A stretch of 64,000 bases of DNA from a virus: IMG/VR virus record IMGVR_UViG_3300028384_000991, positions 92,564 through 156,563 of that record; one strand, 5' to 3'. Positions within the stretch are counted from its first letter, which is position 1. Every line of letters starts with the position of its first letter. This document shows, one piece after another, positions 1-64,000 of the stretch. A program made the position numbers and the translations under genes. A model generated the notes under the pieces. It saw only the letters and a program-made list of their open reading frames with translations. It had not been told where the DNA came from and made no database searches.

Positions 1-17
1 CTTTGTAATTGTTATCA

Positions 18-1064
18 TCACCCATTACTAATTGCCTTATATAATGCTTTACCTGAAAAGAACTCTGATTGTAATTTCTGTACTTGTTGTTGTACCGGAA
101 TAATATAATCTTTGTAATTTTCCATATAATTTGTAATTTTAGCCATTAACTGACCCCTATTCAATTTATATGACTCAAAGTCTTTAGTCCATTCACTTGG
201 ATATTTGAATTCTTTTAGTGCCATTTCTGAATAACTTAATCTATCTGGAACCATAGGAATAGTACCTACAAGTGCGCCTTCGTACCAACTAATGCCGAGT
301 GTTTCTTGTAGGTTAGCACTGAACACAAGTTTTGCACGACCTAATAAATTATGATATTCATTTTTACTAAGTTCACGTTCTTGACACACAATAAATTCAT
401 ATTGTGGTAATTGTTCTTTTAAATCTCTAAAAATTTCAACTTGCTTTTCTGGAGCAATACGATGCGGAAATAGTATTAAGTTTTCCTTAGGCATATTTTG
501 ATACATACTAAAACTATTTTTTAAGTACTCCATAGGCCAACCAACACGTTTAGTTTTACTTGGGTCCATCTTAAAACTTTTTGCAAACAAATCTATATGA
601 AAGTCTGTAGCATAAAAGTTGTCATCAAACACTTCATACATACTTTGTTCTGCATGACGAACCCAAGGTTTATCACCTATAAGCCTGCCAAGGAAATCAT
701 GAGGATCATAACTACCAGCGTGCCAAAGGCCACCGATTCTAATGTTACACCCCAGTAACTCAGCCATGTATTTAAGTTGGATAACAGTCGGGTTCCAAGC
801 GTCCGTATATAGGAAATAATCTCCGTCATTTATTTCTCCTTTACAAAACATCTCTCCAATAGTTTCAAGTTGTTTTGATTTGTAAACATTTGTTCCACCG
901 AAGTTAAGAAACGCCCCAGGTGTTGTAGCCTGAGGCGTCTCTCCTCCACTAATGACTTTGACGTCCATATTTGTAGCACGTTGAAGTTGCTTTGGAAGAT
1001 GCTCTTTCCACTGCTTGGTGTAGCGTGTATCTACTGCTTCAATATCTACAATATAAACTGTCAT
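18..1064 (-). CDS. Glycosyltransferase, GT-B fold (GT4-like), candidate DNA-base glycosyltransferase
   Basis: 348 aa; C-terminal FPHRIAPEKQ...ETLGISWYEGALVGTIPMVPD resembles the GT4 E-x7-E donor-binding region. Confidence 0.7.
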   Translation of the reverse strand: MTVYIVDIEAVDTRYTKQWKEHLPKQLQRATNMDVKVISGGETPQATTPGAFLNFGGTNVYKSKQLETIGEMFCKGEINDGDYFLYTDAWNPTVIQLKYMAELLGCNIRIGGLWHAGSYDPHDFLGRLIGDKPWVRHAEQSMYEVFDDNFYATDFHIDLFAKSFKMDPSKTKRVGWPMEYLKNSFSMYQNMPKENLILFPHRIAPEKQVEIFRDLKEQLPQYEFIVCQERELSKNEYHNLLGRAKLVFSANLQETLGISWYEGALVGTIPMVPDRLSYSEMALKEFKYPSEWTKDFESYKLNRGQLMAKITNYMENYKDYIIPVQQQVQKLQSEFFSGKALYKAISNG

Positions 1065-1291
1065 TAATGTCTCCTGTTGAACTTCTTTTTAAAGTTAGGA
1101 CGTGGACGCTTGCCTTTCTTAAAATTGCAAAAGTTACGCCACGCTTCACTTTTATTATTATACAAGTCGCGTTCGTCGAACTTGTATGCACGATGGTATC
1201 CTAACACCCAAGAACTCGCACAAAACTCTTTGAATGCTTCAAGATCGTTAAAGATCTTGTTATACGTTTCACGATCATACTTAATCGCCAT
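1064..1291 (-). CDS. Small hypothetical protein with basic C-terminus
   Basis: Start moved to MAIKYDRE behind a GAGGAG SD; stop overlaps the next start. Confidence 0.6.
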   Translation of the reverse strand: MAIKYDRETYNKIFNDLEAFKEFCASSWVLGYHRAYKFDERDLYNNKSEAWRNFCNFKKGKRPRPNFKKKFNRRH

Positions 1292-1304
1292 TTCATAATA
1301 CTCC

Positions 1305-1748
1305 TCAGTATTTTGCGTACTCGATATGGGCACCATTCTCGCCATCTTCACTGATGTCGATATGTACTTCTCTGCCCGGGAATTTTTCAGCGATCTTTTC
1401 ATAAAGATCATCTGACATCATTTCACATGATTTGTAATCTAAATTTAATGTACCTTCGCTATACAGTTTCTCCATCCATCGTTTAAATTGAATAAACTCA
1501 ATATCTCTGTCGTTGTGTGTAACAGTGATACCTACTTTGAAATGAAAAATGTGTCTGTGTGGATAACCTAAAAATGACACATCATCCCATTCACCTGTTG
1601 CTAACTTAGGATCATCTAAGGCCGCAGGATACTTATGGATACCTTCCTTGCGGAATGTTACCCAAATCATTCTCTTTGCTGTTCGCATGATCTTTTCGTG
1701 TGTTTCTTGTTTCATTGCTTCTTTCATCATTGTATCAGTTATACTCAT
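1305..1748 (-). CDS. QueD/PTPS-like T-fold protein (divergent)
   Basis: H...HRH metal-ligand-like motif (GIHKY...YPHRHIFHF), LNLD..SCE and SEDGENGA matching the PTPS/QueD layout; true start may be the MM at about 1730. Confidence 0.55.
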   Translation of the reverse strand: MSITDTMMKEAMKQETHEKIMRTAKRMIWVTFRKEGIHKYPAALDDPKLATGEWDDVSFLGYPHRHIFHFKVGITVTHNDRDIEFIQFKRWMEKLYSEGTLNLDYKSCEMMSDDLYEKIAEKFPGREVHIDISEDGENGAHIEYAKY

Positions 1749-1777
1749 ACTATACTACCTTTCGTCCTGTTTGTCAA
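1749..1777 (-). promoter_or_regulatory. Sigma70-type promoter TTGACA-17-TATAGT
   Basis: tgtcaa at 1772-1777, actata at 1749-1754, 17-nt spacer. Confidence 0.65.
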
Positions 1778-2303
1778 CCGGATTATCGTTTTCGTATTTG
1801 GACCAATCTGTAAACTTTGAACGATCCTGAAGTTCATGGACCTGATGAATCCATACACCTAAATTGGTTGCTTTAAAGTCTTTGTCGTCAATCTTAATAC
1901 AAGCATTATAATTAAGTTGATCAATATAAGGAAGTTTTACACTGATTTGACTAATGAAACGTGTCTTTTCGTTATATCCAGATTCAAGTACCCATTCGTG
2001 ATACTTTACGTCATAGTCAAGTGTGACATGATATCCTTCTTCAAGCAAACCATAAATTAGTGTATCCCATGCTTTGTTTGTTTCATCATCACCGTGTGGT
2101 AATTTAACTTCGAAACTTTGATTAGCACCTAAGTAAATATGATCTACATGAGTTTCTTTTGCTTTAGCAAGTACTTCATCCAACGGACGACAACCTACTA
2201 TAAACAGTGTATCCATATCGTATGCTGGTGTTTTCTCTACTTCATAACCAGTAAAGTAAACAACATCATCTTTTACAACGCCTTCTGAATAATCACGTTT
2301 CAC
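1755..2303 (-). CDS. Hypothetical protein in DNA-modification cluster
   Basis: 182 aa ORF, start overlaps upstream stop. Confidence 0.7.
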   Translation of the reverse strand: MKRDYSEGVVKDDVVYFTGYEVEKTPAYDMDTLFIVGCRPLDEVLAKAKETHVDHIYLGANQSFEVKLPHGDDETNKAWDTLIYGLLEEGYHVTLDYDVKYHEWVLESGYNEKTRFISQISVKLPYIDQLNYNACIKIDDKDFKATNLGVWIHQVHELQDRSKFTDWSKYENDNPVDKQDER

Positions 2304-2494
2304 TTTTGAAATTCCTTCATTAAGTTTTCAATTTGATCTTTAATTGCCAGTTTAGTTTTTTTTAACTTTAGTAAAAGACTTTTGTGTACAAAAGATCTAT
2401 CATAGTTTCTTTCGTCCTCAAGTTCTTTTACTTTTGCATCATACCATGCATGATGTTCTTTTAGTTTTTCGATTTTCTTACTTGCTTTTGCCAT
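2300..2494 (-). CDS. Small coiled-coil protein, DUF465/YdcH-like
   Basis: KLKEHHAWYDAKVKELE...LKLKKTKLAIKDQI pattern; start at MAKASKK behind GAGGAG. Confidence 0.55.
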   Translation of the reverse strand: MAKASKKIEKLKEHHAWYDAKVKELEDERNYDRSFVHKSLLLKLKKTKLAIKDQIENLMKEFQK

Positions 2495-2495
2495 T

Positions 2496-3953
2496 TTATA
2501 ACTCCTCAAAGAGGTTACCAAATTGCGTTTGGGCATTAACCGTCTTCTTTCCTGTAGCGCCTCGGGTGCCAATGATTGACATCCAAAACTTGTTAAATTC
2601 CTCAATTACAGCATTAGCCTCATCTCTGTTGTCAGTTGCAAAAATTGCTTCAACAACATCTCGGAAGAACAATCTGTCAAAACGTTCTTCTACAAGCATC
2701 GCTGGAATTGTACCTTGATCATACTGTCTGTTTGCTTCTTGTACTGCATTAATGTGACTCCAAACATTATGACCCATTTGAATAGCATAACTAAAACTAT
2801 CCCAACTTGTTTTGCCTTCTTTGCCTATTTTGTTTAAATCGCCTGGTGCGTAAATACAAACATCTTTTGCTTGTAAATTCTGTGTGATAGGACTGTTTAA
2901 GAAACTTCCGTGTTTTCCTTCTCTAACAAACGCATCTCCGAATGGTGTTGTATCTGTTGCAAGTGATTTGTCATCGATACTTGGAACCATTCTATAAACC
3001 CATTTCTTTCTGTCCTGAGTTTCAAGTTCACAGTAGATCTGTCCATTAGCGGTTGCGAGGAAAGGCGAAGCACAATCAAATGTGATAGTAAAGTTTTCAT
3101 TATGATATTTTCTTACTGCTCTTTGTATATCTGTAAGTAGTGTTGCCCACTCTAATTTACTTGTACCTAAGAAGTGCATAAAGTCGTGTTTGCCTTTTTC
3201 AAGCAAACCATCAAAACGTAGTGCAACCATTCTTTTAAGTACAAGGTGAACATCACACATATTCTGACCACCCATTGACCAACCATTAAAATGTGTGTCA
3301 GGATATTTTTTAGGATCACAGTAATCTTTCATTTGCTGATACCAATCTTCTGCATCAGCATGATTTTCTCCTTGCAATACATTTAAGAACTTGCAATTAC
3401 CATTACGATTAGCCATAAAGTAATCGTTATTGATACGTGTAGCATTTACGGCATCTTGATAGTTATCAATACCTGTTGCTTTAGCACCAGCAGGTGAACG
3501 TGATACCCAAGCCGGGATATCAAGTATCATACCATAGTCCATATATGCGTCCATCCAAGTTAACACTTGTTCACGTTTCTTTTTTGCTTTAGGACAATTA
3601 GGATCCTTCCAATCACCTTCCCATACACCTTTACCAATCTGGAAACCACCTGAGTCACCAAGTAACCACGAGTTATTTCTATCTCTGTTTCGAATCATAT
3701 CTTCTTTAGGTGCGTCCTTGTTTACATCAAGTTCTGCGTGTCCTGCGGAATATAAACTCCAGTGATAATTGAACAATCCGTGTTGCGTGTTGAACCAGTT
3801 AAGGCCTTCCATTTCGTTGTTAGGAAAAGGAATACGACTTTTGTCTACGTATTCTTCTTTGCGTTGCTTACCAATAAATGTAGCATAAAAGCCACTAATG
3901 GCAGGCAAAAAGATTGCGTAGTCTTTCTGTTCTTTTGTTAAGTTAGTATTCAA
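2496..3953 (-). CDS. dpdA: tRNA-guanine transglycosylase-like protein, probable DNA 7-deazaguanine insertase (DpdA family)
   Basis: TGT motifs DSGGFQI, MILDIP, NVLQG, HFLG, FDCASP; phage context with two QueD-like genes; TTG start at 3953 behind GGAG (ORF track extends to 3965). Confidence 0.75.
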   Translation of the reverse strand: MNTNLTKEQKDYAIFLPAISGFYATFIGKQRKEEYVDKSRIPFPNNEMEGLNWFNTQHGLFNYHWSLYSAGHAELDVNKDAPKEDMIRNRDRNNSWLLGDSGGFQIGKGVWEGDWKDPNCPKAKKKREQVLTWMDAYMDYGMILDIPAWVSRSPAGAKATGIDNYQDAVNATRINNDYFMANRNGNCKFLNVLQGENHADAEDWYQQMKDYCDPKKYPDTHFNGWSMGGQNMCDVHLVLKRMVALRFDGLLEKGKHDFMHFLGTSKLEWATLLTDIQRAVRKYHNENFTITFDCASPFLATANGQIYCELETQDRKKWVYRMVPSIDDKSLATDTTPFGDAFVREGKHGSFLNSPITQNLQAKDVCIYAPGDLNKIGKEGKTSWDSFSYAIQMGHNVWSHINAVQEANRQYDQGTIPAMLVEERFDRLFFRDVVEAIFATDNRDEANAVIEEFNKFWMSIIGTRGATGKKTVNAQTQFGNLFEEL

Positions 3954-3954
3954 A

Positions 3955-4146
3955 CTATTCTCCAAATGCCTTTATTGCTAACAATGGTACAAGCCATGGG
4001 TAAACTAAATGTTCTACTATTTCGTATAAAACTAAAATAGTTAACACTACTGCCCATACTTTGCTTGTTTTTGCTTTCATGCTTACATACGTAAAGATTT
4101 TTCTGTGCCATTGTCCTATCTTTTCTATTATGCCTGGTTTCTGCAT
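3955..4146 (-). CDS. Small membrane protein
   Basis: MQKPGII start with AAGGAG SD; hydrophobic C-terminal segment. Confidence 0.55.
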   Translation of the reverse strand: MQKPGIIEKIGQWHRKIFTYVSMKAKTSKVWAVVLTILVLYEIVEHLVYPWLVPLLAIKAFGE

Positions 4147-4153
4147 AAACTCC

Positions 4154-4882
4154 TTACTTGGTTTGAGCAGGTAGAATATAATTGTATTCTGCCAAACCAC
4201 TGTCGACTGTAAGTTGCATAGCACCTTGATCTGAAATGCTCATTGTAACTTTACCGTCGAGGTTTAAGATTGCCTGCACTTGGGCAACAGGCCACGCCCA
4301 TGCGTGTTTCAAACTACCTTGCACATCTGGATGGAATACAAATGAACCTGCGTGTTGTGATGCATCACCAAAACTAAACACAAGGTTGTTGTTTTCTGTT
4401 TTAACTGTAAACACAGTTTCCTCAGAGTGTGCTAAACTTTGAAACTTCATACGTTGAATAGCCGCCACACTTGGCTCAACTACTACGTCCCAACTTGCAC
4501 CTTTAAACTTAACAGTTTTAAGTTTCTCTTCAATGATTTGCTTGTTCATAAAGCGATAATCATTTTCAAAGTCACCTGCTTCGTTTTCAAAGTGAATGTG
4601 TGTTGGAACAGTTTCGCCATTTCGATCTGCTTGTTCAACAGTAATTTTTGCATTCTTTTGATACTCAGGACATTTTAAGTGTAATGCTAACTTGTCTAAG
4701 TTAGGCATACCAAATGTACCTGCAAATTCGTTTACTGCATTCTTAGTCTTAGAACTAAGAATAACTGATCTATCTTCTGCCATTGATTCAATGGTAGTAT
4801 CAGTTTCATTTGTTACCTTTACAATGTTAAGAAATCCTAACGAATGTGTATGGGCAACGATGTCTTGTAAAATGTCTTTCAT
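4154..4882 (-). CDS. DNA polymerase sliding clamp (gp45/PCNA-like)
   Basis: 242 aa, size and two-domain alpha/beta pattern of PCNA-type clamps, C-terminal YNYILPA; PolB nearby and RFC loader in window. Confidence 0.65.
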   Translation of the reverse strand: MKDILQDIVAHTHSLGFLNIVKVTNETDTTIESMAEDRSVILSSKTKNAVNEFAGTFGMPNLDKLALHLKCPEYQKNAKITVEQADRNGETVPTHIHFENEAGDFENDYRFMNKQIIEEKLKTVKFKGASWDVVVEPSVAAIQRMKFQSLAHSEETVFTVKTENNNLVFSFGDASQHAGSFVFHPDVQGSLKHAWAWPVAQVQAILNLDGKVTMSISDQGAMQLTVDSGLAEYNYILPAQTK

Positions 4883-5643
4883 GGTTGGTCTCCTATTGTT
4901 ACATTATATTTAGAAAATGCTTCTTTGTCAAGTGTTTTTTCTTGGCTAACGAAGTCAATTACATCAATTCTCGCTTTGAATCCAATACTGTTTAATTGAG
5001 TTGTATCAGCAGTATTGTCCTTGCGTTCTTGTTTTCCTCCTTCACGCATTGGAACTTTAATCCCTTTTGCTTGAATAAGTTTTGATAAATGATAAGACTT
5101 GCCTGTGCCTATATCAATTATACCTTTTAGATTACTATGCATTATCATAGTAACTGCTCTACACACATCAGCAATGTGTATAAAATCTCTTGAATGATTG
5201 TTAATATATTCAACATCATTTCTCATAAGTTTTGGAATAAACATATTAGGTCTTGCATCTGATCCATAAATGGTTGTGAATCTTAAACCAACTGCATTGT
5301 CGGGTGCTTCTTTTTCCATAATATGTTTTGTATATGCATATGGATTTCTTTCAGGTTCTTTAGCAGTGCTTGAACTTGCATAGTAGATAGGAACACTGTA
5401 AAAGTCAAATAATCTTTTAGTTGCTTCTACATTGTTTTTCCAATACTCCATAGGTGAATCAAAACTTTCTCTTACTCCGCTCTTACCAGCCAAATGCACA
5501 ACAGCATCTACTTCTGGTAAGTCACAGGTATTTAGGTCTGTACCTAATTTAAGATCAATAAATGTCATATCGTAAATACCACGCCAAAACATTTTTAATG
5601 TTGATCCAAGCATTCCTTCGCTACCTGTGAGTAAAATTTTCAT
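4879..5643 (-). CDS. NAD-dependent epimerase/dehydratase (extended SDR)
   Basis: TGSEGMLG Rossmann motif, VHLAG, ASSS, YAYTK (YxxxK), RDFIHIAD. Confidence 0.9.
   Translation of the reverse strand: MKILLTGSEGMLGSTLKMFWRGIYDMTFIDLKLGTDLNTCDLPEVDAVVHLAGKSGVRESFDSPMEYWKNNVEATKRLFDFYSVPIYYASSSTAKEPERNPYAYTKHIMEKEAPDNAVGLRFTTIYGSDARPNMFIPKLMRNDVEYINNHSRDFIHIADVCRAVTMIMHSNLKGIIDIGTGKSYHLSKLIQAKGIKVPMREGGKQERKDNTADTTQLNSIGFKARIDVIDFVSQEKTLDKEAFSKYNVTIGDQP
4903..4931 (-). promoter_or_regulatory. Consensus sigma70 promoter TTGACA-17-TATAAT for clamp/dpdA unit
   Basis: tgtcaa at 4926-4931, attata at 4903-4908; also overlaps a TAAATA motif. Confidence 0.8.
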
Positions 5644-6032
5644 GCGGCTAATTCTTCCTGAATATATCTTTTTAATTCTTTGTCTTGTACGTCTGTAGGT
5701 ATTTCATTTTTATAAAAAATTCTATAACTGTCAGAACCGTACTTACCAATGCCATATAGTTGTGTAGCATCTTCACCATCCCAATCACCAAACTGTTCAC
5801 TCATTCGATATAATCTTTCTGCTCGAACACGTTGCATACCTAATGGTTGTAGTACATCTTCAATTTCTTTTTTAGTAGCATATAGCAAACTACTATGTGT
5901 AGGCCAACGTCTAAAAAACTCTGTAAGCACAGGTTTAGTTTGACGTCTGTTTACTTGATTAAGACAAATAACACCAACCATATGTTGCCATACATTGTCT
6001 ACTTGTTGTTGAACCATTAGATCATCACGCAT
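5640..6032 (-). CDS. HhH-GPD DNA glycosylase, MBD4-like
   Basis: ICLNQ, LQPLGM..RA, LYGIGKYGSDSYRIF and D-K-E-L closely follow the MBD4 catalytic domain. Confidence 0.85.
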   Translation of the reverse strand: MRDDLMVQQQVDNVWQHMVGVICLNQVNRRQTKPVLTEFFRRWPTHSSLLYATKKEIEDVLQPLGMQRVRAERLYRMSEQFGDWDGEDATQLYGIGKYGSDSYRIFYKNEIPTDVQDKELKRYIQEELAA

Positions 6033-6357
6033 CGTATCTCTTTCCATCAAACACACAAACAAATTCTAACCAATAGTCGCCGGTGTTATGAACTTTGTGA
6101 AATACATTATCTTCAATTAAAACAATGTCACCTTCTTTAACGTCAAATATTTTATGATCAAGTTCCATTTTACCTGTACCTTTTGTAAACATATAAACTT
6201 CTTCTTGACCTGCGTGTCTATGTCCATTTGTACTTTGACCCGCTCGTAACTTTGTTTTACTGAGCATCAAGTTCTTTAATGTCTTATTATCAAACAATTG
6301 ATACTGTGCATTATCTTTAATTAACTCACCGCCTACATCAAAGTTTTCATATTTCAT
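6025..6357 (-). CDS. Cupin domain protein
   Basis: GHRH..QEEVY...G.G and FHKVHNTG cupin motifs. Confidence 0.85.
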   Translation of the reverse strand: MKYENFDVGGELIKDNAQYQLFDNKTLKNLMLSKTKLRAGQSTNGHRHAGQEEVYMFTKGTGKMELDHKIFDVKEGDIVLIEDNVFHKVHNTGDYWLEFVCVFDGKRYDA

Positions 6358-6896
6358 TTCTTTACTCCAAAATGTTTATAGGATTGCTGTACACACTTTG
6401 CTTGATAGTAACAGTCTGCAAGTGCATTGTGTAAACTTTCTTGTATTGCTTTACGTGGATCACTTGGCATCATAGCAAACAATGTTCTACTATCTCTAAT
6501 TTGCCAATAGTTCCAAGGCACAGGTTTTTGTGCTTCTTTATATAAACTTTGTAATATAACAAAATCAAAAGTAGGACCTTGACACCAAATGTAATCTAAG
6601 CCAACTGCCCATTTGTTAAGTTGTTTAAGCATTTCTTGTACACCTACTCTATCTGTGTGTTCACCAAATGCTTCATCTTGTATTGCTTGATCTTGTTTAC
6701 TCCACCAAGCAAGAGTATTATCATCAATTGAACGATTAAACTTTTCTGTTTGTTCTTCTACATCACCACGCAGGTATAATCCACTATGTGGCTCCGTATC
6801 TGAGAACGGATCAAACTTAATTGCACCAAGTGTCATAACAACACTGTCAGGCTCAACGCCAAGTGTCTCTAAGTCTATCATACCGTGAGTAGCCAT
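6354..6896 (-). CDS. DEDDh 3'-5' exonuclease (DexA/Rv2179c-like)
   Basis: MIDLETLG, FDFVIL, RDSRT, HNALADC. Confidence 0.85.
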   Translation of the reverse strand: MATHGMIDLETLGVEPDSVVMTLGAIKFDPFSDTEPHSGLYLRGDVEEQTEKFNRSIDDNTLAWWSKQDQAIQDEAFGEHTDRVGVQEMLKQLNKWAVGLDYIWCQGPTFDFVILQSLYKEAQKPVPWNYWQIRDSRTLFAMMPSDPRKAIQESLHNALADCYYQAKCVQQSYKHFGVKK

Positions 6897-9566
6897 TTAT
6901 TCTCCAAAGTCAAATAAGTTGTTAAATGTATTCTTGGTCTTTGTGCTTTCTAAATCATACTTCAGCACTCCGATCAAGTTGTCAAGTTTGTTATCAATGA
7001 TTGTGCCTTCCATAGCATCACCATCAAAAGGAAGTTCCTTAAACCAGTCTGGCAAATGCATTTCGTCTACTGGATATGCAACACTTGTATACCCCATTGG
7101 ATTTTGTTTTAGTTTACAAACAATAACTTTCATACCATCTACAATCTCTTGCGAATATTTGTCACTGTTCATTTTCTTAAGAGTATTCCAATTGATACTT
7201 GCTCTTACGTGTCCAGGCATATTTGCCTTGCCTTGTTTTTCTTCAAGACGCTGATAGTGTCCAATTTTGTTTGCACGTTTAGGTGAACCTTTTTCATGTC
7301 CAGGTCGTGATTTAAATTCAGTTCTAAATTCAGTAATACGATCTAAAATACTATCTTCACTTTCAAACTGCAACACTTTAAGTAATAGTTCACTCAAGAA
7401 GTCCTGCATAAACACCGGAGTATCTGAACGTTTAAGATCAAGACCCATTGCTTTTACTTTGCCTGGCTTGCCATCAACATCTACACGTTCACCTTCGTTA
7501 TCATAAATCAATGCCGCATATCTTTTCTTTGTAATATACAGTCCGCTTTCTGCAACAATCTCTCTACCTGCCGCAATTACTTCTGAACGTGTCTTAGGAC
7601 AATGGAACGCATCAAGCATAAACTTAGGAAATGATTTGTTTGCTTCTGTACAAACTTGATCATAAAGTTTAATTACATTGTCTTTACCCCAAGGAATATT
7701 ACCTGCATCAATATCTTGTTTAAGCACAGGATATGCACTAAAATAACAAGAGTCAGTATCACCATAGATAATTGCTTTACCTACGTGATTGTATTCGCCT
7801 GTAATCACCTTGTTTACTTCTGCGGACATATGTTTTACAATTTGTCTGCCTGTGAGTGTAGTAGATTGACCAATACGTCCGTCAAAGAATCTACAACCAG
7901 GATTAAGAATAGCACCATACAAACTGTTTAGATTAATTTTCTTAACAAGTTGTCGTTTGTCCCAAAACTCTATTTCTGCTTTGTTACCTGCGTCAATGGC
8001 TTTCTTTTTCATTGCCTGCATTTCTTTACGTTCTGCATACCAACGTTTTAGCAGTCCTGGAATAACACCTTCGAACTCATATGTAAAGATTGTACCATTA
8101 GCACTCAGCATCCACGGATTGTTACTATCATATATGACTTTATAAATCTGTGCACCACTCATTACATCTGATTGGCCATTTTCCCAATCAACAGTAATAC
8201 TAACATCTCTACGTTGTTCCATTACTGCATCGTATTCCATAGTGCCGAAACGTCCTTCCCAAGCCGCCGCAAATGATTTCTTTTTCAAGTTCATTTGCTC
8301 ACCAACATATTTGTTAGTAAGTTCTGGACGTAGTTGTCCTACAACAGTTTCGGGAGCCATATTCAATGCACGAATCACTGAAGGATACAGTGAATTCAAG
8401 TCCATTGATCCAATCCATTTGTGAACCCCTACTTTCGGAAATGCAACATAAGCACCAGCCGCCGGATCACTACCAGGCTCACGTTTTACTCTATTAGGTA
8501 CTTGCATACCTCTGTGATGTGCTTCGTTGATAATTGCTTGTTCTGTAACAGCAACAGCACCCATAGTTGTTTGTAGTAGCACAGTGTTTGCATGAGCAAG
8601 TTCGTTACTAAGATCAATAAATCTTAGTTTTTTATCTAACTTATCCAACAGTGCAACGTCTTGTCTGTTATATTCAATAAACGTTCTAAAATCGTTGTTG
8701 TATAGTTGATCAAGTGTGCCTTCGTAAACAGTCTTACGTTCACCGACTTCCATCTCACCAATGGCATCTAATCGATATGTATGACGTTCTTCATATGTAT
8801 ACTTCCGATATAATTCTAAACTATCTAAATGTACACGACCTACAAGATCATAAGTTTCTTGTTGTCTGCCAAACTTTTCATATTCACGCTTTTTAGGAAA
8901 CTGATCAAACAAACAAAAACGTCTTGTATCATCTTTACTCAATACTTTTGCAACACGATTAACAGTGTACGGAATATCATAACCTTCACTGTTCCAACCA
9001 GTAATGATATCACTATCTTGAATCAAATCAAGAAATGTTTTTAACATATCTGCTTCGTCTGCAAATAAATGTGTGTTAGGAAATTCTTTTACTTGTTCTT
9101 CTGCTTGTTCCATTGTAAGTGTCTTAGGCGGAACAGCAAGTGTTACAAGTGTATCAAGCCATTGCAAGTGAACAGTAATAGCAGTAATTGGCATAAACGG
9201 ATCACTTGGATCAGCAAAGCCTCTGTCAGGATCAAAGTCTGTCTCAATATCAAAAAATGCAACATTTAGTTTAGGGGCATCGTGATTGAGATAGTTTTCA
9301 CTTAGACATTGAAAGATAGGATTTACATCACTTTCATACAGATCTTTGTTTTTATTAATTGCTAATTCTTTGCGGAAATCTTTTGTGTTTTTACAAACAA
9401 TTCTGTTTAGTGGTTCACCGTGAATACTTTTATACTTTCCACGTTGGTCACCATAATAAAAAGTGTACTTGACAGGATATTCAGTAAACGATCGTTTACC
9501 TTCTTTACGTTCTACAACACGAATAATATCTGCGTTGCGATCAAAAAATGCATCTACATAACTCAT
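6897..9566 (-). CDS. polB: Family B DNA polymerase (gp43-like)
   Basis: Exo motifs FDIET, GWNSEGYD, YNRQD; polymerase motifs DLNSLYPS, KKINLNSLYG, YGDTDS, KKRY. Confidence 0.97.
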   Translation of the reverse strand: MSYVDAFFDRNADIIRVVERKEGKRSFTEYPVKYTFYYGDQRGKYKSIHGEPLNRIVCKNTKDFRKELAINKNKDLYESDVNPIFQCLSENYLNHDAPKLNVAFFDIETDFDPDRGFADPSDPFMPITAITVHLQWLDTLVTLAVPPKTLTMEQAEEQVKEFPNTHLFADEADMLKTFLDLIQDSDIITGWNSEGYDIPYTVNRVAKVLSKDDTRRFCLFDQFPKKREYEKFGRQQETYDLVGRVHLDSLELYRKYTYEERHTYRLDAIGEMEVGERKTVYEGTLDQLYNNDFRTFIEYNRQDVALLDKLDKKLRFIDLSNELAHANTVLLQTTMGAVAVTEQAIINEAHHRGMQVPNRVKREPGSDPAAGAYVAFPKVGVHKWIGSMDLNSLYPSVIRALNMAPETVVGQLRPELTNKYVGEQMNLKKKSFAAAWEGRFGTMEYDAVMEQRRDVSITVDWENGQSDVMSGAQIYKVIYDSNNPWMLSANGTIFTYEFEGVIPGLLKRWYAERKEMQAMKKKAIDAGNKAEIEFWDKRQLVKKINLNSLYGAILNPGCRFFDGRIGQSTTLTGRQIVKHMSAEVNKVITGEYNHVGKAIIYGDTDSCYFSAYPVLKQDIDAGNIPWGKDNVIKLYDQVCTEANKSFPKFMLDAFHCPKTRSEVIAAGREIVAESGLYITKKRYAALIYDNEGERVDVDGKPGKVKAMGLDLKRSDTPVFMQDFLSELLLKVLQFESEDSILDRITEFRTEFKSRPGHEKGSPKRANKIGHYQRLEEKQGKANMPGHVRASINWNTLKKMNSDKYSQEIVDGMKVIVCKLKQNPMGYTSVAYPVDEMHLPDWFKELPFDGDAMEGTIIDNKLDNLIGVLKYDLESTKTKNTFNNLFDFGE

Positions 9567-9571
9567 TGTCT

Positions 9572-9595
9572 CTCCTATGCCACTTTAGGCTGGCA
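9572..9595 (-). promoter_or_regulatory. Hairpin abutting the polB SD, candidate translational operator
   Basis: mRNA UGCCA-GCCUAAAG-UGGCA followed directly by UAGGAG. Confidence 0.4.
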
Positions 9596-9613
9596 AATAC
9601 CAAGTGTCGATTT

Positions 9614-9886
9614 TTAGCCGACGAAACTATATAAGTGCTTAACAATGCCATAAGCATATATTATTGTAAGCGTTCCGTTTAAAACAATCAATGACTTTTC
9701 TTTCCAAAGTACTCCTACGGCTGTCCAAAGTGTAGAAGCAATACCAAATCCGTATGTTGCATACATTTGATCTGGAAATGCCGAAAGTAAACCTGCTGAT
9801 GTCAATAACACCGCAGTTGATAACCATGCTAATGGTTGATACGGCTTAGCCTGTGTTTTTAATTGTCTTAAAGTATTCTTTGTCAT
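9614..9886 (-). CDS. Small membrane protein (about 3 TM)
   Basis: Three hydrophobic segments. Confidence 0.6.
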   Translation of the reverse strand: MTKNTLRQLKTQAKPYQPLAWLSTAVLLTSAGLLSAFPDQMYATYGFGIASTLWTAVGVLWKEKSLIVLNGTLTIIYAYGIVKHLYSFVG

Positions 9887-10157
9887 TTTGTGCCTTGTCG
9901 TCTATCCAAATATCGTAGTGTGGTTTGCCAAAGCGTACACTTGTGTATTTGACTCCCCATACTTGTAATTGCCTAATTGTAAATTCTTCCCAGTCTCTGC
10001 CAGAGTTTGCGCCTCTTGCTGTCCAGTAATGAATTTCATTGCCTTCATCAAAAAGTTTGTTAAAGTGTTCGATACGTTCATTATTTGGTTCACTGTTTTC
10101 ATATTTACTATCAATAGTATAACAGATTGTACCATCAATGTCAACCATATATTTCAC
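9846..10157 (-). CDS. Minimal HAD-family phosphatase
   Basis: DIDGT, WTARG, GKP, IDDKA. Confidence 0.85.
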   Translation of the reverse strand: MKYMVDIDGTICYTIDSKYENSEPNNERIEHFNKLFDEGNEIHYWTARGANSGRDWEEFTIRQLQVWGVKYTSVRFGKPHYDIWIDDKAQNDKEYFKTIKNTG

Positions 10158-10587
10158 TTTTTTGTCCTCTAATCTTCCTAAATTGTTTGTTTTCGGGATA
10201 CTGCTTATAGTATCCTTTTTCTAACAATTTGTCACTTGCTTCTTTTGTTTCATCTAATTTTTGGATTACAAATAATCTAATTGTGGGATCGTTTAGATCA
10301 TTTTCATAATCCATATATTTGTACTCAATAAAAAGTAAATTTCTATCCAAAAAGTATTGTGTTCGACATAATCCGAATAGTTCTTTTCCTTCATCTGGAA
10401 ATTCTACATCATGTAGAACAACTAATACTGCGTGTTTGTCTTTTGGAAACTCAAACATTGTTTTCATTATGTCTAAGTATTGATCGGTGTGTATCCTTGG
10501 AACATCGCTATTGGCCCAAGGACAGCGTCCTTTTGCTAATTCTTCTAAATGCTTATCTAACCATTTATCTATTTTAGCAATGTTCAT
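10141..10587 (-). CDS. Hypothetical protein (DUF1415-like CPWA motif)
   Basis: W...CPWA N-terminal motif and C-terminal L..KGYY. Confidence 0.5.
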   Translation of the reverse strand: MNIAKIDKWLDKHLEELAKGRCPWANSDVPRIHTDQYLDIMKTMFEFPKDKHAVLVVLHDVEFPDEGKELFGLCRTQYFLDRNLLFIEYKYMDYENDLNDPTIRLFVIQKLDETKEASDKLLEKGYYKQYPENKQFRKIRGQKSEIYG

Positions 10588-10588
10588 A

Positions 10589-10870
10589 TTACCACCAACC
10601 TATTGCTACTCCATATCCAAATACATTAACAAAACTAAAATAGATTGTTAATAGCATTACCCAAGCCGCTCCACGTCTATATGCGGCATATGCTTGTGTT
10701 GTACTTCCAATAAAAAATCCTGGATATACATATAGCATATTTGGATCTCTGGCTGTTATTGCTAAAGTAAGACTTGCACCCACAGTAAAAATAAAACTGA
10801 TAAGTTCAAAATAAAATGCTATCCTATCAGAATGATAACTGTTAAGCCAAAAGTCTTTTACTTTTTGCAA
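10589..10870 (-). CDS. Small membrane protein
   Basis: Three hydrophobic helices. Confidence 0.6.
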   Translation of the reverse strand: MQKVKDFWLNSYHSDRIAFYFELISFIFTVGASLTLAITARDPNMLYVYPGFFIGSTTQAYAAYRRGAAWVMLLTIYFSFVNVFGYGVAIGWW

Positions 10871-10871
10871 A

Positions 10872-11132
10872 CTATTTGTCCTTACCGACTGTAACTACAA
10901 GTGTTTCAAGATCGTCAAACTCATCTGCAACTTTATGCCAGTCGCCTTTGTGTGCAATCTTAATTGCCTTATTGATAAGACTTGCTTTGATATCAAGTTC
11001 TTGCGATACTGCTTTTACAGTTTCTTTTAAACCTTCTTGCAAATCTTCTACTTCTCTCATTACGTTAGCGCCTTCGTTAACCAATCTTTCAAGTTTGGCT
11101 TTTTCGTCAGCACCGTATGTTCTGCTTGACAT
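10872..11132 (-). CDS. T4 DsbA/GapR-like dsDNA-binding protein
   Basis: 86 aa helical, EVEDLQEGLKETVKAVSQELDI..SLINKAIKIAHK; own promoter and SD. Confidence 0.6.
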   Translation of the reverse strand: MSSRTYGADEKAKLERLVNEGANVMREVEDLQEGLKETVKAVSQELDIKASLINKAIKIAHKGDWHKVADEFDDLETLVVTVGKDK

Positions 11133-11160
11133 TAATATACTCCTATTGTTAATGTTTATA

Positions 11161-11189
11161 ATTATATATTCGTTGTTTTAAGATGTCAA
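11161..11189 (-). promoter_or_regulatory. Consensus sigma70 promoter TTGACA-17-TATAAT
   Basis: tgtcaa at 11184-11189, attata at 11161-11166. Confidence 0.8.
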
Positions 11190-11732
11190 TCTTTTTGTGA
11201 CATCGCTTACAAGATTTTCTAATGACTGGTTTGACCAAATGTTATGATCTTTTGGTTCGTAAGCATAAATTGGTTGTATGTTTAATAACTCTGGAATGAA
11301 TTCTTTTGTAATCAAATTACCAATATATAAACTTGAGCCAATCTCTGTTCCTTGTTTTACTGTAATATCGAACAAGGTAGGACCGTTAAACATCAACTGT
11401 TCAAACTCAACTGTATCTTCTGCTTCTATTTTGATTGGAAAAGGTCTTTGGATAAGTTCTTGTCCATTCCAAGTATACATCGGATGATCAATGGGTTGGT
11501 CAAATGTTACTTTACCTTTCTTACCATTGATAATTGCTGGATAGTCTACCAAACATTTTTCTAATGTAACTGTACCTTCAATAACTTCGATACGTACATT
11601 GTAACTATCATGTAGGGTAGTGTCTGTTTCAAATTCGTAAATTAAATTTGCAGTGCAGGATTCTTCTAATTTGTTGTTTATAAAAACTCTGTATACAGCA
11701 TCATCAGTGCCGTAAACTTTTAACTTTCGCAT
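11178..11732 (-). CDS. Hypothetical protein
   Basis: 184 aa ORF in tight gene array. Confidence 0.65.
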   Translation of the reverse strand: MRKLKVYGTDDAVYRVFINNKLEESCTANLIYEFETDTTLHDSYNVRIEVIEGTVTLEKCLVDYPAIINGKKGKVTFDQPIDHPMYTWNGQELIQRPFPIKIEAEDTVEFEQLMFNGPTLFDITVKQGTEIGSSLYIGNLITKEFIPELLNIQPIYAYEPKDHNIWSNQSLENLVSDVTKRLTS

Positions 11733-11767
11733 AGCGTACCTTTCAGTGTGTAAAAATACTTATGCGT

Positions 11768-12418
11768 TTACGTATCGAGGGTCTCGTCTTTTGACTTGTA
11801 TGCCCATTCGTCTGTGTGGCCTACACTCCACTTAGGTGTGTTTTCAACTGTGTAGTTTTGTGTGCATACTTTAAAATCAGGAGTAAGTTTATCCGGAGTA
11901 ACAAGACTTTGATCTGTAAATATTACTCGGTTGTTTGGTTGTGCGGCAAATTGTCCATTATCTAATTTAATAAAATTAAATGATTTGTGTTCCGGATCGT
12001 GTTCAGAGAAGTTTGTGTCTAATACACTGTTATCTCTATGACAAGTATCAAGTGTAAACATATATTCGCCTTTGTGCATTTTACGATCTTTGCCAAAGAA
12101 TTCGCAATCACACAGCATAGGCTTTTTAATTAGTGTAATATCGTAATCAAAACAATCCCATATCTGTAAATGATCTAACGGAAGTTGGTTTTCCTTGTCG
12201 TAATCTTCTTTCCACACAAATGCTGAAATAGGTAGTTTATCATATAATGCACCATATTCTGTTAGCAGTGTTTCTATGTATAGTGCTTTAGATTGTATGC
12301 TTCTAATTGAAATCCAAATTCCAGGAGTCAGTTCACCATGTCCTTTTTGATGATCGTATAGGTATTCTTTTTTTACATATACTTCTTGTGGTGGTAGATT
12401 GTGAACTAAGAAGGACAT
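11768..12418 (-). CDS. Phage hypothetical protein
   Basis: 216 aa ORF with SD and upstream TAAATA. Confidence 0.7.
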   Translation of the reverse strand: MSFLVHNLPPQEVYVKKEYLYDHQKGHGELTPGIWISIRSIQSKALYIETLLTEYGALYDKLPISAFVWKEDYDKENQLPLDHLQIWDCFDYDITLIKKPMLCDCEFFGKDRKMHKGEYMFTLDTCHRDNSVLDTNFSEHDPEHKSFNFIKLDNGQFAAQPNNRVIFTDQSLVTPDKLTPDFKVCTQNYTVENTPKWSVGHTDEWAYKSKDETLDT

Positions 12419-12440
12419 ATTTCCCTTTCCTTTAAGGTAT

Positions 12441-12581
12441 TTAGTTCTTTTTCTTTTTACGTCCGGCGCAATGTGCCTTCTGTGAGAACCCTTTAGGATT
12501 TGAACAGTTTATAGAGCGTTTGTACTTGGTGCTCCATTTTTCGTAGATTTTAGATTTATCGAGAAGTTCGATGCGTTTCAT
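12441..12581 (-). CDS. 46-aa basic two-Cys peptide, putative capsid-internal (not in ORF track)
   Basis: MKRIELLDKSKIYEKWSTKYKRSINCSNPKGFSQKAHCAGRKKKKN; TAATG coupling with upstream stop. Confidence 0.7.
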   Translation of the reverse strand: MKRIELLDKSKIYEKWSTKYKRSINCSNPKGFSQKAHCAGRKKKKN

Positions 12582-13177
12582 TACATCTTAACGCAGTTGT
12601 CTACAGTCTTTCCACCTTTTTTCTTAGTGCCCATACGCTTGTAGCCTTTCCAGCATACTTTGCCGTCAACGCCTTTTTGCTTTTCTTCTGGGAGTGTAGT
12701 GTAACTTGGGTTACCGCAATCAGGGCAAAGACCTAATGCGTCTTCTAACATAGATGCTAAAGAAGATTTATAAGATTCGTTTTTCTTTTTCTTGCTTCTT
12801 TCATGCACATATTTTTCATCTGTTTGCTTAGACTTTTTATCTTTAACAGCCTTTTTCATTGGCTCTTTTTTGTCGCCATCGCCGTCAATATCAATGTAGT
12901 CTGGTTTTGCTTTTTTTGCTTCTTGTACTTCGTCAAATTTTTGTTCGTAGTCCATATGGTGATATACTGAACCCATATAGTCAGCGGCTTTGGTAATTTT
13001 GCTTTGAACCCAACCTTCAAGACCTTCACGTTCTTCAACACCTTTTAGCATTTCGTGCATCTTAATTGCATACTTGGCAATCTTGTACAGTTCTGCACGT
13101 GCCATTTGTACTTCGTGATCTGATTCAGCCTTGTATGCTAAATCTGCTAAACCTTCTTTCAAGTGTTTCTCTCTCAT
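12581..13177 (-). CDS. Modular putative capsid-internal protein
   Basis: MREKHLKE N-terminus; DIDGDGD acidic loop, CPDC, and CWKGYK...NCVK modules. Confidence 0.6.
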   Translation of the reverse strand: MREKHLKEGLADLAYKAESDHEVQMARAELYKIAKYAIKMHEMLKGVEEREGLEGWVQSKITKAADYMGSVYHHMDYEQKFDEVQEAKKAKPDYIDIDGDGDKKEPMKKAVKDKKSKQTDEKYVHERSKKKKNESYKSSLASMLEDALGLCPDCGNPSYTTLPEEKQKGVDGKVCWKGYKRMGTKKKGGKTVDNCVKM

Positions 13178-13178
13178 G

Positions 13179-14003
13179 TTAGTTCCTCTTTACGGTTTTA
13201 CCGCCCATTAAATTATTTCCCATATCTAAAGCATTTACTGCTGTACCATCTGCTTTTTTCTTTTGTGGTGCTTTAGGTAAACCTTTTTCATCTTTTGGTC
13301 TGTGTCCATATGCTTGTAGTGGATTTGCCACTGAAGCAATGTTACCCGCTGATGTTGCACCCGCTGTTGCTACTTCTTTGATACCTGCAAGTGCTTTCAT
13401 TTCGTTAGCAAAGTCTGATGTTTGTTCTTGCTGTGTGCTTGATGCATCTGATACTAATTTTGCTAACTGCATAATATGATCTGCTTCGTCTACCGGCTTG
13501 TCTTTGTCAAGTGCCGCTTTACGTTTTGTTAATTCTTTTTTAAGTTCTGGATCCTTTGCTGTGTTTGGATCCGCTTGTAAATCTTGAATTGCTTTTTTCT
13601 TAGCATCGTAATCATCTTTGTCTTTGGTAGGTGTATAGTTAGATGATTCCGGAGCCGCCGCTTGTTTTGCCGCACCCTTTTCTGCTTGTTTAACCAGCAT
13701 CATAAACTTCTGACGCATTGCTTGATCACCAAGAATAGTTGTTAACTGCTTTGCAAATGGAGCAATCTGTTTAGCAAGGTTACCTTGTAATGCACCGCCT
13801 GATGCAAGTTTATCTAAACCCTTTGCCATCATAGCACCTGAGCCACCTTTAGCACCCATAGCCGCTCCTGCCATCTTTGCACCTTGTGCTGTTTTTTGTT
13901 GTTGCTGTGGATTAGCATCTTTTACAGCATTAGCCGCTTGTGTTGCAGGTTGTTCACCGCCTGGTACTGGCGCTTCTTTTAATGTTAGTTCTCTCAGTTT
14001 CAT
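13179..14003 (-). CDS. Ala/Lys/Gln-rich putative capsid-internal protein
   Basis: MKLRELTLKE CTS-like N-terminus; TAAATA 5 nt upstream. Confidence 0.55.
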   Translation of the reverse strand: MKLRELTLKEAPVPGGEQPATQAANAVKDANPQQQQKTAQGAKMAGAAMGAKGGSGAMMAKGLDKLASGGALQGNLAKQIAPFAKQLTTILGDQAMRQKFMMLVKQAEKGAAKQAAAPESSNYTPTKDKDDYDAKKKAIQDLQADPNTAKDPELKKELTKRKAALDKDKPVDEADHIMQLAKLVSDASSTQQEQTSDFANEMKALAGIKEVATAGATSAGNIASVANPLQAYGHRPKDEKGLPKAPQKKKADGTAVNALDMGNNLMGGKTVKRN

Positions 14004-14007
14004 AATA

Positions 14008-15792
14008 CTATTTACCTTTTTTGCCGCCCTTCATGTTAGCACACCAATGGTACATTTTACCCTTTTCTCCACCATATTTACGAGCCTTAGCACGTAAACT
14101 ACTTACACTGCCTTTGCAACTTGCACCTGCTTTTTTGACTCTGCCTGGGCGTGATTTACCCTTTTTCTTACCGTCTGCAAAGTTTTCTGTTATGTTTTGT
14201 ACATAATCATCTAACATAACCACACGAGCCATTTCAGCACCTTGTGTTGCAAGTGCATCGTATCTGTGATGACCGTTTACAATTCTACCTCTACGATCAA
14301 CTACAATAGGTTCATATGTATCTTCACGTACTTTTTTGTATTGTTTTATAAGTTTTTTGAAATCTCTATCTTTTTGCACAGGCTTAATATTAGCAAGTTT
14401 CATAACACCTTGCTTGCCATCTACATCTGAACCTTTAATTTGCGGAGGTGCTTCACCACCTGTAGGTTCAGGATCGTAATTATGATCTTGGTATCCACTT
14501 ACATCACCAACTTTATAACCTAAACGTTTTAGGTTTTTAATCATATGCTTTGCTTCTTTTTCTCCGCCAAAGAAGTTAAGATAAATGTCTTGGTCACCCA
14601 TGTTAGCATCACTTGGATCTGTTTTTGCTATGTTTGCCATGTTACGACCTATTCTCATAAAGTCGTAATCAGTTGCATCTGAGTCTACTGCATAACTATT
14701 CTTTGGAAATGGTATTTCTGTACCTTCGTCTTTTTTATTAAACTTGTGTGTGAATGCATCTTTATCTCCACGTGCCGCCGCGGCTCTTCTTGCTTTTAAT
14801 TTATCTGCTACACTTGGCTCTTCTGGAGCACGTTTTTTCTTAATAGTTGCACGTTTTGGACTACGAGCAATTTGAAAACCCATAATCTCGTTTGTATCTT
14901 CTTCTGCTGGTTTGTTAAAATAATCTTTTAAACTTGAAGCAGTTCTTTCAAACTTGTGATCTTTGTGTTTAAATCCTACACCGCCTGATGCTTCCCACTT
15001 GCTTACATTTTGACCAAAGTCGTCAATTAATATGTTAGGTGTGCCGTCTGGATTTTTTGCATATGCTTGTTTGTCTGTGGTAATAATAACTTTCTTAGGT
15101 GGAAATGCTGTAAGATTTTTCTTAACCCATTCACGCTTATGAGGTTCTGCTCTATCATCATTTGCTAACGGAGCAGATAGAATATTGTATTCACCTTTAA
15201 TATCTTTTATAATACTTAAAAGTTTATCTGCATTTGCAGTAGGTTTTAGTTTTAACCAAAAGTCGTCTGTATCTCTAATCTTTTGCAGTGCTTGGTCAAT
15301 ATTTTTAATCTGTTTCCAATCACTAACACCCATCATTTTGGTCCATTCGCCAAAGAAATCTACAAGCACACCGTCCATATCTACATAAATTTCTGAATCA
15401 CTTGATAGTTCCTTACCTTTGAGTTCGTCAAGTTTAGATTCTTTTGCCATCTTAGTTGCTGTTGCATACATAACTGCTTCAGCATCTTTACCGTAACGAT
15501 CTTTAAAGTCGCTTTTGTTCTTTTTCATGCCCTTGACGTATTTTTCTTTTTTCTTTTCTTCGCCTTTGGTTAATGAACGTTCTTCAACGCTTTCAGCCAT
15601 TCCTAAGTTAAACAGTACGTTTGTGCTTGAACCTTTTACTTTTTTGCTTAGTGTAGGCGGACGTCCATCTTTATCTACTTTGTTACCGAACTTGGCCGCT
15701 TGTTTTTTAATAGCGTCAACACCAACGTCGGGTGTAGTGTTAACACCTTTTACAACTCTACCACCATTTTCTGTTAGATCTTTGAATCTCAT
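14008..15792 (-). CDS. Modular putative capsid-internal polyprotein with HAD 5'(3')-deoxyribonucleotidase-like and ParB/Srx-like domains
   Basis: MRFKDLTE; YVDMDGVLVDF...ILSAP...LIDD (NT5C-type HAD); PIVVD...VNGHHRYDA (ParB-N); basic modules between. Confidence 0.7.
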   Translation of the reverse strand: MRFKDLTENGGRVVKGVNTTPDVGVDAIKKQAAKFGNKVDKDGRPPTLSKKVKGSSTNVLFNLGMAESVEERSLTKGEEKKKEKYVKGMKKNKSDFKDRYGKDAEAVMYATATKMAKESKLDELKGKELSSDSEIYVDMDGVLVDFFGEWTKMMGVSDWKQIKNIDQALQKIRDTDDFWLKLKPTANADKLLSIIKDIKGEYNILSAPLANDDRAEPHKREWVKKNLTAFPPKKVIITTDKQAYAKNPDGTPNILIDDFGQNVSKWEASGGVGFKHKDHKFERTASSLKDYFNKPAEEDTNEIMGFQIARSPKRATIKKKRAPEEPSVADKLKARRAAAARGDKDAFTHKFNKKDEGTEIPFPKNSYAVDSDATDYDFMRIGRNMANIAKTDPSDANMGDQDIYLNFFGGEKEAKHMIKNLKRLGYKVGDVSGYQDHNYDPEPTGGEAPPQIKGSDVDGKQGVMKLANIKPVQKDRDFKKLIKQYKKVREDTYEPIVVDRRGRIVNGHHRYDALATQGAEMARVVMLDDYVQNITENFADGKKKGKSRPGRVKKAGASCKGSVSSLRAKARKYGGEKGKMYHWCANMKGGKKGK

Positions 15793-16007
15793 TTTTTACG
15801 TCCTCTAAATTGAGGCATACCGCCAGTCATGTGTGGTAAACTAAACCATAGTTTGAACCAGTCTGGATCACCAGGTTTAATTCCTTTTTCTCTTTCAATG
15901 CGTCTTTTTTCAGTGCCTGTAATAGATAAGTTTTCGTCAACGGCAGTTAAACCTTTAAAACTATACTTGCCTACACCTGCTAATTGTTTAAGAGTTTCTA
16001 AATCCAT
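15789..16007 (-). CDS. Small hypothetical protein
   Basis: 72 aa, LKQLAGV motif, IKPGDPDWFKLWF; coupled both sides. Confidence 0.65.
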   Translation of the reverse strand: MDLETLKQLAGVGKYSFKGLTAVDENLSITGTEKRRIEREKGIKPGDPDWFKLWFSLPHMTGGMPQFRGRKK

Positions 16008-16576
16008 TATGCCTCACCAAGTATTGTTGCTAAGTTATCAAACATCTTTTTAGCATAAGGTTGTGCAGACTTAGTAACGCCTTTACTAAATGCTTCAAAG
16101 TTATTATCCATAACTGCTTGACGCATTTTACTTGCACTCATTCCCGTTGCATCATCTGCATCTGGATTACGTGATAATCTTTCAAACTTAATTTCTTCAA
16201 AGTTAAAAAATCCGTGTGCAGACTTTTGACCGTTGTATTTTTCTAATAGTTTACCTAACTTATCTTCACCTTCAAAGAAAGTTACTTTGGAATAACCTCT
16301 TGCATACAAATCACTTGCGGCAAACATAATATTTTTTGCAAGTTCGATCTTTACATCTGGGAAACTTTTTCTTGCCCAATCTAATTTTTCATTTGGATTT
16401 AGTGGATCTGTTGGAAGTTTTGCGGCTCTGTCTGTTAAGAAAAGAATTGCGTCACCTGGACCTTGTTTAAGTGCTTCAACAAGTAAGCCGTGTCCTGTTG
16501 TAGCCGGATTAAGTCTTCCTAAAGCAAAACTAACTTCTTTGCCCGACTGTTCAACAAACAATTCTCTTAACTGCAT
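16007..16576 (-). CDS. HxGH nucleotidyltransferase (phage cytidyltransferase-like) with CTS-like N-terminus
   Basis: GRLNPATTGH, PL...EK, MSASKMR. Confidence 0.8.
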   Translation of the reverse strand: MQLRELFVEQSGKEVSFALGRLNPATTGHGLLVEALKQGPGDAILFLTDRAAKLPTDPLNPNEKLDWARKSFPDVKIELAKNIMFAASDLYARGYSKVTFFEGEDKLGKLLEKYNGQKSAHGFFNFEEIKFERLSRNPDADDATGMSASKMRQAVMDNNFEAFSKGVTKSAQPYAKKMFDNLATILGEA

Positions 16577-16905
16577 TAGTACTCGCCTTCTTTAAATGCT
16601 TCTACTTCCTCTTCGTAAATCATTTCTGCAAGTGATTTACGTTCATCCATTGTGATTAATTTGTTTGGATCTTGTGCGATATCATATTTTTTTACATAAT
16701 GATCAACACCTTTGTTAATCATAGGTAAAATAAATTCAATTGGCTTATCAGAGTCACCTTTGTTGTAACACTCTTGACATTTAGCCATTGTTGGATAATA
16801 TAATTGTCTATAAAATGTAGCATCATCTCTCATATGACAAAGCAAATCACTTGGAACATCATATGAAGGATTATCTTCTCTATCTAAAATATCATCAAAT
16901 TTCAT
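16576..16905 (-). CDS. Hypothetical protein
   Basis: 109 aa, MKFDDIL N-terminus, coupled. Confidence 0.65.
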   Translation of the reverse strand: MKFDDILDREDNPSYDVPSDLLCHMRDDATFYRQLYYPTMAKCQECYNKGDSDKPIEFILPMINKGVDHYVKKYDIAQDPNKLITMDERKSLAEMIYEEEVEAFKEGEY

Positions 16906-16906
16906 A

Positions 16907-17551
16907 TTACCACTTCCTGCAAGACCAATATCTTGCCTTATGTCTCGGACCTGGATTGTCGCAGTTGTGTCTTGCTCTAAATGAGCGTCTACGTGCAGGA
17001 TTAGACTTTTTAATCTTCATATTAGGATCACCAAAATTAACCTTAACTACGTTGCCTTTTGGATTCTTAACATATACTTTAAACTTCTTAACATCGCCTT
17101 GCATAGGCTTACCAAGTTTGACTTTACGTCCTTGATATTCTGCTTCGTCTACTATATCGTCCTCGTTAAACCATAGTTCGCCGTATGCATTATAAAAGTC
17201 GTCACCGTCATATGTTTCTTCATCAATGTCAGCAAGTTCTTTGATTCTTGCTAATTCATCTGATTCGCCATATGGATCTTCTGCTACAGTGCCACAATTC
17301 ACGCACTTATCACCATAATGCATTCCACTTTCTTCACCTTGGTCCAACAACAAATTATCTAATGCGCCTTCGCCTGTTTCACCATCTGCTACTAAATCTT
17401 GATTGTCTGCTTCCCAGTCGTCAATGTATTCTTGTTTTTCTTGGGGAGTCATTTTAAATTCATTTTCACCGCCACACTTTTTGCAGTTCCAAGTGTATCC
17501 ATAATCGTCATCTGTATCTTCAGCGAGATAATCTCTAAATTTTTTAGTCAT
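16907..17551 (-). CDS. Modular putative capsid-internal protein: acidic Zn-ribbon region plus basic C-terminal domain
   Basis: MTKKFRDYLAE; CKKC...CVNC; EAEYQGRKV...VNFGDPNM...SFRARHNC...YWSCRKW. Confidence 0.65.
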   Translation of the reverse strand: MTKKFRDYLAEDTDDDYGYTWNCKKCGGENEFKMTPQEKQEYIDDWEADNQDLVADGETGEGALDNLLLDQGEESGMHYGDKCVNCGTVAEDPYGESDELARIKELADIDEETYDGDDFYNAYGELWFNEDDIVDEAEYQGRKVKLGKPMQGDVKKFKVYVKNPKGNVVKVNFGDPNMKIKKSNPARRRSFRARHNCDNPGPRHKARYWSCRKW

Positions 17552-17601
17552 ATGATCGCACCCTTTATAATACGTATTATAAAGTATTTATCACAGTTTG
17601 T

Positions 17602-17871
17602 CTATACAGAGATTTCGATATCGAACTTAGAAAACCCTAAATCAAACAGTCTATTTGCTATTCTTTCAGCAACAGCATTAGATTCTGCTTCATCTAACTG
17701 CTTGTGGGTATCAATAGTAAGCACTGTTTCGCCTTTATCGGACTCATATACTTCATATAGTGCTTCTGATTCTGTTAGTGCTTCGTCTGTGCAGTTTAAC
17801 ACTTGTTCAGCAACAATAGCATCAACATCTTCTTGTTTGCCTTGCCATACAATATTAATAAAATTACTCAT
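17602..17871 (-). CDS. Acidic hypothetical protein
   Basis: 89 aa with AGGAG SD. Confidence 0.65.
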   Translation of the reverse strand: MSNFINIVWQGKQEDVDAIVAEQVLNCTDEALTESEALYEVYESDKGETVLTIDTHKQLDEAESNAVAERIANRLFDLGFSKFDIEISV

Positions 17872-17879
17872 AATAACTC

Positions 17880-18221
17880 CTAATGGTTTAACAAGATGCT
17901 GTTAATAGTACCATCTGTGTAAACTACTTTTGCTCTAACCCATACAAAGTTACCAGTGAAATTAGCATATTTGCTGTCAGTTTCTTGTGCGGCTGTGTAT
18001 GAATGCACTTCAAACCAGTCATCAGCATTAGGTGTAGTAGCAAGTGACGCTTCTATACTAATTGTTCCTGTTAATCCGGAATAACTGTATTGTACAGTAT
18101 GAACACCGTCTGCTCTGCTGTAATATCCGTCACCCTTGTACTTGTCTCCGGTAATAGTTTCAACTGAACTATCGCCTGGATGAGTATTTGCTGATAAAAT
18201 TATTTCACTGTTACTTGGCAT
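17880..18221 (-). CDS. Beta-rich hypothetical protein, possibly virion
   Basis: 113 aa; TAAATA 5 nt upstream of ATG. Confidence 0.6.
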   Translation of the reverse strand: MPSNSEIILSANTHPGDSSVETITGDKYKGDGYYSRADGVHTVQYSYSGLTGTISIEASLATTPNADDWFEVHSYTAAQETDSKYANFTGNFVWVRAKVVYTDGTINSILLNH

Positions 18222-18239
18222 ACAACTATTTATCTAAAT

Positions 18240-20492
18240 CTACGCTGTAACAGTTTCTGCTTGTTTGGTTGCAATAAGTTTGATCTTATTATCTTCAGTA
18301 GCAATATGTAAATGACCGCCGTTTTTAAGTTCACCAAACAACAATATCTTACTTAGATCACGTTTGATTTCTTTGTCAATTGTACGCTGTAAAGGTCTTG
18401 CACCCATCTTTTTGTCAAAGCCAACATCTACAAGATAGTCAATAGTTTCATCTGTAATATCAACTGTAACATTCTTTTCCGTAAGCATATCACGTAACTC
18501 TACAAGGAACTTACCAACAATCTTAATCATTGTGTTCTTTTCAAGTTTGCCAAATGCAATTACACCGTCAAGTCTATTACGGAATTCTGGTGCAAAGAAT
18601 TTTTTAAGTTCAGTATCTTCATACTCTACTTCAAGATCTTCATTGAAGCCGATGGCGTTTTTCTCTGCTTGTTCTGCACCTAAGTTTGTTGTTAGGATTA
18701 GTACAGCATTCTTCGCATCGGCTTCTTTCCCGTTGCTTCCGGTAACTTTTCCGTTATCCATTAATTGTAAAAGGATCTGCGATACGTCTGGATGTGCTTT
18801 TTCAACCTCATCAAGTAGTAATACACAGTTCGGATGCTCTTGCAATTTTGTAATCAATAAGCCTGCATTGTCCTCAAAGCCTACATAGCCTGGAGGTGAA
18901 CCGATAAGTTTAGCAACTGAATGCTTCTCTTGATATTCACTCATATCAAAACGCACAAGTTCTACACTTAGTTCATTTGCTAACTGTTTTGCTGTTTCTG
19001 TTTTACCAACGCCTGTTGGACCCATAAACACAAAACTACCTACAGGTTTGTTATCAGGCTTTAATCCTGCTTGTGCAACAAGAATTTTCTCTACAATTTC
19101 GTCAATTGCTTTATCTTGTCCATACACTTGCTTCTTAAGGTTGTCTTCAAGGTGTGCAAGGTTACTTGATTCTTTTTGTGATACCTGTTCTGGTGGAAGT
19201 TTAATTGCTTTTGCAAGTTCAAATTCAATTTCTTCTTTGCCTACAACTTTGTCACCTTCAACTGTTTTTAGATTAAATCTTGAACAAGCAAGATCAATTA
19301 AGTCGATCGCTTTATCAGGTAGTTTTTTATCAGCCATATACTTAACACTGAGTTTAATAGCAGTATCAATACCTTCTTCTGTAATCGTTGTAGTATGATA
19401 ATCTTCGTAGTATTTTTTAATACCTTGTAGAATAGACTTTGTCGTTGCTTTATCTGGTTCGCTTACACTAATACGTTGGAAACGTCTCATTAACGCACGA
19501 TCTTTTTCAAAGTACTTGCGATATTCTTCCCAAGTAGTTGAAGCAACAACTTTGATATCACCTTTACCAAGAGCAGGCTTTAGCATATTAGCAAGATCAT
19601 TTGCTCCACCACTGCCTCCTGCGGCACCTGCACCGTTCATCATATGTGCTTCGTCGATGAATACAATAGTTTTGCCTTGCTTTTTAATAGCATTCATTAC
19701 AAGTTTAAAACGTTCTTCAAAGTCACCTCTGTACTTTGATCCTGCCAACATTGCACTAATGTCAAGATTGTAAACTTTATATTCCTGTAAGAATTCAGGG
19801 ACTGCTTTATTAACAATATTATATGCAAGTCCTTCTGCAATAGCAGTTTTACCTACACCAGGATCGCCAACAAGCAATACATTGTTCTTTGCTCTACGTC
19901 CTAAAGAAAGTGCAATACTTTCAAGTTCTTCTGTGCGACCAATTACTGGATCAATTTTACTTTTTTCTACTTCTTTGTTTAGATCTTTTGAAAATTCACG
20001 TAGTGCTTTCTGTTCTACAGTACGCATTTCTTCATCTTCGTAAACTGCTTCTAACTCGTTGTTTAGATAATCAGCAAACTGTTCTTTTGTTAATCCGGAC
20101 TTTTGAATATGATAATATGACCAAGACTTTTTCTCATTCATAATACTTAAAAACACATCTGTGATTTCAATATGGTGTCTACCACTAAACAGTACTTGTG
20201 TAAATGCTCTATTTAAAACACGTTCAACTGTTGCAGTCTTTTTAGGTTTAAATTTCTTAGTGTTCTCTGCAGGAAGTGTAATATCTTCTAAATCTTTTTT
20301 AAGATAGTTTTCGATATTCTTTTTGATAAACTCTGGATCAGCACCAGCACCTTCAACAATTTTAGAAAACTTTTCACTGCACAGCATAGCAAATAGTAAA
20401 TGCTCAAGGGTCACGTACTCGTGATTCAGTTTCTTTGCATCACTTACTGACTTGTCAAATACTGCTTGTAAATCGTCGCTTGGTTCAACCAT
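18240..20492 (-). CDS. clpA: ATP-dependent Clp protease ATP-binding subunit ClpA
   Basis: Clp N-domain, two AAA modules (GDPGVGKT, GPTGVGKT), no ClpB coiled coil, IGF loop (NAIGF). Confidence 0.93.
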   Translation of the reverse strand: MVEPSDDLQAVFDKSVSDAKKLNHEYVTLEHLLFAMLCSEKFSKIVEGAGADPEFIKKNIENYLKKDLEDITLPAENTKKFKPKKTATVERVLNRAFTQVLFSGRHHIEITDVFLSIMNEKKSWSYYHIQKSGLTKEQFADYLNNELEAVYEDEEMRTVEQKALREFSKDLNKEVEKSKIDPVIGRTEELESIALSLGRRAKNNVLLVGDPGVGKTAIAEGLAYNIVNKAVPEFLQEYKVYNLDISAMLAGSKYRGDFEERFKLVMNAIKKQGKTIVFIDEAHMMNGAGAAGGSGGANDLANMLKPALGKGDIKVVASTTWEEYRKYFEKDRALMRRFQRISVSEPDKATTKSILQGIKKYYEDYHTTTITEEGIDTAIKLSVKYMADKKLPDKAIDLIDLACSRFNLKTVEGDKVVGKEEIEFELAKAIKLPPEQVSQKESSNLAHLEDNLKKQVYGQDKAIDEIVEKILVAQAGLKPDNKPVGSFVFMGPTGVGKTETAKQLANELSVELVRFDMSEYQEKHSVAKLIGSPPGYVGFEDNAGLLITKLQEHPNCVLLLDEVEKAHPDVSQILLQLMDNGKVTGSNGKEADAKNAVLILTTNLGAEQAEKNAIGFNEDLEVEYEDTELKKFFAPEFRNRLDGVIAFGKLEKNTMIKIVGKFLVELRDMLTEKNVTVDITDETIDYLVDVGFDKKMGARPLQRTIDKEIKRDLSKILLFGELKNGGHLHIATEDNKIKLIATKQAETVTA

Positions 20493-21012
20493 ATGTAATC
20501 ATTCCTTTAATTTTTTTAAAATACTTTTGTTGTTTTTTCTTAGCCATATCTAATTTCATTTTACTTACACGATCAATATAATTGATTCCGTACAAGTGAT
20601 CAAATTCGTGTTGGAATATTCTTGCATTCCATCCTTTAAACTCTATTTTACACTCTTTTCCGCTACTGTCAAGAAACTTTGCTACCAAAGCCTCTGCACG
20701 TTTTACCTTAAAGAACAATCCTGGAAAACTTAAACAACCTTCTTCGCCTAAGACTGTTTGTTCTGATACTGCTTCTATTCTTGGATTGATAACAGCAAAT
20801 GATTGTCCGTCTTTATAACCTTCCAAATCCTTTGGTTCCATTACAAAGATTTGTGCATCTAAGTCAACCTGATTGGCACTAAGACCTACACCATGTTCTT
20901 TGTTCATGATTTCGATCATTTGTTTTTCAATGTCTTTTGCGTCTAACTTATTAAAGTCAAATTCTTGCACTTGCTTTAATAAAGATGGATGCGGATGATA
21001 AACTAATTTCAT
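20485..21012 (-). CDS. def: Peptide deformylase
   Basis: GVGLSANQ, EGCLS, QHEFDHL. Confidence 0.95.
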   Translation of the reverse strand: MKLVYHPHPSLLKQVQEFDFNKLDAKDIEKQMIEIMNKEHGVGLSANQVDLDAQIFVMEPKDLEGYKDGQSFAVINPRIEAVSEQTVLGEEGCLSFPGLFFKVKRAEALVAKFLDSSGKECKIEFKGWNARIFQHEFDHLYGINYIDRVSKMKLDMAKKKQQKYFKKIKGMITYG

Positions 21013-21854
21013 TCCTTAATCTTTCTTATTAAATCGTATTGTTCTTCGGTTAAATTTTTTGGAATAACGCCGTTTACTTTTAGGTAAACATTTCCGGAAG
21101 CGCCTGAGTTGTAGTCTGGTAAGCCTTGACCGTGTATGCTTAGAACTGTGCCTGGTTGTGTGCCTCTTGGTACATTAATACTTATAGTCTTACCTGACGG
21201 TAAAGTAAGATTTGTGGTAGTACCAAGTATCATTTCAAAAATATCTATTTTGGTAACAGCGTGTAAATTAACTCCGTCTACATCAAAGTCTGGATGCCTT
21301 AGTATTCTTACTTTTACATTTAGGTTTCCTCTTGGAACTCCTGGTATACTATCGTCACCTAAGCCGCCATAACGTATTGTATCTCCGTGTTTTGCTCCTT
21401 TTGGTATATCAATATTAACAGTTTGTTCTTGACCACTGTTTGTTCTAAAAGTAGCAATAACACCTTTGCCTGTATACACTTCACCTACTGTAATATCACA
21501 AGCAATAGTAATGTCTCTGTTCTGTTGTGGACGTCTTTGCTGTTGAAAGCCTCGACCAAAAAATGTACCAAACAAATCATTCATGTCACCGTTGAATTCA
21601 AATCCTCCAGGACCAAAACCGCCAAAGCCTTGTTGCTGATAGCCTGCTTGTTGTGGATCAGCAGTGCCATATTGATCGTACATTGCTTTCTTTTGTGGAT
21701 CTGTTAGTGTTTGATATGCTTCATTAAGTTGGGTAAACTTCTTATGGTCACCACCCTTGTCAGGATGATGCTTTGCCGCCAATTTGCGGAATGCAGTCTT
21801 AATATCTTTTTCGGAAGCGTTACGAGAAACGCCTAACAAATCGTAATAATCCAT
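21009..21854 (-). CDS. dnaJ: DnaJ/CbpA-type co-chaperone (no Zn finger)
   Basis: J domain with HPD, G/F region, C-terminal substrate-binding domains. Confidence 0.92.
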   Translation of the reverse strand: MDYYDLLGVSRNASEKDIKTAFRKLAAKHHPDKGGDHKKFTQLNEAYQTLTDPQKKAMYDQYGTADPQQAGYQQQGFGGFGPGGFEFNGDMNDLFGTFFGRGFQQQRRPQQNRDITIACDITVGEVYTGKGVIATFRTNSGQEQTVNIDIPKGAKHGDTIRYGGLGDDSIPGVPRGNLNVKVRILRHPDFDVDGVNLHAVTKIDIFEMILGTTTNLTLPSGKTISINVPRGTQPGTVLSIHGQGLPDYNSGASGNVYLKVNGVIPKNLTEEQYDLIRKIKE

Positions 21855-21860
21855 AGCAGT

Positions 21861-21889
21861 ATTATATACTTATGTTAGGCGTTTGTCAA
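21861..21889 (-). promoter_or_regulatory. Consensus sigma70 promoter, leaderless geometry for dnaJ
   Basis: tgtcaa at 21884-21889, attata at 21861-21866, ATG 6 nt downstream, no SD. Confidence 0.8.
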
Positions 21890-21892
21890 TGA

Positions 21893-22189
21893 TTATTTGT
21901 CTGACTTCTTAGATGTACCTGTGTACAAACCAAACCATGCCGCACCAGCACCAACTACAATACTAACCAAACCTGATTGTTCCATTGTAGGATTTGGAAG
22001 AGCCATATACCAAATTACTACTTTATAAAGTAAAAAGATATATGTTGAAATAAAAATTCTTGGAAAAATTCTCCAACTGTCTACTGCTTTAGCCAAATGG
22101 ATTAACCACTGATATTTGTTTTGTGAACTGTCAGTAGTTGAAGTATCAACTTCTAAATCAATTTGAACTGTCTTCTTTACGTCTGCCAT
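21893..22189 (-). CDS. Two-TM membrane protein, holin candidate
   Basis: Two TM segments, basic C-terminus, next to lysis genes. Confidence 0.45.
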   Translation of the reverse strand: MADVKKTVQIDLEVDTSTTDSSQNKYQWLIHLAKAVDSWRIFPRIFISTYIFLLYKVVIWYMALPNPTMEQSGLVSIVVGAGAAWFGLYTGTSKKSDK

Positions 22190-22470
22190 TATTTTTTACC
22201 CTCTAATTTCTTAATTCGAGATTCTAACTCGTCTATCTTTTGGGTTACATGAGGATATTTTGTACGCCAAGCATTTGGATCATTTTGAAACCAAGTCCAG
22301 CCCCAACGTATTGCAAGATATTCAAGAAAAGCATCAAACTTTCTTACTGCCCACATTGCTATTTTTGTATCTTTAAACCAAAACAAAAATGCGGCACCAA
22401 ATAAAGCACCGGCAATACCTGTGTAAATCCACAGTCTATCAGTTGCCATTCTTTCAATCATTTCCCACAT
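22189..22470 (-). CDS. Membrane protein with C-terminal coiled coil
   Basis: N-terminal TM; GAGG SD; upstream TAAATA. Confidence 0.55.
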   Translation of the reverse strand: MWEMIERMATDRLWIYTGIAGALFGAAFLFWFKDTKIAMWAVRKFDAFLEYLAIRWGWTWFQNDPNAWRTKYPHVTQKIDELESRIKKLEGKK

Positions 22471-22501
22471 ATAAACTTCCCTCTCTTTATATGTGTATTT
22501 A

Positions 22502-22687
22502 TTAAAAAGAACAGGCTACTTCGCCTTTGGTAACTACATTATCGCGTTCTATTTTAAGGTCTTTGGGGAGATTTTTGACTTCTACTGAAGGTTTAACAGA
22601 ACAATTTTTAGTTGCAGGTGTACAACTACTTATTGTCAGTGTTAGTAGTATCAGTATCGCCTTCGTAGTATTCTTTATAAGCATCAA
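22502..22687 (-). CDS. Small lipoprotein overlapping o-spanin
   Basis: Signal peptide with lipobox ISSC; AAGGTG SD. Confidence 0.45.
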   Translation of the reverse strand: MMLIKNTTKAILILLTLTISSCTPATKNCSVKPSVEVKNLPKDLKIERDNVVTKGEVACSF

Positions 22688-23006
22688 TCACCTTTTGTTG
22701 CTTGATCATATAAGCACGTATTTGGGCGAAATTCTTTGATAGTAGTTCGTAGTCTTCGTCGCTTAAACCAAACAACACAGGATCTTTGCCTTGCTCTTTC
22801 ATTTTAGCAAAAACTTCTTCTGCATTTTCACTGTTAATAATTACCCATTTAATTTTTTCCATCTTAGCCGCTTCAGTCTGTGGTAAATTTAAGGGTGCTC
22901 TTTCTACTTCTGTTTTAAAGATATCAAGTTTGCTCACAGTTGAACAACCTGATAAAACTACTGCTAACAGTGATACTAAAAAAATATTTTTAATTGTATG
23001 GTACAT
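22626..23006 (-). CDS. o-spanin (Rz1-like lipoprotein)
   Basis: Lipobox LSGC; overlaps 3' end of i-spanin. Confidence 0.7.
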   Translation of the reverse strand: MYHTIKNIFLVSLLAVVLSGCSTVSKLDIFKTEVERAPLNLPQTEAAKMEKIKWVIINSENAEEVFAKMKEQGKDPVLFGLSDEDYELLSKNFAQIRAYMIKQQKVIDAYKEYYEGDTDTTNTDNK

Positions 23007-23478
23007 AATTCGGATTCGCTATACTTGGACATTCAGAATTGATTTCTGATTTCTTAGTAGCGTTCTTTTCCTTTTCTGTTAATGGCGCACCCATAGCAAT
23101 TTCTGCACAACGCATTGCTTTATTAGATGCATTATTAATAACACGTTCTACTGCACGATCTTTTTCAATAGCAAGTTTGCCGATATCTCTAACTTCGCCT
23201 TTGCCATTGATTTTGTTAAAACGTTCGTCAAGTGCCGCAAATTCTTTACGTAGTGTTTTGTTTGTTTCTTCGAGTTCTTTGTTTAGTTCAAGAATAGCAG
23301 TAAAGTCTTTTCGCTGTTGTTCAATAACTGCTTGTTGCTCTGATACGCTGTCTAACAGTTTTGCATTGTTTGCTTCACTAACAGCAAGGTCGCTTTTAAG
23401 TGTTTTCACATACATGAAACCACCGCCGGCACCTGCCATCATAATTAACACCATTGCTATTTTGATTGATCCAAACAT
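22990..23478 (-). CDS. i-spanin (Rz-like)
   Basis: N-terminal TM followed by long coiled coil; downstream of endolysin. Confidence 0.7.
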   Translation of the reverse strand: MFGSIKIAMVLIMMAGAGGGFMYVKTLKSDLAVSEANNAKLLDSVSEQQAVIEQQRKDFTAILELNKELEETNKTLRKEFAALDERFNKINGKGEVRDIGKLAIEKDRAVERVINNASNKAMRCAEIAMGAPLTEKEKNATKKSEINSECPSIANPNYVPYN

Positions 23479-23640
23479 TTATCTTCCTTGTTTGCAGACT
23501 TCAATGGTTACAGTCTTGCCATCTCCGTCTTGCATATCTTTGAAAAGAGGTCCTTCGTGATATTCGTGTCCGCAGTTTTTACAACTTACTCTGCCATTGC
23601 TATGGCGCTGTCTTTCACTGCATTTACTCTGTTTGTCCAT
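23479..23640 (-). CDS. Small Cys/His peptide (not in ORF track; start uncertain)
   Basis: ...VSCKNCGHEYHEGPLFKDMQDGDGKTVTIEVCKQGR fills the endolysin/i-spanin gap. Confidence 0.4.
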   Translation of the reverse strand: MDKQSKCSERQRHSNGRVSCKNCGHEYHEGPLFKDMQDGDGKTVTIEVCKQGR

Positions 23641-24113
23641 CCTGTTCCAAACGTTTTAAATGTTTTAAGTGACTCATAAAACTCTTGACGTTTTGCACTG
23701 TAGTCGTTAATTGCTTGATTAATTCCTACTGCTTCTACATAACCATTTACTTTTGCAATAGTGTTTGGTCCAATCCAACCGTCAATTTTTGTACCAACCA
23801 TAATCTGTAAGATCTTTGTTGCTCTATGACGTCCGCTATTTACGCACATATCAAATACTGCTAAATCTAAACCTGCTGGCAAGTCATCTCCTAAGATGCC
23901 ATTCCAATAATTTTTCTTATAGATTGGAGTTACATCTTTTTCTGTAAGACTTTGAATTACTTCTTTAGTTACTACTTTACCCATCCAATCTTCGTATGTT
24001 TGTCTTGTGATGCCCATGTTAGTAGCACCACCTGGATCGCTTGGATGATCAACGTATCCACCTTCGTGCTCAAGCACAATCGCTAAACAATTTCTAAAAT
24101 TATCTGTTGCCAT
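23586..24113 (-). CDS. Endolysin, glycoside hydrolase family 108
   Basis: HEGGYVDHPSDPGGATNMGIT; DGWIGPNT; F.TGWTNR. Confidence 0.93.
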   Translation of the reverse strand: MATDNFRNCLAIVLEHEGGYVDHPSDPGGATNMGITRQTYEDWMGKVVTKEVIQSLTEKDVTPIYKKNYWNGILGDDLPAGLDLAVFDMCVNSGRHRATKILQIMVGTKIDGWIGPNTIAKVNGYVEAVGINQAINDYSAKRQEFYESLKTFKTFGTGWTNRVNAVKDSAIAMAE

Positions 24114-24115
24114 TT

Positions 24116-24826
24116 TTAACCTCTTTTCAATATTAAACTGTAACCATTATTTTCAAGCACAAGTTTCTTACCATATTTTGTAATATTGTAATCACCTAAA
24201 TATTTGCTCAAATAAATGACCTCAGCGAAACCATTAATATCTAATGCTTCGTTGATATTTACCTCATCTGTTCGAACAAAATCAACAACTTTGAATGTAA
24301 TTGGATCCATGAACGTGTTCTTTATTCTTAAAGTGTGTTCATTTAGCATATCTACTTCTTCAGCATAACTCTTGTTAAAGAAGTTTTTATAGTTATCCAT
24401 GTTATTTTCATTTACTCGAATGTCGTATGCTTCCTTATCAGTAGGAACTATTTCTGCCAAATTTGTTTCATTGCAATCATGACTTCTAAAACTCTTGTAG
24501 TATCTAAACTTCATACCGTCTAAGCCTGCAATTTTAGTAATGCCATCAACCATTTCATGTATTTGTGCAGGTGCATCTTTTGATCTTTCGATTTCAACAA
24601 ACACTTTGTACATACCATCGCTTTGTTCGCCCGATGTTGCATCAGCATCTAACACAAATGGATAACCTTTTTCTAAAAAGTTTTCAAGGTCTTTTGCACT
24701 TCCTTCGTTTTTAGTTGAAAAACTAAGCACGACTATGTCGCTATCACTACCCATCTTAGATTTAAAAGAATCAATTTCGTAAATATGATCAACTAAGTCT
24801 TTAAGGTCGTCTTTTCTTAAACCCAT
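24116..24826 (-). CDS. Hypothetical protein
   Basis: 236 aa ORF, coupled. Confidence 0.7.
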   Translation of the reverse strand: MGLRKDDLKDLVDHIYEIDSFKSKMGSDSDIVVLSFSTKNEGSAKDLENFLEKGYPFVLDADATSGEQSDGMYKVFVEIERSKDAPAQIHEMVDGITKIAGLDGMKFRYYKSFRSHDCNETNLAEIVPTDKEAYDIRVNENNMDNYKNFFNKSYAEEVDMLNEHTLRIKNTFMDPITFKVVDFVRTDEVNINEALDINGFAEVIYLSKYLGDYNITKYGKKLVLENNGYSLILKRG

Positions 24827-25383
24827 TATACTGCTCCTTCTGGTGCTGGTGCTTCTGCTCCTGCTCCTACTCCTGCTTCAACACCTGCTTCTGCTGGTTG
24901 TGCTTCTGGAGTAGCATTTGGTTCAACACCTGCTTCAGTAGTAAGGTCTAACATTTCATTATAGCCACTGTAAATATCGACAATTAATTTTTTTGGCATC
25001 ATAATTTCAACCACCCAAATTTCTTTACGATCTAATTTACCTTTTTTAGTACCTGGTCTAATATCGTCGGGTGATTTAATTTTTCTTGGAACTAAGATAT
25101 GGTCTTTTTTGTATGTAACTTTACAGTCATAATCAAGTAGTCTTTTACCGCCCATTGGATCAGGCATTTTGTCTCTTGGCCACATAAATGAACAAATTAC
25201 CCAGTGCCTTTTAATATTAGGTCCTGAAACAATTTCGCCATCTTCCCAATTATCGTACACATATAAATCCAGTTCATCAAGCACTCTTTCAAAGTCTTTT
25301 AGAACCGTAAATGCGGTATCGCTTTCGTATATACCTTGTACGTTTTTAATTACTTCTGCTACGTCTTTCATATGAATATCCAA
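24826..25383 (-). CDS. Hypothetical protein with Ala/Glu/Pro-rich tail
   Basis: 185 aa ORF; TAAATA upstream. Confidence 0.7.
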   Translation of the reverse strand: MDIHMKDVAEVIKNVQGIYESDTAFTVLKDFERVLDELDLYVYDNWEDGEIVSGPNIKRHWVICSFMWPRDKMPDPMGGKRLLDYDCKVTYKKDHILVPRKIKSPDDIRPGTKKGKLDRKEIWVVEIMMPKKLIVDIYSGYNEMLDLTTEAGVEPNATPEAQPAEAGVEAGVGAGAEAPAPEGAV

Positions 25384-25529
25384 TCTTATACACTTATTTA
25401 TCCGGTTAGCATTTATAACAGTGTAGTTTTATCACGAGCAAACTTCACTAAATATTTGTGTAGGAGGCACGTATAGTGTCAAAACTATACGATGCAGACT
25501 ACTTGTTATAATCCATAAAGGAGGACTGC

Positions 25530-26258
25530 ATGGGTGCAAAAAGAAGTGCTCGTAAGAGCAAAAACTACAATAGCAATATTGTAGAATTCAACAACTTTCT
25601 TCCTCAGAAGAAAAAAGAAGTCAAAATTATTCCACGAAACATTAATCAAGAAACTTATATGCTTCAACTGTTAGACTCAAAGAAAGACATAGTCTTTGGC
25701 ATTGGGCCGGCAGGAACAGGTAAAACTCTGTTGGCAGTACAAGTTGCGATTAAGCAGTTTAAGGAGGGAAAAGTCGACAAAATAATTGTTACAAGACCTG
25801 CTGTAAGTGCAGACGAAGATTTAGGTTTTTTACCTGGTACATTAGAACAAAAAATGGCACCATGGACGAGACCTATTTTTGATGTGCTTCAGGAGTACTT
25901 TTCAGCAAATGAAATCGAAGGCATGATTGCAGAGGGTGTAGTAGAGATTGCACCACTTGCATATATGCGTGGACGAACGTTTAAGCGTTCATATATCATT
26001 GCTGATGAAATGCAAAACGCAACTCAGAATCAAATGAAGATGTTATTAACAAGATTAGGTGAAGGATCAAAGATGGCTGTTACAGGCGATCTTGCTCAAG
26101 CGGATAGACTTAGAGATAACGGACTTATTGACTTCTGTAGACACTTAGATCAAAAAGGATCAGCAGAAAAGATTGACGTCGTTGAATTTGCAAAGGGAGA
26201 TATTGAACGACACGATGCAGTCAAAGAAGTATTAGAAATTTATGGAGATGTTGTTTAA
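25530..26258 (+). CDS. phoH: PhoH-family ATPase
   Basis: GPAGTGKT, TRPAV, LGFLPG, YMRGRT, DEMQN, TGDLAQ. Confidence 0.95.
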   Translation: MGAKRSARKSKNYNSNIVEFNNFLPQKKKEVKIIPRNINQETYMLQLLDSKKDIVFGIGPAGTGKTLLAVQVAIKQFKEGKVDKIIVTRPAVSADEDLGFLPGTLEQKMAPWTRPIFDVLQEYFSANEIEGMIAEGVVEIAPLAYMRGRTFKRSYIIADEMQNATQNQMKMLLTRLGEGSKMAVTGDLAQADRLRDNGLIDFCRHLDQKGSAEKIDVVEFAKGDIERHDAVKEVLEIYGDVV

Positions 26259-27019
26259 CCAGGTAGATCAGTATCCTGGGCATCAACTACATATAATTTT
26301 TTAGTCTTTACCCATTTAATCCAGCCTGCATAAGTCATTTTGTGTAGGCTGGATATTGCCCACTGACGTTTCATTGCAGTTTCGTTCAGTTCCATAGTTC
26401 TTGCTACCTGTTTTTCACGTTTGAAAGGAATAACTTGAACTAAAGGTTCGCCCATCTTAATTGTTGTAGGCTTAATTTCTTTTAACATAATATTGATAGG
26501 ACTTTGTGGAGCACCTAAATCGTGATCCATTACACCAGGAACTGCTTCCCAGTTCTTTCCTTCATGATAGTACATAGGTAGATACAGTGTACTCCAACCC
26601 TTTTTGTTCCATGTAAACCAAGGATTGTCTAATTTTACTGCACCACGAACACTAAACTTTTGTTCCATAAATTTGCCTAACTGTTCTTCAGGGTGGTAAG
26701 CATCATTATACATTTCGTCACTGTATCTTGTAATAATATGTTTGCCATCTGGAGTAGGTTCTATGGTAATGTCGCACCAAGCAGGAATAACATAACCCAT
26801 ACTCATATAATCTGTAATACCAGGGCAGGCTCTTACAGTTTTGTGACTGTCAATGTTATGTTGTTCTTTTTTATAGTATGGTGACATTTCTTTAAACTTA
26901 TCTGGAAAGAATTTGCCAGCAGGTTCAATCGGTGCATATTTACGTACACCCCAACTTTGACAAGCAAAGTTAATTACTGGTTCTTGTTTTTTGAATAAGT
27001 TTTTTATAAAATTAATCAT
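26255..27019 (-). CDS. Phage hypothetical protein, possible dUTPase-like fold
   Basis: CPG..DY...GY.IP.W.D, PG.MD.D, GEPLVQVIPFKR. Confidence 0.5.
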   Translation of the reverse strand: MINFIKNLFKKQEPVINFACQSWGVRKYAPIEPAGKFFPDKFKEMSPYYKKEQHNIDSHKTVRACPGITDYMSMGYVIPAWCDITIEPTPDGKHIITRYSDEMYNDAYHPEEQLGKFMEQKFSVRGAVKLDNPWFTWNKKGWSTLYLPMYYHEGKNWEAVPGVMDHDLGAPQSPINIMLKEIKPTTIKMGEPLVQVIPFKREKQVARTMELNETAMKRQWAISSLHKMTYAGWIKWVKTKKLYVVDAQDTDLPG

Positions 27020-27420
27020 ACTTTAGTTACTGTAACATTTGACTTCTTTAAAAAATCAATTCCGTCGTTGCTACGATAGTTATCTTTGTAATACACTGTG
27101 CTAATGCCACTTTGATATATTAGTTTCGCACAATCAATACAAGGACTGTGTGTGCAAAATAGTGTAGCATTATCTCCGCTTTCGTTTGATTTGGCTAATT
27201 TTGCAATAGCATTTGATTCAGCGTGTAGTACTTCTGGCTTTGATTTATTATTTTCATCTTCACAGTCATTATCCCAACCCGAAGGCATACCATTATAGCC
27301 AATAGAGATAATGCGATCATCCTTTACAACAATCGCACCTACGTTCAAACGTTTTGCATAACTTAACTGTGCAAAACGTTCTGCAACATCCATATATGCA
27401 TTAATGAACTTAGACTTCAC
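27016..27420 (-). CDS. dCMP deaminase
   Basis: GYNG, HAESNA, PCIDC. Confidence 0.93.
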   Translation of the reverse strand: MKSKFINAYMDVAERFAQLSYAKRLNVGAIVVKDDRIISIGYNGMPSGWDNDCEDENNKSKPEVLHAESNAIAKLAKSNESGDNATLFCTHSPCIDCAKLIYQSGISTVYYKDNYRSNDGIDFLKKSNVTVTKV

Positions 27421-28075
27421 TAACCAGTTCCTCTGCTAACGGAAAGATTTCTGCGATTACTTTCGCACAGGCGTGAGCAATTTCCATATGCTCTTTTTGT
27501 GTACCATTAGCACCACGAAGTTCAATATAGTGTACCCAACTACGTAGTGTACCGTTCATGTACAATCGTGTTTTAGTAAGTCCTTCTGGCAATACCTTAC
27601 GTGCTTGTTCTTTAGCAATGCCTTTATCTAACGCCCACTTGTACACTTCTTCAGCCATCCATAAAACTCTACGTTGATGTCTGTCCCACTCGCGTGTTAA
27701 TTCTATATCATCTGTTTCGATTGAATTTTGTCTGTTTTTTGTATCTTGTAATCGTGCTTCACTTAGTTCAAACATATCACCCATTTCTTCTGGGTTAGCA
27801 TAACGCTGACTAAACTCTTGAAAACTAAAACTACGGTGGCGCACAATTTGATGTGCAATATCACGTGTAGTATTAATTTCTAAACAAGCACTAACCATTT
27901 CAAGTGGAGACCAATGAGCGTGTTTGATCAAATACTTGATTAGTTTTTCACTTGTTTCTGAATTCATTTGATTACTTGGATTACTAACTCTTGCACAATA
28001 GGCAATAAGTTCTTGACAGTTTTCAAGGTCTGTGCCCTCTGGTGCTGTTGAATATGAAATTAATTTAACGCTCAT
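27410..28075 (-). CDS. thyX: Flavin-dependent thymidylate synthase
   Basis: HWSPLE, RHRSFSFQEFSQRY. Confidence 0.96.
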   Translation of the reverse strand: MSVKLISYSTAPEGTDLENCQELIAYCARVSNPSNQMNSETSEKLIKYLIKHAHWSPLEMVSACLEINTTRDIAHQIVRHRSFSFQEFSQRYANPEEMGDMFELSEARLQDTKNRQNSIETDDIELTREWDRHQRRVLWMAEEVYKWALDKGIAKEQARKVLPEGLTKTRLYMNGTLRSWVHYIELRGANGTQKEHMEIAHACAKVIAEIFPLAEELVSEV

Positions 28076-28641
28076 TCTGTTTCTCCTGGTTTTCTAACTG
28101 TAACACTGATGTTACCTGATATTGCAACTCTGTCGTGATTGCAATTTTGTATTCCTACTTTATGACTTACATTTCCTGGAAAGATAACCATCAATCCACT
28201 AAAAGGTTTTACACTATAATCTGCTGAAGGAAATTCTAATGGTGCACAATCTTCGCAGGCATTTACATAATATACAAAACTAAATGTAGCGGGCCAATGT
28301 GCGTGTTCAATAGTATGATGTCCTTCGTTGTTTTTATAAACCATTCCCCAACAATCAACTATATTAAAACGCATCATTTGTGCACCTCGTTGACTTAATC
28401 CTTCTACACTGCTTATACATTGCATAATAGCAAAATCGCAAATACGTTTAAAGTCGTTGTCTTGGTACATTGTAAAGTCGGTCATGTCTGCTTTGACATT
28501 ACTCATGTGTTTAATTACATCACCGTAACTTCTAATCTTTTTTTCAAGAATAGGATTAAGCGTTTCACTGTTTGTATATTTCACCATAGTAATATCGCAA
28601 GGTTCTTTAGATGTTGCTTGATGTACCTTAAAATAATCCAT
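28072..28641 (-). CDS. Putative 2OG-Fe(II) oxygenase
   Basis: HAH, SFVYYV, FPGNVSHKV, RVAISGN. Confidence 0.8.
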   Translation of the reverse strand: MDYFKVHQATSKEPCDITMVKYTNSETLNPILEKKIRSYGDVIKHMSNVKADMTDFTMYQDNDFKRICDFAIMQCISSVEGLSQRGAQMMRFNIVDCWGMVYKNNEGHHTIEHAHWPATFSFVYYVNACEDCAPLEFPSADYSVKPFSGLMVIFPGNVSHKVGIQNCNHDRVAISGNISVTVRKPGETE

Positions 28642-28976
28642 TACCCTGTCCTTAGTAAAACGTGATATCCGTATTCTGTTTTAATTGGAAATGTTAACAT
28701 TTCATCTTTGTTTATTTGACTTATAGGCTTCGCAATCTCATATTCCATATCGCCTGGATAATCAAACCATCCTAAGTCCCCGCCGTTCTTTGCACTTATT
28801 CTACAAGCACTGTGTTCTTTTGCGGCCTGTTCAAATGTAAGTAGTCCTTCTATAATATCTTGAATAATAAATCCTGCTTCTTGTTCTGCCGCAGGTTCTG
28901 GACGATTACTTGTTTGTGCTGTTGCGCCTTGATGGCTAATTAAAATATGACTTGCTCTAAGTCTTTGAGGTTTCAT
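28641..28976 (-). CDS. Parvulin-type peptidyl-prolyl isomerase
   Basis: [32 protein letters not shown]. Confidence 0.9.
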
Positions 28977-29319
28977 TTTTGCTCCCACCTGGTTTTTCAG
29001 AAAAGAATCTTTCAAACTTGTTAGGTTCAAGTGCGTATTCTTCTGCATCGGAAGGAACATCTTCTGGACGTTTCTCAGTAATGTTTGGCCACTTCGCTGA
29101 GTATTCTTCGTTGATATACAACCATTTATCTGCACCTTCTACATTGTCTGGAATAATAGCATCTACAGGACATTCAGGTTCACAAACACCGCAGTCAATA
29201 CATTCATTAGGATTGATTACAAGCATATTTTCACCTTCGTAGAAACAGTCTACTGGGCATACATCTACACAATCCATGTGCTTACATTTAATACAGTTGT
29301 CGTTTACAAGATATGTCAT
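28957..29319 (-). CDS. fdxA: 7Fe/8Fe ferredoxin (FdxA type)
   Basis: [30 protein letters not shown]. Confidence 0.95.
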
Positions 29320-29327
29320 ACAAATAA

Positions 29328-30245
29328 TTATCCGTCTGTTAGACGTGCTAAACGAATCATGGTTGCGGCTAAATTAATCTCTGGATCTGCAACAAGTGTG
29401 TGATCTACAAGACCTTGTTTAATAATAAGAATAGCATCATCTTCTTTGTCACCAAACAATGTAATATTGTCATACAACCATTTGAAAATATCTTCTACTT
29501 CATCTGGACGTACTTGACTACATACAAGTTTTCTTGCTTGATTAATTTTGCCTGCTTTGAATAGTTCGACCATTTCAAGTTTGTAGTCTGCTTCGCCTGT
29601 GTCACCTTCTTGTGGCTTTTGCAGTGTGCCATCTACACTATTCATTTGTACCATATTGATACACTTACGCAAGTCTGGATATGTTGCTTTTACATAAGTG
29701 TCAAGTGTATCTAAGTCAGGTTGTACACCTTCTGTAATAAGGATCTCTGCAACACGGGCAGTAAACTCTGTTTGATCAATACGTTCAATATGAAACCCTT
29801 GACAACGTGAATGTAGTGCAGGAATAATTCTGTTTGGATAGTTACAGGTTAAAATAAATCTACTTGTAGTATGATATTCTTCCATTACACCACGCAGTGC
29901 CGCCTGTGCGTTCGGCGATAGATAATCTGCCTCATCAAGCAATACAACTTTAAACTCTCCAAATGGAATCATTTGTACAAAGTTAATAATTTTATCTCTA
30001 ACATCATCAACTGAGTTTGTACGACTTGCGTTAATTTCTAAAATATCTAAATCATTAATTTCAAGTTCATTAAATAAAATTTTAGCAAGTGTTGTTTTAC
30101 CAATACCTGCGTTACCTGAAAATAACAAATGTGGAATAGTGCCTTCTTTGATCCATTGTTGCACTTGTTTTCTTTGATGTTCATCTCTGAACACATAACC
30201 GTCTACTGTTTTAGGACGATACTTTTCTACCCATAGTTCCTTCAT
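29328..30245 (-). CDS. Clamp loader ATPase (gp44/RFC small subunit-like)
   Basis: [25 protein letters not shown]. Confidence 0.93.
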
Positions 30246-30655
30246 TTACCTGCCTCTACTATTCGTTGTCTCAAATTAGTACTACTAAATGAGTGTTGCC
30301 TTTTATTATAATATATTTCTATGCCTTTGTCAACACAAATCTGCTTACCTGTAAAGTCTTTTGATTTGTATTCTTCGCCAATAAAGCGTTTGTGGATAGT
30401 ATATGTTAGTAATATATCTTCCAAATCTTTTTCAGTTGAATATGGAATGATTTCGTCAATATACTTACAACCTGCTAATTGAACATAACGTTCAAATACA
30501 CTTTGTATAGGTTTGTTCTTATCTGGTCTATCTATCGTAGGATCAGTTTGTAGTCCTACAATTAAATGGTTGCACTGATCAGATGCTTCTTTGAGCATCG
30601 CAACGTGACCTGTATGAAATAGATCAAATGTACTGAATGTAATACCGACTGTCAT
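30242..30655 (-). CDS. tagD: Glycerol-3-phosphate cytidylyltransferase-like
   Basis: STFDLFHTGH, GLQTDP, R.HSFSST. Confidence 0.85.
   Translation of the reverse strand: MTVGITFSTFDLFHTGHVAMLKEASDQCNHLIVGLQTDPTIDRPDKNKPIQSVFERYVQLAGCKYIDEIIPYSTEKDLEDILLTYTIHKRFIGEEYKSKDFTGKQICVDKGIEIYYNKRQHSFSSTNLRQRIVEAGK
30305..30333 (-). promoter_or_regulatory. Consensus sigma70 promoter for clamp loader, embedded in upstream CDS
   Basis: tgtcaa at 30328-30333, attata at 30305-30310, 17-nt spacer. Confidence 0.75.
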
Positions 30656-30661
30656 AGTGTT

Positions 30662-30689
30662 ATTATACACTAAATTGTAATAAAGTCAA
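30662..30689 (-). promoter_or_regulatory. Sigma70-type promoter TTGACT-16-TATAAT, leaderless geometry
   Basis: agtcaa at 30684-30689, attata at 30662-30667, ATG 6 nt downstream. Confidence 0.6.
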
Positions 30690-30694
30690 GTATT

Positions 30695-31015
30695 TTATAG
30701 GTCGCCTTCTTTTCTATTTTCCGAAAAGTGTACGTCAAATTCGCCACCTGGATATCTTGCTTTAAGTTTATTAACGTTTTCTTCTACGACTTCATTAGGG
30801 TCAATGCCCAATGCTCGGCAACTATTAATCCAATACCACATAATATCGCCAAGTTCTCGTTTAGCATGAAACTTAGTTAGTAGTAGTGCAATGTTAACAC
30901 CACTTTCTTTTTCTAATTCAATCATAGTGTTGTTTAACACCATAGTTGAGTTTGATTCTAAACTTGTTACTTCTTGTACAAAATCTTTGTACTTATTAAG
31001 ATCTACGTTTGACAA
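30695..31015 (-). pseudogene. mazG: MazG-like NTP pyrophosphohydrolase with apparent in-frame internal deletion
   Basis: ELGDIMWY and NVNKLKARYPGGEFDV are phage MazG hallmarks, but LLLT joins directly to KFHAKRELGD and the ExxE helix is missing. Confidence 0.65.
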
Positions 31016-31027
31016 TTTTACCTCTTC

Positions 31028-31432
31028 TTAGTTTACAAAATCTTCTGGACGATGGCTTTCACCGCTTAGGTCAATAGCATCACCATAGTATGCAAGATCG
31101 CTTGGTGGTTCGTCTGCTACGCCTATTACACCTGAAGCGTCTACTGTTCGAAGAACCTTTTGCTCTCCATTTTCATCTTCAACTGTAAATCCTCTTGACC
31201 AACGACCGTGTTCAATTAGAATCCAATCTCCGACTTCATAATCATCTGTGTTCTCATGTCCAATGGACACAATCTTTGCCCAACGAGGCTTAATGCCGTG
31301 CTGTTGTCCGTCATCACTTGGAAGAATAATTCCTCCCTTTGACATAACTTCACCGAACTCCATGTCCGACACCATTAATCTATCGTGTAAAGGTTTTACT
31401 GTACCTTTAATAGCATTTAGATTGATTGCCAT
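31028..31432 (-). CDS. groES: GroES-like co-chaperonin
   Basis: VKPLHDRLMV, SKGGIILP, VGDWIL. Confidence 0.85.
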   Translation of the reverse strand: MAINLNAIKGTVKPLHDRLMVSDMEFGEVMSKGGIILPSDDGQQHGIKPRWAKIVSIGHENTDDYEVGDWILIEHGRWSRGFTVEDENGEQKVLRTVDASGVIGVADEPPSDLAYYGDAIDLSGESHRPEDFVN

Positions 31433-31819
31433 TTACTCACCTTTTTGTACAAAATTGCCGTCTTCGTCTTCAACCCAATCGTCTTCCGATACTTCTTTGA
31501 TTTCTGCTTCTTGAACTTTTTGTTTTGCAGTTTTCTTCGGAGCCGGAGTTTCTTCAACTACTGCTGTTTCTGGTGCAGATTTTTTTGATGTAGGAAGTTC
31601 ATCTTCAACTCTTTCAGGATTATCCCTGTAATAGTCTGCAAGAACATCTTCACGTTTACGAATAATTTTACCACCTGGGCCTAATTCATCGCCACGTGCA
31701 TTTACACGAGCATTTCCAACCGCAGGAGTAAGTTCGTTCTTTTGGCGTAAAAGATCCATATCAACTGCTTTACCTTGCATTGTTTTATAAACTTTACGAC
31801 CTGTTTGTTTTACTGCCAT
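31433..31819 (-). CDS. Hypothetical protein
   Basis: Start MAVKQTG behind AGGAG; VGNARVNARGDELGPGG. Confidence 0.7.
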   Translation of the reverse strand: MAVKQTGRKVYKTMQGKAVDMDLLRQKNELTPAVGNARVNARGDELGPGGKIIRKREDVLADYYRDNPERVEDELPTSKKSAPETAVVEETPAPKKTAKQKVQEAEIKEVSEDDWVEDEDGNFVQKGE

Positions 31820-31844
31820 AGTTATTCTCCTATTATGTGAGTAT

Positions 31845-32366
31845 TTATCTAAGGAACTCACGCCAATCCAGGTCAAACTGAATTGGATTAATTCTGTGTA
31901 CCCCAATCAAAAATAATACAAAACTTGATACACTTGATCCTCTACCTACTCCCCAAAGTATGTTATTTTCACGCATATAGTCAACCAAGTAAACCATATA
32001 GCGTAACAAGTTCAACATATCTCTTTTTTCAAATTCAATGTATTCTTCGTCTAATCTTTTTACTTGTTCTTCGTTAGTACATTTTGATTCTAAAAAACTA
32101 TACACATCTAAGTTTTTATATGCTTCTGGCATAAACCATTCGCTTTGACAAACATTATCAAATTGTGTTTTATCAACATCAATGGGGATATATTGTTTTA
32201 ATGCTTGTGTACCAAATTCTTCTGCGTGTTTGTTGAACTGTTTAATTTCATCATTCGGATCGCACAGAACTACATGACACTTATCAATATGTCCTGTATA
32301 GATCATATCAATCAGGTTCTTATTAGAAAAGATGGGTATACCGTTAGAATCTGTTTTTAAAAGCAT
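31845..32366 (-). CDS. Stand-alone fragment homologous to DNA polymerase III alpha (DnaE) palm entry region
   Basis: RLDEE...GVGRGSSVSSFVLFLIGVHRINPIQFDL..REFL; ends before the PDxDxD catalytic motif. Confidence 0.75.
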   Translation of the reverse strand: MLLKTDSNGIPIFSNKNLIDMIYTGHIDKCHVVLCDPNDEIKQFNKHAEEFGTQALKQYIPIDVDKTQFDNVCQSEWFMPEAYKNLDVYSFLESKCTNEEQVKRLDEEYIEFEKRDMLNLLRYMVYLVDYMRENNILWGVGRGSSVSSFVLFLIGVHRINPIQFDLDWREFLR

Positions 32367-32372
32367 AAGTGT

Positions 32373-32401
32373 ATTTTAACTTACGTTAATTAAATTGTCA
32401 A
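32373..32401 (-). promoter_or_regulatory. Sigma70-type promoter TTGACA-17-TAAAAT, leaderless geometry
   Basis: tgtcaa at 32396-32401, atttta at 32373-32378, ATG 6 nt downstream. Confidence 0.65.
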
Positions 32402-32600
32402 GATCTTTATCTTGATTCTTTGCCATTTCTTTGGCATATCGGCTACGAAGTTCCAATCTGTACATTTCGATTAGTGTAGCCATTTGATGTTTGACTTCTG
32501 GATTGCGAGTCATATAAAACTTTTTGGAAAGATCGTTTAACTTCTCTTCAATCTGTGGTGTTGTATATTGTTCTAAATTATCTTCAAGTGGATGTAACAT
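32376..32600 (-). CDS. Small helical hypothetical protein
   Basis: 74 aa, coupled to upstream stop. Confidence 0.65.
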   Translation of the reverse strand: MLHPLEDNLEQYTTPQIEEKLNDLSKKFYMTRNPEVKHQMATLIEMYRLELRSRYAKEMAKNQDKDLDNLINVS

Positions 32601-33202
32601 TAGTAAAACTTGCCAATATAATCTACAAAGATGGACGAACCCTGATTGTAGGTCATAAAGTCAATAACTACTGGATTTGAATCACTGTCAATTGTTACGT
32701 TGTTTGTGAACACATAAGGATCACCTTCTGTACCTGCGCCAGTTTTGTTTGGCCAACGTGCATTGAACTTTAATGAACTACCTGCTTCTGTTCCGATAGT
32801 TAAAATTCTATCTTCACCATCGTTGATTAGAATTAATCTAACTTTACCAACCTTACCTGATTCTGGCCAATCTGTAGTAGTTAGAGTAATATCACCTCCT
32901 ACTGTGAATGTTTGTACAGGGCCAAGTGTAAAGTTAACGTCTTGAGAAGAACTTAAAGTACCACCAGCATTTAATTCTTCAGAAACATTTACAATATTTG
33001 CATTTGTAATATTGTTTCCTAAGAAGTTATTTGCTTCATTTTTCTTAGCAGTATTATCCTGTAAATCCTCAATTTCGCTCTTTGTTGCTACAAAGTTGTT
33101 TTTAATAATACCAAAATTATCTCTAAATCCTTGAGAATCGTTATCCTGTCCTGCGATAGGATATTCCGAATTAATACTTACGTCATCAATGTTACTTGCC
33201 AT
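32600..33202 (-). CDS. Virion protein (baseplate/fibre-associated)
   Basis: N-terminal PIAGQDNDSQGFRDNF..IKNNF plus coiled coil; structural module context. Confidence 0.55.
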   Translation of the reverse strand: MASNIDDVSINSEYPIAGQDNDSQGFRDNFGIIKNNFVATKSEIEDLQDNTAKKNEANNFLGNNITNANIVNVSEELNAGGTLSSSQDVNFTLGPVQTFTVGGDITLTTTDWPESGKVGKVRLILINDGEDRILTIGTEAGSSLKFNARWPNKTGAGTEGDPYVFTNNVTIDSDSNPVVIDFMTYNQGSSIFVDYIGKFY

Positions 33203-33232
33203 TTTATGTCCTCTCTACTTTATTTATCTGCT

Positions 33233-35779
33233 TTATATGTTGTACTCATAGTTTCCGAATAGAATATACTGTTCTTCACTTTTTCCGGTTGTACTATCAA
33301 TTATGTATCTATCAATGTCAAAATCAATGGTGTTAAAATCAAAATCTTGATTTTTAATGTTCAACAATATTTGATCAGCATTTCCTTCTTTGCAATACGC
33401 AATAGGTATTGCAGTAATATAGCCTAATTCTTGTATGCTATTTTCCTGTGCAGTACGCATCCAGAGAGGTAAAAAGTCTCTTTCTGTAACGCCTGTTTCA
33501 CTTATGCGATCACGCATATTTTTAATATTAGAAATGTATTTCTTGTTATGTGTATTTTGGCTAATCTGTACAGCATCGCTGTCTACTTTTAGTGTATTAC
33601 TAATAGGTCTAAATCTAAAAGGTTCTGCTTTGCTGATTTCAAAGTTTTGTACAGATACTACATTCTGTCCATTTCTAAGAATAATCCTAATATTTCCTAC
33701 TGTAGGAAATACAACTCGACCACCTCTGGTTATAATTTCTAAATCGTTACCAATACTTGTAACATCAACTGTTGGTGTTCCTACACCTCTAACACCTAAT
33801 TCAAAAGTACTTTGACCACTTCCTAATGCTGTGTTATCATCTAATGATTCAAATTGTATACTGTCAACTGTTATCTTTTTACCTTTTGTAGAAGTGTTTA
33901 CTGTTTTAGCAACTTTACCATTTGTCGGCATATAAGGATCGATAACTTCTACATAAATTACTTCATATACTACATCTTTAGATCCAGGATTTTTCGCAAC
34001 TGCTTTTTTAATTTCGCCAATTCTATATTTTCTTCTTTTATGATTCTTAGCCGCGGCCGCTACATAGTTTCTAATATTTTGTGTAAGTATACCTGCATAT
34101 GCTAACATCTTAATATCTTTTTGTACACCAAACTCTGGATCACCACTTCTATAAATTAGATCAGGTGGAAAAATATTAGGGTCTGAAATAAATGCTGTAT
34201 ATTCATTTCGTTTTGTTTGGTTCATAAAAGGTTTCATAAACAAGTTACTATACAAGTTATCATCTGGATCTAAAACATCAATAGTAAATTCTTGTTCAAC
34301 AGCACTAAATCCAAAGCGGTCTTCTGCTTTAACTGTAAATTTAAACTCTCTGTCAATAATAGTTTTAGCACCATCAAAAGTCATTGCACCGTTATCAAAC
34401 ACTGTTAAGCCTTTGGCATTTGCTGTACCAAACTGATTAACCTTGCCTATAATTTCACCACTGATATCTAATTGTAACCCTGGTGGCAGTGTTCCACTTA
34501 CTACACTATAAATTAATCTTGAATCAGGTACACTTGTTTCTGCTTTAACAGCAAGTGTTGAAATAAAGTTTGCACTGATATTACCTAAATTACTTGGTGT
34601 TAAGAATTTAATAGTTGAATCTACTTCACCAAGAATCTTAACTCTAAATGTCTTAGTTTTACTTGCTAATATTGTTTCTGGTACACCGCCAAATCTTGTT
34701 GCTTTTACTGTGAACTTATATTCTTTTGTAACAGCAGGCTGGTAAGGAACACGACCTGCTATTTCTCCTGTTGTGCTGTCAAGCACCATACCAGGTGGTA
34801 ATTCACTTGGAGTGTTGTCGTCATTGTTTTGTTCTAATGTGTATACAAGTCTACCTGCAATAGTTTCTGTATCTAATACATCAAGGAAAAATGTTAGATA
34901 ATTGTTGGCTCTTCTAAAACCAAGATTTTCTGGTGTTAGCCATAATGGTGTTCTTAGATATGTATTATCAGCAGTAAACAATCCATTTGCAATTTGCATT
35001 TTTGTATTGTCTGCTCTTAAGAAATCATCACCTACAAGATAAATTTGAAATTTACGTTTTGCAATAGTATCACCGTCTGTAACACTTACAATAAATTCAT
35101 AGTAACGATTTAGTTTACGTGGTTGCTTTGTAGGAATTCTGTCGTCATATATTCTTGTATCGTAAAAGAAACTATCAAAGCCGTTTGCACTTCTTTCTCC
35201 AAAGTCAAAAGGAAATGTGCCATATATGTTTGCATCGTATGCACCACTGCCTGCTCTTGTATCTAAAGCAAGTACAGGTTCAACAACACCTACTATTCTA
35301 CCATCTGTTGTTAAGCGTGTTCCTGGCGGAAGTTCTCCGTCATCGTCTGCAATGAAATACTCTAATGCATCACCAGCAGGTAGGTCAGGATCAATTGCTT
35401 GTAGTTGAAAATCTAATAGTGTATTATCAAGTACAAAGAATTTACTGTTTGGGTCAACTTTTAACAAGCCTTCTTTTGTTGTCCAAACAGGCTCATCTGC
35501 TCCGTCAATTAAAATAGATAAAGTTCTATCTTCAATAGCACCAGTGCTGTCAGTTGCTCTTAGAACAAATTTAGATTCAGTTGGACGCTGTACTTCGAAA
35601 GGCGTACCTACAATATATAATCCATCTAAACGTAAACCACCTGGTAAACTACCTGTGATTATTTTAACATCAGTAATAGTATTACTTGTAGTATTTAGAG
35701 GTAACGCAAATCTCACTGTAGCATTTTCTGCAAATACACCGAGATTTTTTCCTGTTTTTACTGTCCAGATTTGAGCCAT
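33233..35779 (-). CDS. Baseplate/virion protein with Ig-like (cadherin/He_PIG-type) repeats
   Basis: Repeated G.LP.G..L...G.I.G...F.V.A.D units. Confidence 0.65.
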   Translation of the reverse strand: MAQIWTVKTGKNLGVFAENATVRFALPLNTTSNTITDVKIITGSLPGGLRLDGLYIVGTPFEVQRPTESKFVLRATDSTGAIEDRTLSILIDGADEPVWTTKEGLLKVDPNSKFFVLDNTLLDFQLQAIDPDLPAGDALEYFIADDDGELPPGTRLTTDGRIVGVVEPVLALDTRAGSGAYDANIYGTFPFDFGERSANGFDSFFYDTRIYDDRIPTKQPRKLNRYYEFIVSVTDGDTIAKRKFQIYLVGDDFLRADNTKMQIANGLFTADNTYLRTPLWLTPENLGFRRANNYLTFFLDVLDTETIAGRLVYTLEQNNDDNTPSELPPGMVLDSTTGEIAGRVPYQPAVTKEYKFTVKATRFGGVPETILASKTKTFRVKILGEVDSTIKFLTPSNLGNISANFISTLAVKAETSVPDSRLIYSVVSGTLPPGLQLDISGEIIGKVNQFGTANAKGLTVFDNGAMTFDGAKTIIDREFKFTVKAEDRFGFSAVEQEFTIDVLDPDDNLYSNLFMKPFMNQTKRNEYTAFISDPNIFPPDLIYRSGDPEFGVQKDIKMLAYAGILTQNIRNYVAAAAKNHKRRKYRIGEIKKAVAKNPGSKDVVYEVIYVEVIDPYMPTNGKVAKTVNTSTKGKKITVDSIQFESLDDNTALGSGQSTFELGVRGVGTPTVDVTSIGNDLEIITRGGRVVFPTVGNIRIILRNGQNVVSVQNFEISKAEPFRFRPISNTLKVDSDAVQISQNTHNKKYISNIKNMRDRISETGVTERDFLPLWMRTAQENSIQELGYITAIPIAYCKEGNADQILLNIKNQDFDFNTIDFDIDRYIIDSTTGKSEEQYILFGNYEYNI

Positions 35780-35824
35780 TTTAATTCCTTATTCAGTAGT
35801 ATTTATCGGAATATGTGACTATGC

Positions 35825-36514
35825 TTAAAGAGGATTTGTAATGGTACCAACGTCGATGTTTACTTCTGCAATGCTACTATCGTCCTGTAAGCCAGGCTGT
35901 GAAATAGTGCCTAAATTAACATCAGTTGCGCCTGCTAAGAATTCAATAATACTTGAAGTATCACCTGTGATTGTTGAAAAGTTGAAACCGTAAATATCAC
36001 GAACATCTATATTGTGTACTAAACTTTCAATGTTTCTTACATTTCTTATAGTATTGCCTTGTCCGTCTAATGTTCCACCTAATTGTGGTGTAGCGTCTGT
36101 AGAAAGTTCTGTAACAGAATTAATTGTAATACCACTTGCACCGTTGGTTTGTGTACTTGCATTAGTACCGCCGGAAATAGTAAATGTATCACCTTCTGCA
36201 AGTGTAATGTTTCCAGCGTCAGTTGCTACTGTTAATTGCTGTAATCCGCCTACACTTGAAATAATTACACCGTCGGCATTTGAAGATACTGTAACATTGC
36301 CGCCAGCAACAATTTTTTTGAAACGTAAATCAAAACCTACTTTTTCTTTGAATACACCTTCCCCTGTGGTTCCAAGGTTTGATGCTGTAGTTTGCTCTGG
36401 GTTACGATTATCAAGTTCTGTAAAGTTATTATTAACTTTAACAAATGCTTCTCTTAGATCGTCACCCGTCCCGTCATTTGCTACACCACCGATATTTACT
36501 AAACTTATTGCCAT
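35825..36514 (-). CDS. Tail/baseplate fibre-like protein with gp9/gp10-like N-terminal motif
   Basis: NIGGVANDGTGDDLREAFVKVNNNFTEL; DATPQLGGTLD. Confidence 0.7.
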   Translation of the reverse strand: MAISLVNIGGVANDGTGDDLREAFVKVNNNFTELDNRNPEQTTASNLGTTGEGVFKEKVGFDLRFKKIVAGGNVTVSSNADGVIISSVGGLQQLTVATDAGNITLAEGDTFTISGGTNASTQTNGASGITINSVTELSTDATPQLGGTLDGQGNTIRNVRNIESLVHNIDVRDIYGFNFSTITGDTSSIIEFLAGATDVNLGTISQPGLQDDSSIAEVNIDVGTITNPL

Positions 36515-36528
36515 ACTAATATTTATCC

Positions 36529-38514
36529 TTATGTAACTGTTATGGTATTCCACATACTTAAATGATTAGCACATTGATACCCATATGATCCTGCACCATC
36601 TATTGCTGTTTCCCAAACAGTTGCGCCACCCTGTGTTGTTATTCCTGTAACCTGATTTGCATCTCCTGTCCCTTGTGTTGTTTTGATACGCAATGGATGA
36701 AGTGCAGAAGTTATGGAATGAACGTAAAATCTTACTATATCTCCGTTATTGAATGCTAAAGTAGGCTGTGCAATATTTTCACCAATTTCACCATTTCTAT
36801 CACTGCCAGTTAAGCGATATTCATTACCGTTATTAAAAAAGTAGATATCAAAAGTTTTACTACCCTCTACTCTTTCTCTGTGTTCGAATACTGTGTCGCC
36901 ATGTAAGGGAAAATATGCTCGTCTATTAGTACCACCCATTACACTGTCTGTATCAGTATAATCATTAGTCAAACTCGTGGTATGTAGATCTTCTTTGGCA
37001 TTTCCAATAACCCAATTTTTAACTTGTGCAGGAGTCCAGTCTGGATGTGCTTGTAACAAACAAGCCATCATACCACACATCTGTGGAGCCGCCATTGAAG
37101 TGCCAGAATATTTTGCTTGACGCCAAGCACTATCTGCAAAATACGTTGATCCTTGATTGTTAGGCTGGGCACTAATTACCTGTCTACCTACAGTGTATAT
37201 TTCTACTGCTGGTCCTGTATCACTGAAGTTGGCTTTCCTACTCCAACTAACCAGACTGCCTTGCGATGTATCAGCCGAGTCAATTGCACCTACTTCAAAT
37301 CCTTCATTTATATCGCCCGTGCTAACGCCTGTGTTTGTTGTATTAAATGTATCGCCCCCTTCAAATGTTGATGGAGATTTTCCTCTGTGATAGTATTGAT
37401 AGTATGTTGTTCCACCTAAATTAAAAGTCAAATAATTGTTGTAATCTGTACCGCCAGGATGATCTATCTTCATATAGTTGTTACCAGCCGCAGTACACAC
37501 ATGAATTCCATTGTTGATTAACTGTTCTACGTCAGCATCAATTGATGCATACTTTCTACCAAACAAATAATATCCTGCACCTATATCTGGTCTGGACGAT
37601 CCAACAACACCATACTGTGTGAGATTTGATCTCACGGTTTCTGTATGAGCAACTCCTCTATGGTTACCACCAGTTACATCATAACCTGTAGAACTTAATA
37701 CAACTTGGTTTGGTGTAACATTTGTTCTTAGAAACCAACTGTATTGGAAACTCATGTTAACCACTGTTGGACGACCAGCATTTGCTCCAGATTTATTGTT
37801 GTGCCATCCAATTAAACAATCAATCATATTGTTCCAAGTGATGTTGTTTCCTGAATTAGAATAAAGAGTGATGTTGTAAATTCTTGCATTCTTGGCCCAG
37901 CCAAAGTTTTTGCCTGCCATTGTGCCTATACAGTGTGTGCCGTGACCATTCACATCTGTGTAGAAGTTTGTGGGTTGTGTGCCTGATACACCTGATTCTG
38001 TAAACCAGTTAATTTGTTGCAGTCTTGAGTTTCCGTCTGCATCTTCCCATTCTGGATGACCCACTTGTATTCCTGTATCAACAATTACCATGTCAACACC
38101 TGTCCCATCAAGTGCATATTTGTAATCTCCCATGCCTGGATCTGATGTAAGACTTTGATATGGGTTATATTCAGATGTGTGTAGTTTTAGTCCCCAGTTA
38201 GCCTGGGCACCACTTGAAGTGCTTGTTCTATTAAAGTCACCAACAAAAGTTGCAGTAGGTGTAGGTTCAGGAATTGTAGTTGGATCTGTTACAGCCATTA
38301 CTCTTGGATCATTTCTAAGAGCAGTTGCTTCTTCGTCTGATAGATGATAGTGTGTGTTTCTATTATTGATAGCACGTTCGTTACAACATTCACATTCTCT
38401 ATCAGGAATGATAGAACTGTCTACAGTTGCGTCTGCTGTTGTGTCATTGATTAGATCGTTGTGTACTTCACGCCAATCAACACCTTTATTTACGGTTACA
38501 ATATATTCTTTCAT
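36529..38514 (-). CDS. Subtilisin-family (S8) serine protease with prodomain and C-terminal cupredoxin-like domain
   Basis: Triad VDTG, HGTH, GTSMAAP; oxyanion AAGN; C-terminal HPL...YQCANHLSM. Confidence 0.88.
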   Translation of the reverse strand: MKEYIVTVNKGVDWREVHNDLINDTTADATVDSSIIPDRECECCNERAINNRNTHYHLSDEEATALRNDPRVMAVTDPTTIPEPTPTATFVGDFNRTSTSSGAQANWGLKLHTSEYNPYQSLTSDPGMGDYKYALDGTGVDMVIVDTGIQVGHPEWEDADGNSRLQQINWFTESGVSGTQPTNFYTDVNGHGTHCIGTMAGKNFGWAKNARIYNITLYSNSGNNITWNNMIDCLIGWHNNKSGANAGRPTVVNMSFQYSWFLRTNVTPNQVVLSSTGYDVTGGNHRGVAHTETVRSNLTQYGVVGSSRPDIGAGYYLFGRKYASIDADVEQLINNGIHVCTAAGNNYMKIDHPGGTDYNNYLTFNLGGTTYYQYYHRGKSPSTFEGGDTFNTTNTGVSTGDINEGFEVGAIDSADTSQGSLVSWSRKANFSDTGPAVEIYTVGRQVISAQPNNQGSTYFADSAWRQAKYSGTSMAAPQMCGMMACLLQAHPDWTPAQVKNWVIGNAKEDLHTTSLTNDYTDTDSVMGGTNRRAYFPLHGDTVFEHRERVEGSKTFDIYFFNNGNEYRLTGSDRNGEIGENIAQPTLAFNNGDIVRFYVHSITSALHPLRIKTTQGTGDANQVTGITTQGGATVWETAIDGAGSYGYQCANHLSMWNTITVT

Positions 38515-38520
38515 CGTACA

Positions 38521-40392
38521 TTACGAGACAATGGCTCTATCACTGACTCTTCTCCAATTTGTTCCATCATAGAAAGCCGGTATAGCACCACCTGTTTCGT
38601 CTGTACAAAATACCATAGCACCTACAGATGACACCAAACTACCTAATTCAGTTACTGTTTTATTAACAAGTTTCATAGGAGCATCGTTAATAATTTCACT
38701 TGTAGGATCAAGTGTAATAGTTGTTGGTGATGAAATAGTATATGTTCCTGTTAGAGTAGAAGGTGCTTGAATTGTTTCTACTTCAATGTTAGTTACTGTT
38801 AGTGTATCCGTTGTGCTGTTGAATGTAAAGTTAGCATCACCAGCAAATGCACCAGAACTGTTAAACTGTACCTGCGTATCAGCACCACCAGGTGTACCAC
38901 TTCCACCACCGCCAGATGCTGTAAATGTAATTGTTTTGTTAGTAGCCGATGTTGTAATCGTCATACCAGTACCAGCAATAAGTTCTACACTGTCTAATGC
39001 ACTCTCAGCACCAATTGTACTTTGTCCTGCGACAGTAAACTGTGCAAAAATATTTTGATCTTCGTTTGGTGAAGTGTTTGTAATTGTAAGTGTATCAGCA
39101 ACAATCTGTGTGCTAATACCACCACTACCGATAATGTTTAATGTATCAGTTGCTGTGTCAGCAGTTGTATTTCCTGTTTCACCTGAGAATGTTGTAAACA
39201 CGTTTTGCGGAGCAGTTGCAGTATCTACATATGCTTTGATAGCACTCTGTGTTACAAGTCTTGTTCCGCTGTTTGCAGTAAATGCACTGTCGTTATCAAT
39301 ACGGTTGACAGTAACAGCATCACCAGCAAAGTTTAAACTTGTTGTAGAAGTTAGTGTTCCTCCACTTAGTGTACTTGTAAAAGTAAAGTCACCAGCACCA
39401 TCTGTCTTTAAAAACTGATTAGCATCACCGTCTGTGATACCAATGTCTGTCAATGTTGTTGGAGAATCTGTAATGCCATATCCTGCCAATGTGGTTGGTG
39501 TATTTTGTACATCTGAAAAGTTTGGTTCGTTAGTTTGATTAACCCAAGTAATTCCATCGTATCCTAAAATTTGTCCGCCTGTTGGATTTGAAACAGAAAG
39601 ATCTGATAAGTCGTTTAATGCATAACTTGGTTTGTTAGTGACGTTATTCCAATCCAAATAGTGTGTACCGTCAAATCCGTCAAGTGTGTCTGCGTTTAGT
39701 CCACTACCACCTGATGCAATATCATCTCCAGGTACCCATCTCAAACCATTCCATTTTAAAACTTGTCCTGTTGATGGTGGAGTAGTTTGTGTATCAACAT
39801 CGATCATATCACTGATGTCATTTGGAATAATTGGTTTGTTGCTTAGATCGTTATAACTTCCGGAAGTTGCTACAGTTGCTAAACTTGGTCTACCAGTTAT
39901 TTCTGAGTATGCTATTGCAGAGTTTACCCAAGCAGTTCCGTTGTATTTTAAATATTGAGAATTTGATGGAGCAGTAAGAGTAACATCAGTTAAACCGTCA
40001 AGTGCAGTAGCACCGCCACCCCCGCCACCTGAGCCAACACCAGTTGCTTCAATAGTTAGTGTGTTTGCTTGATCATTGTATGTAAGATTAATACCAACAC
40101 CAGCAACAAGTAAATTTGCTACACGATCGTCAACACGCTCGTTTGAAAAATAAAGTTTTGTACCTTCAACAATATCGTCTGTATCTTCTGGAATAGTTGG
40201 GGTACCAATTAGGTCAGCATATTGACCACTGAAAGGATTATACGGTACTCCCGCGATTGTTAAACTTGTTGCGGCAATATTACCTGCGCCTACAATACCT
40301 GAGCCAGTTAAGTTAAGGTTATCACCGATGGGTAACTCTTTTAACTTATTACCGTCATCTGTATCTACAATTAGTGGTATTCTATCTGCCAT
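38521..40392 (-). CDS. Tail fibre-like protein
   Basis: Thr/Gly-rich; repeated L.DV....P..GQ.L..G..W units and Y.DL..KP motifs. Confidence 0.7.
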   Translation of the reverse strand: MADRIPLIVDTDDGNKLKELPIGDNLNLTGSGIVGAGNIAATSLTIAGVPYNPFSGQYADLIGTPTIPEDTDDIVEGTKLYFSNERVDDRVANLLVAGVGINLTYNDQANTLTIEATGVGSGGGGGGATALDGLTDVTLTAPSNSQYLKYNGTAWVNSAIAYSEITGRPSLATVATSGSYNDLSNKPIIPNDISDMIDVDTQTTPPSTGQVLKWNGLRWVPGDDIASGGSGLNADTLDGFDGTHYLDWNNVTNKPSYALNDLSDLSVSNPTGGQILGYDGITWVNQTNEPNFSDVQNTPTTLAGYGITDSPTTLTDIGITDGDANQFLKTDGAGDFTFTSTLSGGTLTSTTSLNFAGDAVTVNRIDNDSAFTANSGTRLVTQSAIKAYVDTATAPQNVFTTFSGETGNTTADTATDTLNIIGSGGISTQIVADTLTITNTSPNEDQNIFAQFTVAGQSTIGAESALDSVELIAGTGMTITTSATNKTITFTASGGGGSGTPGGADTQVQFNSSGAFAGDANFTFNSTTDTLTVTNIEVETIQAPSTLTGTYTISSPTTITLDPTSEIINDAPMKLVNKTVTELGSLVSSVGAMVFCTDETGGAIPAFYDGTNWRRVSDRAIVS

Positions 40393-40413
40393 TATGTTTT
40401 CCTATACTCATAT

Positions 40414-40866
40414 TTATAACGCCGCTATCCTTGCTTGGAAGTCAGCAAAATCTGCACTTGAGGCTACGACTGTTTTTAAAACGCTTAGTTTGACGTATCC
40501 TGGTATTGTTGCATTTACACCATCTACTAACAATGTGCTATCGTCTGCAAATACACTACCTACAATATCGCCAGTAACAGGTCCAACTACACTTCCTGTG
40601 TGTGTTCCTACAGTGTCATTGTTAAGGGTTCCACTTATTACTGAAGCAGGAATGATTCCATTGACTGCATCAACAAGTAAAGTACTGTCATCTGCAAAAA
40701 TACTTCCTTTGGTATCTTGTACTTGTGCAACAGTTCCATCTTCGAGTACAGCAACTTTTCCGTATAGTTCTGTAAAGTTATCGTTAACTTTTCCAAATGC
40801 TGTGCGGATTGGATCACCATCTCCTTTGTTAGCACTCGATCCAATGTTTATAATTCTCTGTGCCAT
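40414..40866 (-). CDS. Short fibre/baseplate protein
   Basis: INIGSSANKGDGDPIRTAFGKVNDNFTEL; two GS.FADDSTLLVD repeats. Confidence 0.7.
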   Translation of the reverse strand: MAQRIINIGSSANKGDGDPIRTAFGKVNDNFTELYGKVAVLEDGTVAQVQDTKGSIFADDSTLLVDAVNGIIPASVISGTLNNDTVGTHTGSVVGPVTGDIVGSVFADDSTLLVDGVNATIPGYVKLSVLKTVVASSADFADFQARIAAL

Positions 40867-43800
40867 TATACTCTCCCTACTACCGCTTCAATTGTGCCAT
40901 AGCCGGGATCCTCCTTGGCTTGCAATGCTTTACCTATTACAGTTCCTACTTTAGGATCTTGGCTTGCAATAGCATAACCTGGTACACTTGCTGTTACAAG
41001 CATATCACCTTTGCGTACTACGCCAACTACATTTACAGGAACTCTACCCTGTAATGCAATCGCTGTAACATGATCGCCCTCTGCACCTGCGTTCATTAAA
41101 TAACCTGGTTTCTCTGAAACAACACCTGCTACCCTTGTGTCATCTTTCATAGAAGTAACAGTTACTTCTTGTTCACCACCAAATATTAATACACTACCAA
41201 TTTCATAATCTGCATCTGCAAGATAGTTCTCTGCCAAGTCAGCGTATAATGCTGTGTTTGCTTGAGCACTTGTTGAAATTGCATAAACATTTTGGAAACG
41301 TTTTAGTGTACTACCTAAATCATAAACATCAGTTTCACCTGGTAACATTGTTGTATCAGTTACAACAAGTCTTGCTGTGCCACCTGTAACAAAACCAATT
41401 TGGTCTGCGGATGTAAATCCAGTGTTTGCACCAATACCAATACCAGTTGAACTATTATCACCTTCGCCTGGTGCTTCAACAAATGAAGTATAAGTCCAGT
41501 CAGCGGCTATATAGTTTTCACCAGCCAATGCACTGTTATTTTGGAATGTGCTTTCTGCGGACTTGGCATTACCTATGTTTAGGTTACCAATCATATTATT
41601 GTTAGTAGTGCCACCGCCTGTTGTTTGTGAACTTAAGAATAGTGTTGTACTTGGGTTTGTAAAGTTAACAGTTGTACCCGAAGTATCAATAATTCTTGCA
41701 CTGTCAACTTCTAATGCTTGAACATTAATTGAACCATCTGTATGTGTTTTAACAATAGCACTTGGAGCACCAATTGTAGTAAATGTACCGCCACTTTCAA
41801 CAATAGTTGAGAATGGAATTGCACTTACATCACCTGTTGCACTATCGCCTTGTGCTCTACCAATTACACTGTCATCTGGAATGTTTGCTAATTTTTCAAT
41901 TGGTAGTTGACCATCGTCAATGCTAATAAAGCCGTTGTTGCTACTAAACACAACACTATCAAATACTGCAAGACCTAAGTTACCTTGTGTAATTCCTGCC
42001 GCTGTTGCTCTTACACCAGCCGCCTGCATATTAAGTTTGCTTTGTGCAATTTGTGCACCAGCGTTAACATCTGCGTTTACAATACTGCCGTCGGCAATAC
42101 CTGTTGCTACAGTTTTATCTGCGGCGTTATATGTAAACTCAAAGTAACCTGTTGGTGTAGCAGTGTCCCAATTAGAACCTGTCCAAATAATAATATCATT
42201 ATTATCTCTGGTACCATTTGCACCAGTACCATACATTAGAGAATCACCAAATGGTGTTCTACCATCTACATAACGTTTGTTAGTAGCATCAAATGGATCA
42301 CCTGGATCTCCTAATGCTGTTAGATTATTGTTACTGAAACTAATGTTTGCAGTTGGTGAAGTTGAACCGTCTCTTGCAATAAATCCAGCACCAATTGGAT
42401 TTGTTACTGCTTGTGAAGTTTCATCAATTCCTAAACGTCTATTGATATAACCACGTACTGCTGATTCAGTTGGTACACTGTCAACAGCATTATCCGTCAT
42501 ACCATCATCACTTGAGAATTCAGTAATAACAACACCACGTTTAAATCCAATACCGTCCAAGTTACTCAATGCAATACTTGCCGCAAATGTAACTCGTCCT
42601 GTACCTTGGTCAACTGTAAAGAATCTACCTACACGGAAGAAACCATCTTGGTCGGTTGATACATAGAACACTCTACCTTTGTCACGCTCTTGTACTTCAT
42701 TTGCCTGTTGTGGTTCTTGTGGTGCACCAAAAATCTTACTTGGATAGTTAGAAGTATTAAATCCTCCTGATCCAATATCATTGAAGTCGTGTCCAGTTGC
42801 TCTTGCTACAGAAATATTAACAGTAAGTCCTGCATTTTCTCCGTTGGCTAATCCAACACGTAAAGTAATTGCATCTGTTGATGATACCGGTGTGTTCAAT
42901 CCTGCCGCAACGATTGTATCGCCTAATGCCGCATCGTTAATATCACTAACATCTTCAATGGTAATTAAACCATAATCTGCTTTTTGTGAATAACTTAAAA
43001 TTCTATGTGTCTTACCATCCCAAGCAAACAACATATCACCATTGTTAAGTCTATTGATTTCTGATTGTTCAGTAAGTGTTGTAATAGCAATTACAGTATC
43101 GCCTGCTGTAGCACCCTGTGTGCCGCTTGGTGCATATGTAGTATCTGAAACATAATCTTGGTTAACAATCATTCTAATGTAATCGTAATTAGAATCAAAT
43201 GTTACCAACTGTTGATTAGCACCTGGTAGTGCTTGACCCACTGCATCGGTTCCATTAAATGCAATAGTTCTATATGTAAAGTCATCTTGCTCGTCAAACA
43301 CAATAGCAGTTGATGGTCTAATAACTGCTGTTTCTTCAAGGTTATCAAACACAAAGTTTTGTAATTGTCTAATAATAACTTTTTGGTTATTTGAAAGTGC
43401 TAATGCTAAACCATCATTACCTGAAATGTTTAGTTTGTAAATGTTACCATTTCGTGAAGCACCTGCTACAGGAGTTTCACTTGTAGTCTGAATACTTGCT
43501 ACTTCGTATCTTACAATACCTGTTGAGCCACCGTGGTCAATTTCAATTTCTGAAATGTTTGTTGGAATATAATCAACATCGTATACATAAACAATATTCT
43601 TGCCTGCTTCGTTGATAATACCTGCGCCATCATCATATACACGAGCAGTCTGTACCATCTTCTCAACAAGAGTGATTTGGTCAATAACTTCGTTTGGATC
43701 TGAACCTGCCGCAACCAAACCATAGTTACCATTTGAGTTAGAACCGTTTAGTGATCTAATCTGCGAACCATTGTTTGCCATGTATGCCGCATGACAGTAA

Positions 43801-46800
43801 TACGTGAACGTTGATACTTGTTCTGTAAGTGCGCCGTTGTTAACAACAATACCGTAACCTAAATCGTTAACCTGTGTATAGTCGTTTGCCAACATTGAAG
43901 TGTTACCAGCACTTTGTAGTACAATATCTGTAAAGTCTGCAAATTGGAAACCTGCTCCATCACCCGATGTTGGATTTAGAAATAGTGTTGCAGTACCTGC
44001 CGCTTGGTCATAGTTTGTAACAGCATCAACTTGATAACGCACACCTTGAATATAAAACGGACATGGTGTTTCTGGACGACGTTGTCTTAGTCCACTACCA
44101 ACACCACTTGATACGTTTAGTGTAAATGCATCATCTTTGCTAACAACAGTCATTGTTAGGTTAGATGTAAAGTTATCAATGTACATACCACCTGCGAATA
44201 CTTGTTTGTTTTGTGATTTACTAAACGATCCACAAACCTGTACGTAAGGCGATTTAATTAGAATCTGTCCATCTGGGTCAAGTACTTGAGCAAAACCACC
44301 GTGACCTTGCATTGTAACGTTCATGATTCTGTTTGAATCGTTCATCATGAACACATCAATTTCGTCGTTGTTCTTAGGTGGATTGTAATTAGTATCAAAT
44401 GCAAATTTAACACAGTCAATCAAGTTGTTGTGGTTAGTTAATGCATTAGATTCTGCTACTGCTTGTGCTGTAGTATTCTGTGTTACAGTTGATTGTCTAC
44501 TATCTGCAAATGCTGTTTTTGCTAATACTGCCGCACCAATTGTTTTAATGTAGTTGATTGCATCAGCAGTTTCTGTTTCTTGTCCACTAACCGCGCCTTT
44601 GTAATATGCCGCTTGGTTTGCAAGTGAACTTACTCTGCCACCATCGGTTAAGTCGCTTACTAATCCATCAACAATTAGTCCTGTATCTCTACGACACTTG
44701 CTTTCGTTGTATGTAAGTACAGGATAAGTTGCATTGATATATGCAATAGTTTCTTCAACAATAAATTCTTTGTTTAATTGAATCAACTCAGCGGCATTTG
44801 GAAATTCTCCAGGATTATCAGAACCACTTGATCCTTGGTTAACTGCTTTGGTAGGATCAACAGTATAATGATAACCGTAACGTGGATCTACCAAGTCAGG
44901 TAAGTTTCCTAAGCCGTTATTGATAACATCAATAATGTTGTTCATTAGTGTTGTTGCACGAGTATCTGTACCAGTTTCAAATGCACTTAAACCTGTTGTT
45001 TGGCTTGTTACAGTTTGTAATGGTGTGTATGCGGCCTGTGGTAAAATTGTGTTTACTACGAGGTCTCTTGTAAATGCATTCGCGGCCGCTGTTTGTGCTT
45101 CTTGTCCGTTAATTAGACTTTGTGTACCTACATAATACTTCGCCGCATTTTCATAAGTTTTAGCATTACCATTGTATTTGATATCGTGTGCAATACCATC
45201 GAGAATAATTCCTACATCTCGTTCACACTTTGCTTCGTTGTATGTGAAACCATCCCAAATGCTACCAGGTGTTGCACCTGCAATTTCGTTTGTAATAAAT
45301 TGAATTGTTTCGTCTTTGATGAATTCTTTGTTTTGCTGAATCAATGCTACAGCATTAGGATTATTAGTAGGTAATAATTCTAACCCATCAAAGTTTGCAT
45401 CTCTGTAGAAGTATGTGTTAATCCATTTTGATTGTGATGCTCTACGTGCCGGACGAATCTGACAACGTCTAAAGTCCGTGCCTTTGATAGAACAGTTTGC
45501 TGGTAACTTGATTGGGAAGTCTTCGTAGTAGATACCCGATTCTACGTGAATACAAATTTGTGTTGTATTTGTAAAGTTACCGTATTCAAATCTTTCTTCA
45601 TTTACAAATGTCTTTGGCTCAATTAATTGAACACGAATTGTATCTTCGTTTGCACCACGTGTGTATTTTACAATTCTACCCAATGCTCCTGATGTTTTAC
45701 CTCTTAAAATTTTACCTGGTAAAATATCAACATTGTTTGGAGCGCCTTGGTCAACATATCCTGCACCGCCGTTTTCAACAACCAATGTTACAGTTGAACC
45801 TTCAATCAATGTAGTTGTATCAAGTGTACCTAATCCGTTTTCAATAATGTTTGTTGAAATGTCAATTTTAGAAAGCACTGCATTTCTTACAGTAGATGTA
45901 ACTGTTTGATTAGTGTCAATAACTTGTGTAATACCATCTGTATTTCTTACAGGAGCAACAGTACCGTTCTGTAAAATAATATTAATAATTGTTTTACCGT
46001 AGTTGATACCAGCAAGTGTTTCGCTTAACTGTGTAGTTCTTGCAATTTGTCCCGATACTGAACTGTAATATCTTTTACCTACTTGGATTGCATGGAAGTT
46101 TGCATTAAGACCGTTTTCGATATCAATTGCAAGACCGTCAACAATGTATCCCATATCTCTTTCACAAATAGATTCATTGTATTGAAAATCTGGATATGTT
46201 TGATTAATATACGCAACAATTTCTTTTTGAATAAATGCTTTGTTTGCTCTTAGCAGTGTTGCCGCAGGTACACCATCTGTGTGTTCAGATGTAATGCTTT
46301 GTGAATTAATTACTGAGTCGGCAGAGCCATCACCATACGTAACTGTTTGTACATATGCACCTGGTTCAAGTGGAGCAGTTAAAATAAGTTCTTCTGCTTT
46401 TTCACAAGCCTTAGCAACAGTTTTATAAGCAAATTGTAACGAACGTCCTTCTTTACCTACTGGTGAAAATTCCTGTGAGTCGTCTCCATTTGTTCTAACA
46501 TATAAATCAACAATGGAAGTAAAACTTGAATTGTCTACATAAAATTTAGAAGCCGCCTGTAAATCATCTACATCATTTGGTGTCCCACTGCCTGCAAGGT
46601 TACCTGGATGGTCATGCAAGTAAAGTGGACCTGTCATGTCATCACCCTGTCTACGTACAGTAGCACTTCTTGGTAATGCTTCTGTGCTTAGGTATGAACC
46701 GTATAACGCACTGTTGTAATCATTGTCAACTAAAGTATGATCGCCTCCAGGATTACCTGAAGCGCCTTGGTTTGCACTAATTTTATTTGTGTTTGCAATA

Positions 46801-47531
46801 GCATCGCCTGCTGTTGGGTGCAAACTCAATTGGTTAGCATTTACAAATCTTACATAATAAACTGTGTTGTCTGTAAGTTCTGGAGCCGCACTACCTCCAC
46901 TTACTTCGTACTTGAAAGGTGTTCCGTTAATATTATGATCAAAACCATGTCCTGCAACAATTAAATTATTGTTGATGAAACTACCAATTGTAAGAGTGTA
47001 CTCAGAACCATCAGCAGGTTCTGATCTCATTCTGTTTGCAGTAAAACGTTTCTGATAACTTACATCATTGTATTTTTTATCAGCAACAAGATCGCCTACT
47101 TGAATATTTGTGCTGTGAGTTGTGTTAAATGCTGTTGCTGAAGCATCAGTAATAGGACCAATGTTACCTAATGTATATTGTCCAGAGCCATCAAGGAAAC
47201 CGCCAATCTGTGGTTGTAAGTCTGAATTAATTCTACCACCACTGTTTGTAATAACAAGTTGATCTGGATCAGTGTTGTCTACAAGAATACCAGGACCACC
47301 TACAACGTTTTTCATTAACAGTGAAGAACCACTGTCGTTTGAAACTGGAATCTTGTTTGCACCTAATTCATCTGGTGTGTCTGAAAGTGCTGTAAAACGA
47401 ATTGTTCCACCTTGTCCAAATACTGCATAAAGTTCTGAAAAGTTTTCGTTAGTTTTACTAAACGCATCACGGATACTATCACCCGTTGCGTCATTTCCTT
47501 CAACACCGATATTAATCACTCGTTTTGGCAT
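40866..47531 (-). CDS. Giant tail fibre/baseplate-associated virion protein (2221 aa)
   Basis: gp9/10-like N-terminal motif; three helical repeats; C-terminal YADLAENY...GRVPV...GTVIGKAL chaperone-like domain. Confidence 0.75.
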   Translation of the reverse strand: MPKRVINIGVEGNDATGDSIRDAFSKTNENFSELYAVFGQGGTIRFTALSDTPDELGANKIPVSNDSGSSLLMKNVVGGPGILVDNTDPDQLVITNSGGRINSDLQPQIGGFLDGSGQYTLGNIGPITDASATAFNTTHSTNIQVGDLVADKKYNDVSYQKRFTANRMRSEPADGSEYTLTIGSFINNNLIVAGHGFDHNINGTPFKYEVSGGSAAPELTDNTVYYVRFVNANQLSLHPTAGDAIANTNKISANQGASGNPGGDHTLVDNDYNSALYGSYLSTEALPRSATVRRQGDDMTGPLYLHDHPGNLAGSGTPNDVDDLQAASKFYVDNSSFTSIVDLYVRTNGDDSQEFSPVGKEGRSLQFAYKTVAKACEKAEELILTAPLEPGAYVQTVTYGDGSADSVINSQSITSEHTDGVPAATLLRANKAFIQKEIVAYINQTYPDFQYNESICERDMGYIVDGLAIDIENGLNANFHAIQVGKRYYSSVSGQIARTTQLSETLAGINYGKTIINIILQNGTVAPVRNTDGITQVIDTNQTVTSTVRNAVLSKIDISTNIIENGLGTLDTTTLIEGSTVTLVVENGGAGYVDQGAPNNVDILPGKILRGKTSGALGRIVKYTRGANEDTIRVQLIEPKTFVNEERFEYGNFTNTTQICIHVESGIYYEDFPIKLPANCSIKGTDFRRCQIRPARRASQSKWINTYFYRDANFDGLELLPTNNPNAVALIQQNKEFIKDETIQFITNEIAGATPGSIWDGFTYNEAKCERDVGIILDGIAHDIKYNGNAKTYENAAKYYVGTQSLINGQEAQTAAANAFTRDLVVNTILPQAAYTPLQTVTSQTTGLSAFETGTDTRATTLMNNIIDVINNGLGNLPDLVDPRYGYHYTVDPTKAVNQGSSGSDNPGEFPNAAELIQLNKEFIVEETIAYINATYPVLTYNESKCRRDTGLIVDGLVSDLTDGGRVSSLANQAAYYKGAVSGQETETADAINYIKTIGAAVLAKTAFADSRQSTVTQNTTAQAVAESNALTNHNNLIDCVKFAFDTNYNPPKNNDEIDVFMMNDSNRIMNVTMQGHGGFAQVLDPDGQILIKSPYVQVCGSFSKSQNKQVFAGGMYIDNFTSNLTMTVVSKDDAFTLNVSSGVGSGLRQRRPETPCPFYIQGVRYQVDAVTNYDQAAGTATLFLNPTSGDGAGFQFADFTDIVLQSAGNTSMLANDYTQVNDLGYGIVVNNGALTEQVSTFTYYCHAAYMANNGSQIRSLNGSNSNGNYGLVAAGSDPNEVIDQITLVEKMVQTARVYDDGAGIINEAGKNIVYVYDVDYIPTNISEIEIDHGGSTGIVRYEVASIQTTSETPVAGASRNGNIYKLNISGNDGLALALSNNQKVIIRQLQNFVFDNLEETAVIRPSTAIVFDEQDDFTYRTIAFNGTDAVGQALPGANQQLVTFDSNYDYIRMIVNQDYVSDTTYAPSGTQGATAGDTVIAITTLTEQSEINRLNNGDMLFAWDGKTHRILSYSQKADYGLITIEDVSDINDAALGDTIVAAGLNTPVSSTDAITLRVGLANGENAGLTVNISVARATGHDFNDIGSGGFNTSNYPSKIFGAPQEPQQANEVQERDKGRVFYVSTDQDGFFRVGRFFTVDQGTGRVTFAASIALSNLDGIGFKRGVVITEFSSDDGMTDNAVDSVPTESAVRGYINRRLGIDETSQAVTNPIGAGFIARDGSTSPTANISFSNNNLTALGDPGDPFDATNKRYVDGRTPFGDSLMYGTGANGTRDNNDIIIWTGSNWDTATPTGYFEFTYNAADKTVATGIADGSIVNADVNAGAQIAQSKLNMQAAGVRATAAGITQGNLGLAVFDSVVFSSNNGFISIDDGQLPIEKLANIPDDSVIGRAQGDSATGDVSAIPFSTIVESGGTFTTIGAPSAIVKTHTDGSINVQALEVDSARIIDTSGTTVNFTNPSTTLFLSSQTTGGGTTNNNMIGNLNIGNAKSAESTFQNNSALAGENYIAADWTYTSFVEAPGEGDNSSTGIGIGANTGFTSADQIGFVTGGTARLVVTDTTMLPGETDVYDLGSTLKRFQNVYAISTSAQANTALYADLAENYLADADYEIGSVLIFGGEQEVTVTSMKDDTRVAGVVSEKPGYLMNAGAEGDHVTAIALQGRVPVNVVGVVRKGDMLVTASVPGYAIASQDPKVGTVIGKALQAKEDPGYGTIEAVVGRV

Positions 47532-47540
47532 ATGTTACCC

Positions 47541-47867
47541 CTAAAATCCTATTGACTCACCACAACCGCAACTTGATGTTGAAGCAGGGTTTTCTATTGT
47601 AAAGTATGATCCGAATACTTCTTTTTTATAGTCTATTGTGCTACCTATCAAATACATTATGCTGGCACTGTCCATAGCAAACTCTCCGTTGTCAAGTTTA
47701 ATAACTTCATCATCAAACTCTTTGCTATCGTCTAAAGTCCAGTCATATTTGAATCCAGCACAACCTCCGCCTTTTAAACTTAAACGCACTATTGGTTTAT
47801 TGTGTTCTTTAAGCATACTGTTCATATGCTCTACAGCGTTTGGCGTTAGTTTTACTATATCCGTCAT
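47541..47867 (-). CDS. iscA: A-type Fe-S carrier (IscA/ErpA/HesB family)
   Basis: GGGCAGFKY, NP...SCGCGES. Confidence 0.92.
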   Translation of the reverse strand: MTDIVKLTPNAVEHMNSMLKEHNKPIVRLSLKGGGCAGFKYDWTLDDSKEFDDEVIKLDNGEFAMDSASIMYLIGSTIDYKKEVFGSYFTIENPASTSSCGCGESIGF

Positions 47868-47931
47868 ACTTCCTTCTCCTATGTATTTATTATATTTTCT
47901 GTAATCCGAATGTAATTAGGTAAATAAATGT

Positions 47932-48219
47932 ATGTTTGTTAGAACAGAACAAGAAGTCAAATGGTACGTTAGAAAATCTAAAAAAGGAAAAACACACCCT
48001 TACAAGCGTGTAAAGACTGTGGTTATATTTGAGTGTGACAGTTGCCACGAAGAATTTAAGCGTGACAAGGGCAAAGTTGATTCTAAAAGATTAGATAATT
48101 CATACAACCATGTGTGTCCAAGTTGCGATCCTAAACGCTTCGCTCAAAAGAAAGGCGTCGAACAAAGACGCAAGTTGAACACAACGGTTGATGTTTTAAT
48201 GACTATTGATCAATTATAA
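47932..48219 (+). CDS. Small basic Zn-finger-like protein
   Basis: CDSC...HVCPSC; TAAATA 5 nt upstream. Confidence 0.7.
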   Translation: MFVRTEQEVKWYVRKSKKGKTHPYKRVKTVVIFECDSCHEEFKRDKGKVDSKRLDNSYNHVCPSCDPKRFAQKKGVEQRRKLNTTVDVLMTIDQL

Positions 48220-48393
48220 TTACTCAGACTTCCAAATAGTCCAAGCACCATATGCGATTGCCGCATATGCAAGTAGTCCTGCTAAGGGTTTAGCAATCAG
48301 CACAACGATACCTAATGCAATAAGCATTGCACCGTCCCAAGATGTTCTCTCTGTGAAACGCTTTGCTACCCAGCCTTTAAATTTGTCTAACAT
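48220..48393 (-). CDS. 57-aa membrane protein (not in ORF track)
   Basis: MLDKFKGWVAKRFTERTSWDGAMLIALG...AWTIWKSE with AAGGAG SD. Confidence 0.7.
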   Translation of the reverse strand: MLDKFKGWVAKRFTERTSWDGAMLIALGIVVLIAKPLAGLLAYAAIAYGAWTIWKSE

Positions 48394-48404
48394 ATTCTTC
48401 TCCT

Positions 48405-48644
48405 TTACTTATTAAGTGACTTCATATGTTTGTGTAACTCGTTCACTAACTTATCTTTAGTAAGTCTGCGATCAAGTTCGATACCATGTTTTCTGCCCAT
48501 TTGCTCTAACTTAACTTTAGTTTCTTTTTTAAGTTCTGCTTTTGAAGGTACAAGAATTAATGGTTTCTTTTTCGCTACGTGATCAGAAAGTTTTTGAGTT
48601 TTTTCTTCACCCGCGCCGAAAATCTTTTTAATCCAATTTAACAC
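48405..48644 (-). CDS. Basic protein with Rho-N/HeH-like motif
   Basis: TKVKLEQMGRKHGIELDRRLTKDKLVNEL. Confidence 0.6.
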   Translation of the reverse strand: MLNWIKKIFGAGEEKTQKLSDHVAKKKPLILVPSKAELKKETKVKLEQMGRKHGIELDRRLTKDKLVNELHKHMKSLNK

Positions 48645-48645
48645 G

Positions 48646-49194
48646 TTATTCTCCTTTTGTAAGTGTAATTACTCCACAGGCAAGTCTATCGCCTGCATTT
48701 CCGGTTTCTAATGATTCTGCATCTCCGCCTTTTCCGAGGTCGTCTTCGTTTTCATGTATGACTATTGCTCTGCCTACGATGCTTCTTTCGCCTATCAAAT
48801 CAATTCTTTTTGCTTGAATTGTGAACTCAGCGATCCCGTCTGAGTTTGCTTGAACATTGCCCAAATCACCGACATGGCCGTTTTCGAGATCGCCATGCTC
48901 CACACTATCGGGGTTGTAATGGCTTCCAGCACTTTCACAACCGTTGGATAGGTCTCCGTATTCATGGACATGAAAACCATGAAGTCCTTCTTTCAAACCA
49001 GTTATTCTACCCTTTATAAGTGTAGCAGTGCCTGGCTTTTGCATGAATAAAATAGTGCCTTTAACAGTATCTGAATGGACTAAGTCACATACAGCCGTAA
49101 CTGCTTCTTCTGCTTCTACTATTTGTTTCAGGCTTTCACACTGACAAGTTCTTGAGCGTGTTCTTTTACAATCTGTGAGTTGTCTAAATCGCAT
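48646..49194 (-). CDS. sodC: Cu/Zn superoxide dismutase with CTS-like N-terminal extension
   Basis: GFHVHE, GC.SAGSHYNP, HVGDLGN, VIHE..DDLG, GNAGDRLACG. Confidence 0.93.
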   Translation of the reverse strand: MRFRQLTDCKRTRSRTCQCESLKQIVEAEEAVTAVCDLVHSDTVKGTILFMQKPGTATLIKGRITGLKEGLHGFHVHEYGDLSNGCESAGSHYNPDSVEHGDLENGHVGDLGNVQANSDGIAEFTIQAKRIDLIGERSIVGRAIVIHENEDDLGKGGDAESLETGNAGDRLACGVITLTKGE

Positions 49195-50121
49195 ACAGTA
49201 TTTAGCCCATAATCGTGTAGTCTAATGCTGGCAAGGTTCTTAGCCTTAGACTCGACCATAATATCTGCACGATCGTTAAATGATAGAGCCCAGTCATTAA
49301 CTGCTGAATTCCACATAAAATCACTGTGAGCACGAAGTTTTGCTTTCTTGTAACCCTGCATTAGCAGATATTCCATGTCTGGTAATTCGTTGTTAGGCCA
49401 TTCTGTAAGTAGATCTTCACGTGATACTGAGTAATGAATAACAGGACGCACACCACGCCATGATTCAATCACGCGGTCAAATCTACGGTCGGTTGGTAGA
49501 ATGTATTCTCCTGTACGCACCCAGTGATGGTGTATGTCAAGAACGAGTGCGACGTGCTTTTCAAGTTCGAGACTTGCGTCGAGTCCCCAGGACATTTCGT
49601 CAATTGCATTTAAAGTCTTGAAATGAGTTGCCGTATCCCATCCACCTGATGACATCCACATGATATTCAAACTCCTCTATACTTCTATTTACAATATCAG
49701 GATTATCTGACGCAAGTACAGTAAACTGACCAGGGTGCATAGACAACCTAACATCAAGTTCACGAGCCGTTGCGCCGACGTGAGCGAAGTGCTTCTCACA
49801 ATATTGTCGTACATCAGGCTTGCGCCAGAAGTAAGACCAAGTAGGCTCAGTATAAACAGGTAGTACGTCACTTCCCAACCTAACCATTCTAAGTTCATTT
49901 GGTAAACTCCCTACGTATCTAATCAAGTTCTCATATGACTTGATATTGTGGACCATGATATCCCAAAGTCTTTGTTCAGCAACTTCACGTGTTTGTCTAT
50001 TAAGCCAAGCAACAGTTGTTGAACGTGTGTTAAGCGGACGCTGAATCTCCTCAAGAAGTTTCTTCTTCTGAGTTTGATCAGGGTGCATATACTTACAAGC
50101 AAAACCAATACGTTTAATCAT
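49128..50121 (-). pseudogene. uvsE: UV-damage endonuclease UvsE, disrupted by a frameshifting deletion at about 49600
   Basis: IGFACK, RLGSD, SMHPGQF in one frame ending FKCN-stop; DEMSWG, LDIHHHW, HYS, RAHSD, MVESKAK in another frame. Confidence 0.8.
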
Positions 50122-50818
50122 AGTCTTTTAATATATTCCAAGTTTCTTTATAGTCTTGTATATTATAACAAAAACCTCTACCTTTGTCAAGTATAACTTT
50201 CTTTAAAGGATAGTCGTTACCTTCTGTGTGCATAGCATCACCAAAAAAGTGTAGTTCTTCATTGTCATCAAAATATTTCAAAATCTGTGATTTATCGCTA
50301 TGCTTTCTTGAAATATCAATTCCTGTTTCACCGCCAACCTTTGCATCAACATATTCGAATCTATCTTTGAGCATCTTAGCAATAGTATTACGTTCATTTG
50401 TTTGCTTATCAAATTTAGCATATAGCATACGTTCGCCTAATGTTGCATTACGTCCTACAATACTAAAATTACACATACCTGGACGATGTTCAAAATGTAG
50501 ACCAGTGCGTAGTACAAACTTGCTTTCTGTTAAAAAGCCTGTTAACCATTCGTGTACATCTTCTGGCAATGTCCAATCGTCTGTGTAAATATTCTTTTTA
50601 CTTTGCCATACATCACTACCATTACAATTAAAAACAGTATGACACATATTATAAGTGTCTTCTCCTAATTGTTCTATGGTTTTTGGTTTGTCACTTCCTG
50701 TGACTAAAGATACTTTGTTCTTACGACAAAAGTTATTAAAAAATGTTTTAAACTCTGAATTTATATTTTGTCTACTTGGTGTAAGTGTTCCGTCTACATC
50801 AAATATAAAGTGTTTCAT
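50114..50818 (-). CDS. Phosphomannomutase, HAD-IIB (PMM2/Sec53-like)
   Basis: FDVDGTLTPSR, VTGSD, FEHR.GM.NFS.VGR, GG...IDI, FFGD...GNDY. Confidence 0.85.
   Translation of the reverse strand: MKHFIFDVDGTLTPSRQNINSEFKTFFNNFCRKNKVSLVTGSDKPKTIEQLGEDTYNMCHTVFNCNGSDVWQSKKNIYTDDWTLPEDVHEWLTGFLTESKFVLRTGLHFEHRPGMCNFSIVGRNATLGERMLYAKFDKQTNERNTIAKMLKDRFEYVDAKVGGETGIDISRKHSDKSQILKYFDDNEELHFFGDAMHTEGNDYPLKKVILDKGRGFCYNIQDYKETWNILKDYD
50162..50190 (-). promoter_or_regulatory. Consensus sigma70 promoter for uvsE
   Basis: tgtcaa at 50185-50190, attata at 50162-50167. Confidence 0.75.
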
Positions 50819-51513
50819 TTCCAGTTGTCCTTGCACCATTGATCGACGCAGTTGTGTGGATGAGGTTCTCCGTGAAACACTGCGACACAGGTTTCAGGTT
50901 TAATTTTAGGTTCTCCTGGAATAACAAAATTTCTAACACCGTTGATTCGTGTCATTTCAGGTTTGCCTCGCATTTCCCATTTGTAACTTTGAATCCATTC
51001 ATCAGGCCAAAAACAAAAATCATTTCTTACTTGACTATAGATCCAATCTTGGTCTCCATGCATACGTTTTGTTGCAACAAACTGTTGCTCAACAAAATTT
51101 TTCCATACGTGATCTTGTGTACCTGACTTTAGTCTAAACACACTCGAGTTCATCTTTTTCCAGTCTGGTCTTAGGTGCCTATTAAAATCTTTACAGATAC
51201 AAAACTTATCTTCATTGTATGTAAACAAATGATCAATATTATTGAAAATAATTACATCAAGGTCGAAGTAAAGAATATTACCATTAATAGAAAGATTAGG
51301 ATCAAAGAACATAGGTTTGTACCACCATCCAGTAATCGGAAGACTTGGCAGTGGTAAAACCCTAATGCCTGCTTGTATACCTGCAGAGTTATCTGTGTAA
51401 CAAACAAATTCATATGGAACAGTGGTATTTCGTGCAACCATGTTGGCCAACACGTTTACATATTCTGCACTATATTTGTCGCCCCACTTAAGGCATACAA
51501 CATAGTTCTTCAT
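50815..51513 (-). CDS. GT-A fold glycosyltransferase
   Basis: CLKWGDKY, YFDLD (DxD), NSSV, GDQDWI, VFHGEP. Confidence 0.8.
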   Translation of the reverse strand: MKNYVVCLKWGDKYSAEYVNVLANMVARNTTVPYEFVCYTDNSAGIQAGIRVLPLPSLPITGWWYKPMFFDPNLSINGNILYFDLDVIIFNNIDHLFTYNEDKFCICKDFNRHLRPDWKKMNSSVFRLKSGTQDHVWKNFVEQQFVATKRMHGDQDWIYSQVRNDFCFWPDEWIQSYKWEMRGKPEMTRINGVRNFVIPGEPKIKPETCVAVFHGEPHPHNCVDQWCKDNWK

Positions 51514-51516
51514 TGT

Positions 51517-51966
51517 TTAACCTTCGTAGATTGCTGAATTTGCGCCGTGCTCTGCACATTCGACTTTTACACAATAACAACGATTGTTTGTCTGTTCTCT
51601 AATAAGTTTGTCAGCAAAATTAAATGCGTGTTCTGCAAACTTCTCTGCACCCACACCGTCAAAGATACGTAGTTCTGCTAAACCTTTTCTTTCAAGTTCA
51701 CGCATAGTTCTCATTTCTGGATCTGCTGAATCAACTACAACTTTGTGATCAAAACTATCTTCGAGCCATGCCTTCAAAGGTTTAAGTCCACCAAAGTCAA
51801 CTGCCCAGTTTTTGTTATCCAAATGATCACAACCAAATGTAAATGTAAATGCTAAACTGTAACCATGTAGCAAATGACAGTGTGAGTGATCTGCGTTTGG
51901 CTGTCTAAAGACTGCCGAAAGGCCAATGTTATGACCATAGTGTTTTGTGCTATAATGTTTTGCCAT
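51517..51966 (-). CDS. queD: 6-carboxy-5,6,7,8-tetrahydropterin synthase (QueD/PTPS)
   Basis: CHLLHGY, VDFGGLK, FDHK, G.EKFA, E..ANSA. Confidence 0.88.
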   Translation of the reverse strand: MAKHYSTKHYGHNIGLSAVFRQPNADHSHCHLLHGYSLAFTFTFGCDHLDNKNWAVDFGGLKPLKAWLEDSFDHKVVVDSADPEMRTMRELERKGLAELRIFDGVGAEKFAEHAFNFADKLIREQTNNRCYCVKVECAEHGANSAIYEG

Positions 51967-51972
51967 TTTTAT

Positions 51973-52020
51973 CTCCTATATAATAATGGCGGCAGAATTA
52001 GAAGGGTTGACGCCAAGTCC
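51973..52020 (-). promoter_or_regulatory. GC-rich structured 5' leader of queD, candidate pseudoknot or riboswitch-like element
   Basis: Stem UGGCG/CGCCA; loop CUUCUA complementary to SD UAGGAG. Confidence 0.4.
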
Positions 52021-52032
52021 TTTATTCTATAT

Positions 52033-52061
52033 ATTATAGAATATTTTTTATTCTTTGTCAA
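52033..52061 (-). promoter_or_regulatory. Consensus sigma70 promoter for queD
   Basis: tgtcaa at 52056-52061, attata at 52033-52038, 17-nt spacer. Confidence 0.8.
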
Positions 52062-52689
52062 CCGGTAAATGTCCATAATGATGCATTTTGGCGGCTACAA
52101 GAGGAATTAGTTTTTTACGCATTGTATTGAAACTTACAGTAATTCTTTTGTCTGTTGGATTTGGATCAGTTCTGTGTTCAAGCCAACTTGGAAAAATCAA
52201 CAGCAATCCTGTGCGTGGCATACAACTTGCAAAATAACTGCTGTATGGATTTTGATTTTCAAACACGTCATTCATTCTTAAAGGACGCAAAGGTGATTCA
52301 AAAATTAGTGGACAACTGCCTTCATCAACATATGGATAGAATGCGCCACTAACAACACTACCTTCGTGCCTGTGTTTATCAACGTGTCCGTCTTTGCCTA
52401 AAACATTAAACCAACTTGTGCCTAAGATACTTTCTTCAAGTCCTGCATCTTGGCAGTATAAATCAATACAATTTTGTATATCTGCTCTTAATTTTTTTAG
52501 TTCTGGATTGAACAGAAATTCTTCGTCACCGTTAATAAAACTGCTGGTGCCTCCAATGATTAATCCATGGTCACCAGTTTCGTAGTTTTCAATTATTTCT
52601 AAACACTTTTTAATTTCACTATGATCGCTTAGATCAAATGCACTTACAAGTGTAGGAAATAGTGATAGATTTTCTTGGTTATACATCAC
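52048..52689 (-). CDS. Putative 2OG-Fe(II) oxygenase
   Basis: LFPT, SWFN, HRH, SGAFY, FPSWLEH, RITVSFN. Confidence 0.85.
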   Translation of the reverse strand: MMYNQENLSLFPTLVSAFDLSDHSEIKKCLEIIENYETGDHGLIIGGTSSFINGDEEFLFNPELKKLRADIQNCIDLYCQDAGLEESILGTSWFNVLGKDGHVDKHRHEGSVVSGAFYPYVDEGSCPLIFESPLRPLRMNDVFENQNPYSSYFASCMPRTGLLLIFPSWLEHRTDPNPTDKRITVSFNTMRKKLIPLVAAKMHHYGHLPVDKE

Positions 52690-53293
52690 TATAGTTTAAC
52701 ATCTCTTTGAACTGTGTCAAGTTATAAAATGATACATTTTCCATTTTCCAACTGTCGGGCATTTTCCATCCTTCTTGATTAAAGATTCTAAATTGTTTGT
52801 CGGAATATCTTTCAAATAGTTTTGAAATTTGATGAATCCAGAAACTTGGGTCTACTGCACGAGAATCTGCACTTTCGTAATTTGGTGTACCTTTGTAGAT
52901 ATTGTTTACAGTATTAGTTTTGCTGTGTAAGTCGAATCCTAACAAATCTATAGTTTCGTCACCTTTTGATAAAAGACAACCTATAAAAACAGCATACGGT
53001 CCACTGCCCCAATGAAATGGCTGATCCTTTTTTTGATCAGTTGAATACCAAAGTGGTGGAACAGCATTTATATTGTGCTTACCTGCAAATTCATCCTGCC
53101 AATCAGTTCTTGTCCAAATTCCTGATTTAAGATTAACGTATTTCTTAACTACTTCACGTACCATGCGTCTGTCACAACATACAATATGTCGTACTTTCGC
53201 TTCTCTGAAAATAGCATTACAGCCTACTTTTACGCAGTCTATATTATCTAATTTAATGCCTTTACGGCTTTCTCCGTTACCAATTATGAGCAT
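52679..53293 (-). CDS. Rossmann-like protein (Maf/MptE/sialyltransferase-like signature)
   Basis: IIGNGESR, GCNA, SGPYA, LLGFD. Confidence 0.5.
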   Translation of the reverse strand: MLIIGNGESRKGIKLDNIDCVKVGCNAIFREAKVRHIVCCDRRMVREVVKKYVNLKSGIWTRTDWQDEFAGKHNINAVPPLWYSTDQKKDQPFHWGSGPYAVFIGCLLSKGDETIDLLGFDLHSKTNTVNNIYKGTPNYESADSRAVDPSFWIHQISKLFERYSDKQFRIFNQEGWKMPDSWKMENVSFYNLTQFKEMLNYSDV

Positions 53294-53296
53294 ACG

Positions 53297-53311
53297 GTAT
53301 TTAATAAATAC
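53297..53311. promoter_or_regulatory. Palindromic divergent late-promoter pair GTATTTA-A-TAAATAC
   Basis: Inverted TAAATA motifs between divergent genes. Confidence 0.6.
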
Positions 53312-53337
53312 ATATAACGATAGGAAAAATACTGGCT

Positions 53338-56300
53338 ATGCCTACAGCAATACACGACATATTTAGATTTATTAAACTTTATTCACCCGATGGAAGCACT
53401 CTTGAGCAGACTCTTGAGGCAGATGCTATCAATGATACCTTACAAATGCGTAGAGGTGATGGTGTAAGTTGGAGTGTACCAACAACATCACCAGGAGGCA
53501 CTATTGCTGTAACTGTAGGATTTCATACTGGTACAGGACAAGCAACAGGTGCATTTTATCTTGACGGAACAGAACGTAACACTATAACGCTGGTTAAAGG
53601 ACAAACATATATCTTTGATCAAAGCGATGCATCGAATGCAGGATATGGTGGCTACAACCACCCTATGACATTTAGTAATACCGATGACGGTGCAGTAAGT
53701 GGTGCAATCAGTGGCGAAGAATATGCAACAGGAGTAACATATCTTATTGATGATAATCCTGTATCAAAGACAATTTATAGACAAGATTTTACAACCACAA
53801 CTAATAGAAAAATTAAAATTGAGTTGAATGACTCTGCTCCGGGTACACTTTATTATTGTTCACATGATAACATTGATCAAGGTGGTCAAATACTAACAAC
53901 TGCCGGCAATGATCTTATGATGATCAATGTGGACTACAGTTTAGATGTTCCTCCGGGTACAACAAACATAGAATTAACAGATGTTAATGCAGGAACTACA
54001 CACGTAGAATTATCCTCAGCAGGTGGCATCCAATTAACAAGAAAGAATGCAAACGAAATAGAAATCAGTTCTTTTGCTGTAGCAGAAATTGATACACTGC
54101 ATACTGTAACAACAAGAAACGCAATCACAACCAATAAACTCTATATGGAAGATATTGAAGTTGGCGATGTTACAAGTGCAACACAAGACGGCTTTGTATC
54201 TCCGAGTTCAGAATTCTTAGGAACTGGTAGGGTTGATGATGCTCTAAGACTTGCTGTTGATCAAAGAGAAATCACAACAAACACAGTAACGCAAACATTT
54301 ACATTTAATAGCCAAGCGGCACCAGGTGTGCTGAACTATACAATTGGTTATCAATTAGATAGCGGAACATCAGCAACTTCTGTAACAGCAAGTATTCAAA
54401 GATACAACACTGTAACAACTATCTGGGAAACATTAGATACAGTAAGTGGTATAGGCGGGATTCCATATGAAGTTTCCAATATGTACAACGAAGCAAGTGC
54501 TTCAGGCGGACAGTATAGAGTTGTGTTTAACATTGCAGGTAACACAGGAACTATTACTCTTGAACTTCAAGCATATTACGAAATTTTAGAAATTACAAAT
54601 AATCCTGTGCTTAGAACTGAAAGTGCAGTAGGTACATTAAGAACACGTGACCTTGCACCATTAGGTGTAAACGATATCGGTAGAGGCAGTGAGCCATATG
54701 ACAATGTATATGCTAATACATTCCATGGACACTTGGTAGGAACATTCGACGGTGATCTAACAGGATCGTTATACACAGATGATTCAACGCTATTAGTTGA
54801 TGCTACCAGCGGTACAATATATGGTTCTACTCTTGCAGATACTACATCAGTTATTGGCAACGTTGAGTTTGCAGACAATATAAAACTGATGATCGGTAAT
54901 TCAGATGATTTACAAATTTGGCACGACGGTCTTAACAGTTATATTAGAGATAATGGCACTGGAAAACTACGTGTTCAAACAAATCATTATCAATTATTAA
55001 ATGCGGGTGATAACAGTCCATTTATAGAAGCCACAAGCCTTGGCACTATTATCTATCATAATGGTTCAGATATAATTACAACCCAAACTACTGGGGCAGA
55101 TCTAAGAGGTAACTTAACGTTAACTGTACCATCAGGCACTGTAACAGCACCTGGAGGATTTTTTGGTGACTTAACTGGTTCAGTATTCGGACCAGACTCA
55201 ACTACTGTAATTGATAACAATGGTGTTGTTACAGGTGAAGTAAACAACGCAAACGTCGGCACAGGTAATCTTGATGCAGGAAATATCACAGACGGTATAA
55301 TGACAATTACAAATGGTGTAGGTACAGCATTTACAGAAATTGAATCTACACTGTTTGACGGTGTGCTTGAAGGTGATGTCTACGGCAATGATGGAACAAG
55401 TCAACTTGTAGACGCAACAGCAAATCAAATTGTTGGCGAAGTTAATGCAGATACAAACAAAACAGGTGCATTAACTATTGCATCTGATACAAGTGTTACA
55501 GTAAACGGTACTGGTGTAATTGCATTTAACAGTGGTGTGGGTGTTGATGCAAATGGTAAACTTGTAAACAGTTCTAATGCGGCACAACCATTTACTATTG
55601 GCAGTCCCGTTACTATTGAAAAAGAATTTAGAGCATTTCCAGGTGCTCAAGAAAAGCAGTTATATACAAATGTAACAACTGGAACTTATGCAATTGACAC
55701 CAGCGACACACAAAACGTTTATTGGAACCAACCAAGTGGTGCTCTTGTTGCTAACTTTACTAATTTAAACACTGATACACAAAGACAAAGACGTGTAAGA
55801 ATACACATCAACCAAGGCGGCACACCATTTATTCCTGACATTGAAATTAACGGTGTAACTCAAAGTGCTACTAATTTAGGTAATGGTGAAATTACAGGTG
55901 TTGCAAATCAATTAACAATTTTAGAATATACATTCTACAGAACACATACTAATGTTTGGGAAATCTATGTTCAGCAGATAGATGGAAGTAATCAATTTGA
56001 AACAAATATTACAGATCGAAATGTAACTGTAAACTTACAAGACAATCAAGCAGATGCTTTAAGTTTTGATACAGTAGGTAAAGCAGATATTCTAAAAATT
56101 ATTACAACAGATAGTGCAGAAGGTATTGAAAGTAGCGGTAATATCAAAGGAAATACACTGCAAGTTAATGATACAACCAGTGCTGTGACACAGTTAGTTG
56201 ATAAGACTACAGGTGTTACTGCTGACTTTGCAATGGGTAATATTGTACTAAACAATTCAAATCTTGTTGCAGGTGCAACTGCTGTGTTTACACTTACGTC

Positions 56301-56475
56301 TTCGTTTATCAATGCTAATAGTATGGTTATGGTAAATCATACCAGTGGAGGAACTATAGGATCGTATATGTTTAATACAACTCCAGCGGCTGGTACTTGT
56401 CAAATCCACGTAACAAATATATCAGGCGGACCGTTAGGTGAAGCCATTACTATTAAGTTTCTTGTTATTGGTTAA
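53338..56475 (+). CDS. Large virion/fibre-like protein (1045 aa)
   Basis: Thr/Gly/Asn-rich; GDLTGS..DDSTLLVD repeats shared with 40414..40866; DLQIWHDG.NSYIRD.GTG fibre motif. Confidence 0.7.
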   Translation: MPTAIHDIFRFIKLYSPDGSTLEQTLEADAINDTLQMRRGDGVSWSVPTTSPGGTIAVTVGFHTGTGQATGAFYLDGTERNTITLVKGQTYIFDQSDASNAGYGGYNHPMTFSNTDDGAVSGAISGEEYATGVTYLIDDNPVSKTIYRQDFTTTTNRKIKIELNDSAPGTLYYCSHDNIDQGGQILTTAGNDLMMINVDYSLDVPPGTTNIELTDVNAGTTHVELSSAGGIQLTRKNANEIEISSFAVAEIDTLHTVTTRNAITTNKLYMEDIEVGDVTSATQDGFVSPSSEFLGTGRVDDALRLAVDQREITTNTVTQTFTFNSQAAPGVLNYTIGYQLDSGTSATSVTASIQRYNTVTTIWETLDTVSGIGGIPYEVSNMYNEASASGGQYRVVFNIAGNTGTITLELQAYYEILEITNNPVLRTESAVGTLRTRDLAPLGVNDIGRGSEPYDNVYANTFHGHLVGTFDGDLTGSLYTDDSTLLVDATSGTIYGSTLADTTSVIGNVEFADNIKLMIGNSDDLQIWHDGLNSYIRDNGTGKLRVQTNHYQLLNAGDNSPFIEATSLGTIIYHNGSDIITTQTTGADLRGNLTLTVPSGTVTAPGGFFGDLTGSVFGPDSTTVIDNNGVVTGEVNNANVGTGNLDAGNITDGIMTITNGVGTAFTEIESTLFDGVLEGDVYGNDGTSQLVDATANQIVGEVNADTNKTGALTIASDTSVTVNGTGVIAFNSGVGVDANGKLVNSSNAAQPFTIGSPVTIEKEFRAFPGAQEKQLYTNVTTGTYAIDTSDTQNVYWNQPSGALVANFTNLNTDTQRQRRVRIHINQGGTPFIPDIEINGVTQSATNLGNGEITGVANQLTILEYTFYRTHTNVWEIYVQQIDGSNQFETNITDRNVTVNLQDNQADALSFDTVGKADILKIITTDSAEGIESSGNIKGNTLQVNDTTSAVTQLVDKTTGVTADFAMGNIVLNNSNLVAGATAVFTLTSSFINANSMVMVNHTSGGTIGSYMFNTTPAAGTCQIHVTNISGGPLGEAITIKFLVIG

Positions 56476-56777
56476 TTTTTAAGATCGTTTTTAAGTTTTT
56501 TAATTTCTTCTATAACGTATTCAAACTTTTCAGTTGTACGTTGAAGAAGTTTATTAAGATCTCTAACAGCATAGATTACCCACCACCACCAAGTAAATGC
56601 AACCACTGCAAAACTCAGTGCTACAAATCCAATAAAGTAATCTGTGTATGTTTCAAAGTCAAAGAATACGATAAGACACAATACTGTAAGAGCAGTCAAA
56701 GGTGCTACCTTACCTACCCAACTCCAAATAGTGACCTGTCGTGCGATTGAAATTTTTTCTTTTAGATTTTTAAACAA
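56472..56777 (-). CDS. Two-TM membrane protein
   Basis: Two hydrophobic segments plus coiled coil. Confidence 0.6.
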   Translation of the reverse strand: MFKNLKEKISIARQVTIWSWVGKVAPLTALTVLCLIVFFDFETYTDYFIGFVALSFAVVAFTWWWWVIYAVRDLNKLLQRTTEKFEYVIEEIKKLKNDLKN

Positions 56778-56780
56778 TGT

Positions 56781-57908
56781 CTACCCCTCAATATGACCAA
56801 AGGGTTTCCATTCTCCTGGTGTACCTTCACGTACACATATAAAGCCTATCCACCCACCTGGTACTGGTTCGTTATTCCAAATAATATCACCTTTGCTCCA
56901 TAACCCTGTGTCTGGAGCGGCACTTCCTCTTCCAAACTTCTTTCCTTCAAATTTGATTGGTCCTGCAACTTCAAAATTTGTGCTCGGATTAGAAACACCA
57001 AATCCCACTTTACCAAACACAGAAACTTTTGTTTCACTGTTACCTGCTTGACCGATGGTAACGTGTCCGTATGGTGAAATTGTAATTCTTGGTGTATTAT
57101 CAGTTATAACTTTTAGTTCAGATGTAGAATATGTTCCAAGTTTAACTGACTCGTGTTCCGGATCAACAATAAATTCTGCACGTTCACTGCTAATGCTTAA
57201 CTGTCCGTTTGGTGCTTCTGTACCAATAGACATACGCATTGATGCGCCGTCCCAGAATATAAAGTCGTCAACGTTTAAGTCCCCGTCAACAATCAATCCT
57301 TGTAGTCTGCCTACTGTGCGTAGACTTGAATTAGTAACTGTTTCGCCTAATGTTGTTGATGTAATAACAGGAACATTATCAATTTGATAAGATGCTTCTC
57401 TATGCAAATCAATTGATTCACTGCTATAAAGCCTTGAAGGGTTTGTTTGTAAGATAAACGATTTAATTGTACCTTCTCCTTGCCACACAAGACCCTTACC
57501 AATTGGAGAGTCTCCGTTGCTGGAGTCGAACATTAATGAATCGCTTCTTTGTTGCCTAATGTCAGCAGTAAGTTCATTTACGTGTAAACTGTTACACTCA
57601 AGATGTCCTTCTACTGTTAATGCACCTTGTACTGTTGTATCACCTGCAATATTATCTGTGTTTACAGTGTCAACAGTAATGCCATTGTTATCCACAAGCA
57701 AGATAGTTCTATTTGCATTATCAGCAATACCTGTACTACGGAATTGCGTGATCTTTCCACCCTGGATATGATTACCAGTTAACTGTCTTTCTTGAATAGG
57801 TTGCTGAGGCACAACACGATTTGCTATGATTTCAATAGCCTCACCGAGTTCTTGTAAACCTGCTTTTACCTTTAGGATTTCATTATTGTCAATGTCATTG
57901 TACTGCAT
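56781..57908 (-). CDS. Tail fibre-like protein
   Basis: SSLRTVGRL..L.V.G, GKVGFGVSNP, C-terminal GDIIWN..P..GGWIGFIC...GTPGEWKPFG. Confidence 0.7.
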   Translation of the reverse strand: MQYNDIDNNEILKVKAGLQELGEAIEIIANRVVPQQPIQERQLTGNHIQGGKITQFRSTGIADNANRTILLVDNNGITVDTVNTDNIAGDTTVQGALTVEGHLECNSLHVNELTADIRQQRSDSLMFDSSNGDSPIGKGLVWQGEGTIKSFILQTNPSRLYSSESIDLHREASYQIDNVPVITSTTLGETVTNSSLRTVGRLQGLIVDGDLNVDDFIFWDGASMRMSIGTEAPNGQLSISSERAEFIVDPEHESVKLGTYSTSELKVITDNTPRITISPYGHVTIGQAGNSETKVSVFGKVGFGVSNPSTNFEVAGPIKFEGKKFGRGSAAPDTGLWSKGDIIWNNEPVPGGWIGFICVREGTPGEWKPFGHIEG

Positions 57909-57916
57909 ATTAGTAT

Positions 57917-59206
57917 TTATCTAACTGCCTTTAGAAGTATAGTATCCGGATTAATCCTTCCATTCAGTTTGATATCTACTGCATTTATTTCATCGAGATA
58001 AGTGTTCAGTTTACGTTTACCTGCGTCTTTGAATTCCTTTAATTTTTCTTCTGGTTTACGCAGTGTTTTTTGTATGCTTTTTTCTTCATCAAATTGTGTT
58101 ATTGTAGTACCTTTGACACTGAGTCCCGTACCTTCTCTTTCTGCGCCGAGTGGGTCAATTACCTTAGCAACGTATTTGCCAATTTTACGTGTTTTAGTAT
58201 TGAATACCCAAAGTTCATTACAGCCTATAATTTCAATAGGATTAACACTGGCTAACTGGAACTTGTCGTCATTGATAGCATACTTGAGTTTTGCAATCAA
58301 CTTTTCTTTGCTTCTTGGTTGTTTCTTACGCGGTTTACGCATTGCTTTTGCTGTGTTAATAACAACATCTAAAGCACCCATATAAAGTTCTAATGCATTT
58401 ACTTTTTTCTTAATCTCTGTTTTGCTGAAAATAGCATATGCTTCTTTTAATTGCGATGCCCAATCTTTTTCTTGGTCAGTAGCATCTGCCTTTAGTTTTG
58501 GTGGATCAAGAACTTCTTTGAGTTCTTTAATCTCAGGAGCATAATAATCTTTGATCTTACGTGCATGAGCCTGTGTAAGTTTAACTTCATAAAAATGCTT
58601 TTTAAAATCAAAACCTTTTGGATTAAACTTTGTTGCATCTTCCAACCAACTGTCTAACCACTCCTGTGGTTTTTCATCCATAAGCCAAGCCTGAGAAGTA
58701 ATACGTTCTTGAATTGTAGGAACATGAACGTTTGATTTCTTTTCTTCTTGTTTCTTTTTTTCTTCTGCTTCTGCTTGTGCAAATGCGTCTGCTTTGTATT
58801 TTAAATCTTCAAGCCATTTATCAATTGTTACATCTGCAGGTTTAGGAGTACCTGATGTTCCTGGCAACGATTCCCAGTACTTGTTATATGCTTCGTTTAC
58901 ATTAGGTCGCCCTAATGTAATCATACGACACATACCACCTAAGGTGCTATGAAATCTACTGTCAGGTATTTTAGCAAATCTATTTGCTTCTTTGACCCAT
59001 TTGTCTTTGCCACGCATATACTCAACAGTCCATAGTTTAAAGTCGCTGGACTTGCAATCTAATCTATAGTAATCGAGTGCGGCATGAATTCTTGAGCCGA
59101 AATCTTTGGGTTCTAACTTTTCCCAATCGTCCCATTGAGGTTCTTGTTTAGATACCTTTGGGGCTCTTACTACTTTTCTTTTTTTGCGAGGGGCTGTCAA
59201 AGCCAT
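57917..59206 (-). CDS. Lys-rich phage hypothetical protein
   Basis: 429 aa, AAGGAG SD, own promoter. Confidence 0.75.
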   Translation of the reverse strand: MALTAPRKKRKVVRAPKVSKQEPQWDDWEKLEPKDFGSRIHAALDYYRLDCKSSDFKLWTVEYMRGKDKWVKEANRFAKIPDSRFHSTLGGMCRMITLGRPNVNEAYNKYWESLPGTSGTPKPADVTIDKWLEDLKYKADAFAQAEAEEKKKQEEKKSNVHVPTIQERITSQAWLMDEKPQEWLDSWLEDATKFNPKGFDFKKHFYEVKLTQAHARKIKDYYAPEIKELKEVLDPPKLKADATDQEKDWASQLKEAYAIFSKTEIKKKVNALELYMGALDVVINTAKAMRKPRKKQPRSKEKLIAKLKYAINDDKFQLASVNPIEIIGCNELWVFNTKTRKIGKYVAKVIDPLGAEREGTGLSVKGTTITQFDEEKSIQKTLRKPEEKLKEFKDAGKRKLNTYLDEINAVDIKLNGRINPDTILLKAVR

Positions 59207-59230
59207 TCATAATCTCCTTAAGTTTTAGTT

Positions 59231-59258
59231 ATTATATATTAAAAAAAATAAAAGTCAA
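59231..59258 (-). promoter_or_regulatory. Sigma70-type promoter TTGACT-16-TATAAT
   Basis: agtcaa at 59253-59258, attata at 59231-59236. Confidence 0.6.
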
Positions 59259-59278
59259 CTAAAAATGGCTTCGAAGTT

Positions 59279-59527
59279 TTAATTTTTTGCAATTTTAGAA
59301 AACAAATTTAGAATTTGTTCCTTGTTTCTTGCTAACTGTTCTTTGCCTTCTTGCCAACTGTTGGCTTGATATTCTTTGATATCATTCCATTCATTAACAA
59401 CCCAACCTTTGATTTTCATTTCGATCGGTTTCTTTTCAGGTACTATTTCGTCTGCCATAGTTTTAGTCACTAATACTGCAAACACTATAGTAATAGCAAT
59501 AAACAAACTTACCATAAGTTTATTCAT
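59279..59527 (-). CDS. Small exported or membrane-anchored protein
   Basis: N-terminal hydrophobic signal; GAGGAGG SD. Confidence 0.65.
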   Translation of the reverse strand: MNKLMVSLFIAITIVFAVLVTKTMADEIVPEKKPIEMKIKGWVVNEWNDIKEYQANSWQEGKEQLARNKEQILNLFSKIAKN

Positions 59528-59741
59528 GTAGTTTACCTCCTCTCAATTTAAATTCCCTTTTTAAAAACCACTTGTTTTTATGAAAGTATTCCTTCAATTC
59601 ATACTCTGTAACTGGCCTATGTGTCCACGATAGCACTTCGTCTTTGTGTTTAAACCACATCTCCGATACAAAGTCCCGCCACGGATTTGGTTTAAAATCA
59701 AAAGTATAGTTACATTCTGTATGATTTTGTTTCTCTTCCAC
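59520..59741 (-). CDS. Hypothetical protein
   Basis: 73 aa ORF in array. Confidence 0.55.
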   Translation of the reverse strand: MEEKQNHTECNYTFDFKPNPWRDFVSEMWFKHKDEVLSWTHRPVTEYELKEYFHKNKWFLKREFKLRGGKLHE

Positions 59742-59853
59742 TTTTTTTATGCCTCCGCATTACTTGAGTCTTACCATCAGCAATATAGTATCCTGTTATT
59801 TCCCATTCATCTTTTTTCTTTTTAACAGTCTTTGCCTTTTTCTTTTTATGCAT
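59710..59853 (-). CDS. Small basic hypothetical protein
   Basis: MHKKKK start behind GAGG. Confidence 0.45.
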   Translation of the reverse strand: MHKKKKAKTVKKKKDEWEITGYYIADGKTQVMRRHKKSGRETKSYRM

Positions 59854-60928
59854 AGTCCTCTTTCTTAGGTACAAGGAACTCTTTAATGCCAATAAGATTT
59901 ACATAGGCTGAAATTGTGTCAATGTACCTATCAATATATGGTTGTTGCCTATATGGCATCCAAGGTTTACCTTCTTGGAGTCCTGTATAATCATATTGGA
60001 ATCTATAACACAATCTACCGTCGGTACTTCCTTGCCTACGGTGCTGAGTAATACTGTTATCAAACAAGCACAAGTCACCGTCTTGCTGATACCAATGATC
60101 GTAAATGTATTCATCTACACAAAGATCATTTCTAATTTTTTCAAGTAACTTATCTGCTTCGCCCTGCGACATACCTTTAATACCTGTAACAGTATTAAAA
60201 CTATAGTGTAATCCTGTATGTCCGCCGGGTGATGTAATTACCATTGGAATTTCTTCGTTCTCATGTGGCGCCATATTCTTGTACATTACATTGTCTTGAA
60301 CATCACGTAACCCTGGATTAATTTTTCCCGGAGTAAAGTTATGAATAGCAATCATTTCATCTAACTCACTACGGAAACTCTCCGAAACGCTTTCGTAGTA
60401 ATCTACAGTAGTTAAAAAGCCTGTAGAACTTGCTGTTGTTCCTTTGAATCCTAACAGTGCAACTCCTGGAGCAAAAGCAATGTTACCGCTTTCATTTGAG
60501 TGCCATAGTAACTCACCTTCAGCAAACATACCTAATGGTTTACCATCAGGAGTTTTTTCTCCCGACACTTTAATAATGTCTGCTTGTTCGTCATTGTTCC
60601 ATTCTCTAACACGAATGAATTCTTCAAGACACATACGATCTTCTGGAGACCACGTAGGATCACTCAGTGCCGTTTGTGCTCTACCATCCCAATGCGGGTA
60701 ACGTTCTCTAAAAATAGCATAGGTGCTAAATCTATCTCTACCCCACTTTTTCATAAAGCGAGTATAATGCGATACATCTTTAAAGTTGGTATTTCTAATA
60801 ATAGTAACTAATTCTTTAAGATGGATCTTGCCAATCTCATACCATTCTTCATCTGTAATGTTATCGAAATCTACATCATCGATAAACACTCCAAATCTAC
60901 CACAGCCTGGAATTTTAGATATCTTCAA
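59846..60928 (-). CDS. TauD/TfdA-family dioxygenase
   Basis: FGVFIDDVD, WHSNE, H.YQQDGDLCLFDNSITQHRR, RLCYR. Confidence 0.8.
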   Translation of the reverse strand: MKISKIPGCGRFGVFIDDVDFDNITDEEWYEIGKIHLKELVTIIRNTNFKDVSHYTRFMKKWGRDRFSTYAIFRERYPHWDGRAQTALSDPTWSPEDRMCLEEFIRVREWNNDEQADIIKVSGEKTPDGKPLGMFAEGELLWHSNESGNIAFAPGVALLGFKGTTASSTGFLTTVDYYESVSESFRSELDEMIAIHNFTPGKINPGLRDVQDNVMYKNMAPHENEEIPMVITSPGGHTGLHYSFNTVTGIKGMSQGEADKLLEKIRNDLCVDEYIYDHWYQQDGDLCLFDNSITQHRRQGSTDGRLCYRFQYDYTGLQEGKPWMPYRQQPYIDRYIDTISAYVNLIGIKEFLVPKKEDYA

Positions 60929-61040
60929 TTTTGTCTCCTTTTTGTTGTTCTTTTTCCATTACATGAAACCACACCATAAAGAATACAACAGTAACAACCA
61001 TGCCTATAAAAAATAAACCTATACCTGCACCTGCTGTCAT
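60915..61040 (-). CDS. 41-aa single-TM peptide (not in ORF track)
   Basis: MTAGAGIGLFFIGMVVTVVFFMVWFHV...; TAATG coupling. Confidence 0.5.
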   Translation of the reverse strand: MTAGAGIGLFFIGMVVTVVFFMVWFHVMEKEQQKGDKIEDI

Positions 61041-61408
61041 TAAGCGTGTTCACCTCCGGGATCTTTTTCGTCAAAATATATTTTATGTGGATTACCATAC
61101 TTGTCGTGATGGATTGTATAACCACGTTGTCTACCATACGAATGATAACTACCAAACAAATACGGTTTACGTTTTGCTGTTTCGAATGTTGCTACTGTGA
61201 TTGCAATAGCACCAAGTAGAATAATATGTCCTACTGCACTAACGCCAAACACTGTCCAACTACCTACAATCAAACTAAACGCAATACACCACATCCATGC
61301 AAGTACCTGCATGATCATATGGCGTGTGTTAAAGTCTGGAATCTTACTTAATGGATTTTTGTTATGATTCATAACACTATTCCAACTGTTGTAAATAAAT
61401 TCTCTCAT
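61040..61408 (-). CDS. Membrane protein
   Basis: NPLSKIPD...HMIMQVLAWMWC; two TM. Confidence 0.7.
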   Translation of the reverse strand: MREFIYNSWNSVMNHNKNPLSKIPDFNTRHMIMQVLAWMWCIAFSLIVGSWTVFGVSAVGHIILLGAIAITVATFETAKRKPYLFGSYHSYGRQRGYTIHHDKYGNPHKIYFDEKDPGGEHA

Positions 61409-61443
61409 TTTATCCTTCTCTTTCTAAGTCCCAACGGACTACG

Positions 61444-62769
61444 TTAGATTTTCTCCCCGACTTCAAATCCACGGAACGTTTTGAACCGCGGAAACCTAAG
61501 CGAATAAGTACCATCTTGATTTTGTGTAATAGCATCTGCTCTAACCTCTACAATATTGCCAATAAGTGTGCTACGATCATTCCAAAAATTATCACGATCG
61601 CTGTCGCTAAACCCACTACCAACATTAACTTTGATAGTTCTTCCGTCATCAAATCCTTCACAAACGAACGCACCAAGTTTACCAACATTCCTGCCTGTTC
61701 CTTCTTCGACATCCTTTACCTCCAATGAAACCTCAATAAATGGTTTCATCTTCAACCAACTATGAGATCGTTTACATTCATAAGGAGCATCCACGTCCTT
61801 AATCATAACACCTTCATATCCACCGTCTACAGCCGCTTTATTTAGGTCTACAAAGCGTTTTTCGCCTTCAGGAGTACTTAGGTCTACATCTTCCCAGTCC
61901 AACGCTTGTACGTGCTTTAAAACGTTACTGTGCTGGTCCACCCATGCCTTAACTGCTTGGCTTCTAAACGATTGTGGTTTGTCCCAGCCACCTTCCAAAA
62001 ACTTATCCAAAGGACACATATCAAATAAATGCAGAACTGCATCAGTGGCATCGCCACCATTCTTTCTGTGTACCTGTTTCATTAGGTCTTGGAAGTTAGC
62101 ACTCATTACTTCACCGTCTAATACCAAATCATATGGTGAAGGGTTATTCTTTAATACTGTTTCAATTTCTTCAATGATGTGTCCAAAGTTATGAAACTGT
62201 TTACCGTTACGACTAAACGTTTCTACTTTGCCATTCTTGCATACTGCAAGAACTCTTACACCATCAAGTTTAACTTCGATTTGTTTTTTACCTACCATTT
62301 TCTTTTCATGGTTAGCACTGTCATGTGCAAGTTGACAAGTAAACACAGGAATTGCATACTGTGGAAACTTCTTAGCAATTTTGTTTACTGTCTTTTCACT
62401 TACACCACAACGTAGATCTTTGATTAAAATTCTTCTATAAAAGCCATTCCACTGTTCTGCTGTTGCTGAACTCATAACAAGTTCAATAGCATCACGTGCC
62501 GCATGGCCTGTAAGTTCTCTTGCGTGTAGTTTTTCTGCAAGTTCTTTGAATACTGTCCAAGGACATCCTTGTGCTGAAAGTACTTCGTTTTCTGGTTTGC
62601 TTGGAACTTGCTTTACACCAAATGTGTATAATGGATCAAGGGCCATCTTAACTCCTTCAAAGAATTCGTCAAGACCCTCTTGCATTGCTTCTTGCAACAC
62701 GGATTCTTTTGCAAGCCTTGAGTTATCTGCTTCAAGTTTTGCAATTACTTCTTGTGGTTGTGTTCTCAT
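61444..62769 (-). CDS. lig: ATP-dependent DNA ligase
   Basis: KLDGVR, SRNGK, LDGE, EGVMIK, WLKMK, SLRFPRF. Confidence 0.95.
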   Translation of the reverse strand: MRTQPQEVIAKLEADNSRLAKESVLQEAMQEGLDEFFEGVKMALDPLYTFGVKQVPSKPENEVLSAQGCPWTVFKELAEKLHARELTGHAARDAIELVMSSATAEQWNGFYRRILIKDLRCGVSEKTVNKIAKKFPQYAIPVFTCQLAHDSANHEKKMVGKKQIEVKLDGVRVLAVCKNGKVETFSRNGKQFHNFGHIIEEIETVLKNNPSPYDLVLDGEVMSANFQDLMKQVHRKNGGDATDAVLHLFDMCPLDKFLEGGWDKPQSFRSQAVKAWVDQHSNVLKHVQALDWEDVDLSTPEGEKRFVDLNKAAVDGGYEGVMIKDVDAPYECKRSHSWLKMKPFIEVSLEVKDVEEGTGRNVGKLGAFVCEGFDDGRTIKVNVGSGFSDSDRDNFWNDRSTLIGNIVEVRADAITQNQDGTYSLRFPRFKTFRGFEVGEKI

Positions 62770-62801
62770 TTGTGCCTCTGTATTCCCTTATTAATAGTTA
62801 T

Positions 62802-62830
62802 AATATACTATCACAGCAATCAAAAGTCAA
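62802..62830 (-). promoter_or_regulatory. Sigma70-type promoter TTGACT-17-TATATT for ligase
   Basis: agtcaa at 62825-62830, aatata at 62802-62807. Confidence 0.55.
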
Positions 62831-62838
62831 GAGATTTT

Positions 62839-63012
62839 TTACCAAATTCCAATTAATCCCCAACCGTGATTTGCTATTGCGTTCAAAATAATAGCCAAAC
62901 AAGTAAAGATATGCAATACAACCCACACACTACGGATAATCGCCACAGTATCTGCTTTTCTGTCATCATCATATGCTTTGGTTCCTATAGCCTTACACCA
63001 ATATTTCCACAT
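62839..63012 (-). CDS. 57-aa membrane peptide (not in ORF track)
   Basis: MWKYWCKAIGTKAYDDDRKADTVAIIRSVWVVLH... Confidence 0.65.
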   Translation of the reverse strand: MWKYWCKAIGTKAYDDDRKADTVAIIRSVWVVLHIFTCLAIILNAIANHGWGLIGIW

Positions 63013-63015
63013 TTA

Positions 63016-63588
63016 TTAATCCCATAAACTTTCATAATATTTTCCAAACAGCCTAAAGCCGTTGCTAATGCGGTCCCAATTTTTTTGAATTTCTTCTTTA
63101 GATATTTCACCACCTTCCCAAGGATCCATATCATTGTATTTGCATTCAAAACTATATATCATTTGATCCAATACCCAATCCCAACGTTCAAAATGTTTGT
63201 CGTCTACCTCTCCGTTGGCTTTTTGTTTCTTGGTAAGTTTCTTACCCTGTAGTTCTGCAGGTACATCCTTTGGATCAACATAAGGAGCACCGTGTTTAGT
63301 TTCCTTCAACTGCTTGAGCATAGGTAAAATAATATAAGAAAGTGTAGTATCCATGCTCCAGGTATCCCATGGATCAATTCTTACTTTTACTTTGGTTGTT
63401 CTACGATCAAACCAAATCCAGTTGAATATATTATAAACAGTTTGAACACGATCTTCCAACCATTCGAGAGACTTTTCAAACCGTGTATATTCTAAAGGCC
63501 AATCTATGTAGCCATACTTCTTGTCCATATAGCGTGTGTGAATACGACACGTCAGCCTACTTGGATAATTTGAAATTTTAACCTTCAT
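63016..63588 (-). CDS. Phage hypothetical protein
   Basis: 190 aa; DTWSMD.TL..IILPML, GFRLFGKYYESLWD. Confidence 0.75.
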   Translation of the reverse strand: MKVKISNYPSRLTCRIHTRYMDKKYGYIDWPLEYTRFEKSLEWLEDRVQTVYNIFNWIWFDRRTTKVKVRIDPWDTWSMDTTLSYIILPMLKQLKETKHGAPYVDPKDVPAELQGKKLTKKQKANGEVDDKHFERWDWVLDQMIYSFECKYNDMDPWEGGEISKEEIQKNWDRISNGFRLFGKYYESLWD

Positions 63589-63779
63589 TAGTAATCTACC
63601 TCTTCAAAACTGTCTTTAATATACGCCATATTGTATTTAGAAGGATAATGTTTTAACAGTCTACCTGCTTCTTCACGTACCGCCTTTGGCACCCGCGGAT
63701 ACTTCTTAGGATCTCGCAAGTCCATTAGGAATCGTTCAACATTTAATACTGCGTTTGTTCTTTCAATTGGTAATGTCAT
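63588..63779 (-). CDS. Small phage hypothetical protein
   Basis: MTLPIERTNAV...PRVPKAVR...LLKHYP. Confidence 0.65.
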   Translation of the reverse strand: MTLPIERTNAVLNVERFLMDLRDPKKYPRVPKAVREEAGRLLKHYPSKYNMAYIKDSFEEVDY

Positions 63780-63780
63780 T

Positions 63781-64000
63781 TTACCACCCTGGTGCTGTAT
63801 AATCTTTGTCTTTTTTATAGTAGGCGAAGCCATCGAGACCGTAAGTAGGGCAGACTAAAATTCTATCTGGTAATCCCATACCGTCTTTCTCTCCGGCTTC
63901 GCCGCATATAAAATATGCTCCACTTTTTTCAGGACTTGAATGTATCCAAATCTTTTTCAGTTTCTGGAATAGTTCATGTTCCTGTTCAGTTATTTCAATC
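63781..64000 (-). CDS. Hypothetical protein, 5' end at or beyond the window edge
   Basis: Open frame IEITEQEHELF...YTAPGW-stop. Confidence 0.55.
   Translation of the reverse strand, partial: IEITEQEHELFQKLKKIWIHSSPEKSGAYFICGEAGEKDGMGLPDRILVCPTYGLDGFAYYKKDKDYTAPGW

Follow-up and report, generated by a model that had tools for sequence, protein, structure and literature searches.

The window analysed here is a 64,000 nt stretch (positions 92,564-156,563) of the IMG/VR record IMGVR_UViG_3300028384_000991, a jumbo phage whose own genome is about 44% complete, and the window features described below are all on the minus strand. A family B DNA polymerase of 889 aa (PolB, 6897..9566; PF00136, PF03104; phrog_262, E 3e-198) is found at the locus together with a PCNA-type sliding clamp of 242 aa (4154..4882) and a TGT-fold protein, a predicted DNA guanine transglycosylase coded by dpdA (2496..3953). 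The preliminary description had placed the start of dpdA at 3965, but a TTG at 3953 with GGAG ahead of it is likelier, giving a protein of 485 aa. Pfam, PHROG and PDB sequence searches gave the clamp no name, and its homologue in phage PAC2 is annotated as PCNA. The clamp fold proposed earlier for 4154..4882 was confirmed by an AlphaFold2 model (pLDDT 92) with two domains of the PCNA type and PCNA matches in Foldseek (E 3e-11, TM about 0.70). A cognate clamp loader is also present in the genome, with one RFC-like subunit identified (29328..30245; phrog_168, E 6e-78).

A predicted sigma70-type promoter that matches the consensus perfectly (12/12; 4931-4903, in window coordinates 4903..4931) sits 21 nt ahead of the start of the clamp gene, with 1777 as the position of the next strong site. 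It had been suggested that clamp and dpdA lie under one consensus promoter; both do lie downstream of the 4931 site, and PolB lies upstream of it and nearer to a site at 10144. Between clamp and dpdA there is a small, conserved membrane-type ORF of 63 aa (3955..4146), which is missing in many relatives and had 17 homologues among the fetched loci. In our comparative set of 240 loci, dpdA was located at most 600 nt from the clamp gene in 219 and at most 100 nt from it in 127.

Neither Pfam nor PHROG searches returned a match for the enzyme, or a TGT match for any of the 95 members of its alignment, and a PDB sequence search did not identify it, so that structure prediction was needed. The top 50 PDB matches of its model in Foldseek were all TGTs (prob 1.0; TM 0.37-0.46 by query), and the enzyme is only a remote TGT homologue. 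Residues D100, S101, G103, H260, G263 and D293 are invariant in the alignment. The catalytic and guanine-binding aspartates D100, D145 and D293 (DSGG motif, second Asp and nucleophile Asp, respectively) are 98-100% conserved and, from the correspondence of motifs, we take them to be equivalent to D102, D156 and D280 of the Z. mobilis TGT. The nearest named subfamily is DpdA2, since the nt-1 DpdA2 was found by the enzyme in BFVD (E 6e-11; hhalign 93.5%). The phage DpdA2s of Vibrio nt-1 and VH7D resemble it in the size of the TGT-fold core, have identical catalytic aspartate motifs and are likewise linked to FolE, QueD and QueE (PMC6884629, PMC10516641), but the identity is about 20% (over 172 columns) and the two fall into separate clades (SH-aLRT 100) in a rapidly built tree whose branches are long and of which we used the topology alone, since its motif labels came from a loose pattern with false positives. 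Membership in DpdA3 was likewise rejected, because only 84 columns could be aligned to the DpdA3 of phiST (probability 84%) and the proteins differ in length (485 aa versus about 260 aa). We place the enzyme in an unnamed DpdA subfamily.

A DNA base-exchange activity can be inferred for the enzyme because of its fold, its catalytic residues and its gene context. DpdL, a QueD-like T-fold protein and predicted CDG decarboxylase (1305..1748), bears the LxxxHRHxF signature as defined in PMC10516641, and in ACP17 and phiST its tblastn matches coincide with the dpdL loci. The same genome also codes for QueD (51517..51966; phrog_2389, E 9e-40) and, just outside the window, for FolE (G000, 87.7-88.4 kb) and a QueE-like protein (G000, 86.6-87.5 kb), which together with DpdL make up a set of 7-deazaguanine synthesis genes; a QueC search of this genome, about 44% complete, gave no match. 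The DpdL/DpdA3 dDG system of the Cellulophaga phage phiST (PMC10516641) likewise combines FolE, QueD, QueE and DpdL, and no QueC was seen in it, but its DpdA3 is weakly related, tail-less and coded beside Pol III alpha. A glycosyltransferase-like gene (18..1064; weak PF00534 and phrog_4356 matches) travels with dpdA and dpdL, is present in most related loci, and has a homologue adjoining dpdA in ACP17 (E 8e-71).

The ending F-x-N-L-F-[D/E] that had been reported as common to PolB and DpdA was read in both tails as quoted, as FNNLFD in PolB (aa 881-886, 6909..6926) and as FGNLFE, the candidate clamp-binding motif, in DpdA (aa 478-483, 2505..2522). That the DpdA motif is on a flexible tail also agrees with the AlphaFold2 model, in which residues 465-476 and 483-485 have a pLDDT below 50, against about 95 in the core, and the motif region (475-481) forms a short isolated helix. 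The pattern [FY]xxLF is found in the last 45 aa of 2 of the 183 ORFs of the genome, PolB and DpdA only, with 0.14 C-terminal matches expected by chance. In a single genome such a coincidence is suggestive only; the weight of the case lies in the comparative data. A recent copy of the tail at the DNA level was rejected, since the codon likeness of PolB and DpdA was no greater than in shuffled pairs. The likeness to the PIP box cited in the preliminary description extends to the hydrophobic triad but not to the Gln, as Q475 occurs in 4% of representatives; a canonical PIP box was rejected, with the position-1 Gln not conserved in DpdA and Lys in its place in the polymerase. The host beta-clamp motif was rejected too, the spacing of the tail being a misfit to QL[SD]LF. 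Going by sequence and model, what the enzyme and its cognate polymerase have in common is a hydrophobic triad on a flexible segment, which is the broad description of a clamp-binding peptide.

Conservation of the tail in orthologues, which had been proposed as a check, was observed across the 240 loci: the strict motif ([FY]xx[LMF]F within the last 60 aa) is present in 61-74% of lineage-weighted DpdA tails, compared with 3-4% of shuffled tails and 2.2% of 3200 other ORFs, and roughly one quarter to two fifths of the lineages fall short of it. Among the 48 representatives on which alignment positions were scored, F478, L481 and F482 are conserved in 75%, 79% and 83%, respectively, and most linker positions in 4-35%; the last two positions of the PolB motif are L in 45/48 and F in 48/48, in a window anchored on that pair. 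The DpdA tail motif behaves like a linear motif, because an acidic extension often follows it and because it is shifted or duplicated after insertions (L144, P0134, P0136). No tail was found in two chromosomal homologues with the same core, to which the cellular controls were limited, or in a relocated (starred) clade (L221, L226, L286, L288), where the clamp and a normal polymerase tail are kept at two loci. The DpdA2s of nt-1, VH7D and Grn1 have no clamp-type tail, and neither do the DpdA3s of phiST and immuto, which replace all G; a requirement of the tail for complete G replacement is thus rejected. The DpdA3 of Campylobacter CP220 was sought for the same comparison and was not located.

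The tails of DpdA and of its cognate polymerase also covary. Scores of cognate pairs exceeded those of permuted pairs over 11-47 clamp lineages (median p 0.001, z 4.4-5.1), and the controls with shuffled tails, upstream segments and the clamp were null; the signal became weaker without the three most divergent lineages (median p 0.004-0.01, worst draw 0.36). Examples with the polymerase given before DpdA are Vibrio 2.275.O (NTDLFDW/NNDLFGW), L151 (AMKLFNY/AKSLFEF) and Paride (FDSLFGW/FNSLFDV). A different, T4-style motif occurs on polymerase and DpdA alike in four gp45-type (T4-like) phages whose enzymes are DpdA2-like, namely ACP17 (SLDDLFE/TLDELFE), Moby (SLEDLFG/SLDDLFG), X1 (SLESLFG/SLEELFG) and ZZ01 (TLDDFFS/SLDSFFD). 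The dialect tracks the type of phage clamp, with FxxLF accompanying PCNA-like clamps and [ST]L[DE]xLF found in T4-like phages.

Complex prediction with the clamp trimer and DpdA aa 456-485 supported binding weakly, with a score of 0.54, against 0.09 for the best control, above a mark that is passed by 58/80 solved complexes and 2/110 mismatched pairs. This score is in the low range, since passing scores of at most 0.60 comprise 7/80 solved complexes and both passing mismatches. The runs agreed in 93% of contacts, with a partner pLDDT of 67, and the score may reflect memory of PCNA-peptide structures.

Taken together, our results favor, with a probability of roughly 0.7, the reading of the enzyme as a DNA guanine transglycosylase and, through its C-terminal peptide, as a client of the phage clamp. 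The 485-aa protein would swap G in DNA for a 7-deazaguanine supplied by the phage FolE, QueD, QueE and probably DpdL, and the F-x-x-L-F peptide at the end of the flexible linker would plug into the peptide pocket of the PCNA-type clamp. The same pocket is presumably taken by the polymerase tail which, by analogy with T4/RB69 gp43 and PCNA, would bind its own clamp. Of the earlier proposal that the transglycosylase rides the clamp, the docking itself stands as the best reading of a conserved tail that covaries with that of the cognate polymerase and of a modelled clamp fold, and we regard binding of the DpdA tail to the phage clamp as quite likely. Such a tether would enrich the enzyme where clamps are loaded on phage DNA, be it at the fork, on leftover lagging-strand clamps or at recombination sites. 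We lean only slightly towards a true increase in the rate at which new DNA is modified, and a sparing of host DNA through the tether seems doubtful.

It is possible, albeit rather unlikely in our judgment, that the tail binds the clamp for something other than fork-coupled modification, either as a tether for processivity or localisation wherever phage DNA carries a loaded clamp (during late replication, recombination or packaging) or in regulation of DpdA, with host DNA spared otherwise or not at all. In T4 the same peptide in gp33 and gp55 serves transcription on clamps released by the loader (PMC9690074), and tail-less DpdAs still modify DNA; however, the common early-type promoter of clamp and dpdA and their tight synteny suggest action during replication, without being decisive. 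Covariation reveals a common partner without saying which, and promiscuous binding is typical of short hydrophobic tails; both tails could instead bind the host beta clamp or a different phage protein (clamp loader, SSB, helicase or a scaffold). We consider this improbable, given that the dialect follows the phage clamp type, that the spacing misfits the beta-clamp motif and that dpdA abuts the clamp gene.

TGTs are dimers, the motif is a short helix in the model and the codons for F, N and L are AT-rich, all of which would suit a structural or oligomer element of DpdA whose likeness to the polymerase is a compositional chance. This explanation is largely disfavoured, however, and we give it little credence: the signal is lost in composition-preserving shuffles, the motif shifts position within the tail, agrees with that of the cognate polymerase in two dialects and is absent from the same-core chromosomal homologues. 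Least credible to us is an enzyme acting on tRNA or free nucleotides with an incidental tail. The best solved-structure matches are indeed tRNA TGTs, and the DNA activity of this subfamily is a predicted one, but PDB matches mirror what has been solved, and among characterised phage proteins the nearest relative is DpdA2, which acts on DNA. The presence of DpdL, FolE, QueD and QueE also argues for DNA as the substrate, as does the relative PA5oct, whose DNA resists five restriction enzymes, suggesting modified G (PMC12191111).

A clamp-tethered transglycosylase would have parallels in known systems. In the T4/RB69 gp45 clients gp43, gp33, gp55 and ligase (LDFLF; PMC6212786, PMC9690074), polymerase and other enzymes likewise have a single short hydrophobic peptide in common, carried on a flexible tail or loop. 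The present case differs in having a base-exchange enzyme as the client, a clamp whose model comes nearer to PCNA, FxxLF as the motif and a binding that is predicted. DNMT1 is another DNA-modifying enzyme brought to a clamp, PCNA, by a short motif (PMC9690074), although this maintenance methylase is eukaryotic, has a canonical PIP box and is unrelated in fold. The nearest phage precedent, also proposed as clamp-coupled DNA modification, is the T4 alpha-glucosyltransferase, whose interaction with gp45 was not reproduced with C-terminally tagged enzymes (bioRxiv 2025.12.06.692756). We found no description of a clamp-bound DpdA in the literature within our reach, which left out most subscription papers.

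Insertion of 7-deazaguanine has been described as a post-replication event, with no account given of how the enzyme finds phage DNA or attains high coverage, or of the failure of some systems in E. coli (PMC10516641). A clamp tether would be one testable answer. The assayed DpdA2s are tail-less and modify few Gs, and those of nt-1 and VH7D modify plasmids in E. coli, where no phage clamp is present (PMC10516641). More tentatively, and with somewhat less than even odds, clamp tethering could recur among phage base-exchange enzymes as a trait tuned to each lineage, by which the insertion of 7-deazaguanine is linked to the phage replisome in two or more clamp families and directed to phage DNA; it may then explain the lack of product from ACP17 dpdA and dpdL in E. 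coli, where the phage clamp and its loader are missing. If clamp binding is true, it would define the peptide code for a phage clamp of the PCNA type that is so far uncharacterised, and clamp-coupled phage DNA modification would get a second chance after the T4 glucosyltransferase claim. The tail is present in the cultured phages PA5oct/Paride, ACP17, Moby, X1 and BUCT-ZZ01, and nt-1, VH7D and Grn1 are natural tail-less controls.

A separate observation concerns the Sinorhizobium phage Phosso, in which dpdA is far from the clamp gene and the tails match only loosely, with a DpdA end of VEGLF and FNDLFTF in the polymerase.

The 485-aa protein encoded at 2496-3953 (-) had no match in Pfam, PHROG or PDB sequence searches; its structural model (pLDDT 93) matches tRNA-guanine transglycosylases in all of the top 50 PDB hits, and its aspartate motifs are invariant. 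The nearest characterised phage relative of this DpdA is the DpdA2 of nt-1, from which the tree separates it as a distinct clade, with the DpdA3 of phiST more distant still. The source genome also encodes FolE, a QueE-like protein, QueD and a DpdL that shows the published signature, no QueC having been found in this partial (~44% complete) genome, and the set predicts an inserted base derived from CDG or DG. PA5oct DNA is resistant to five restriction enzymes, interpreted by its authors as a sign of modified G (PMC12191111). A glycosyltransferase-like gene at 18-1064 (-), which lies downstream of dpdA and dpdL in the majority of related loci and likewise in Paride, Phosso, ACP17, X1 and BUCT-ZZ01, may attach a sugar to the deazaguanine. 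The Vibrio 2.275.O branch (L083:9908-17000; L149) has QueC, QueF and a Vut_1 transporter in place of DpdL alongside the same DpdA subfamily, and members of the family therefore probably do not all insert the same base.

The window makes up the final 64 kb of a virus contig 156.6 kb long. Judged by the genes for the polymerase, the clamp and the DpdA-like protein, its closest cultured relatives are PA5oct/Paride, Phosso, Vibrio 2.275.O and Atu_ph07, the RaK2/121Q group being more distant; metagenomes, Tara samples included, hold very many close relatives. The minus-strand order is PolB (6897-9566), an Rv2179c-like exonuclease, a cupin-like ORF, an HhH-GPD glycosylase-like protein and an epimerase (these four at 4879-6896), the clamp (4154-4882), a conserved hydrophobic 63-aa ORF (3955-4146; an insert between clamp and dpdA that a subset of close relatives carries), dpdA, two small ORFs, dpdL, a small ORF and the glycosyltransferase. 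The placement of dpdA two genes downstream of the clamp behind a consensus promoter, proposed in the preliminary description, is borne out, a perfect sigma70-type site preceding the clamp gene; the single hairpin between the clamp and the end of dpdA is weak and at chance level. The model of ORF 4154-4882 does have a clamp fold, nearest to that of PCNA (TM 0.70), on which the earlier proposal had been made to depend, and a clamp-loader subunit is encoded at 29328-30245.

The shared F-x-N-L-F-[D/E] ending was also read correctly, as FNNLFD at 881-886 of PolB and FGNLFE at 478-483 of DpdA. Among 183 ORFs only these two have [FY]xxLF within the last 45 residues, and with about 0.14 such matches expected by chance the window alone is just suggestive. 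Stronger evidence comes from 240 loci with a complete polymerase end, clamp and DpdA. With lineages weighted, 61-74% of DpdAs carry the strict motif [FY]xx[LMF]F among their final 60 residues, against 3-4% of shuffles, 2-7% of upstream segments and 2.2% of other ORFs, so that the tail is conserved in orthologues as the earlier proposal required. F478, L481 and F482 are retained in 75-83% of 48 representatives (<75% identity), compared with 4-35% for most linker positions; the motif, which in many cases precedes an acidic extension, has shifted or doubled after insertions, and the PIP-box Gln is not conserved. In 219 of the 240 loci no more than 600 nt separate dpdA from the clamp gene, a conditional figure as loci were fetched around dpdA and a clamp match was required, and this synteny is also seen at ~33% identity.

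Each polymerase motif was also scored against DpdA tails, and cognate pairs exceeded permuted pairs at all clustering levels (11-47 lineages; median p 0.001, z 4.4-5.1), clustering being a rough control for shared ancestry. No signal came from shuffled tails, from an upstream segment of DpdA or from the clamp C-terminus, and the effect remained, though weaker, when the three most divergent lineages were dropped (median p 0.004-0.01, worst draw 0.36). Such matching might reflect recent DNA copying of the tail between the two genes, but codon agreement at F, L and F is no higher than in shuffled pairs, which disfavours it. An independent test of tail matching is offered by the T4-like phages ACP17, Moby, X1 and BUCT-ZZ01, in which the polymerase and a DpdA2-like enzyme both end in [ST]L[DE]x[LF]F, resembling the gp45-binding LDFLF of T4 gp43 and ligase (PMC6212786); ACP17, the one of the four checked for it, has an annotated gp45-type clamp. 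The motif is degenerate in pf16 and absent from nt-1, VH7D and Grn1. In BUCT-ZZ01 a second glycosyltransferase immediately 5' of dpdA (L331:2665-4008) ends SLEDFFND, a polymerase-like motif.

Complex prediction of the clamp trimer with DpdA 456-485 scored 0.54 against 0.09 for the best control, with 93% contact agreement between runs and a partner pLDDT of 67. Passing scores of 0.60 or below were given by 7 of 80 solved complexes and by the two mismatched pairs that passed, and the pass could stem from resemblance to PCNA-peptide complexes already solved; taken alone, the prediction adds little, as weak support.

The proposed tether is not universal, and full modification can be reached without it, as seen from tail-less homologues and from the DpdA3s of phiST and immuto, which substitute every guanine, carry no tail of this kind and neighbour Pol III or Pol A genes. 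A phage clade (L226, L286, L221, L288) that lost the tail is a natural control: dpdA has moved behind dpdL and a glycosyltransferase, and in the two loci with the clamp in view it lies 4-5 kb away amid other modification genes. Also tail-less are two homologues located in integrase-bearing chromosomal islands of bacteria (L153:7070-11467; L356:7761-16150); the former island additionally has genes for QueC, PTPS/QueD and a radical SAM protein, and such islands may represent a bacterial modification system not yet described. The tail-less DpdA2s that have been assayed modify a small number of Gs and can act on plasmids in E. coli; in the same host the tailed ACP17 dpdA, together with dpdL, yielded no product, which is compatible with a clamp requirement, several other causes being possible.

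On these comparisons, the candidate docking tail of DpdA is real and is undescribed in the literature searched, where clamp-client peptides and DpdAs are each known and their combination was not found; the nearest phage precedent for clamp-coupled modification is disputed. We give a probability of roughly 0.7-0.75 to the reading that the tail occupies the peptide pocket of the clamp in the manner of T4 clients, which would hold the enzyme on clamp-loaded phage DNA. That modification proceeds directly behind the fork is only slightly favoured, and sparing of host DNA through the tether seems doubtful. The idea is open to direct examination in cultured phages.

Further clamp clients are possible. 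A sporadic ORF of ~200 aa near dpdA (L199:11512-12141, L141:13779-14369, L147:10470-11087, L157:12494-13117), with no Pfam match and the look of a PD-(D/E)xK nuclease, ends [FY]xx[LF]F and is one candidate. Beyond the window, a single HIT-type hydrolase, so classed by its HxHxH motif (G000:C1:89499-90008 of the source contig), carries a near-terminal QPSLF that resembles a host beta-clamp motif.

Follow-up and report, generated by a model that had tools for sequence, protein, structure and literature searches.

The described systems closest to the locus analysed here are the internal proteins of phage T4 (IPs), together with Alt, and the polyvalent proteins. In T4, the gp21 protease cuts after Glu, the capsid-targeting (CTS) propeptides are 10–20 aa long, and Alt is cleaved at both ITE-6 and LTE-619 (PMC5694885); processing is blocked by Asp at P1 (PMC9026906). 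The internal proteins are basic, present in ~300 copies each, and contact DNA phosphates through their lysines (PMC3012670, PMC9026906). Their leaders read MKTYQEFIAE↓A in IPII and IPIII, and MKTFKEFT..ITE↓A in IPI (the arrow marks a cut, here and below also a proposed one). Polyvalent proteins (Iyer et al. 2017, PMC5512222) combine enzymatic effector domains in shuffled mosaics; they are predicted to enter with the DNA and, in some cases, to undergo proteolytic processing. In the giant phages phiKZ, 201phi2-1 and SPN3US, the prohead protease, a family S80 enzyme distantly related to gp21, cuts ejection and inner-body proteins at A/S/G-x-E.

The window analysed here comprises 64,000 nt of a viral contig (positions 92,564 to 156,563 of IMG/VR record IMGVR_UViG_3300028384_000991). 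It holds on the minus strand a single open frame for a 594-aa protein, P0001 (14008–15792, stop codon included), the start of which overlaps the stop codon of an upstream 72-aa ORF (ATGA). Our preferred reading, to which we give a probability of roughly 60%, is that in a large marine T4-like myovirus P0001 serves as a polyprotein of capsid-targeted cargo and is processed by the prohead protease. From the N terminus, and all on the minus strand, the frame can be divided into a CTS-like leader, MRFKDLTE↓, recognized by E8 conservation and comparison with T4 (residues 1–8, ending LTE; 15769–15792); module A (residues 9–67, 59 aa, pI 10.1, GRVVKGVNTT...LFNLGMAE↓; 15592–15768); module B (residues 72–123, 52 aa, pI 9.6, RSLTKGEEKKKEKY...; 15424–15579); module C, an NT5C 5'(3')-deoxyribonucleotidase of HAD fold (residues 124–302; 14887–15423); module D, a basic peptide (residues 303–356, 54 aa, pI 10.5, IMGFQIARSPKR...; 14725–14886); module E+F, with an N-terminal part GxxIPxPKNS... 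followed by a ParB/Srx-like domain (residues 357–536; 14185–14724); and module G (residues 537–594, 58 aa, pI 10.6, NFADGKKKGKSRPGRVKK..C..YHWC; 14011–14184), which contains 19 Lys and Arg and two Cys residues. The joint presence of nucleotidase, ParB-like and basic modules in one ORF, proposed earlier in a sequence-only reading of this DNA, is thus borne out by the NT5C and ParB/Srx-like matches within the 594-aa frame.

The same reading had listed five Glu junctions, LTE8↓NGG, VEE71↓RSL, LDE123↓LKG, TNE302↓IMG and ITE536↓NFADG, all of which exist and are conserved in homologues (96% for E8 of the leader), and two further conserved junctions are found at MAE67↓S and KDE356↓G. When six unrelated modules are followed through about 1300 distinct proteins, Glu occupies P1 in 518 of 520 junctions, the two exceptions being start Met residues; Asp is never found there (0/520), although D and E interchange at P2. 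For single modules the rule is equally strict, with Glu in 139/139 and in 91/91 junctions of module G, and directly preceding module B in 89/89. P3 is mostly L, I, V, M, A or T, giving an [LIVMAT]-x-E context that is looser than the classical L/I-x-E of T4, as K, S and N also occur, above all at the E↓G junction. As judged from these alignments, the Glu pattern exceeds chance, because P1 is Glu in nearly every junction of unrelated modules, with Asp never there. The codons flanking the junction Glu vary synonymously, and both GAA and GAG are used, which indicates that selection on the junctions works at the protein level and rules out a DNA-level recombination hotspot as the sole cause of the Glu.

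The junction pattern also bears on the reading of P0001 as an uncleaved multidomain cytoplasmic enzyme. In that case the modules would cooperate, for instance late in infection to manage DNA or the nucleotide pool, and conservation of the Glu residues and leaders would reflect demands of folding, of linkers or of translation initiation. The stand-alone NT5C genes of the cultured phages HTVC008M (gp134) and Melnitz, annotated as nucleotide metabolism, agree with such a role, as does the position of the P0001 gene cluster, which lies outside the head module and is flanked by replication and metabolic genes. A linker or solubility role, however, fails to explain an absolute P1 Glu without Asp next to free D/E exchange at P2. 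Furthermore, domain order is variable and single modules carry leaders of their own, as detailed below, and confident inter-domain contacts are not predicted. In the AlphaFold model of P0001 (pTM 0.36) the NT5C and ParB domains are confident, and pLDDT falls below 50 in residues 1–9, 47–126, 295–326, 351–362 and 536–549; all seven junction Glu residues are located in these linkers. Module E has a low-confidence fold, and with E+F modelled alone, pLDDT is below 50 in the first 54 residues. The earlier suggestion that the domains are independent agrees with the model, where linkers are predicted to be disordered and no confident packing between domains is seen. We regard an uncleaved enzyme as unlikely.

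Shuffling of modules among orthologues, likewise anticipated from sequence, is evident from 16 module orders in 120 homologues, where modules are moved, inserted or present as separate mini-genes. Module B (85–92% identical) precedes NT5C in some homologues and follows it in others, and one homologue (P0019) has the order A-B-E-F-C-G. Inserts reach 100–180 aa, and a Pfam search of ten diverse homologues mostly returned no family for them, only DUF5661 and a second ParB-like stretch. Module G forms the tail of more than 3600 other short proteins. Modules G and A, the W-C-C peptide, CWKGY and ATSAGN are found either after an internal Glu or right after a short leader of the form M[KR]xx[ED][ILF]..E, and where a module is encoded as a separate gene, this Glu is also the last residue of the leader (MRAQEFVTE↓, MRVLEIVE↓). 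In the protein atlas, modules G and A matched only unnamed viral mini-proteins. Among cultured phages, whole P0001 finds matches through NT5C alone and none carries the whole protein; module G is without a match there, and the one match of module A is a free-standing gene of phage Phosso. The P0001 gene cluster is not mentioned in the pelagimyophage genome paper (PMC7029224).

The cluster comprises eight co-oriented, leader-bearing genes on the minus strand (46, 198, 274, 594, 72, 189, 109 and 214 aa; 12441–17551), with no terminators predicted between them. Leaders here that resemble those of T4 are MRFKDLTE↓, MTKKFRDYLAE↓, MKTFQEYLKE (L001) and MRAQEFVTE↓. The pattern M[KR]xx[ED][ILF]..E, which was set after seeing the data, occurs in 6–7 of the 8 cluster genes and in 6–12 of 169 genes elsewhere (Fisher p ~5e-7). 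By its pattern, MRFKDLTE is a member of a leader class resembling the T4 capsid-targeting sequence. A further link to the capsid is the ATSAGN module, which repeats the sequence that follows LAE-41 in the capsid protein of relatives. We do not claim LAE-41 as the maturation site of that protein; by offset to E65↓A66 of T4, TLE-33 is equally possible.

The first cluster gene (ORF 16907–17551) has an ATAAATA late-promoter motif 34 nt upstream of its start (17585–17591, minus strand). The contig has 24 such motifs, each of them upstream of a gene start, and most of these genes are structural. The exact T4 late promoter, TATAAATA, was rejected as a search motif, with one copy only in the window, and in its place we worked with the 7-mer, the first base being variable. 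Going by the promoter motif alone, expression of the cluster is probably late; since a sigma-70-like promoter overlaps this motif, early cytoplasmic expression could also occur. A prohead protease was not detected on the P0001 contig, either as a PF03420 match or by tblastn with T4 gp21. The contig begins with a truncated gp67-like ORF and a portal gene at its edge, and the gp21-type protease gene of this phage probably lies beyond the contig end, as gene position suggests. Of five long relatives with a P0001 homologue, three have a Peptidase_S77 (gp21 family) protease that passes the Pfam cut-off. A gp21 homologue of a relative is encoded at 7591–8229 of L088.

These data also bear on the possibility that P0001 is a processed polyprotein but not capsid cargo, cut in the cytoplasm by another Glu-specific protease of phage or host, with the leader acting as another kind of signal, for instance a tag for stability or localisation. 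Such a reading would accommodate the P3 range, wider than in T4, and other protease-related genes are close by, a ClpA-like gene at 18240–20492 and a protease-like PHROG match at 36529–38514. Against this, the leaders have the length, the pattern and the h-x-E ending of the T4 CTS class, the ATSAGN module repeats capsid protein sequence, the cluster and virion genes have late-promoter context in common, and gp21 is the sole Glu-specific protease family identified in relatives. We therefore consider cytoplasmic processing very unlikely, the least probable of the readings weighed.

Module C is predicted, from HAD motifs I–IV and the modelled fold, to be an intact NT5C deoxyribonucleotidase. Residues 135–270 match Pfam PF06941 (29.8 bits, cut-off 24.8) and PHROG 2643 (E 1.9e-22), the DMDGV motif (D138, D140), K241 and DD257–258 are invariant, and the top Foldseek matches are cdN and mdN (2jao, 6g2l, 1mh9; E ~1e-5). 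For the ParB/Srx-like domain, ParB-like PHROGs match residues 480–532 (E 1.7e-6), the PVQxxR and NGHHRxDA boxes are invariant, and Foldseek returns ParB-N, Noc and SerK (E 6e-4 to 1.5e-3). Pfam ParB_N was not reported for P0001, and in homologues it scores 16.7–18.2, below the gathering score of 26.3. Pfam searches of P0001 and ten homologues gave no MPTase or other polyvalent signature domain beyond the ParB-like one. As phosphomonoesterases, NT5C enzymes act on (d)NMPs and are not phosphodiesterases of cyclic nucleotides; nothing in these data links the ParB-like domain to signalling nucleotides. A role against nucleotide-signal defences, as the sequence-only reading had envisaged, is consequently unsupported, while its structural idea, independent modules joined by Glu and presumably cut by the prohead protease, passes every available computational test.

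A packaged and cleaved P0001 could instead be mainly structural: modules A, B, D and G would neutralise and organise a very large genome at high packing density, and the enzymes would be passengers, or active inside the head, rather than injected effectors. Four of the six products would be 6-kDa peptides with pI 9.6–10.6, reminiscent of the abundant, basic T4 internal proteins and their lysine contacts to DNA described above, and a large genome is indicated by G-tail proteins on contigs of 321–329 kb and by a CheckV completeness of 44% for the 156-kb source contig. However, proteins with this leader and tail carry mainly enzymes of types typical of host take-over or conflict (ART-PolyVal, NUDIX, HicA, ParB and nucleotidases), with ART-PolyVal carried by the sister protein P0233, and in P0001 itself the NT5C catalytic residues and ParB boxes are invariant. 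A mainly structural role thus appears quite unlikely.

Under the preferred reading of P0001 as capsid cargo, its cleavage, packaging and injection are probable on the sequence evidence. The leader would dock the precursor on the prohead scaffolding core, and a gp21-family prohead protease would cleave after E8, E67, E71, E123, E302, E356 and E536. Two enzymes of ~20 kDa would result, one the NT5C nucleotidase and the other ParB/Srx-like, either an NTP-binding enzyme or a nuclease, along with four ~6-kDa basic peptides (pI 9.6–10.6). By analogy with the T4 internal proteins, the peptides may remain on the packaged DNA, and at infection the products would exit the head together with the DNA, acting ahead of any phage gene expression.

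More tentatively, and at somewhat less than even odds, the P0001 gene may be one case of an undescribed, ocean-wide cargo-loading grammar of large marine T4-like phages. Its parts would be a universal leader of ~8–13 aa, a Glu-only protease joint in front of each cassette, and, as a common tail, a basic two-Cys sequence (E↓NFADGKKKG...). Thousands of swappable cassettes, including nucleotidases, ParB-like enzymes, NUDIX, ART, HicA, phosphatases and DNA-binding peptides, would be loaded into heads, cleaved and injected as a ready-made effector set, and recombination at the joints would create new combinations. If so, marine T4-like phages pre-package a protein set that far exceeds the three or four IPs of T4 in size and modularity, and virion cargo becomes predictable from sequence by a simple cut-site grammar. 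Thousands of ocean-virome genes labelled “hypothetical” or “auxiliary metabolic” (NT5C, NUDIX and cytidylyltransferase among others) would then be candidate injected effectors, and phage delivery at infection could be tested in metaproteomes through semi-tryptic peptides that start after a junction Glu. The leaders and joints would also be natural means for putting foreign proteins into T4-type heads.

As for T4 IPI, IPII, IPIII and Alt, P0001 has a short N-terminal leader ending in h-x-E (MKTYQEFIAE↓ and ITE-6, compared with MRFKDLTE↓), and the Glu-specific cut by the gp21 family, demonstrated in T4, is predicted here from sequence. Both systems feature small basic products (predicted ones for P0001), a hyperplastic locus and the possibility of enzyme loading; Alt is an ADP-ribosyltransferase, and the sister protein of P0001 carries ART-PolyVal. 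The T4 IPs are single modules that lose the leader alone (Alt also loses a C-terminal piece), whereas P0001 has up to eight concatenated pieces, reshuffled, with a junction Glu before each and a shared basic two-Cys tail, and sequence similarity is limited to the short leader pattern.

In analogy to polyvalent proteins, P0001 belongs to a system of shuffled effector mosaics that includes putative ParB/Srx-like domains and, in the sister protein, ART-PolyVal, and delivery with DNA and processing are likewise predicted; the ARTs of T4-like phages are stated not to occur in genuine polyvalent proteins (PMC5512222). Because no in-chain peptidase, zincin-like MPTase included, was detected in P0001, processing would differ in being in trans, by the prohead protease at regular Glu sites, and the modules are small (50–180 aa), many of them basic peptides. 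The giant phages resemble the scheme proposed for P0001 in that many proteins inside the head are processed after Glu, in some cases at more than one site, that propeptides are targeting signals, and that a large genome is combined with head cargo. Unlike the P0001 leader, their propeptides are longer than 100 aa, and processing mostly yields single large proteins; to our knowledge, no shuffling of concatenated modules has been reported for them. Cellular and phage deoxyribonucleotidases (cdN/mdN and HTVC008M gp134) have the same HAD fold, DMDGV, K and DD as the NT5C module, but are stand-alone proteins, while NT5C in P0001 is embedded in a leader-bearing, Glu-jointed polyprotein. [quoted passage not shown]

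P0001, the 594-aa protein encoded in a single open frame at 14008-15792 (-), is most economically read as a capsid-targeted cargo polyprotein that would be cut by the prohead protease; cleavage, packaging and ejection of its products are inferred. From the N to the C terminus, its modules are a leader, A, B, C (NT5C), D, E+F (F being ParB/Srx-like) and G. Residues 135-270 match the NT5C Pfam family (29.8 bits against a cut-off of 24.8) as well as PHROG 2643, 5'-3' deoxyribonucleotidase (E 1.9e-22), and several ParB-like PHROGs match residues 480-532 (best E 1.7e-6). The window is the final 64 kb of a 156.5-kb IMG/VR contig from a T4-like marine myovirus, and its genes encode, among others, a DNA polymerase of family B, a clamp loader, a ligase and a ClpA-like ATPase, besides baseplate and fibre components. 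The contig's CheckV completeness of 44%, and the occurrence of G-tail proteins on contigs of 321-329 kb, suggest a T4-like lineage of marine jumbo phages (about 350 kb).

All five Glu junctions quoted in the sequence-only reading were found in P0001, and Glu directly precedes each module independent of the upstream sequence. With a slash marking the junction and P1 the residue before it, the patterns are ...E/NFADGKKKG at the start of G, ...[VA]xE/R[SE]L[ST]KGE at B, ...E/GxxIPNPKNS at E, ...E/I[LM]G at D, LFNLG[ML][AT]E/S at the end of A, ...KP[AV]xE/ at the end of NT5C, and M[RK]xxx[IL]xE/xG for the N-terminal leader. In a count that took in about 1,300 distinct proteins, Glu occupies P1 at G (257/257), B (89/89), E (138/140, the other two being the start Met) and the remaining junctions (14/14, 8/8 and 14/14). 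Asp was never seen at P1 in this sample; P2 interchanges D, E, N and T, and the usual residues at P3 are L, I, V, M, A, T and F. In an independent second sample (120 short proteins bearing G), Glu was present in 91/91 cases. T4 gp21, the prohead protease, cuts C-terminal to Glu (PMC5694885), and Asp at the cleavage position prevents processing (PMC9026906). The junction residues of P0001 (E8, E67, E71, E123, E302, E356 and E536) are 87-100% conserved in the family alignment and the adjacent linker residues are not; E71 is misaligned there, and is invariant by the module-based count. Both Glu codons are in use and the codons around the junction vary synonymously, so that the constraint lies on the protein, and a DNA recombination site is rejected as its sole cause.

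The rival reading of P0001 as an uncleaved multidomain enzyme has to be weighed against its AlphaFold2 model (56-sequence alignment; mean pLDDT 68, pTM 0.36). Confident folds are limited to NT5C at 130-290 (pLDDT about 90) and the ParB-like domain at 460-535 (about 85), with moderate confidence for module E and the helical G tail; module E remained without a resolved fold when E+F was folded alone. The proposal of independent domains agrees with the model, in which pLDDT falls below 50 at 1-9, 47-126, 295-326, 351-362 and 536-549, and all seven junction Glu residues lie inside these segments. Foldseek relates the first fold to cytosolic and mitochondrial 5'(3')-deoxyribonucleotidases (2jao, 6g2l, 1mh9; E about 1e-5), and the second to ParB N-domains, Noc and a ParB/Srx-fold serine kinase (E 6e-4 to 1.5e-3). 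The HAD motifs of NT5C (D138-M-D140-G-V, K241 and D257-D258) and the ParB/Srx boxes PVQxxR and NGHHRxDA are invariant. NT5C enzymes are monoesterases. The suggested role against nucleotide-signal defences did not gain ground, its sole support being that both enzymes come from nucleotide-handling families.

The module order is not fixed either, as had been anticipated: segments A-G of P0001, mapped onto 120 homologues, gave 16 different architectures. The family is very large, with >2,275 proteins of similar length and about 600 viral contigs. Module B (85-92% identical) is N-terminal to NT5C in some homologues and C-terminal in others, DUF5661 takes its place in P0120, and F or G is missing from some. 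The homologue P0019 has the order A-B-E-F-(two-Cys peptide)-C-(unknown module)-G, and its inserted peptide (WSKKYKDSINCSNPKGFSQKAHCAGKKK) is a 46-aa ORF of its own in the window (12441-12581). Inserts of 100-180 aa in P0082, P0054 and P0062 include a second ParB-like stretch and hydrophobic segments; that at residues 70-225 of P0082, between A and B, has two long, transmembrane-like hydrophobic stretches.

Cleavage at the junctions would release the leader (8 aa), A (59 aa, pI 10.1), SVEE (4 aa), B (52 aa, pI 9.6), NT5C (179 aa, pI 5.7), D (54 aa, pI 10.5), E+F (180 aa, pI 6.1) and G (58 aa, pI 10.6, two Cys). These pI values bear on a further rival reading, in which the role of P0001 is mainly DNA-condensing; the internal proteins of T4 are basic and touch the phosphates of the DNA through their lysines (PMC3012670). 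The basic, two-Cys G tail (E/NFADGKKKGKS+PGRVKK..C..YHWC) occurs in >3,600 distinct short proteins (for example P0233, P0178 and P0166 among P0121-P0240), usually C-terminal, always after Glu and mostly behind a leader of the same type. Its cargo includes ART-PolyVal, NUDIX, HicA, HAD acid phosphatase, FMN reductase, pterin dehydratase and ParB. Searches of cultured phages and the protein atlas found no named family for modules G and A.

When a module stands alone, a short leader stops exactly where the internal junction would fall. For G, such leaders are MRVLEIVE/NFADGK (L001), MRLRELIKISVQE/NFADGK (L004) and MLVSEITE/NFADGK (L014), and further MRAQEFVTE/, MRAHEFITE/, MKASEFVTE/ and MFIREITE/; other modules have MRAKEIIPE/KWSAKYK (two-Cys peptide), MRWAEIEE/GTRCWKGY (CWKGY) and MRLREIIE/AATSGATSAGNVA (ATSAGN). 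The 469-kb Sinorhizobium phage Phosso (PV764938.1) encodes, downstream of fibre-like genes, a 64-aa stand-alone A with its own leader, MRYAEILKLLE/DGKVVKGVNTT (L090, 3965-4159). As Phosso is a soil jumbo phage, module A and the leader grammar reach beyond marine phages.

P0001 lies in a cluster of eight co-oriented genes (12441-17551 (-)) without gaps or predicted terminators. Leaders are present in 6-7 of the 8, compared with 6-12 of 169 other contig ORFs (Fisher p about 5e-7, approximate since the pattern was defined post hoc). Cultured relatives share these leaders: the syntenic region of HTVC008M has them in gp130 (cytidyltransferase, MKTLKELL), gp139 (MKSFKDFQ) and gp143 (MKTFTDFS), and a Melnitz P-loop protein there starts MKTFAELQE/GVYDP. 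A cytidylyltransferase-fold neighbour of P0001 (16007-16576 (-)) carries MQLRELFVE/, with counterparts in L012 (4927-6228) and HTVC008M gp130. In relatives this gene is lengthened to 315-596 aa by extra modules, and the L012 version ends in a G tail, which makes it another putative cargo polyprotein.

The motif ATAAATA occurs 12 times in the window against about 25 expected, an about two-fold depletion, at 17585, 18227, 22496, 25395, 31842, 33221, 35800, 36520, 40411, 47884, 53304 and 57914. All copies are on the coding strand just 5' of genes, for the most part those for tail, fibre and virion proteins, and over the whole contig 24/24 are followed within 80 nt by the start of a gene on the same strand; the promoters of early genes read TTGACA-N17-TATAAT. 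Judged from this placement, ATAAATA is a clean putative late-promoter marker for this phage group. One copy precedes the first cluster gene (16907-17551) by 34 nt, and in related loci, too, the motif stands 5' of the first cluster gene. A near-consensus sigma-70-like TAGACA-N17-TATAAT (17576-17604 (-)) overlaps this motif; the two may form a dual early and late promoter, and additional early transcription of the cluster is possible.

Processing of P0001 outside the head, another rival reading, is to be set beside the head-module evidence. The contig starts with a truncated acidic gp67-like ORF followed by the portal gene, and with the gene order of T4, the genes for the protease, the scaffold and the capsid would therefore lie just off its end. 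A Peptidase_S77 (gp21-family) protease scores above the Pfam cut-off in 3/5 long relatives with a P0001 homologue, in a T4-ordered head module. The capsid protein of relatives reads TLE33/NTKRYLAE41/NATAGATSAGNVATL, and the sequence after E41 recurs in a cargo module of the neighbouring 274-aa ORF (KE/VATAGATSAGNIASV) as well as in leader genes that stand alone. This ORF (13179-14003 (-)) contains KE/VATAGATSAGNIASVANP, a module seen at 13 related loci, always after Glu and also as stand-alone leader genes. It copies the motif after LAE-41 of the major capsid protein in relatives, and may act as a mimic of the capsid arm, as a shell anchor or as a protease exosite; besides the window ORF, the loci behind this observation are L052 7652-7867, L053 5370-5585 and L088 9355-10518. 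Near the portal gene, at 7052-9744 of the contig and outside the window, are two leader-bearing genes of 683 aa (MKLYELNT...LTE/G) and 213 aa (MKVSQIVVE/S...TNE/A), the latter with an upstream ATAAATA and adjoining the head module; both probably encode further head-internal proteins.

Our literature search found no published description of a leader-plus-Glu-junction cargo polyprotein system. P0001 is similar to the polyvalent proteins that Iyer et al. described (PMC5512222), but unlike them it has no in-chain peptidase and occurs in T4-like phages, in which genuine polyvalent proteins were not seen (PMC5512222). Giant-phage proteases make A/S/G-x-E cuts, often at several sites, T4 Alt is cut at ITE-6 and LTE-619, and propeptides with the T4 capsid-targeting sequence (CTS) have 10-20 residues (PMC5694885). 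Head targeting needs no more than the first 10 residues of IPIII, and T4-like phages have been proposed to use the CTS as a general route for loading diverse proteins (PMC9026906). In the actual T4 sequences, IPII and IPIII start MKTYQEFIAE/A, IPI MKTFKEFT...ITE/A and the Alt duplicate MELITELFDG. The T4 internal-protein leaders are of the same class as MRFKDLTE/ of P0001, MTKKFRDYLAE/, MKLRELTLKE/ and MQLRELFVE/ of its neighbours, and MKTFQEYLKE of L001. P0001 would represent an extension of the T4 internal-protein and Alt principle to concatenated, reshuffled cassettes.

Follow-up and report, generated by a model that had tools for sequence, protein, structure and literature searches.

The leader of a queD-like gene in a giant aquatic phage almost certainly holds a conserved cis-acting RNA structure, an H-type pseudoknot in which a covarying helix (P1) crosses a second covarying helix (P2) and which was found in several hundred viral contigs. 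We judge it slightly more likely than not, at roughly 0.52-0.55, that the leader acts as a riboswitch for a small molecule and switches queD translation ON; its ligand can be named only as a candidate. The stretch of DNA analysed here, referred to as the window, comprises the final 64 kb of a virus record that is 156,563 nt long and has a completeness estimate of 44%, and by gene content its source is a T4-like jumbo phage.

The gene itself (51517-51966) lies on the minus strand, as do the promoter, leader and knot elements located below, and encodes a 149-aa QueD-like 6-carboxytetrahydropterin synthase that matches PF01242 (E 4.6e-14) and phrog_2389 (E 8.9e-40) and scores under the TIGR03367 cut-off. 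It belongs to a QueD subfamily in which CxxxHGY replaces the CxxxHGH signature, so that one zinc-binding histidine is swapped. This site is common to 447 of 449 homologous matches in the examined loci and is also present in QueD-like genes of cultured phages. The perfect promoter named in the original prediction is confirmed: the sigma70-type -35 box TTGACA (52056-52061) and -10 box TATAAT (52033-52038) are separated by 17 nt and agree with the consensus at 12 of 12 positions, one of only two such promoters in window positions 44000-62000, and the -35 box overlaps the 3' end of an upstream 2OG-Fe(II) oxygenase ORF. Judging from the sequence, transcription would start at about 52026-52027 and give a leader of about 60 nt. 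The leader quoted in that prediction proved exact to the letter; it carries the Shine-Dalgarno (SD) region UAGGAG at 51973-51978 and ends at the ATG of the 149-aa PTPS/QueD-family gene. Across the family, 46 of 126 distinct leaders have such a promoter no further than 70 nt from the knot.

Read from its 5' end, the knot begins with the P1 5' strand AAGG (52019-52022), followed by loop L1 (52016-52018), which consists of a variable base (A, U or C) and then a nearly invariant C and U. The P2 5' strand (52008-52015) comprises UGGCG (P2b), the invariant U of a U.C mismatch, and CA (P2a). Loop L2 (52006-52007) has a variable base and then an invariant unpaired C at 52006, directly before the P1 3' strand CCUU (52002-52005). 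Loop L3 (51995-52001) contains A and ends in A-Y-U-C, of which the A, U and C are invariant and likewise unpaired, and the P2 3' strand UG-C-CGCCA (51987-51994), which we regard as the switching strand, completes the fold. The strands were assigned by covariation and the loops from alignments. The UGGCG/CGCCA stem that had been noticed in the sequence alone corresponds to P2b and is indeed a covarying helix, extended by C-G and A-U pairs beyond the U.C mismatch. In the family as a whole, P1 has 3-5 bp of the form NNNGG/CCNNN, with the variants AGCGG/CCGCU, AGUGG/CCACU, AGAGG/CCUCU, ACCGG/CCGGU and AUCGG/CCGAU besides AAGG/CCUU here, while P2 has a variable helix of 4-5 bp, after which come the invariant U.C mismatch, one C-G pair and a further pair that is either A-U or G-C. 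P2a changes from CA/UG to CG/CG in one subtype (107 contigs). In the subtype of the studied leader P1 has only 3-4 bp and L3 is short.

On its own the studied leader folds no better than shuffled sequences (z = -0.83), and the case for the knot is comparative. In 39 leaders picked by protein, 89.6% of cells were paired and 10 of 12 pairs changed on both sides, with a covariation score of 0.560 versus 0.171 +/- 0.018 for shuffled alignments and at most 0.158 for slid ones. At the positions that the search pattern leaves free, 3 of 3 P1 pairs form in 87 of 94 distinct viral matches versus 3 of 47 chance matches in bacterial genomes, and at least 3 of 4 P2b pairs form in 78 of 94 versus 4 of 47; since the compared sequences are related, such counts overstate how many separate events occurred, yet chance pairing is unlikely given how many different pair types are seen. 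Conservation and covariation among orthologue leaders, which the original prediction had named as its check, are thus clear.

The conserved fold is not, however, the one first drawn. A riboswitch-like H-type pseudoknot had been proposed for the queD leader, and its layout, conservation and covariation stand, as do the candidates then named (a pterin or deazaguanine ligand, or a protein operator), but the true knot crosses P1 with P2 rather than P2 with a helix closed on the SD. In the earlier fold the SD (UAGGAG) was paired by CUUCUA (51999-52004), which shares CUU with the P1 3' strand. This pairing can form and makes 5-6 of its 6 pairs in 26 of 26 leaders of this subtype, but at least 5 pairs are present in only 24 of 128 others, and the one position free to vary is mispaired in 23 of 78 leaders, where no compensating change is seen. 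As a conserved second helix it was rejected, being limited to a subtype, never covarying and excluding the covarying P1. A ligand-bound knot built from P2 and the CUUCUA/SD pairing, with ligand turning queD OFF, would follow the feedback logic usual for preQ1 and would make use of the 5-bp CUUCU/AGGAG match found throughout a subtype with so short a P1. We nevertheless give this arrangement very little credence: it is missing in most other subtypes without compensatory change, it consumes bases of P1, and all 78 complete leaders of this very subtype keep the AGG 5' of the motif, though the pattern does not require it. Because P1 has just 3-4 bp here, the CUUCUA/SD fold may at most be the ligand-free OFF state of this one subtype.

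The P1 x P2 knot is closely tied to queD. The motif, of about 40 nt, occurs in 75 of the 80 viral loci with the closest QueD proteins; the other five comprise one truncated copy, one variant and three loci without it. When DNA was scanned by pattern, blind to gene content, nearly all matches stood before queD-like genes, including some whose QueD is as little as 36% identical. Matches to the patterns of two further subtypes stand directly before queD in 118 of 119 and 105 of 107 cases, and the remaining one and two are cut off by contig ends. A covariance model found a single copy per record in 20 of 23 uncultured records and no queD knot in three cultured jumbo phages. Neither this knot nor its folE counterpart (below) was present in the whole genomes of Phosso, PA5oct and Vibrio phage 2.275.O or in the examined loci of BUCT-ZZ01 and RHph_I1_18, and no further copies precede queE, dpdL or other genes in this genome and 22 related records. 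A pattern scan of 185,579 prokaryote genomes, which covered the commonest sequence form only and so left divergent bacterial forms outside, gave 50 matches, of which 47 lack the pairing and are ascribed to chance and three are true copies, on short metagenome-bin contigs with the look of phage fragments.

The knot stands beside phage-like genes on the short contigs L441, L461 and L468 in GTDB metagenome bins labelled Bacteroidetes, Nitrospira and Chitinophagales, which are probably mis-binned phage DNA and no guide to the host. At one locus (L135:6409-6830) it heads a cupin-queD operon, with the cupin gene between knot and queD, and at another (L186:4834-4870) it heads an inserted 216-aa ORF. 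These two cases suggest that the knot controls the first gene of the unit and not queD directly.

Contrary to the earlier proposal that the knot hides the ribosome site, folding of P1 x P2 is computed to free it, so that the likely sign is ON rather than OFF. In knot-free minimum-energy folds, 146 of 154 leaders have the P2 3' strand paired to the ribosome site or start codon, and in 96 of the 154 its partner is the start codon or the bases just after it. In the studied leader the anti-start-codon strand GCCAUU (51985-51990), which overlaps the P2 3' strand, pairs with AAUGGC (51962-51967); other subtypes use different pairings (CCUAUG/CAUAGG and GUCAUC/GAUGGC). The P2 3' strand reaches -6.91 kcal/mol with its own partner versus -5.49 +/- 0.10 kcal/mol with swapped partners. 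When only this strand is withheld from pairing, the ribosome site becomes easier to open, at a median cost of 4.56 instead of 7.40 kcal/mol; when only the remainder of the knot is withheld, the median is 8.07 kcal/mol. For the studied leader, which has the same sequence as L039, withholding the knot brings the cost from 4.77 down to 2.38. P2 lies 10-30 nt before the SD and competes with the SD or start-codon hairpin.

In the mechanism that we propose, the P2 3' strand would pair with the start codon or SD in the absence of the knot and block ribosome entry, whereas knot formation would capture it in P2 and open the ribosome site. A ligand with a guanine-like face could pair with the invariant C, stack between P1 and P2 and stabilise the knot as in preQ1-I. 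Translation should be ON when the knot is folded, because the P2 3' strand, once taken into P2, leaves the ribosome site open. This sign comes from nearest-neighbour models that leave out pseudoknots and presupposes that the knot is favoured by ligand. A purely structural element that binds no ligand, its co-transcriptional knot setting a fixed level or timing of translation or protecting the 5' end, would suit the computed energies, since P2 alone and the start-codon hairpin are of similar stability in the studied leader (-6.8 versus -5.7 kcal/mol) and folding order could decide between them. It would leave unexplained the invariant unpaired bases, the strict tie to two consecutive enzymes and the core shared with an oppositely wired knot before folE, and we consider it very improbable.

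This second knot is a mini-pseudoknot in the folE leader, at full-record positions 88399-88428 (minus strand; L081:4400-4429), 4.1 kb before the window. It consists of a 4-bp P1, a loop A-UCC-N-C and a linker ending in AACUC or AACAUC, then GGAG, and it is present in 68 of 80 folE orthologue loci. All four P1 pairs can form in 21 of 24 distinct copies, pairing that the pattern does not require, and all four covary in an alignment partly chosen by pairing; P2 (UCC/GGA) is invariant and so has no covariation support. Of the matches to the pattern, 101 of 116 in viral sequences and 115 of 120 in metagenomes precede folE, and the folE leader has no family in Rfam. Since P2 of this knot uses the SD itself, the folded form buries the SD and is, on this model, the OFF state.

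The two knots share the sequence U-C-X-N-C before the P1 3' strand and an L3 that ends in UC, followed by X'-G, with X pairing X' as A-U, G-C or C-G. A joint descriptor of this core matches just the queD and folE sites in the 156,563-nt genome, and gave one match in 10 resampled genomes. Both knots are present in 10 records; in at least 9 records that carry the queD knot, folE is present but the exact folE knot pattern is missing from it. The pocket floor is G-C at queD and C-G or A-U at folE, and L1 differs too, so the two knots may bind different things. Two minor observations concern folE-type leaders: in one of the 120 metagenome cases (contig L801) the knot precedes a 135-aa protein with a signal-peptide-like start, and many folE promoters keep CCTAAATA in their spacer, which may be a nested late-promoter box.

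The main rival to the riboswitch reading is a protein-bound translational operator, in which FolE, QueD, DpdL or a putative transglycosylase would stabilise both knots, repressing folE and activating queD so that the two enzymes stay in balance. T4-like phages are known to use protein-bound operators, a protein on both knots would give the same signs as a shared ligand, and the confinement of the motif to one phage clade is as expected if a phage protein is needed. The invariant unpaired C at the preQ1-I ligand-binding position speaks for a small molecule instead, as does the retention of the knot before QueD proteins only 36% identical and with a cupin gene inserted (L135); FolE, QueD and DpdL are moreover T-fold enzymes, which are not known to bind RNA. 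On balance we think a protein operator unlikely. A precedent is given in PMC10690425, in that T4 gp32 autoregulates through a leader pseudoknot, likewise a phage leader structure controlling translation. The gene 32 operator binds its own protein product and represses, whereas the queD and folE knots precede metabolic enzymes, and it has no demonstrated shared sequence with the queD knot.

Comparison with described RNAs placed the queD knot in no existing class. Rfam assigned no family to the window at the gathering threshold or to 20 diverse orthologue loci, and at E up to 10 the leader had no preQ1-I (RF00522) match. The freshwater-2 model (RF02980) matched the leader with 17.7 bits over the SD/start region only, far under its cut-off of 49.9 bits. 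SAM-II and SAM-V riboswitches have an H-type layout, but neither matched the leader at E up to 10 and the downstream gene is queD in nearly all cases. No phage queD or folE riboswitch was found described in the literature searched; an unnamed listing among the candidates of Weinberg 2017 or Fremin 2023 is possible, and is likeliest among the 10,000 viral candidates of the latter. The THF-II riboswitch (PMC9881143) also controls the FolE step, and reads pterins and 7-deazaguanine with one invariant C and one U. It differs in being a rod-like hairpin with an internal pocket, bacterial and OFF only, whereas the queD and folE elements are pseudoknots with crossing helices, and its Rfam model matched neither leader.

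The queD knot resembles preQ1-I (RF00522; types I-III are described in PMC8752633 and PMC11625349) as a small H-type knot with the order P1-L1-P2-L2-P1'-L3-P2', an A-containing L3 and control of a 7-deazaguanine-pathway gene. The G5-C18 floor pair has its equivalent in the P1 closing pair, which is G-C in 37 of 39 leaders, and the specificity C before the P1 3' strand is invariant in the queD-knot alignments. By analogy, the C at 52006 occupies the position of the preQ1-I specificity base and would take its role (PMC8752633, PMC11625349); the base before it is U in 91, A in 29 and C in 5 of 126 distinct motifs. In contrast, U6, the first L1 base, which reads ligand N9 in preQ1-I (PMC11625349), is not kept (U 47, A 42, C 37 of 126), and A30, which reads N2/N3, is replaced by the invariant U near the end of L3 in a register that is our own mapping. 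The queD knot also lacks the poly-A tract plus CUA, has a P2 of 6-7 bp that contains a U.C mismatch and excludes the SD, and occurs in phages without QueC. The folded preQ1-I knot occludes the SD or terminates (OFF), whereas the queD knot is predicted to be ON. As had been suspected from the sequence, the leader is therefore off the preQ1-I consensus, with no RF00522 match, and we do not class the knot as preQ1-I: layout, floor pair and specificity C are kept, while U6, A30, OFF wiring and Rfam score are missing.

In the cultured Vibrio phage 2.275.O (MG592671.1, L286:6741-6777), which has QueC and QueF, a preQ1-I-like sequence lies before folE in a QueF-QueC-folE block. It has the U after P1, the C before the P1 3' strand, the A-tract and the CUA, scores 12.5 bits with RF00522 against a gathering threshold of 39, and is a hint that preQ1-I-like folds occur in related phages. 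This weak match can be counted in favour of a preQ1-I-derived riboswitch that senses a base of the 7-deazaguanine type (CDG, 7-deazaguanine, or preQ0/preQ1 from the host), in which folE would be shut by end-product feedback and the queD knot would differ in sign or ligand. The retained layout, G-C floor pair and specificity C would suit such a descent, and C plus U are able to read preQ1 and 7-deazaguanine. The computed queD platform is ON, however, and a downstream product should not raise QueD; the equivalents of U6 and A30 are lost and the clade has no QueC. We regard a deazaguanine ligand as rather improbable.

Pathway logic points to a different ligand for the proposed riboswitch. FolE makes dihydroneopterin triphosphate, QueD turns this into CPH4, and QueE makes CDG (10.1101/2023.04.13.536721). 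A DpdL-like T-fold protein, a proposed CDG decarboxylase, is encoded at 1305-1748 on the minus strand, recognised by the motif LxxxHRHxF from the same source; it matches phiST and ACP17, and a gene with this motif is present in 23 of 23 records. No full QueC was found in these 23 records, an absence that is firm only for the 3-4 near-complete ones, most others being fragments. DpdL without QueC has been linked to a 7-deazaguanine end product, not preQ0/preQ1 (10.1101/2023.04.13.536721), which implies that the clade does not make preQ1. If one ligand is shared, OFF at folE together with ON at queD fits only an intermediate between both enzymes, since an end product would turn both knots off and GTP would turn both on. 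GTP was ruled out on this logic, as it would not turn folE off.

The best single ligand candidate, put forward tentatively, is accordingly a pterin intermediate: 7,8-dihydroneopterin triphosphate, which FolE makes and QueD consumes, or a dephosphorylated form of it. One molecule would then slow its own synthesis (folE OFF) and speed its own use (queD ON), and QueD would drain the host folate precursor only when that precursor is in surplus. It is possible, though doubtful, that the two knots form a phage-specific riboswitch class for this compound, used twice with opposite wiring as an OFF knot of about 25 nt at folE and an ON knot of about 40 nt at queD. An invariant C and U are present in the queD knot and may contact the ligand. 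This pair is not specific to pterins, because besides reading pterins and 7-deazaguanine in THF-II (PMC9881143) it also reads preQ1 in preQ1 classes II and III (PMC11625349); by the same analogy, the invariant C is suited to any guanine-like face.

If the riboswitch reading is true, nature would have produced, in the queD leader, a preQ1-I-like fold whose pocket is altered and whose sign is reversed, and few known aptamers would be as small as the folE form. We know of no validated virus-only riboswitch. Two knots of opposite sign on either side of one intermediate point to that compound as the ligand, and would show how jumbo phages meter the drain on a host folate precursor while modifying their DNA, with flux divided between folate synthesis in the host and base modification of the phage DNA.

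Two further regions of the window deserve mention. The block at 18-3965 on the minus strand encodes a GT-B-like protein, the DpdL-like protein, a 182-aa unknown and a 489-aa protein; it has homologues in PA5oct, Paride and Phosso and may point to a sugar-decorated deazaguanine. The 489-aa protein (2496-3965), which we take to have TGT-like motifs, gave no Pfam, PHROG or PDB match and is not claimed as DpdA. Just downstream of queD lie genes for a phosphomannomutase of the PF03332 (eukaryote-type) family (50114-50839) and a Cu/Zn superoxide dismutase (48646-49194), and a UvdE-like UV endonuclease on the minus strand appears to be split across two overlapping ORFs (49600-50121 and 49128-49670), by a frameshift or an assembly error.
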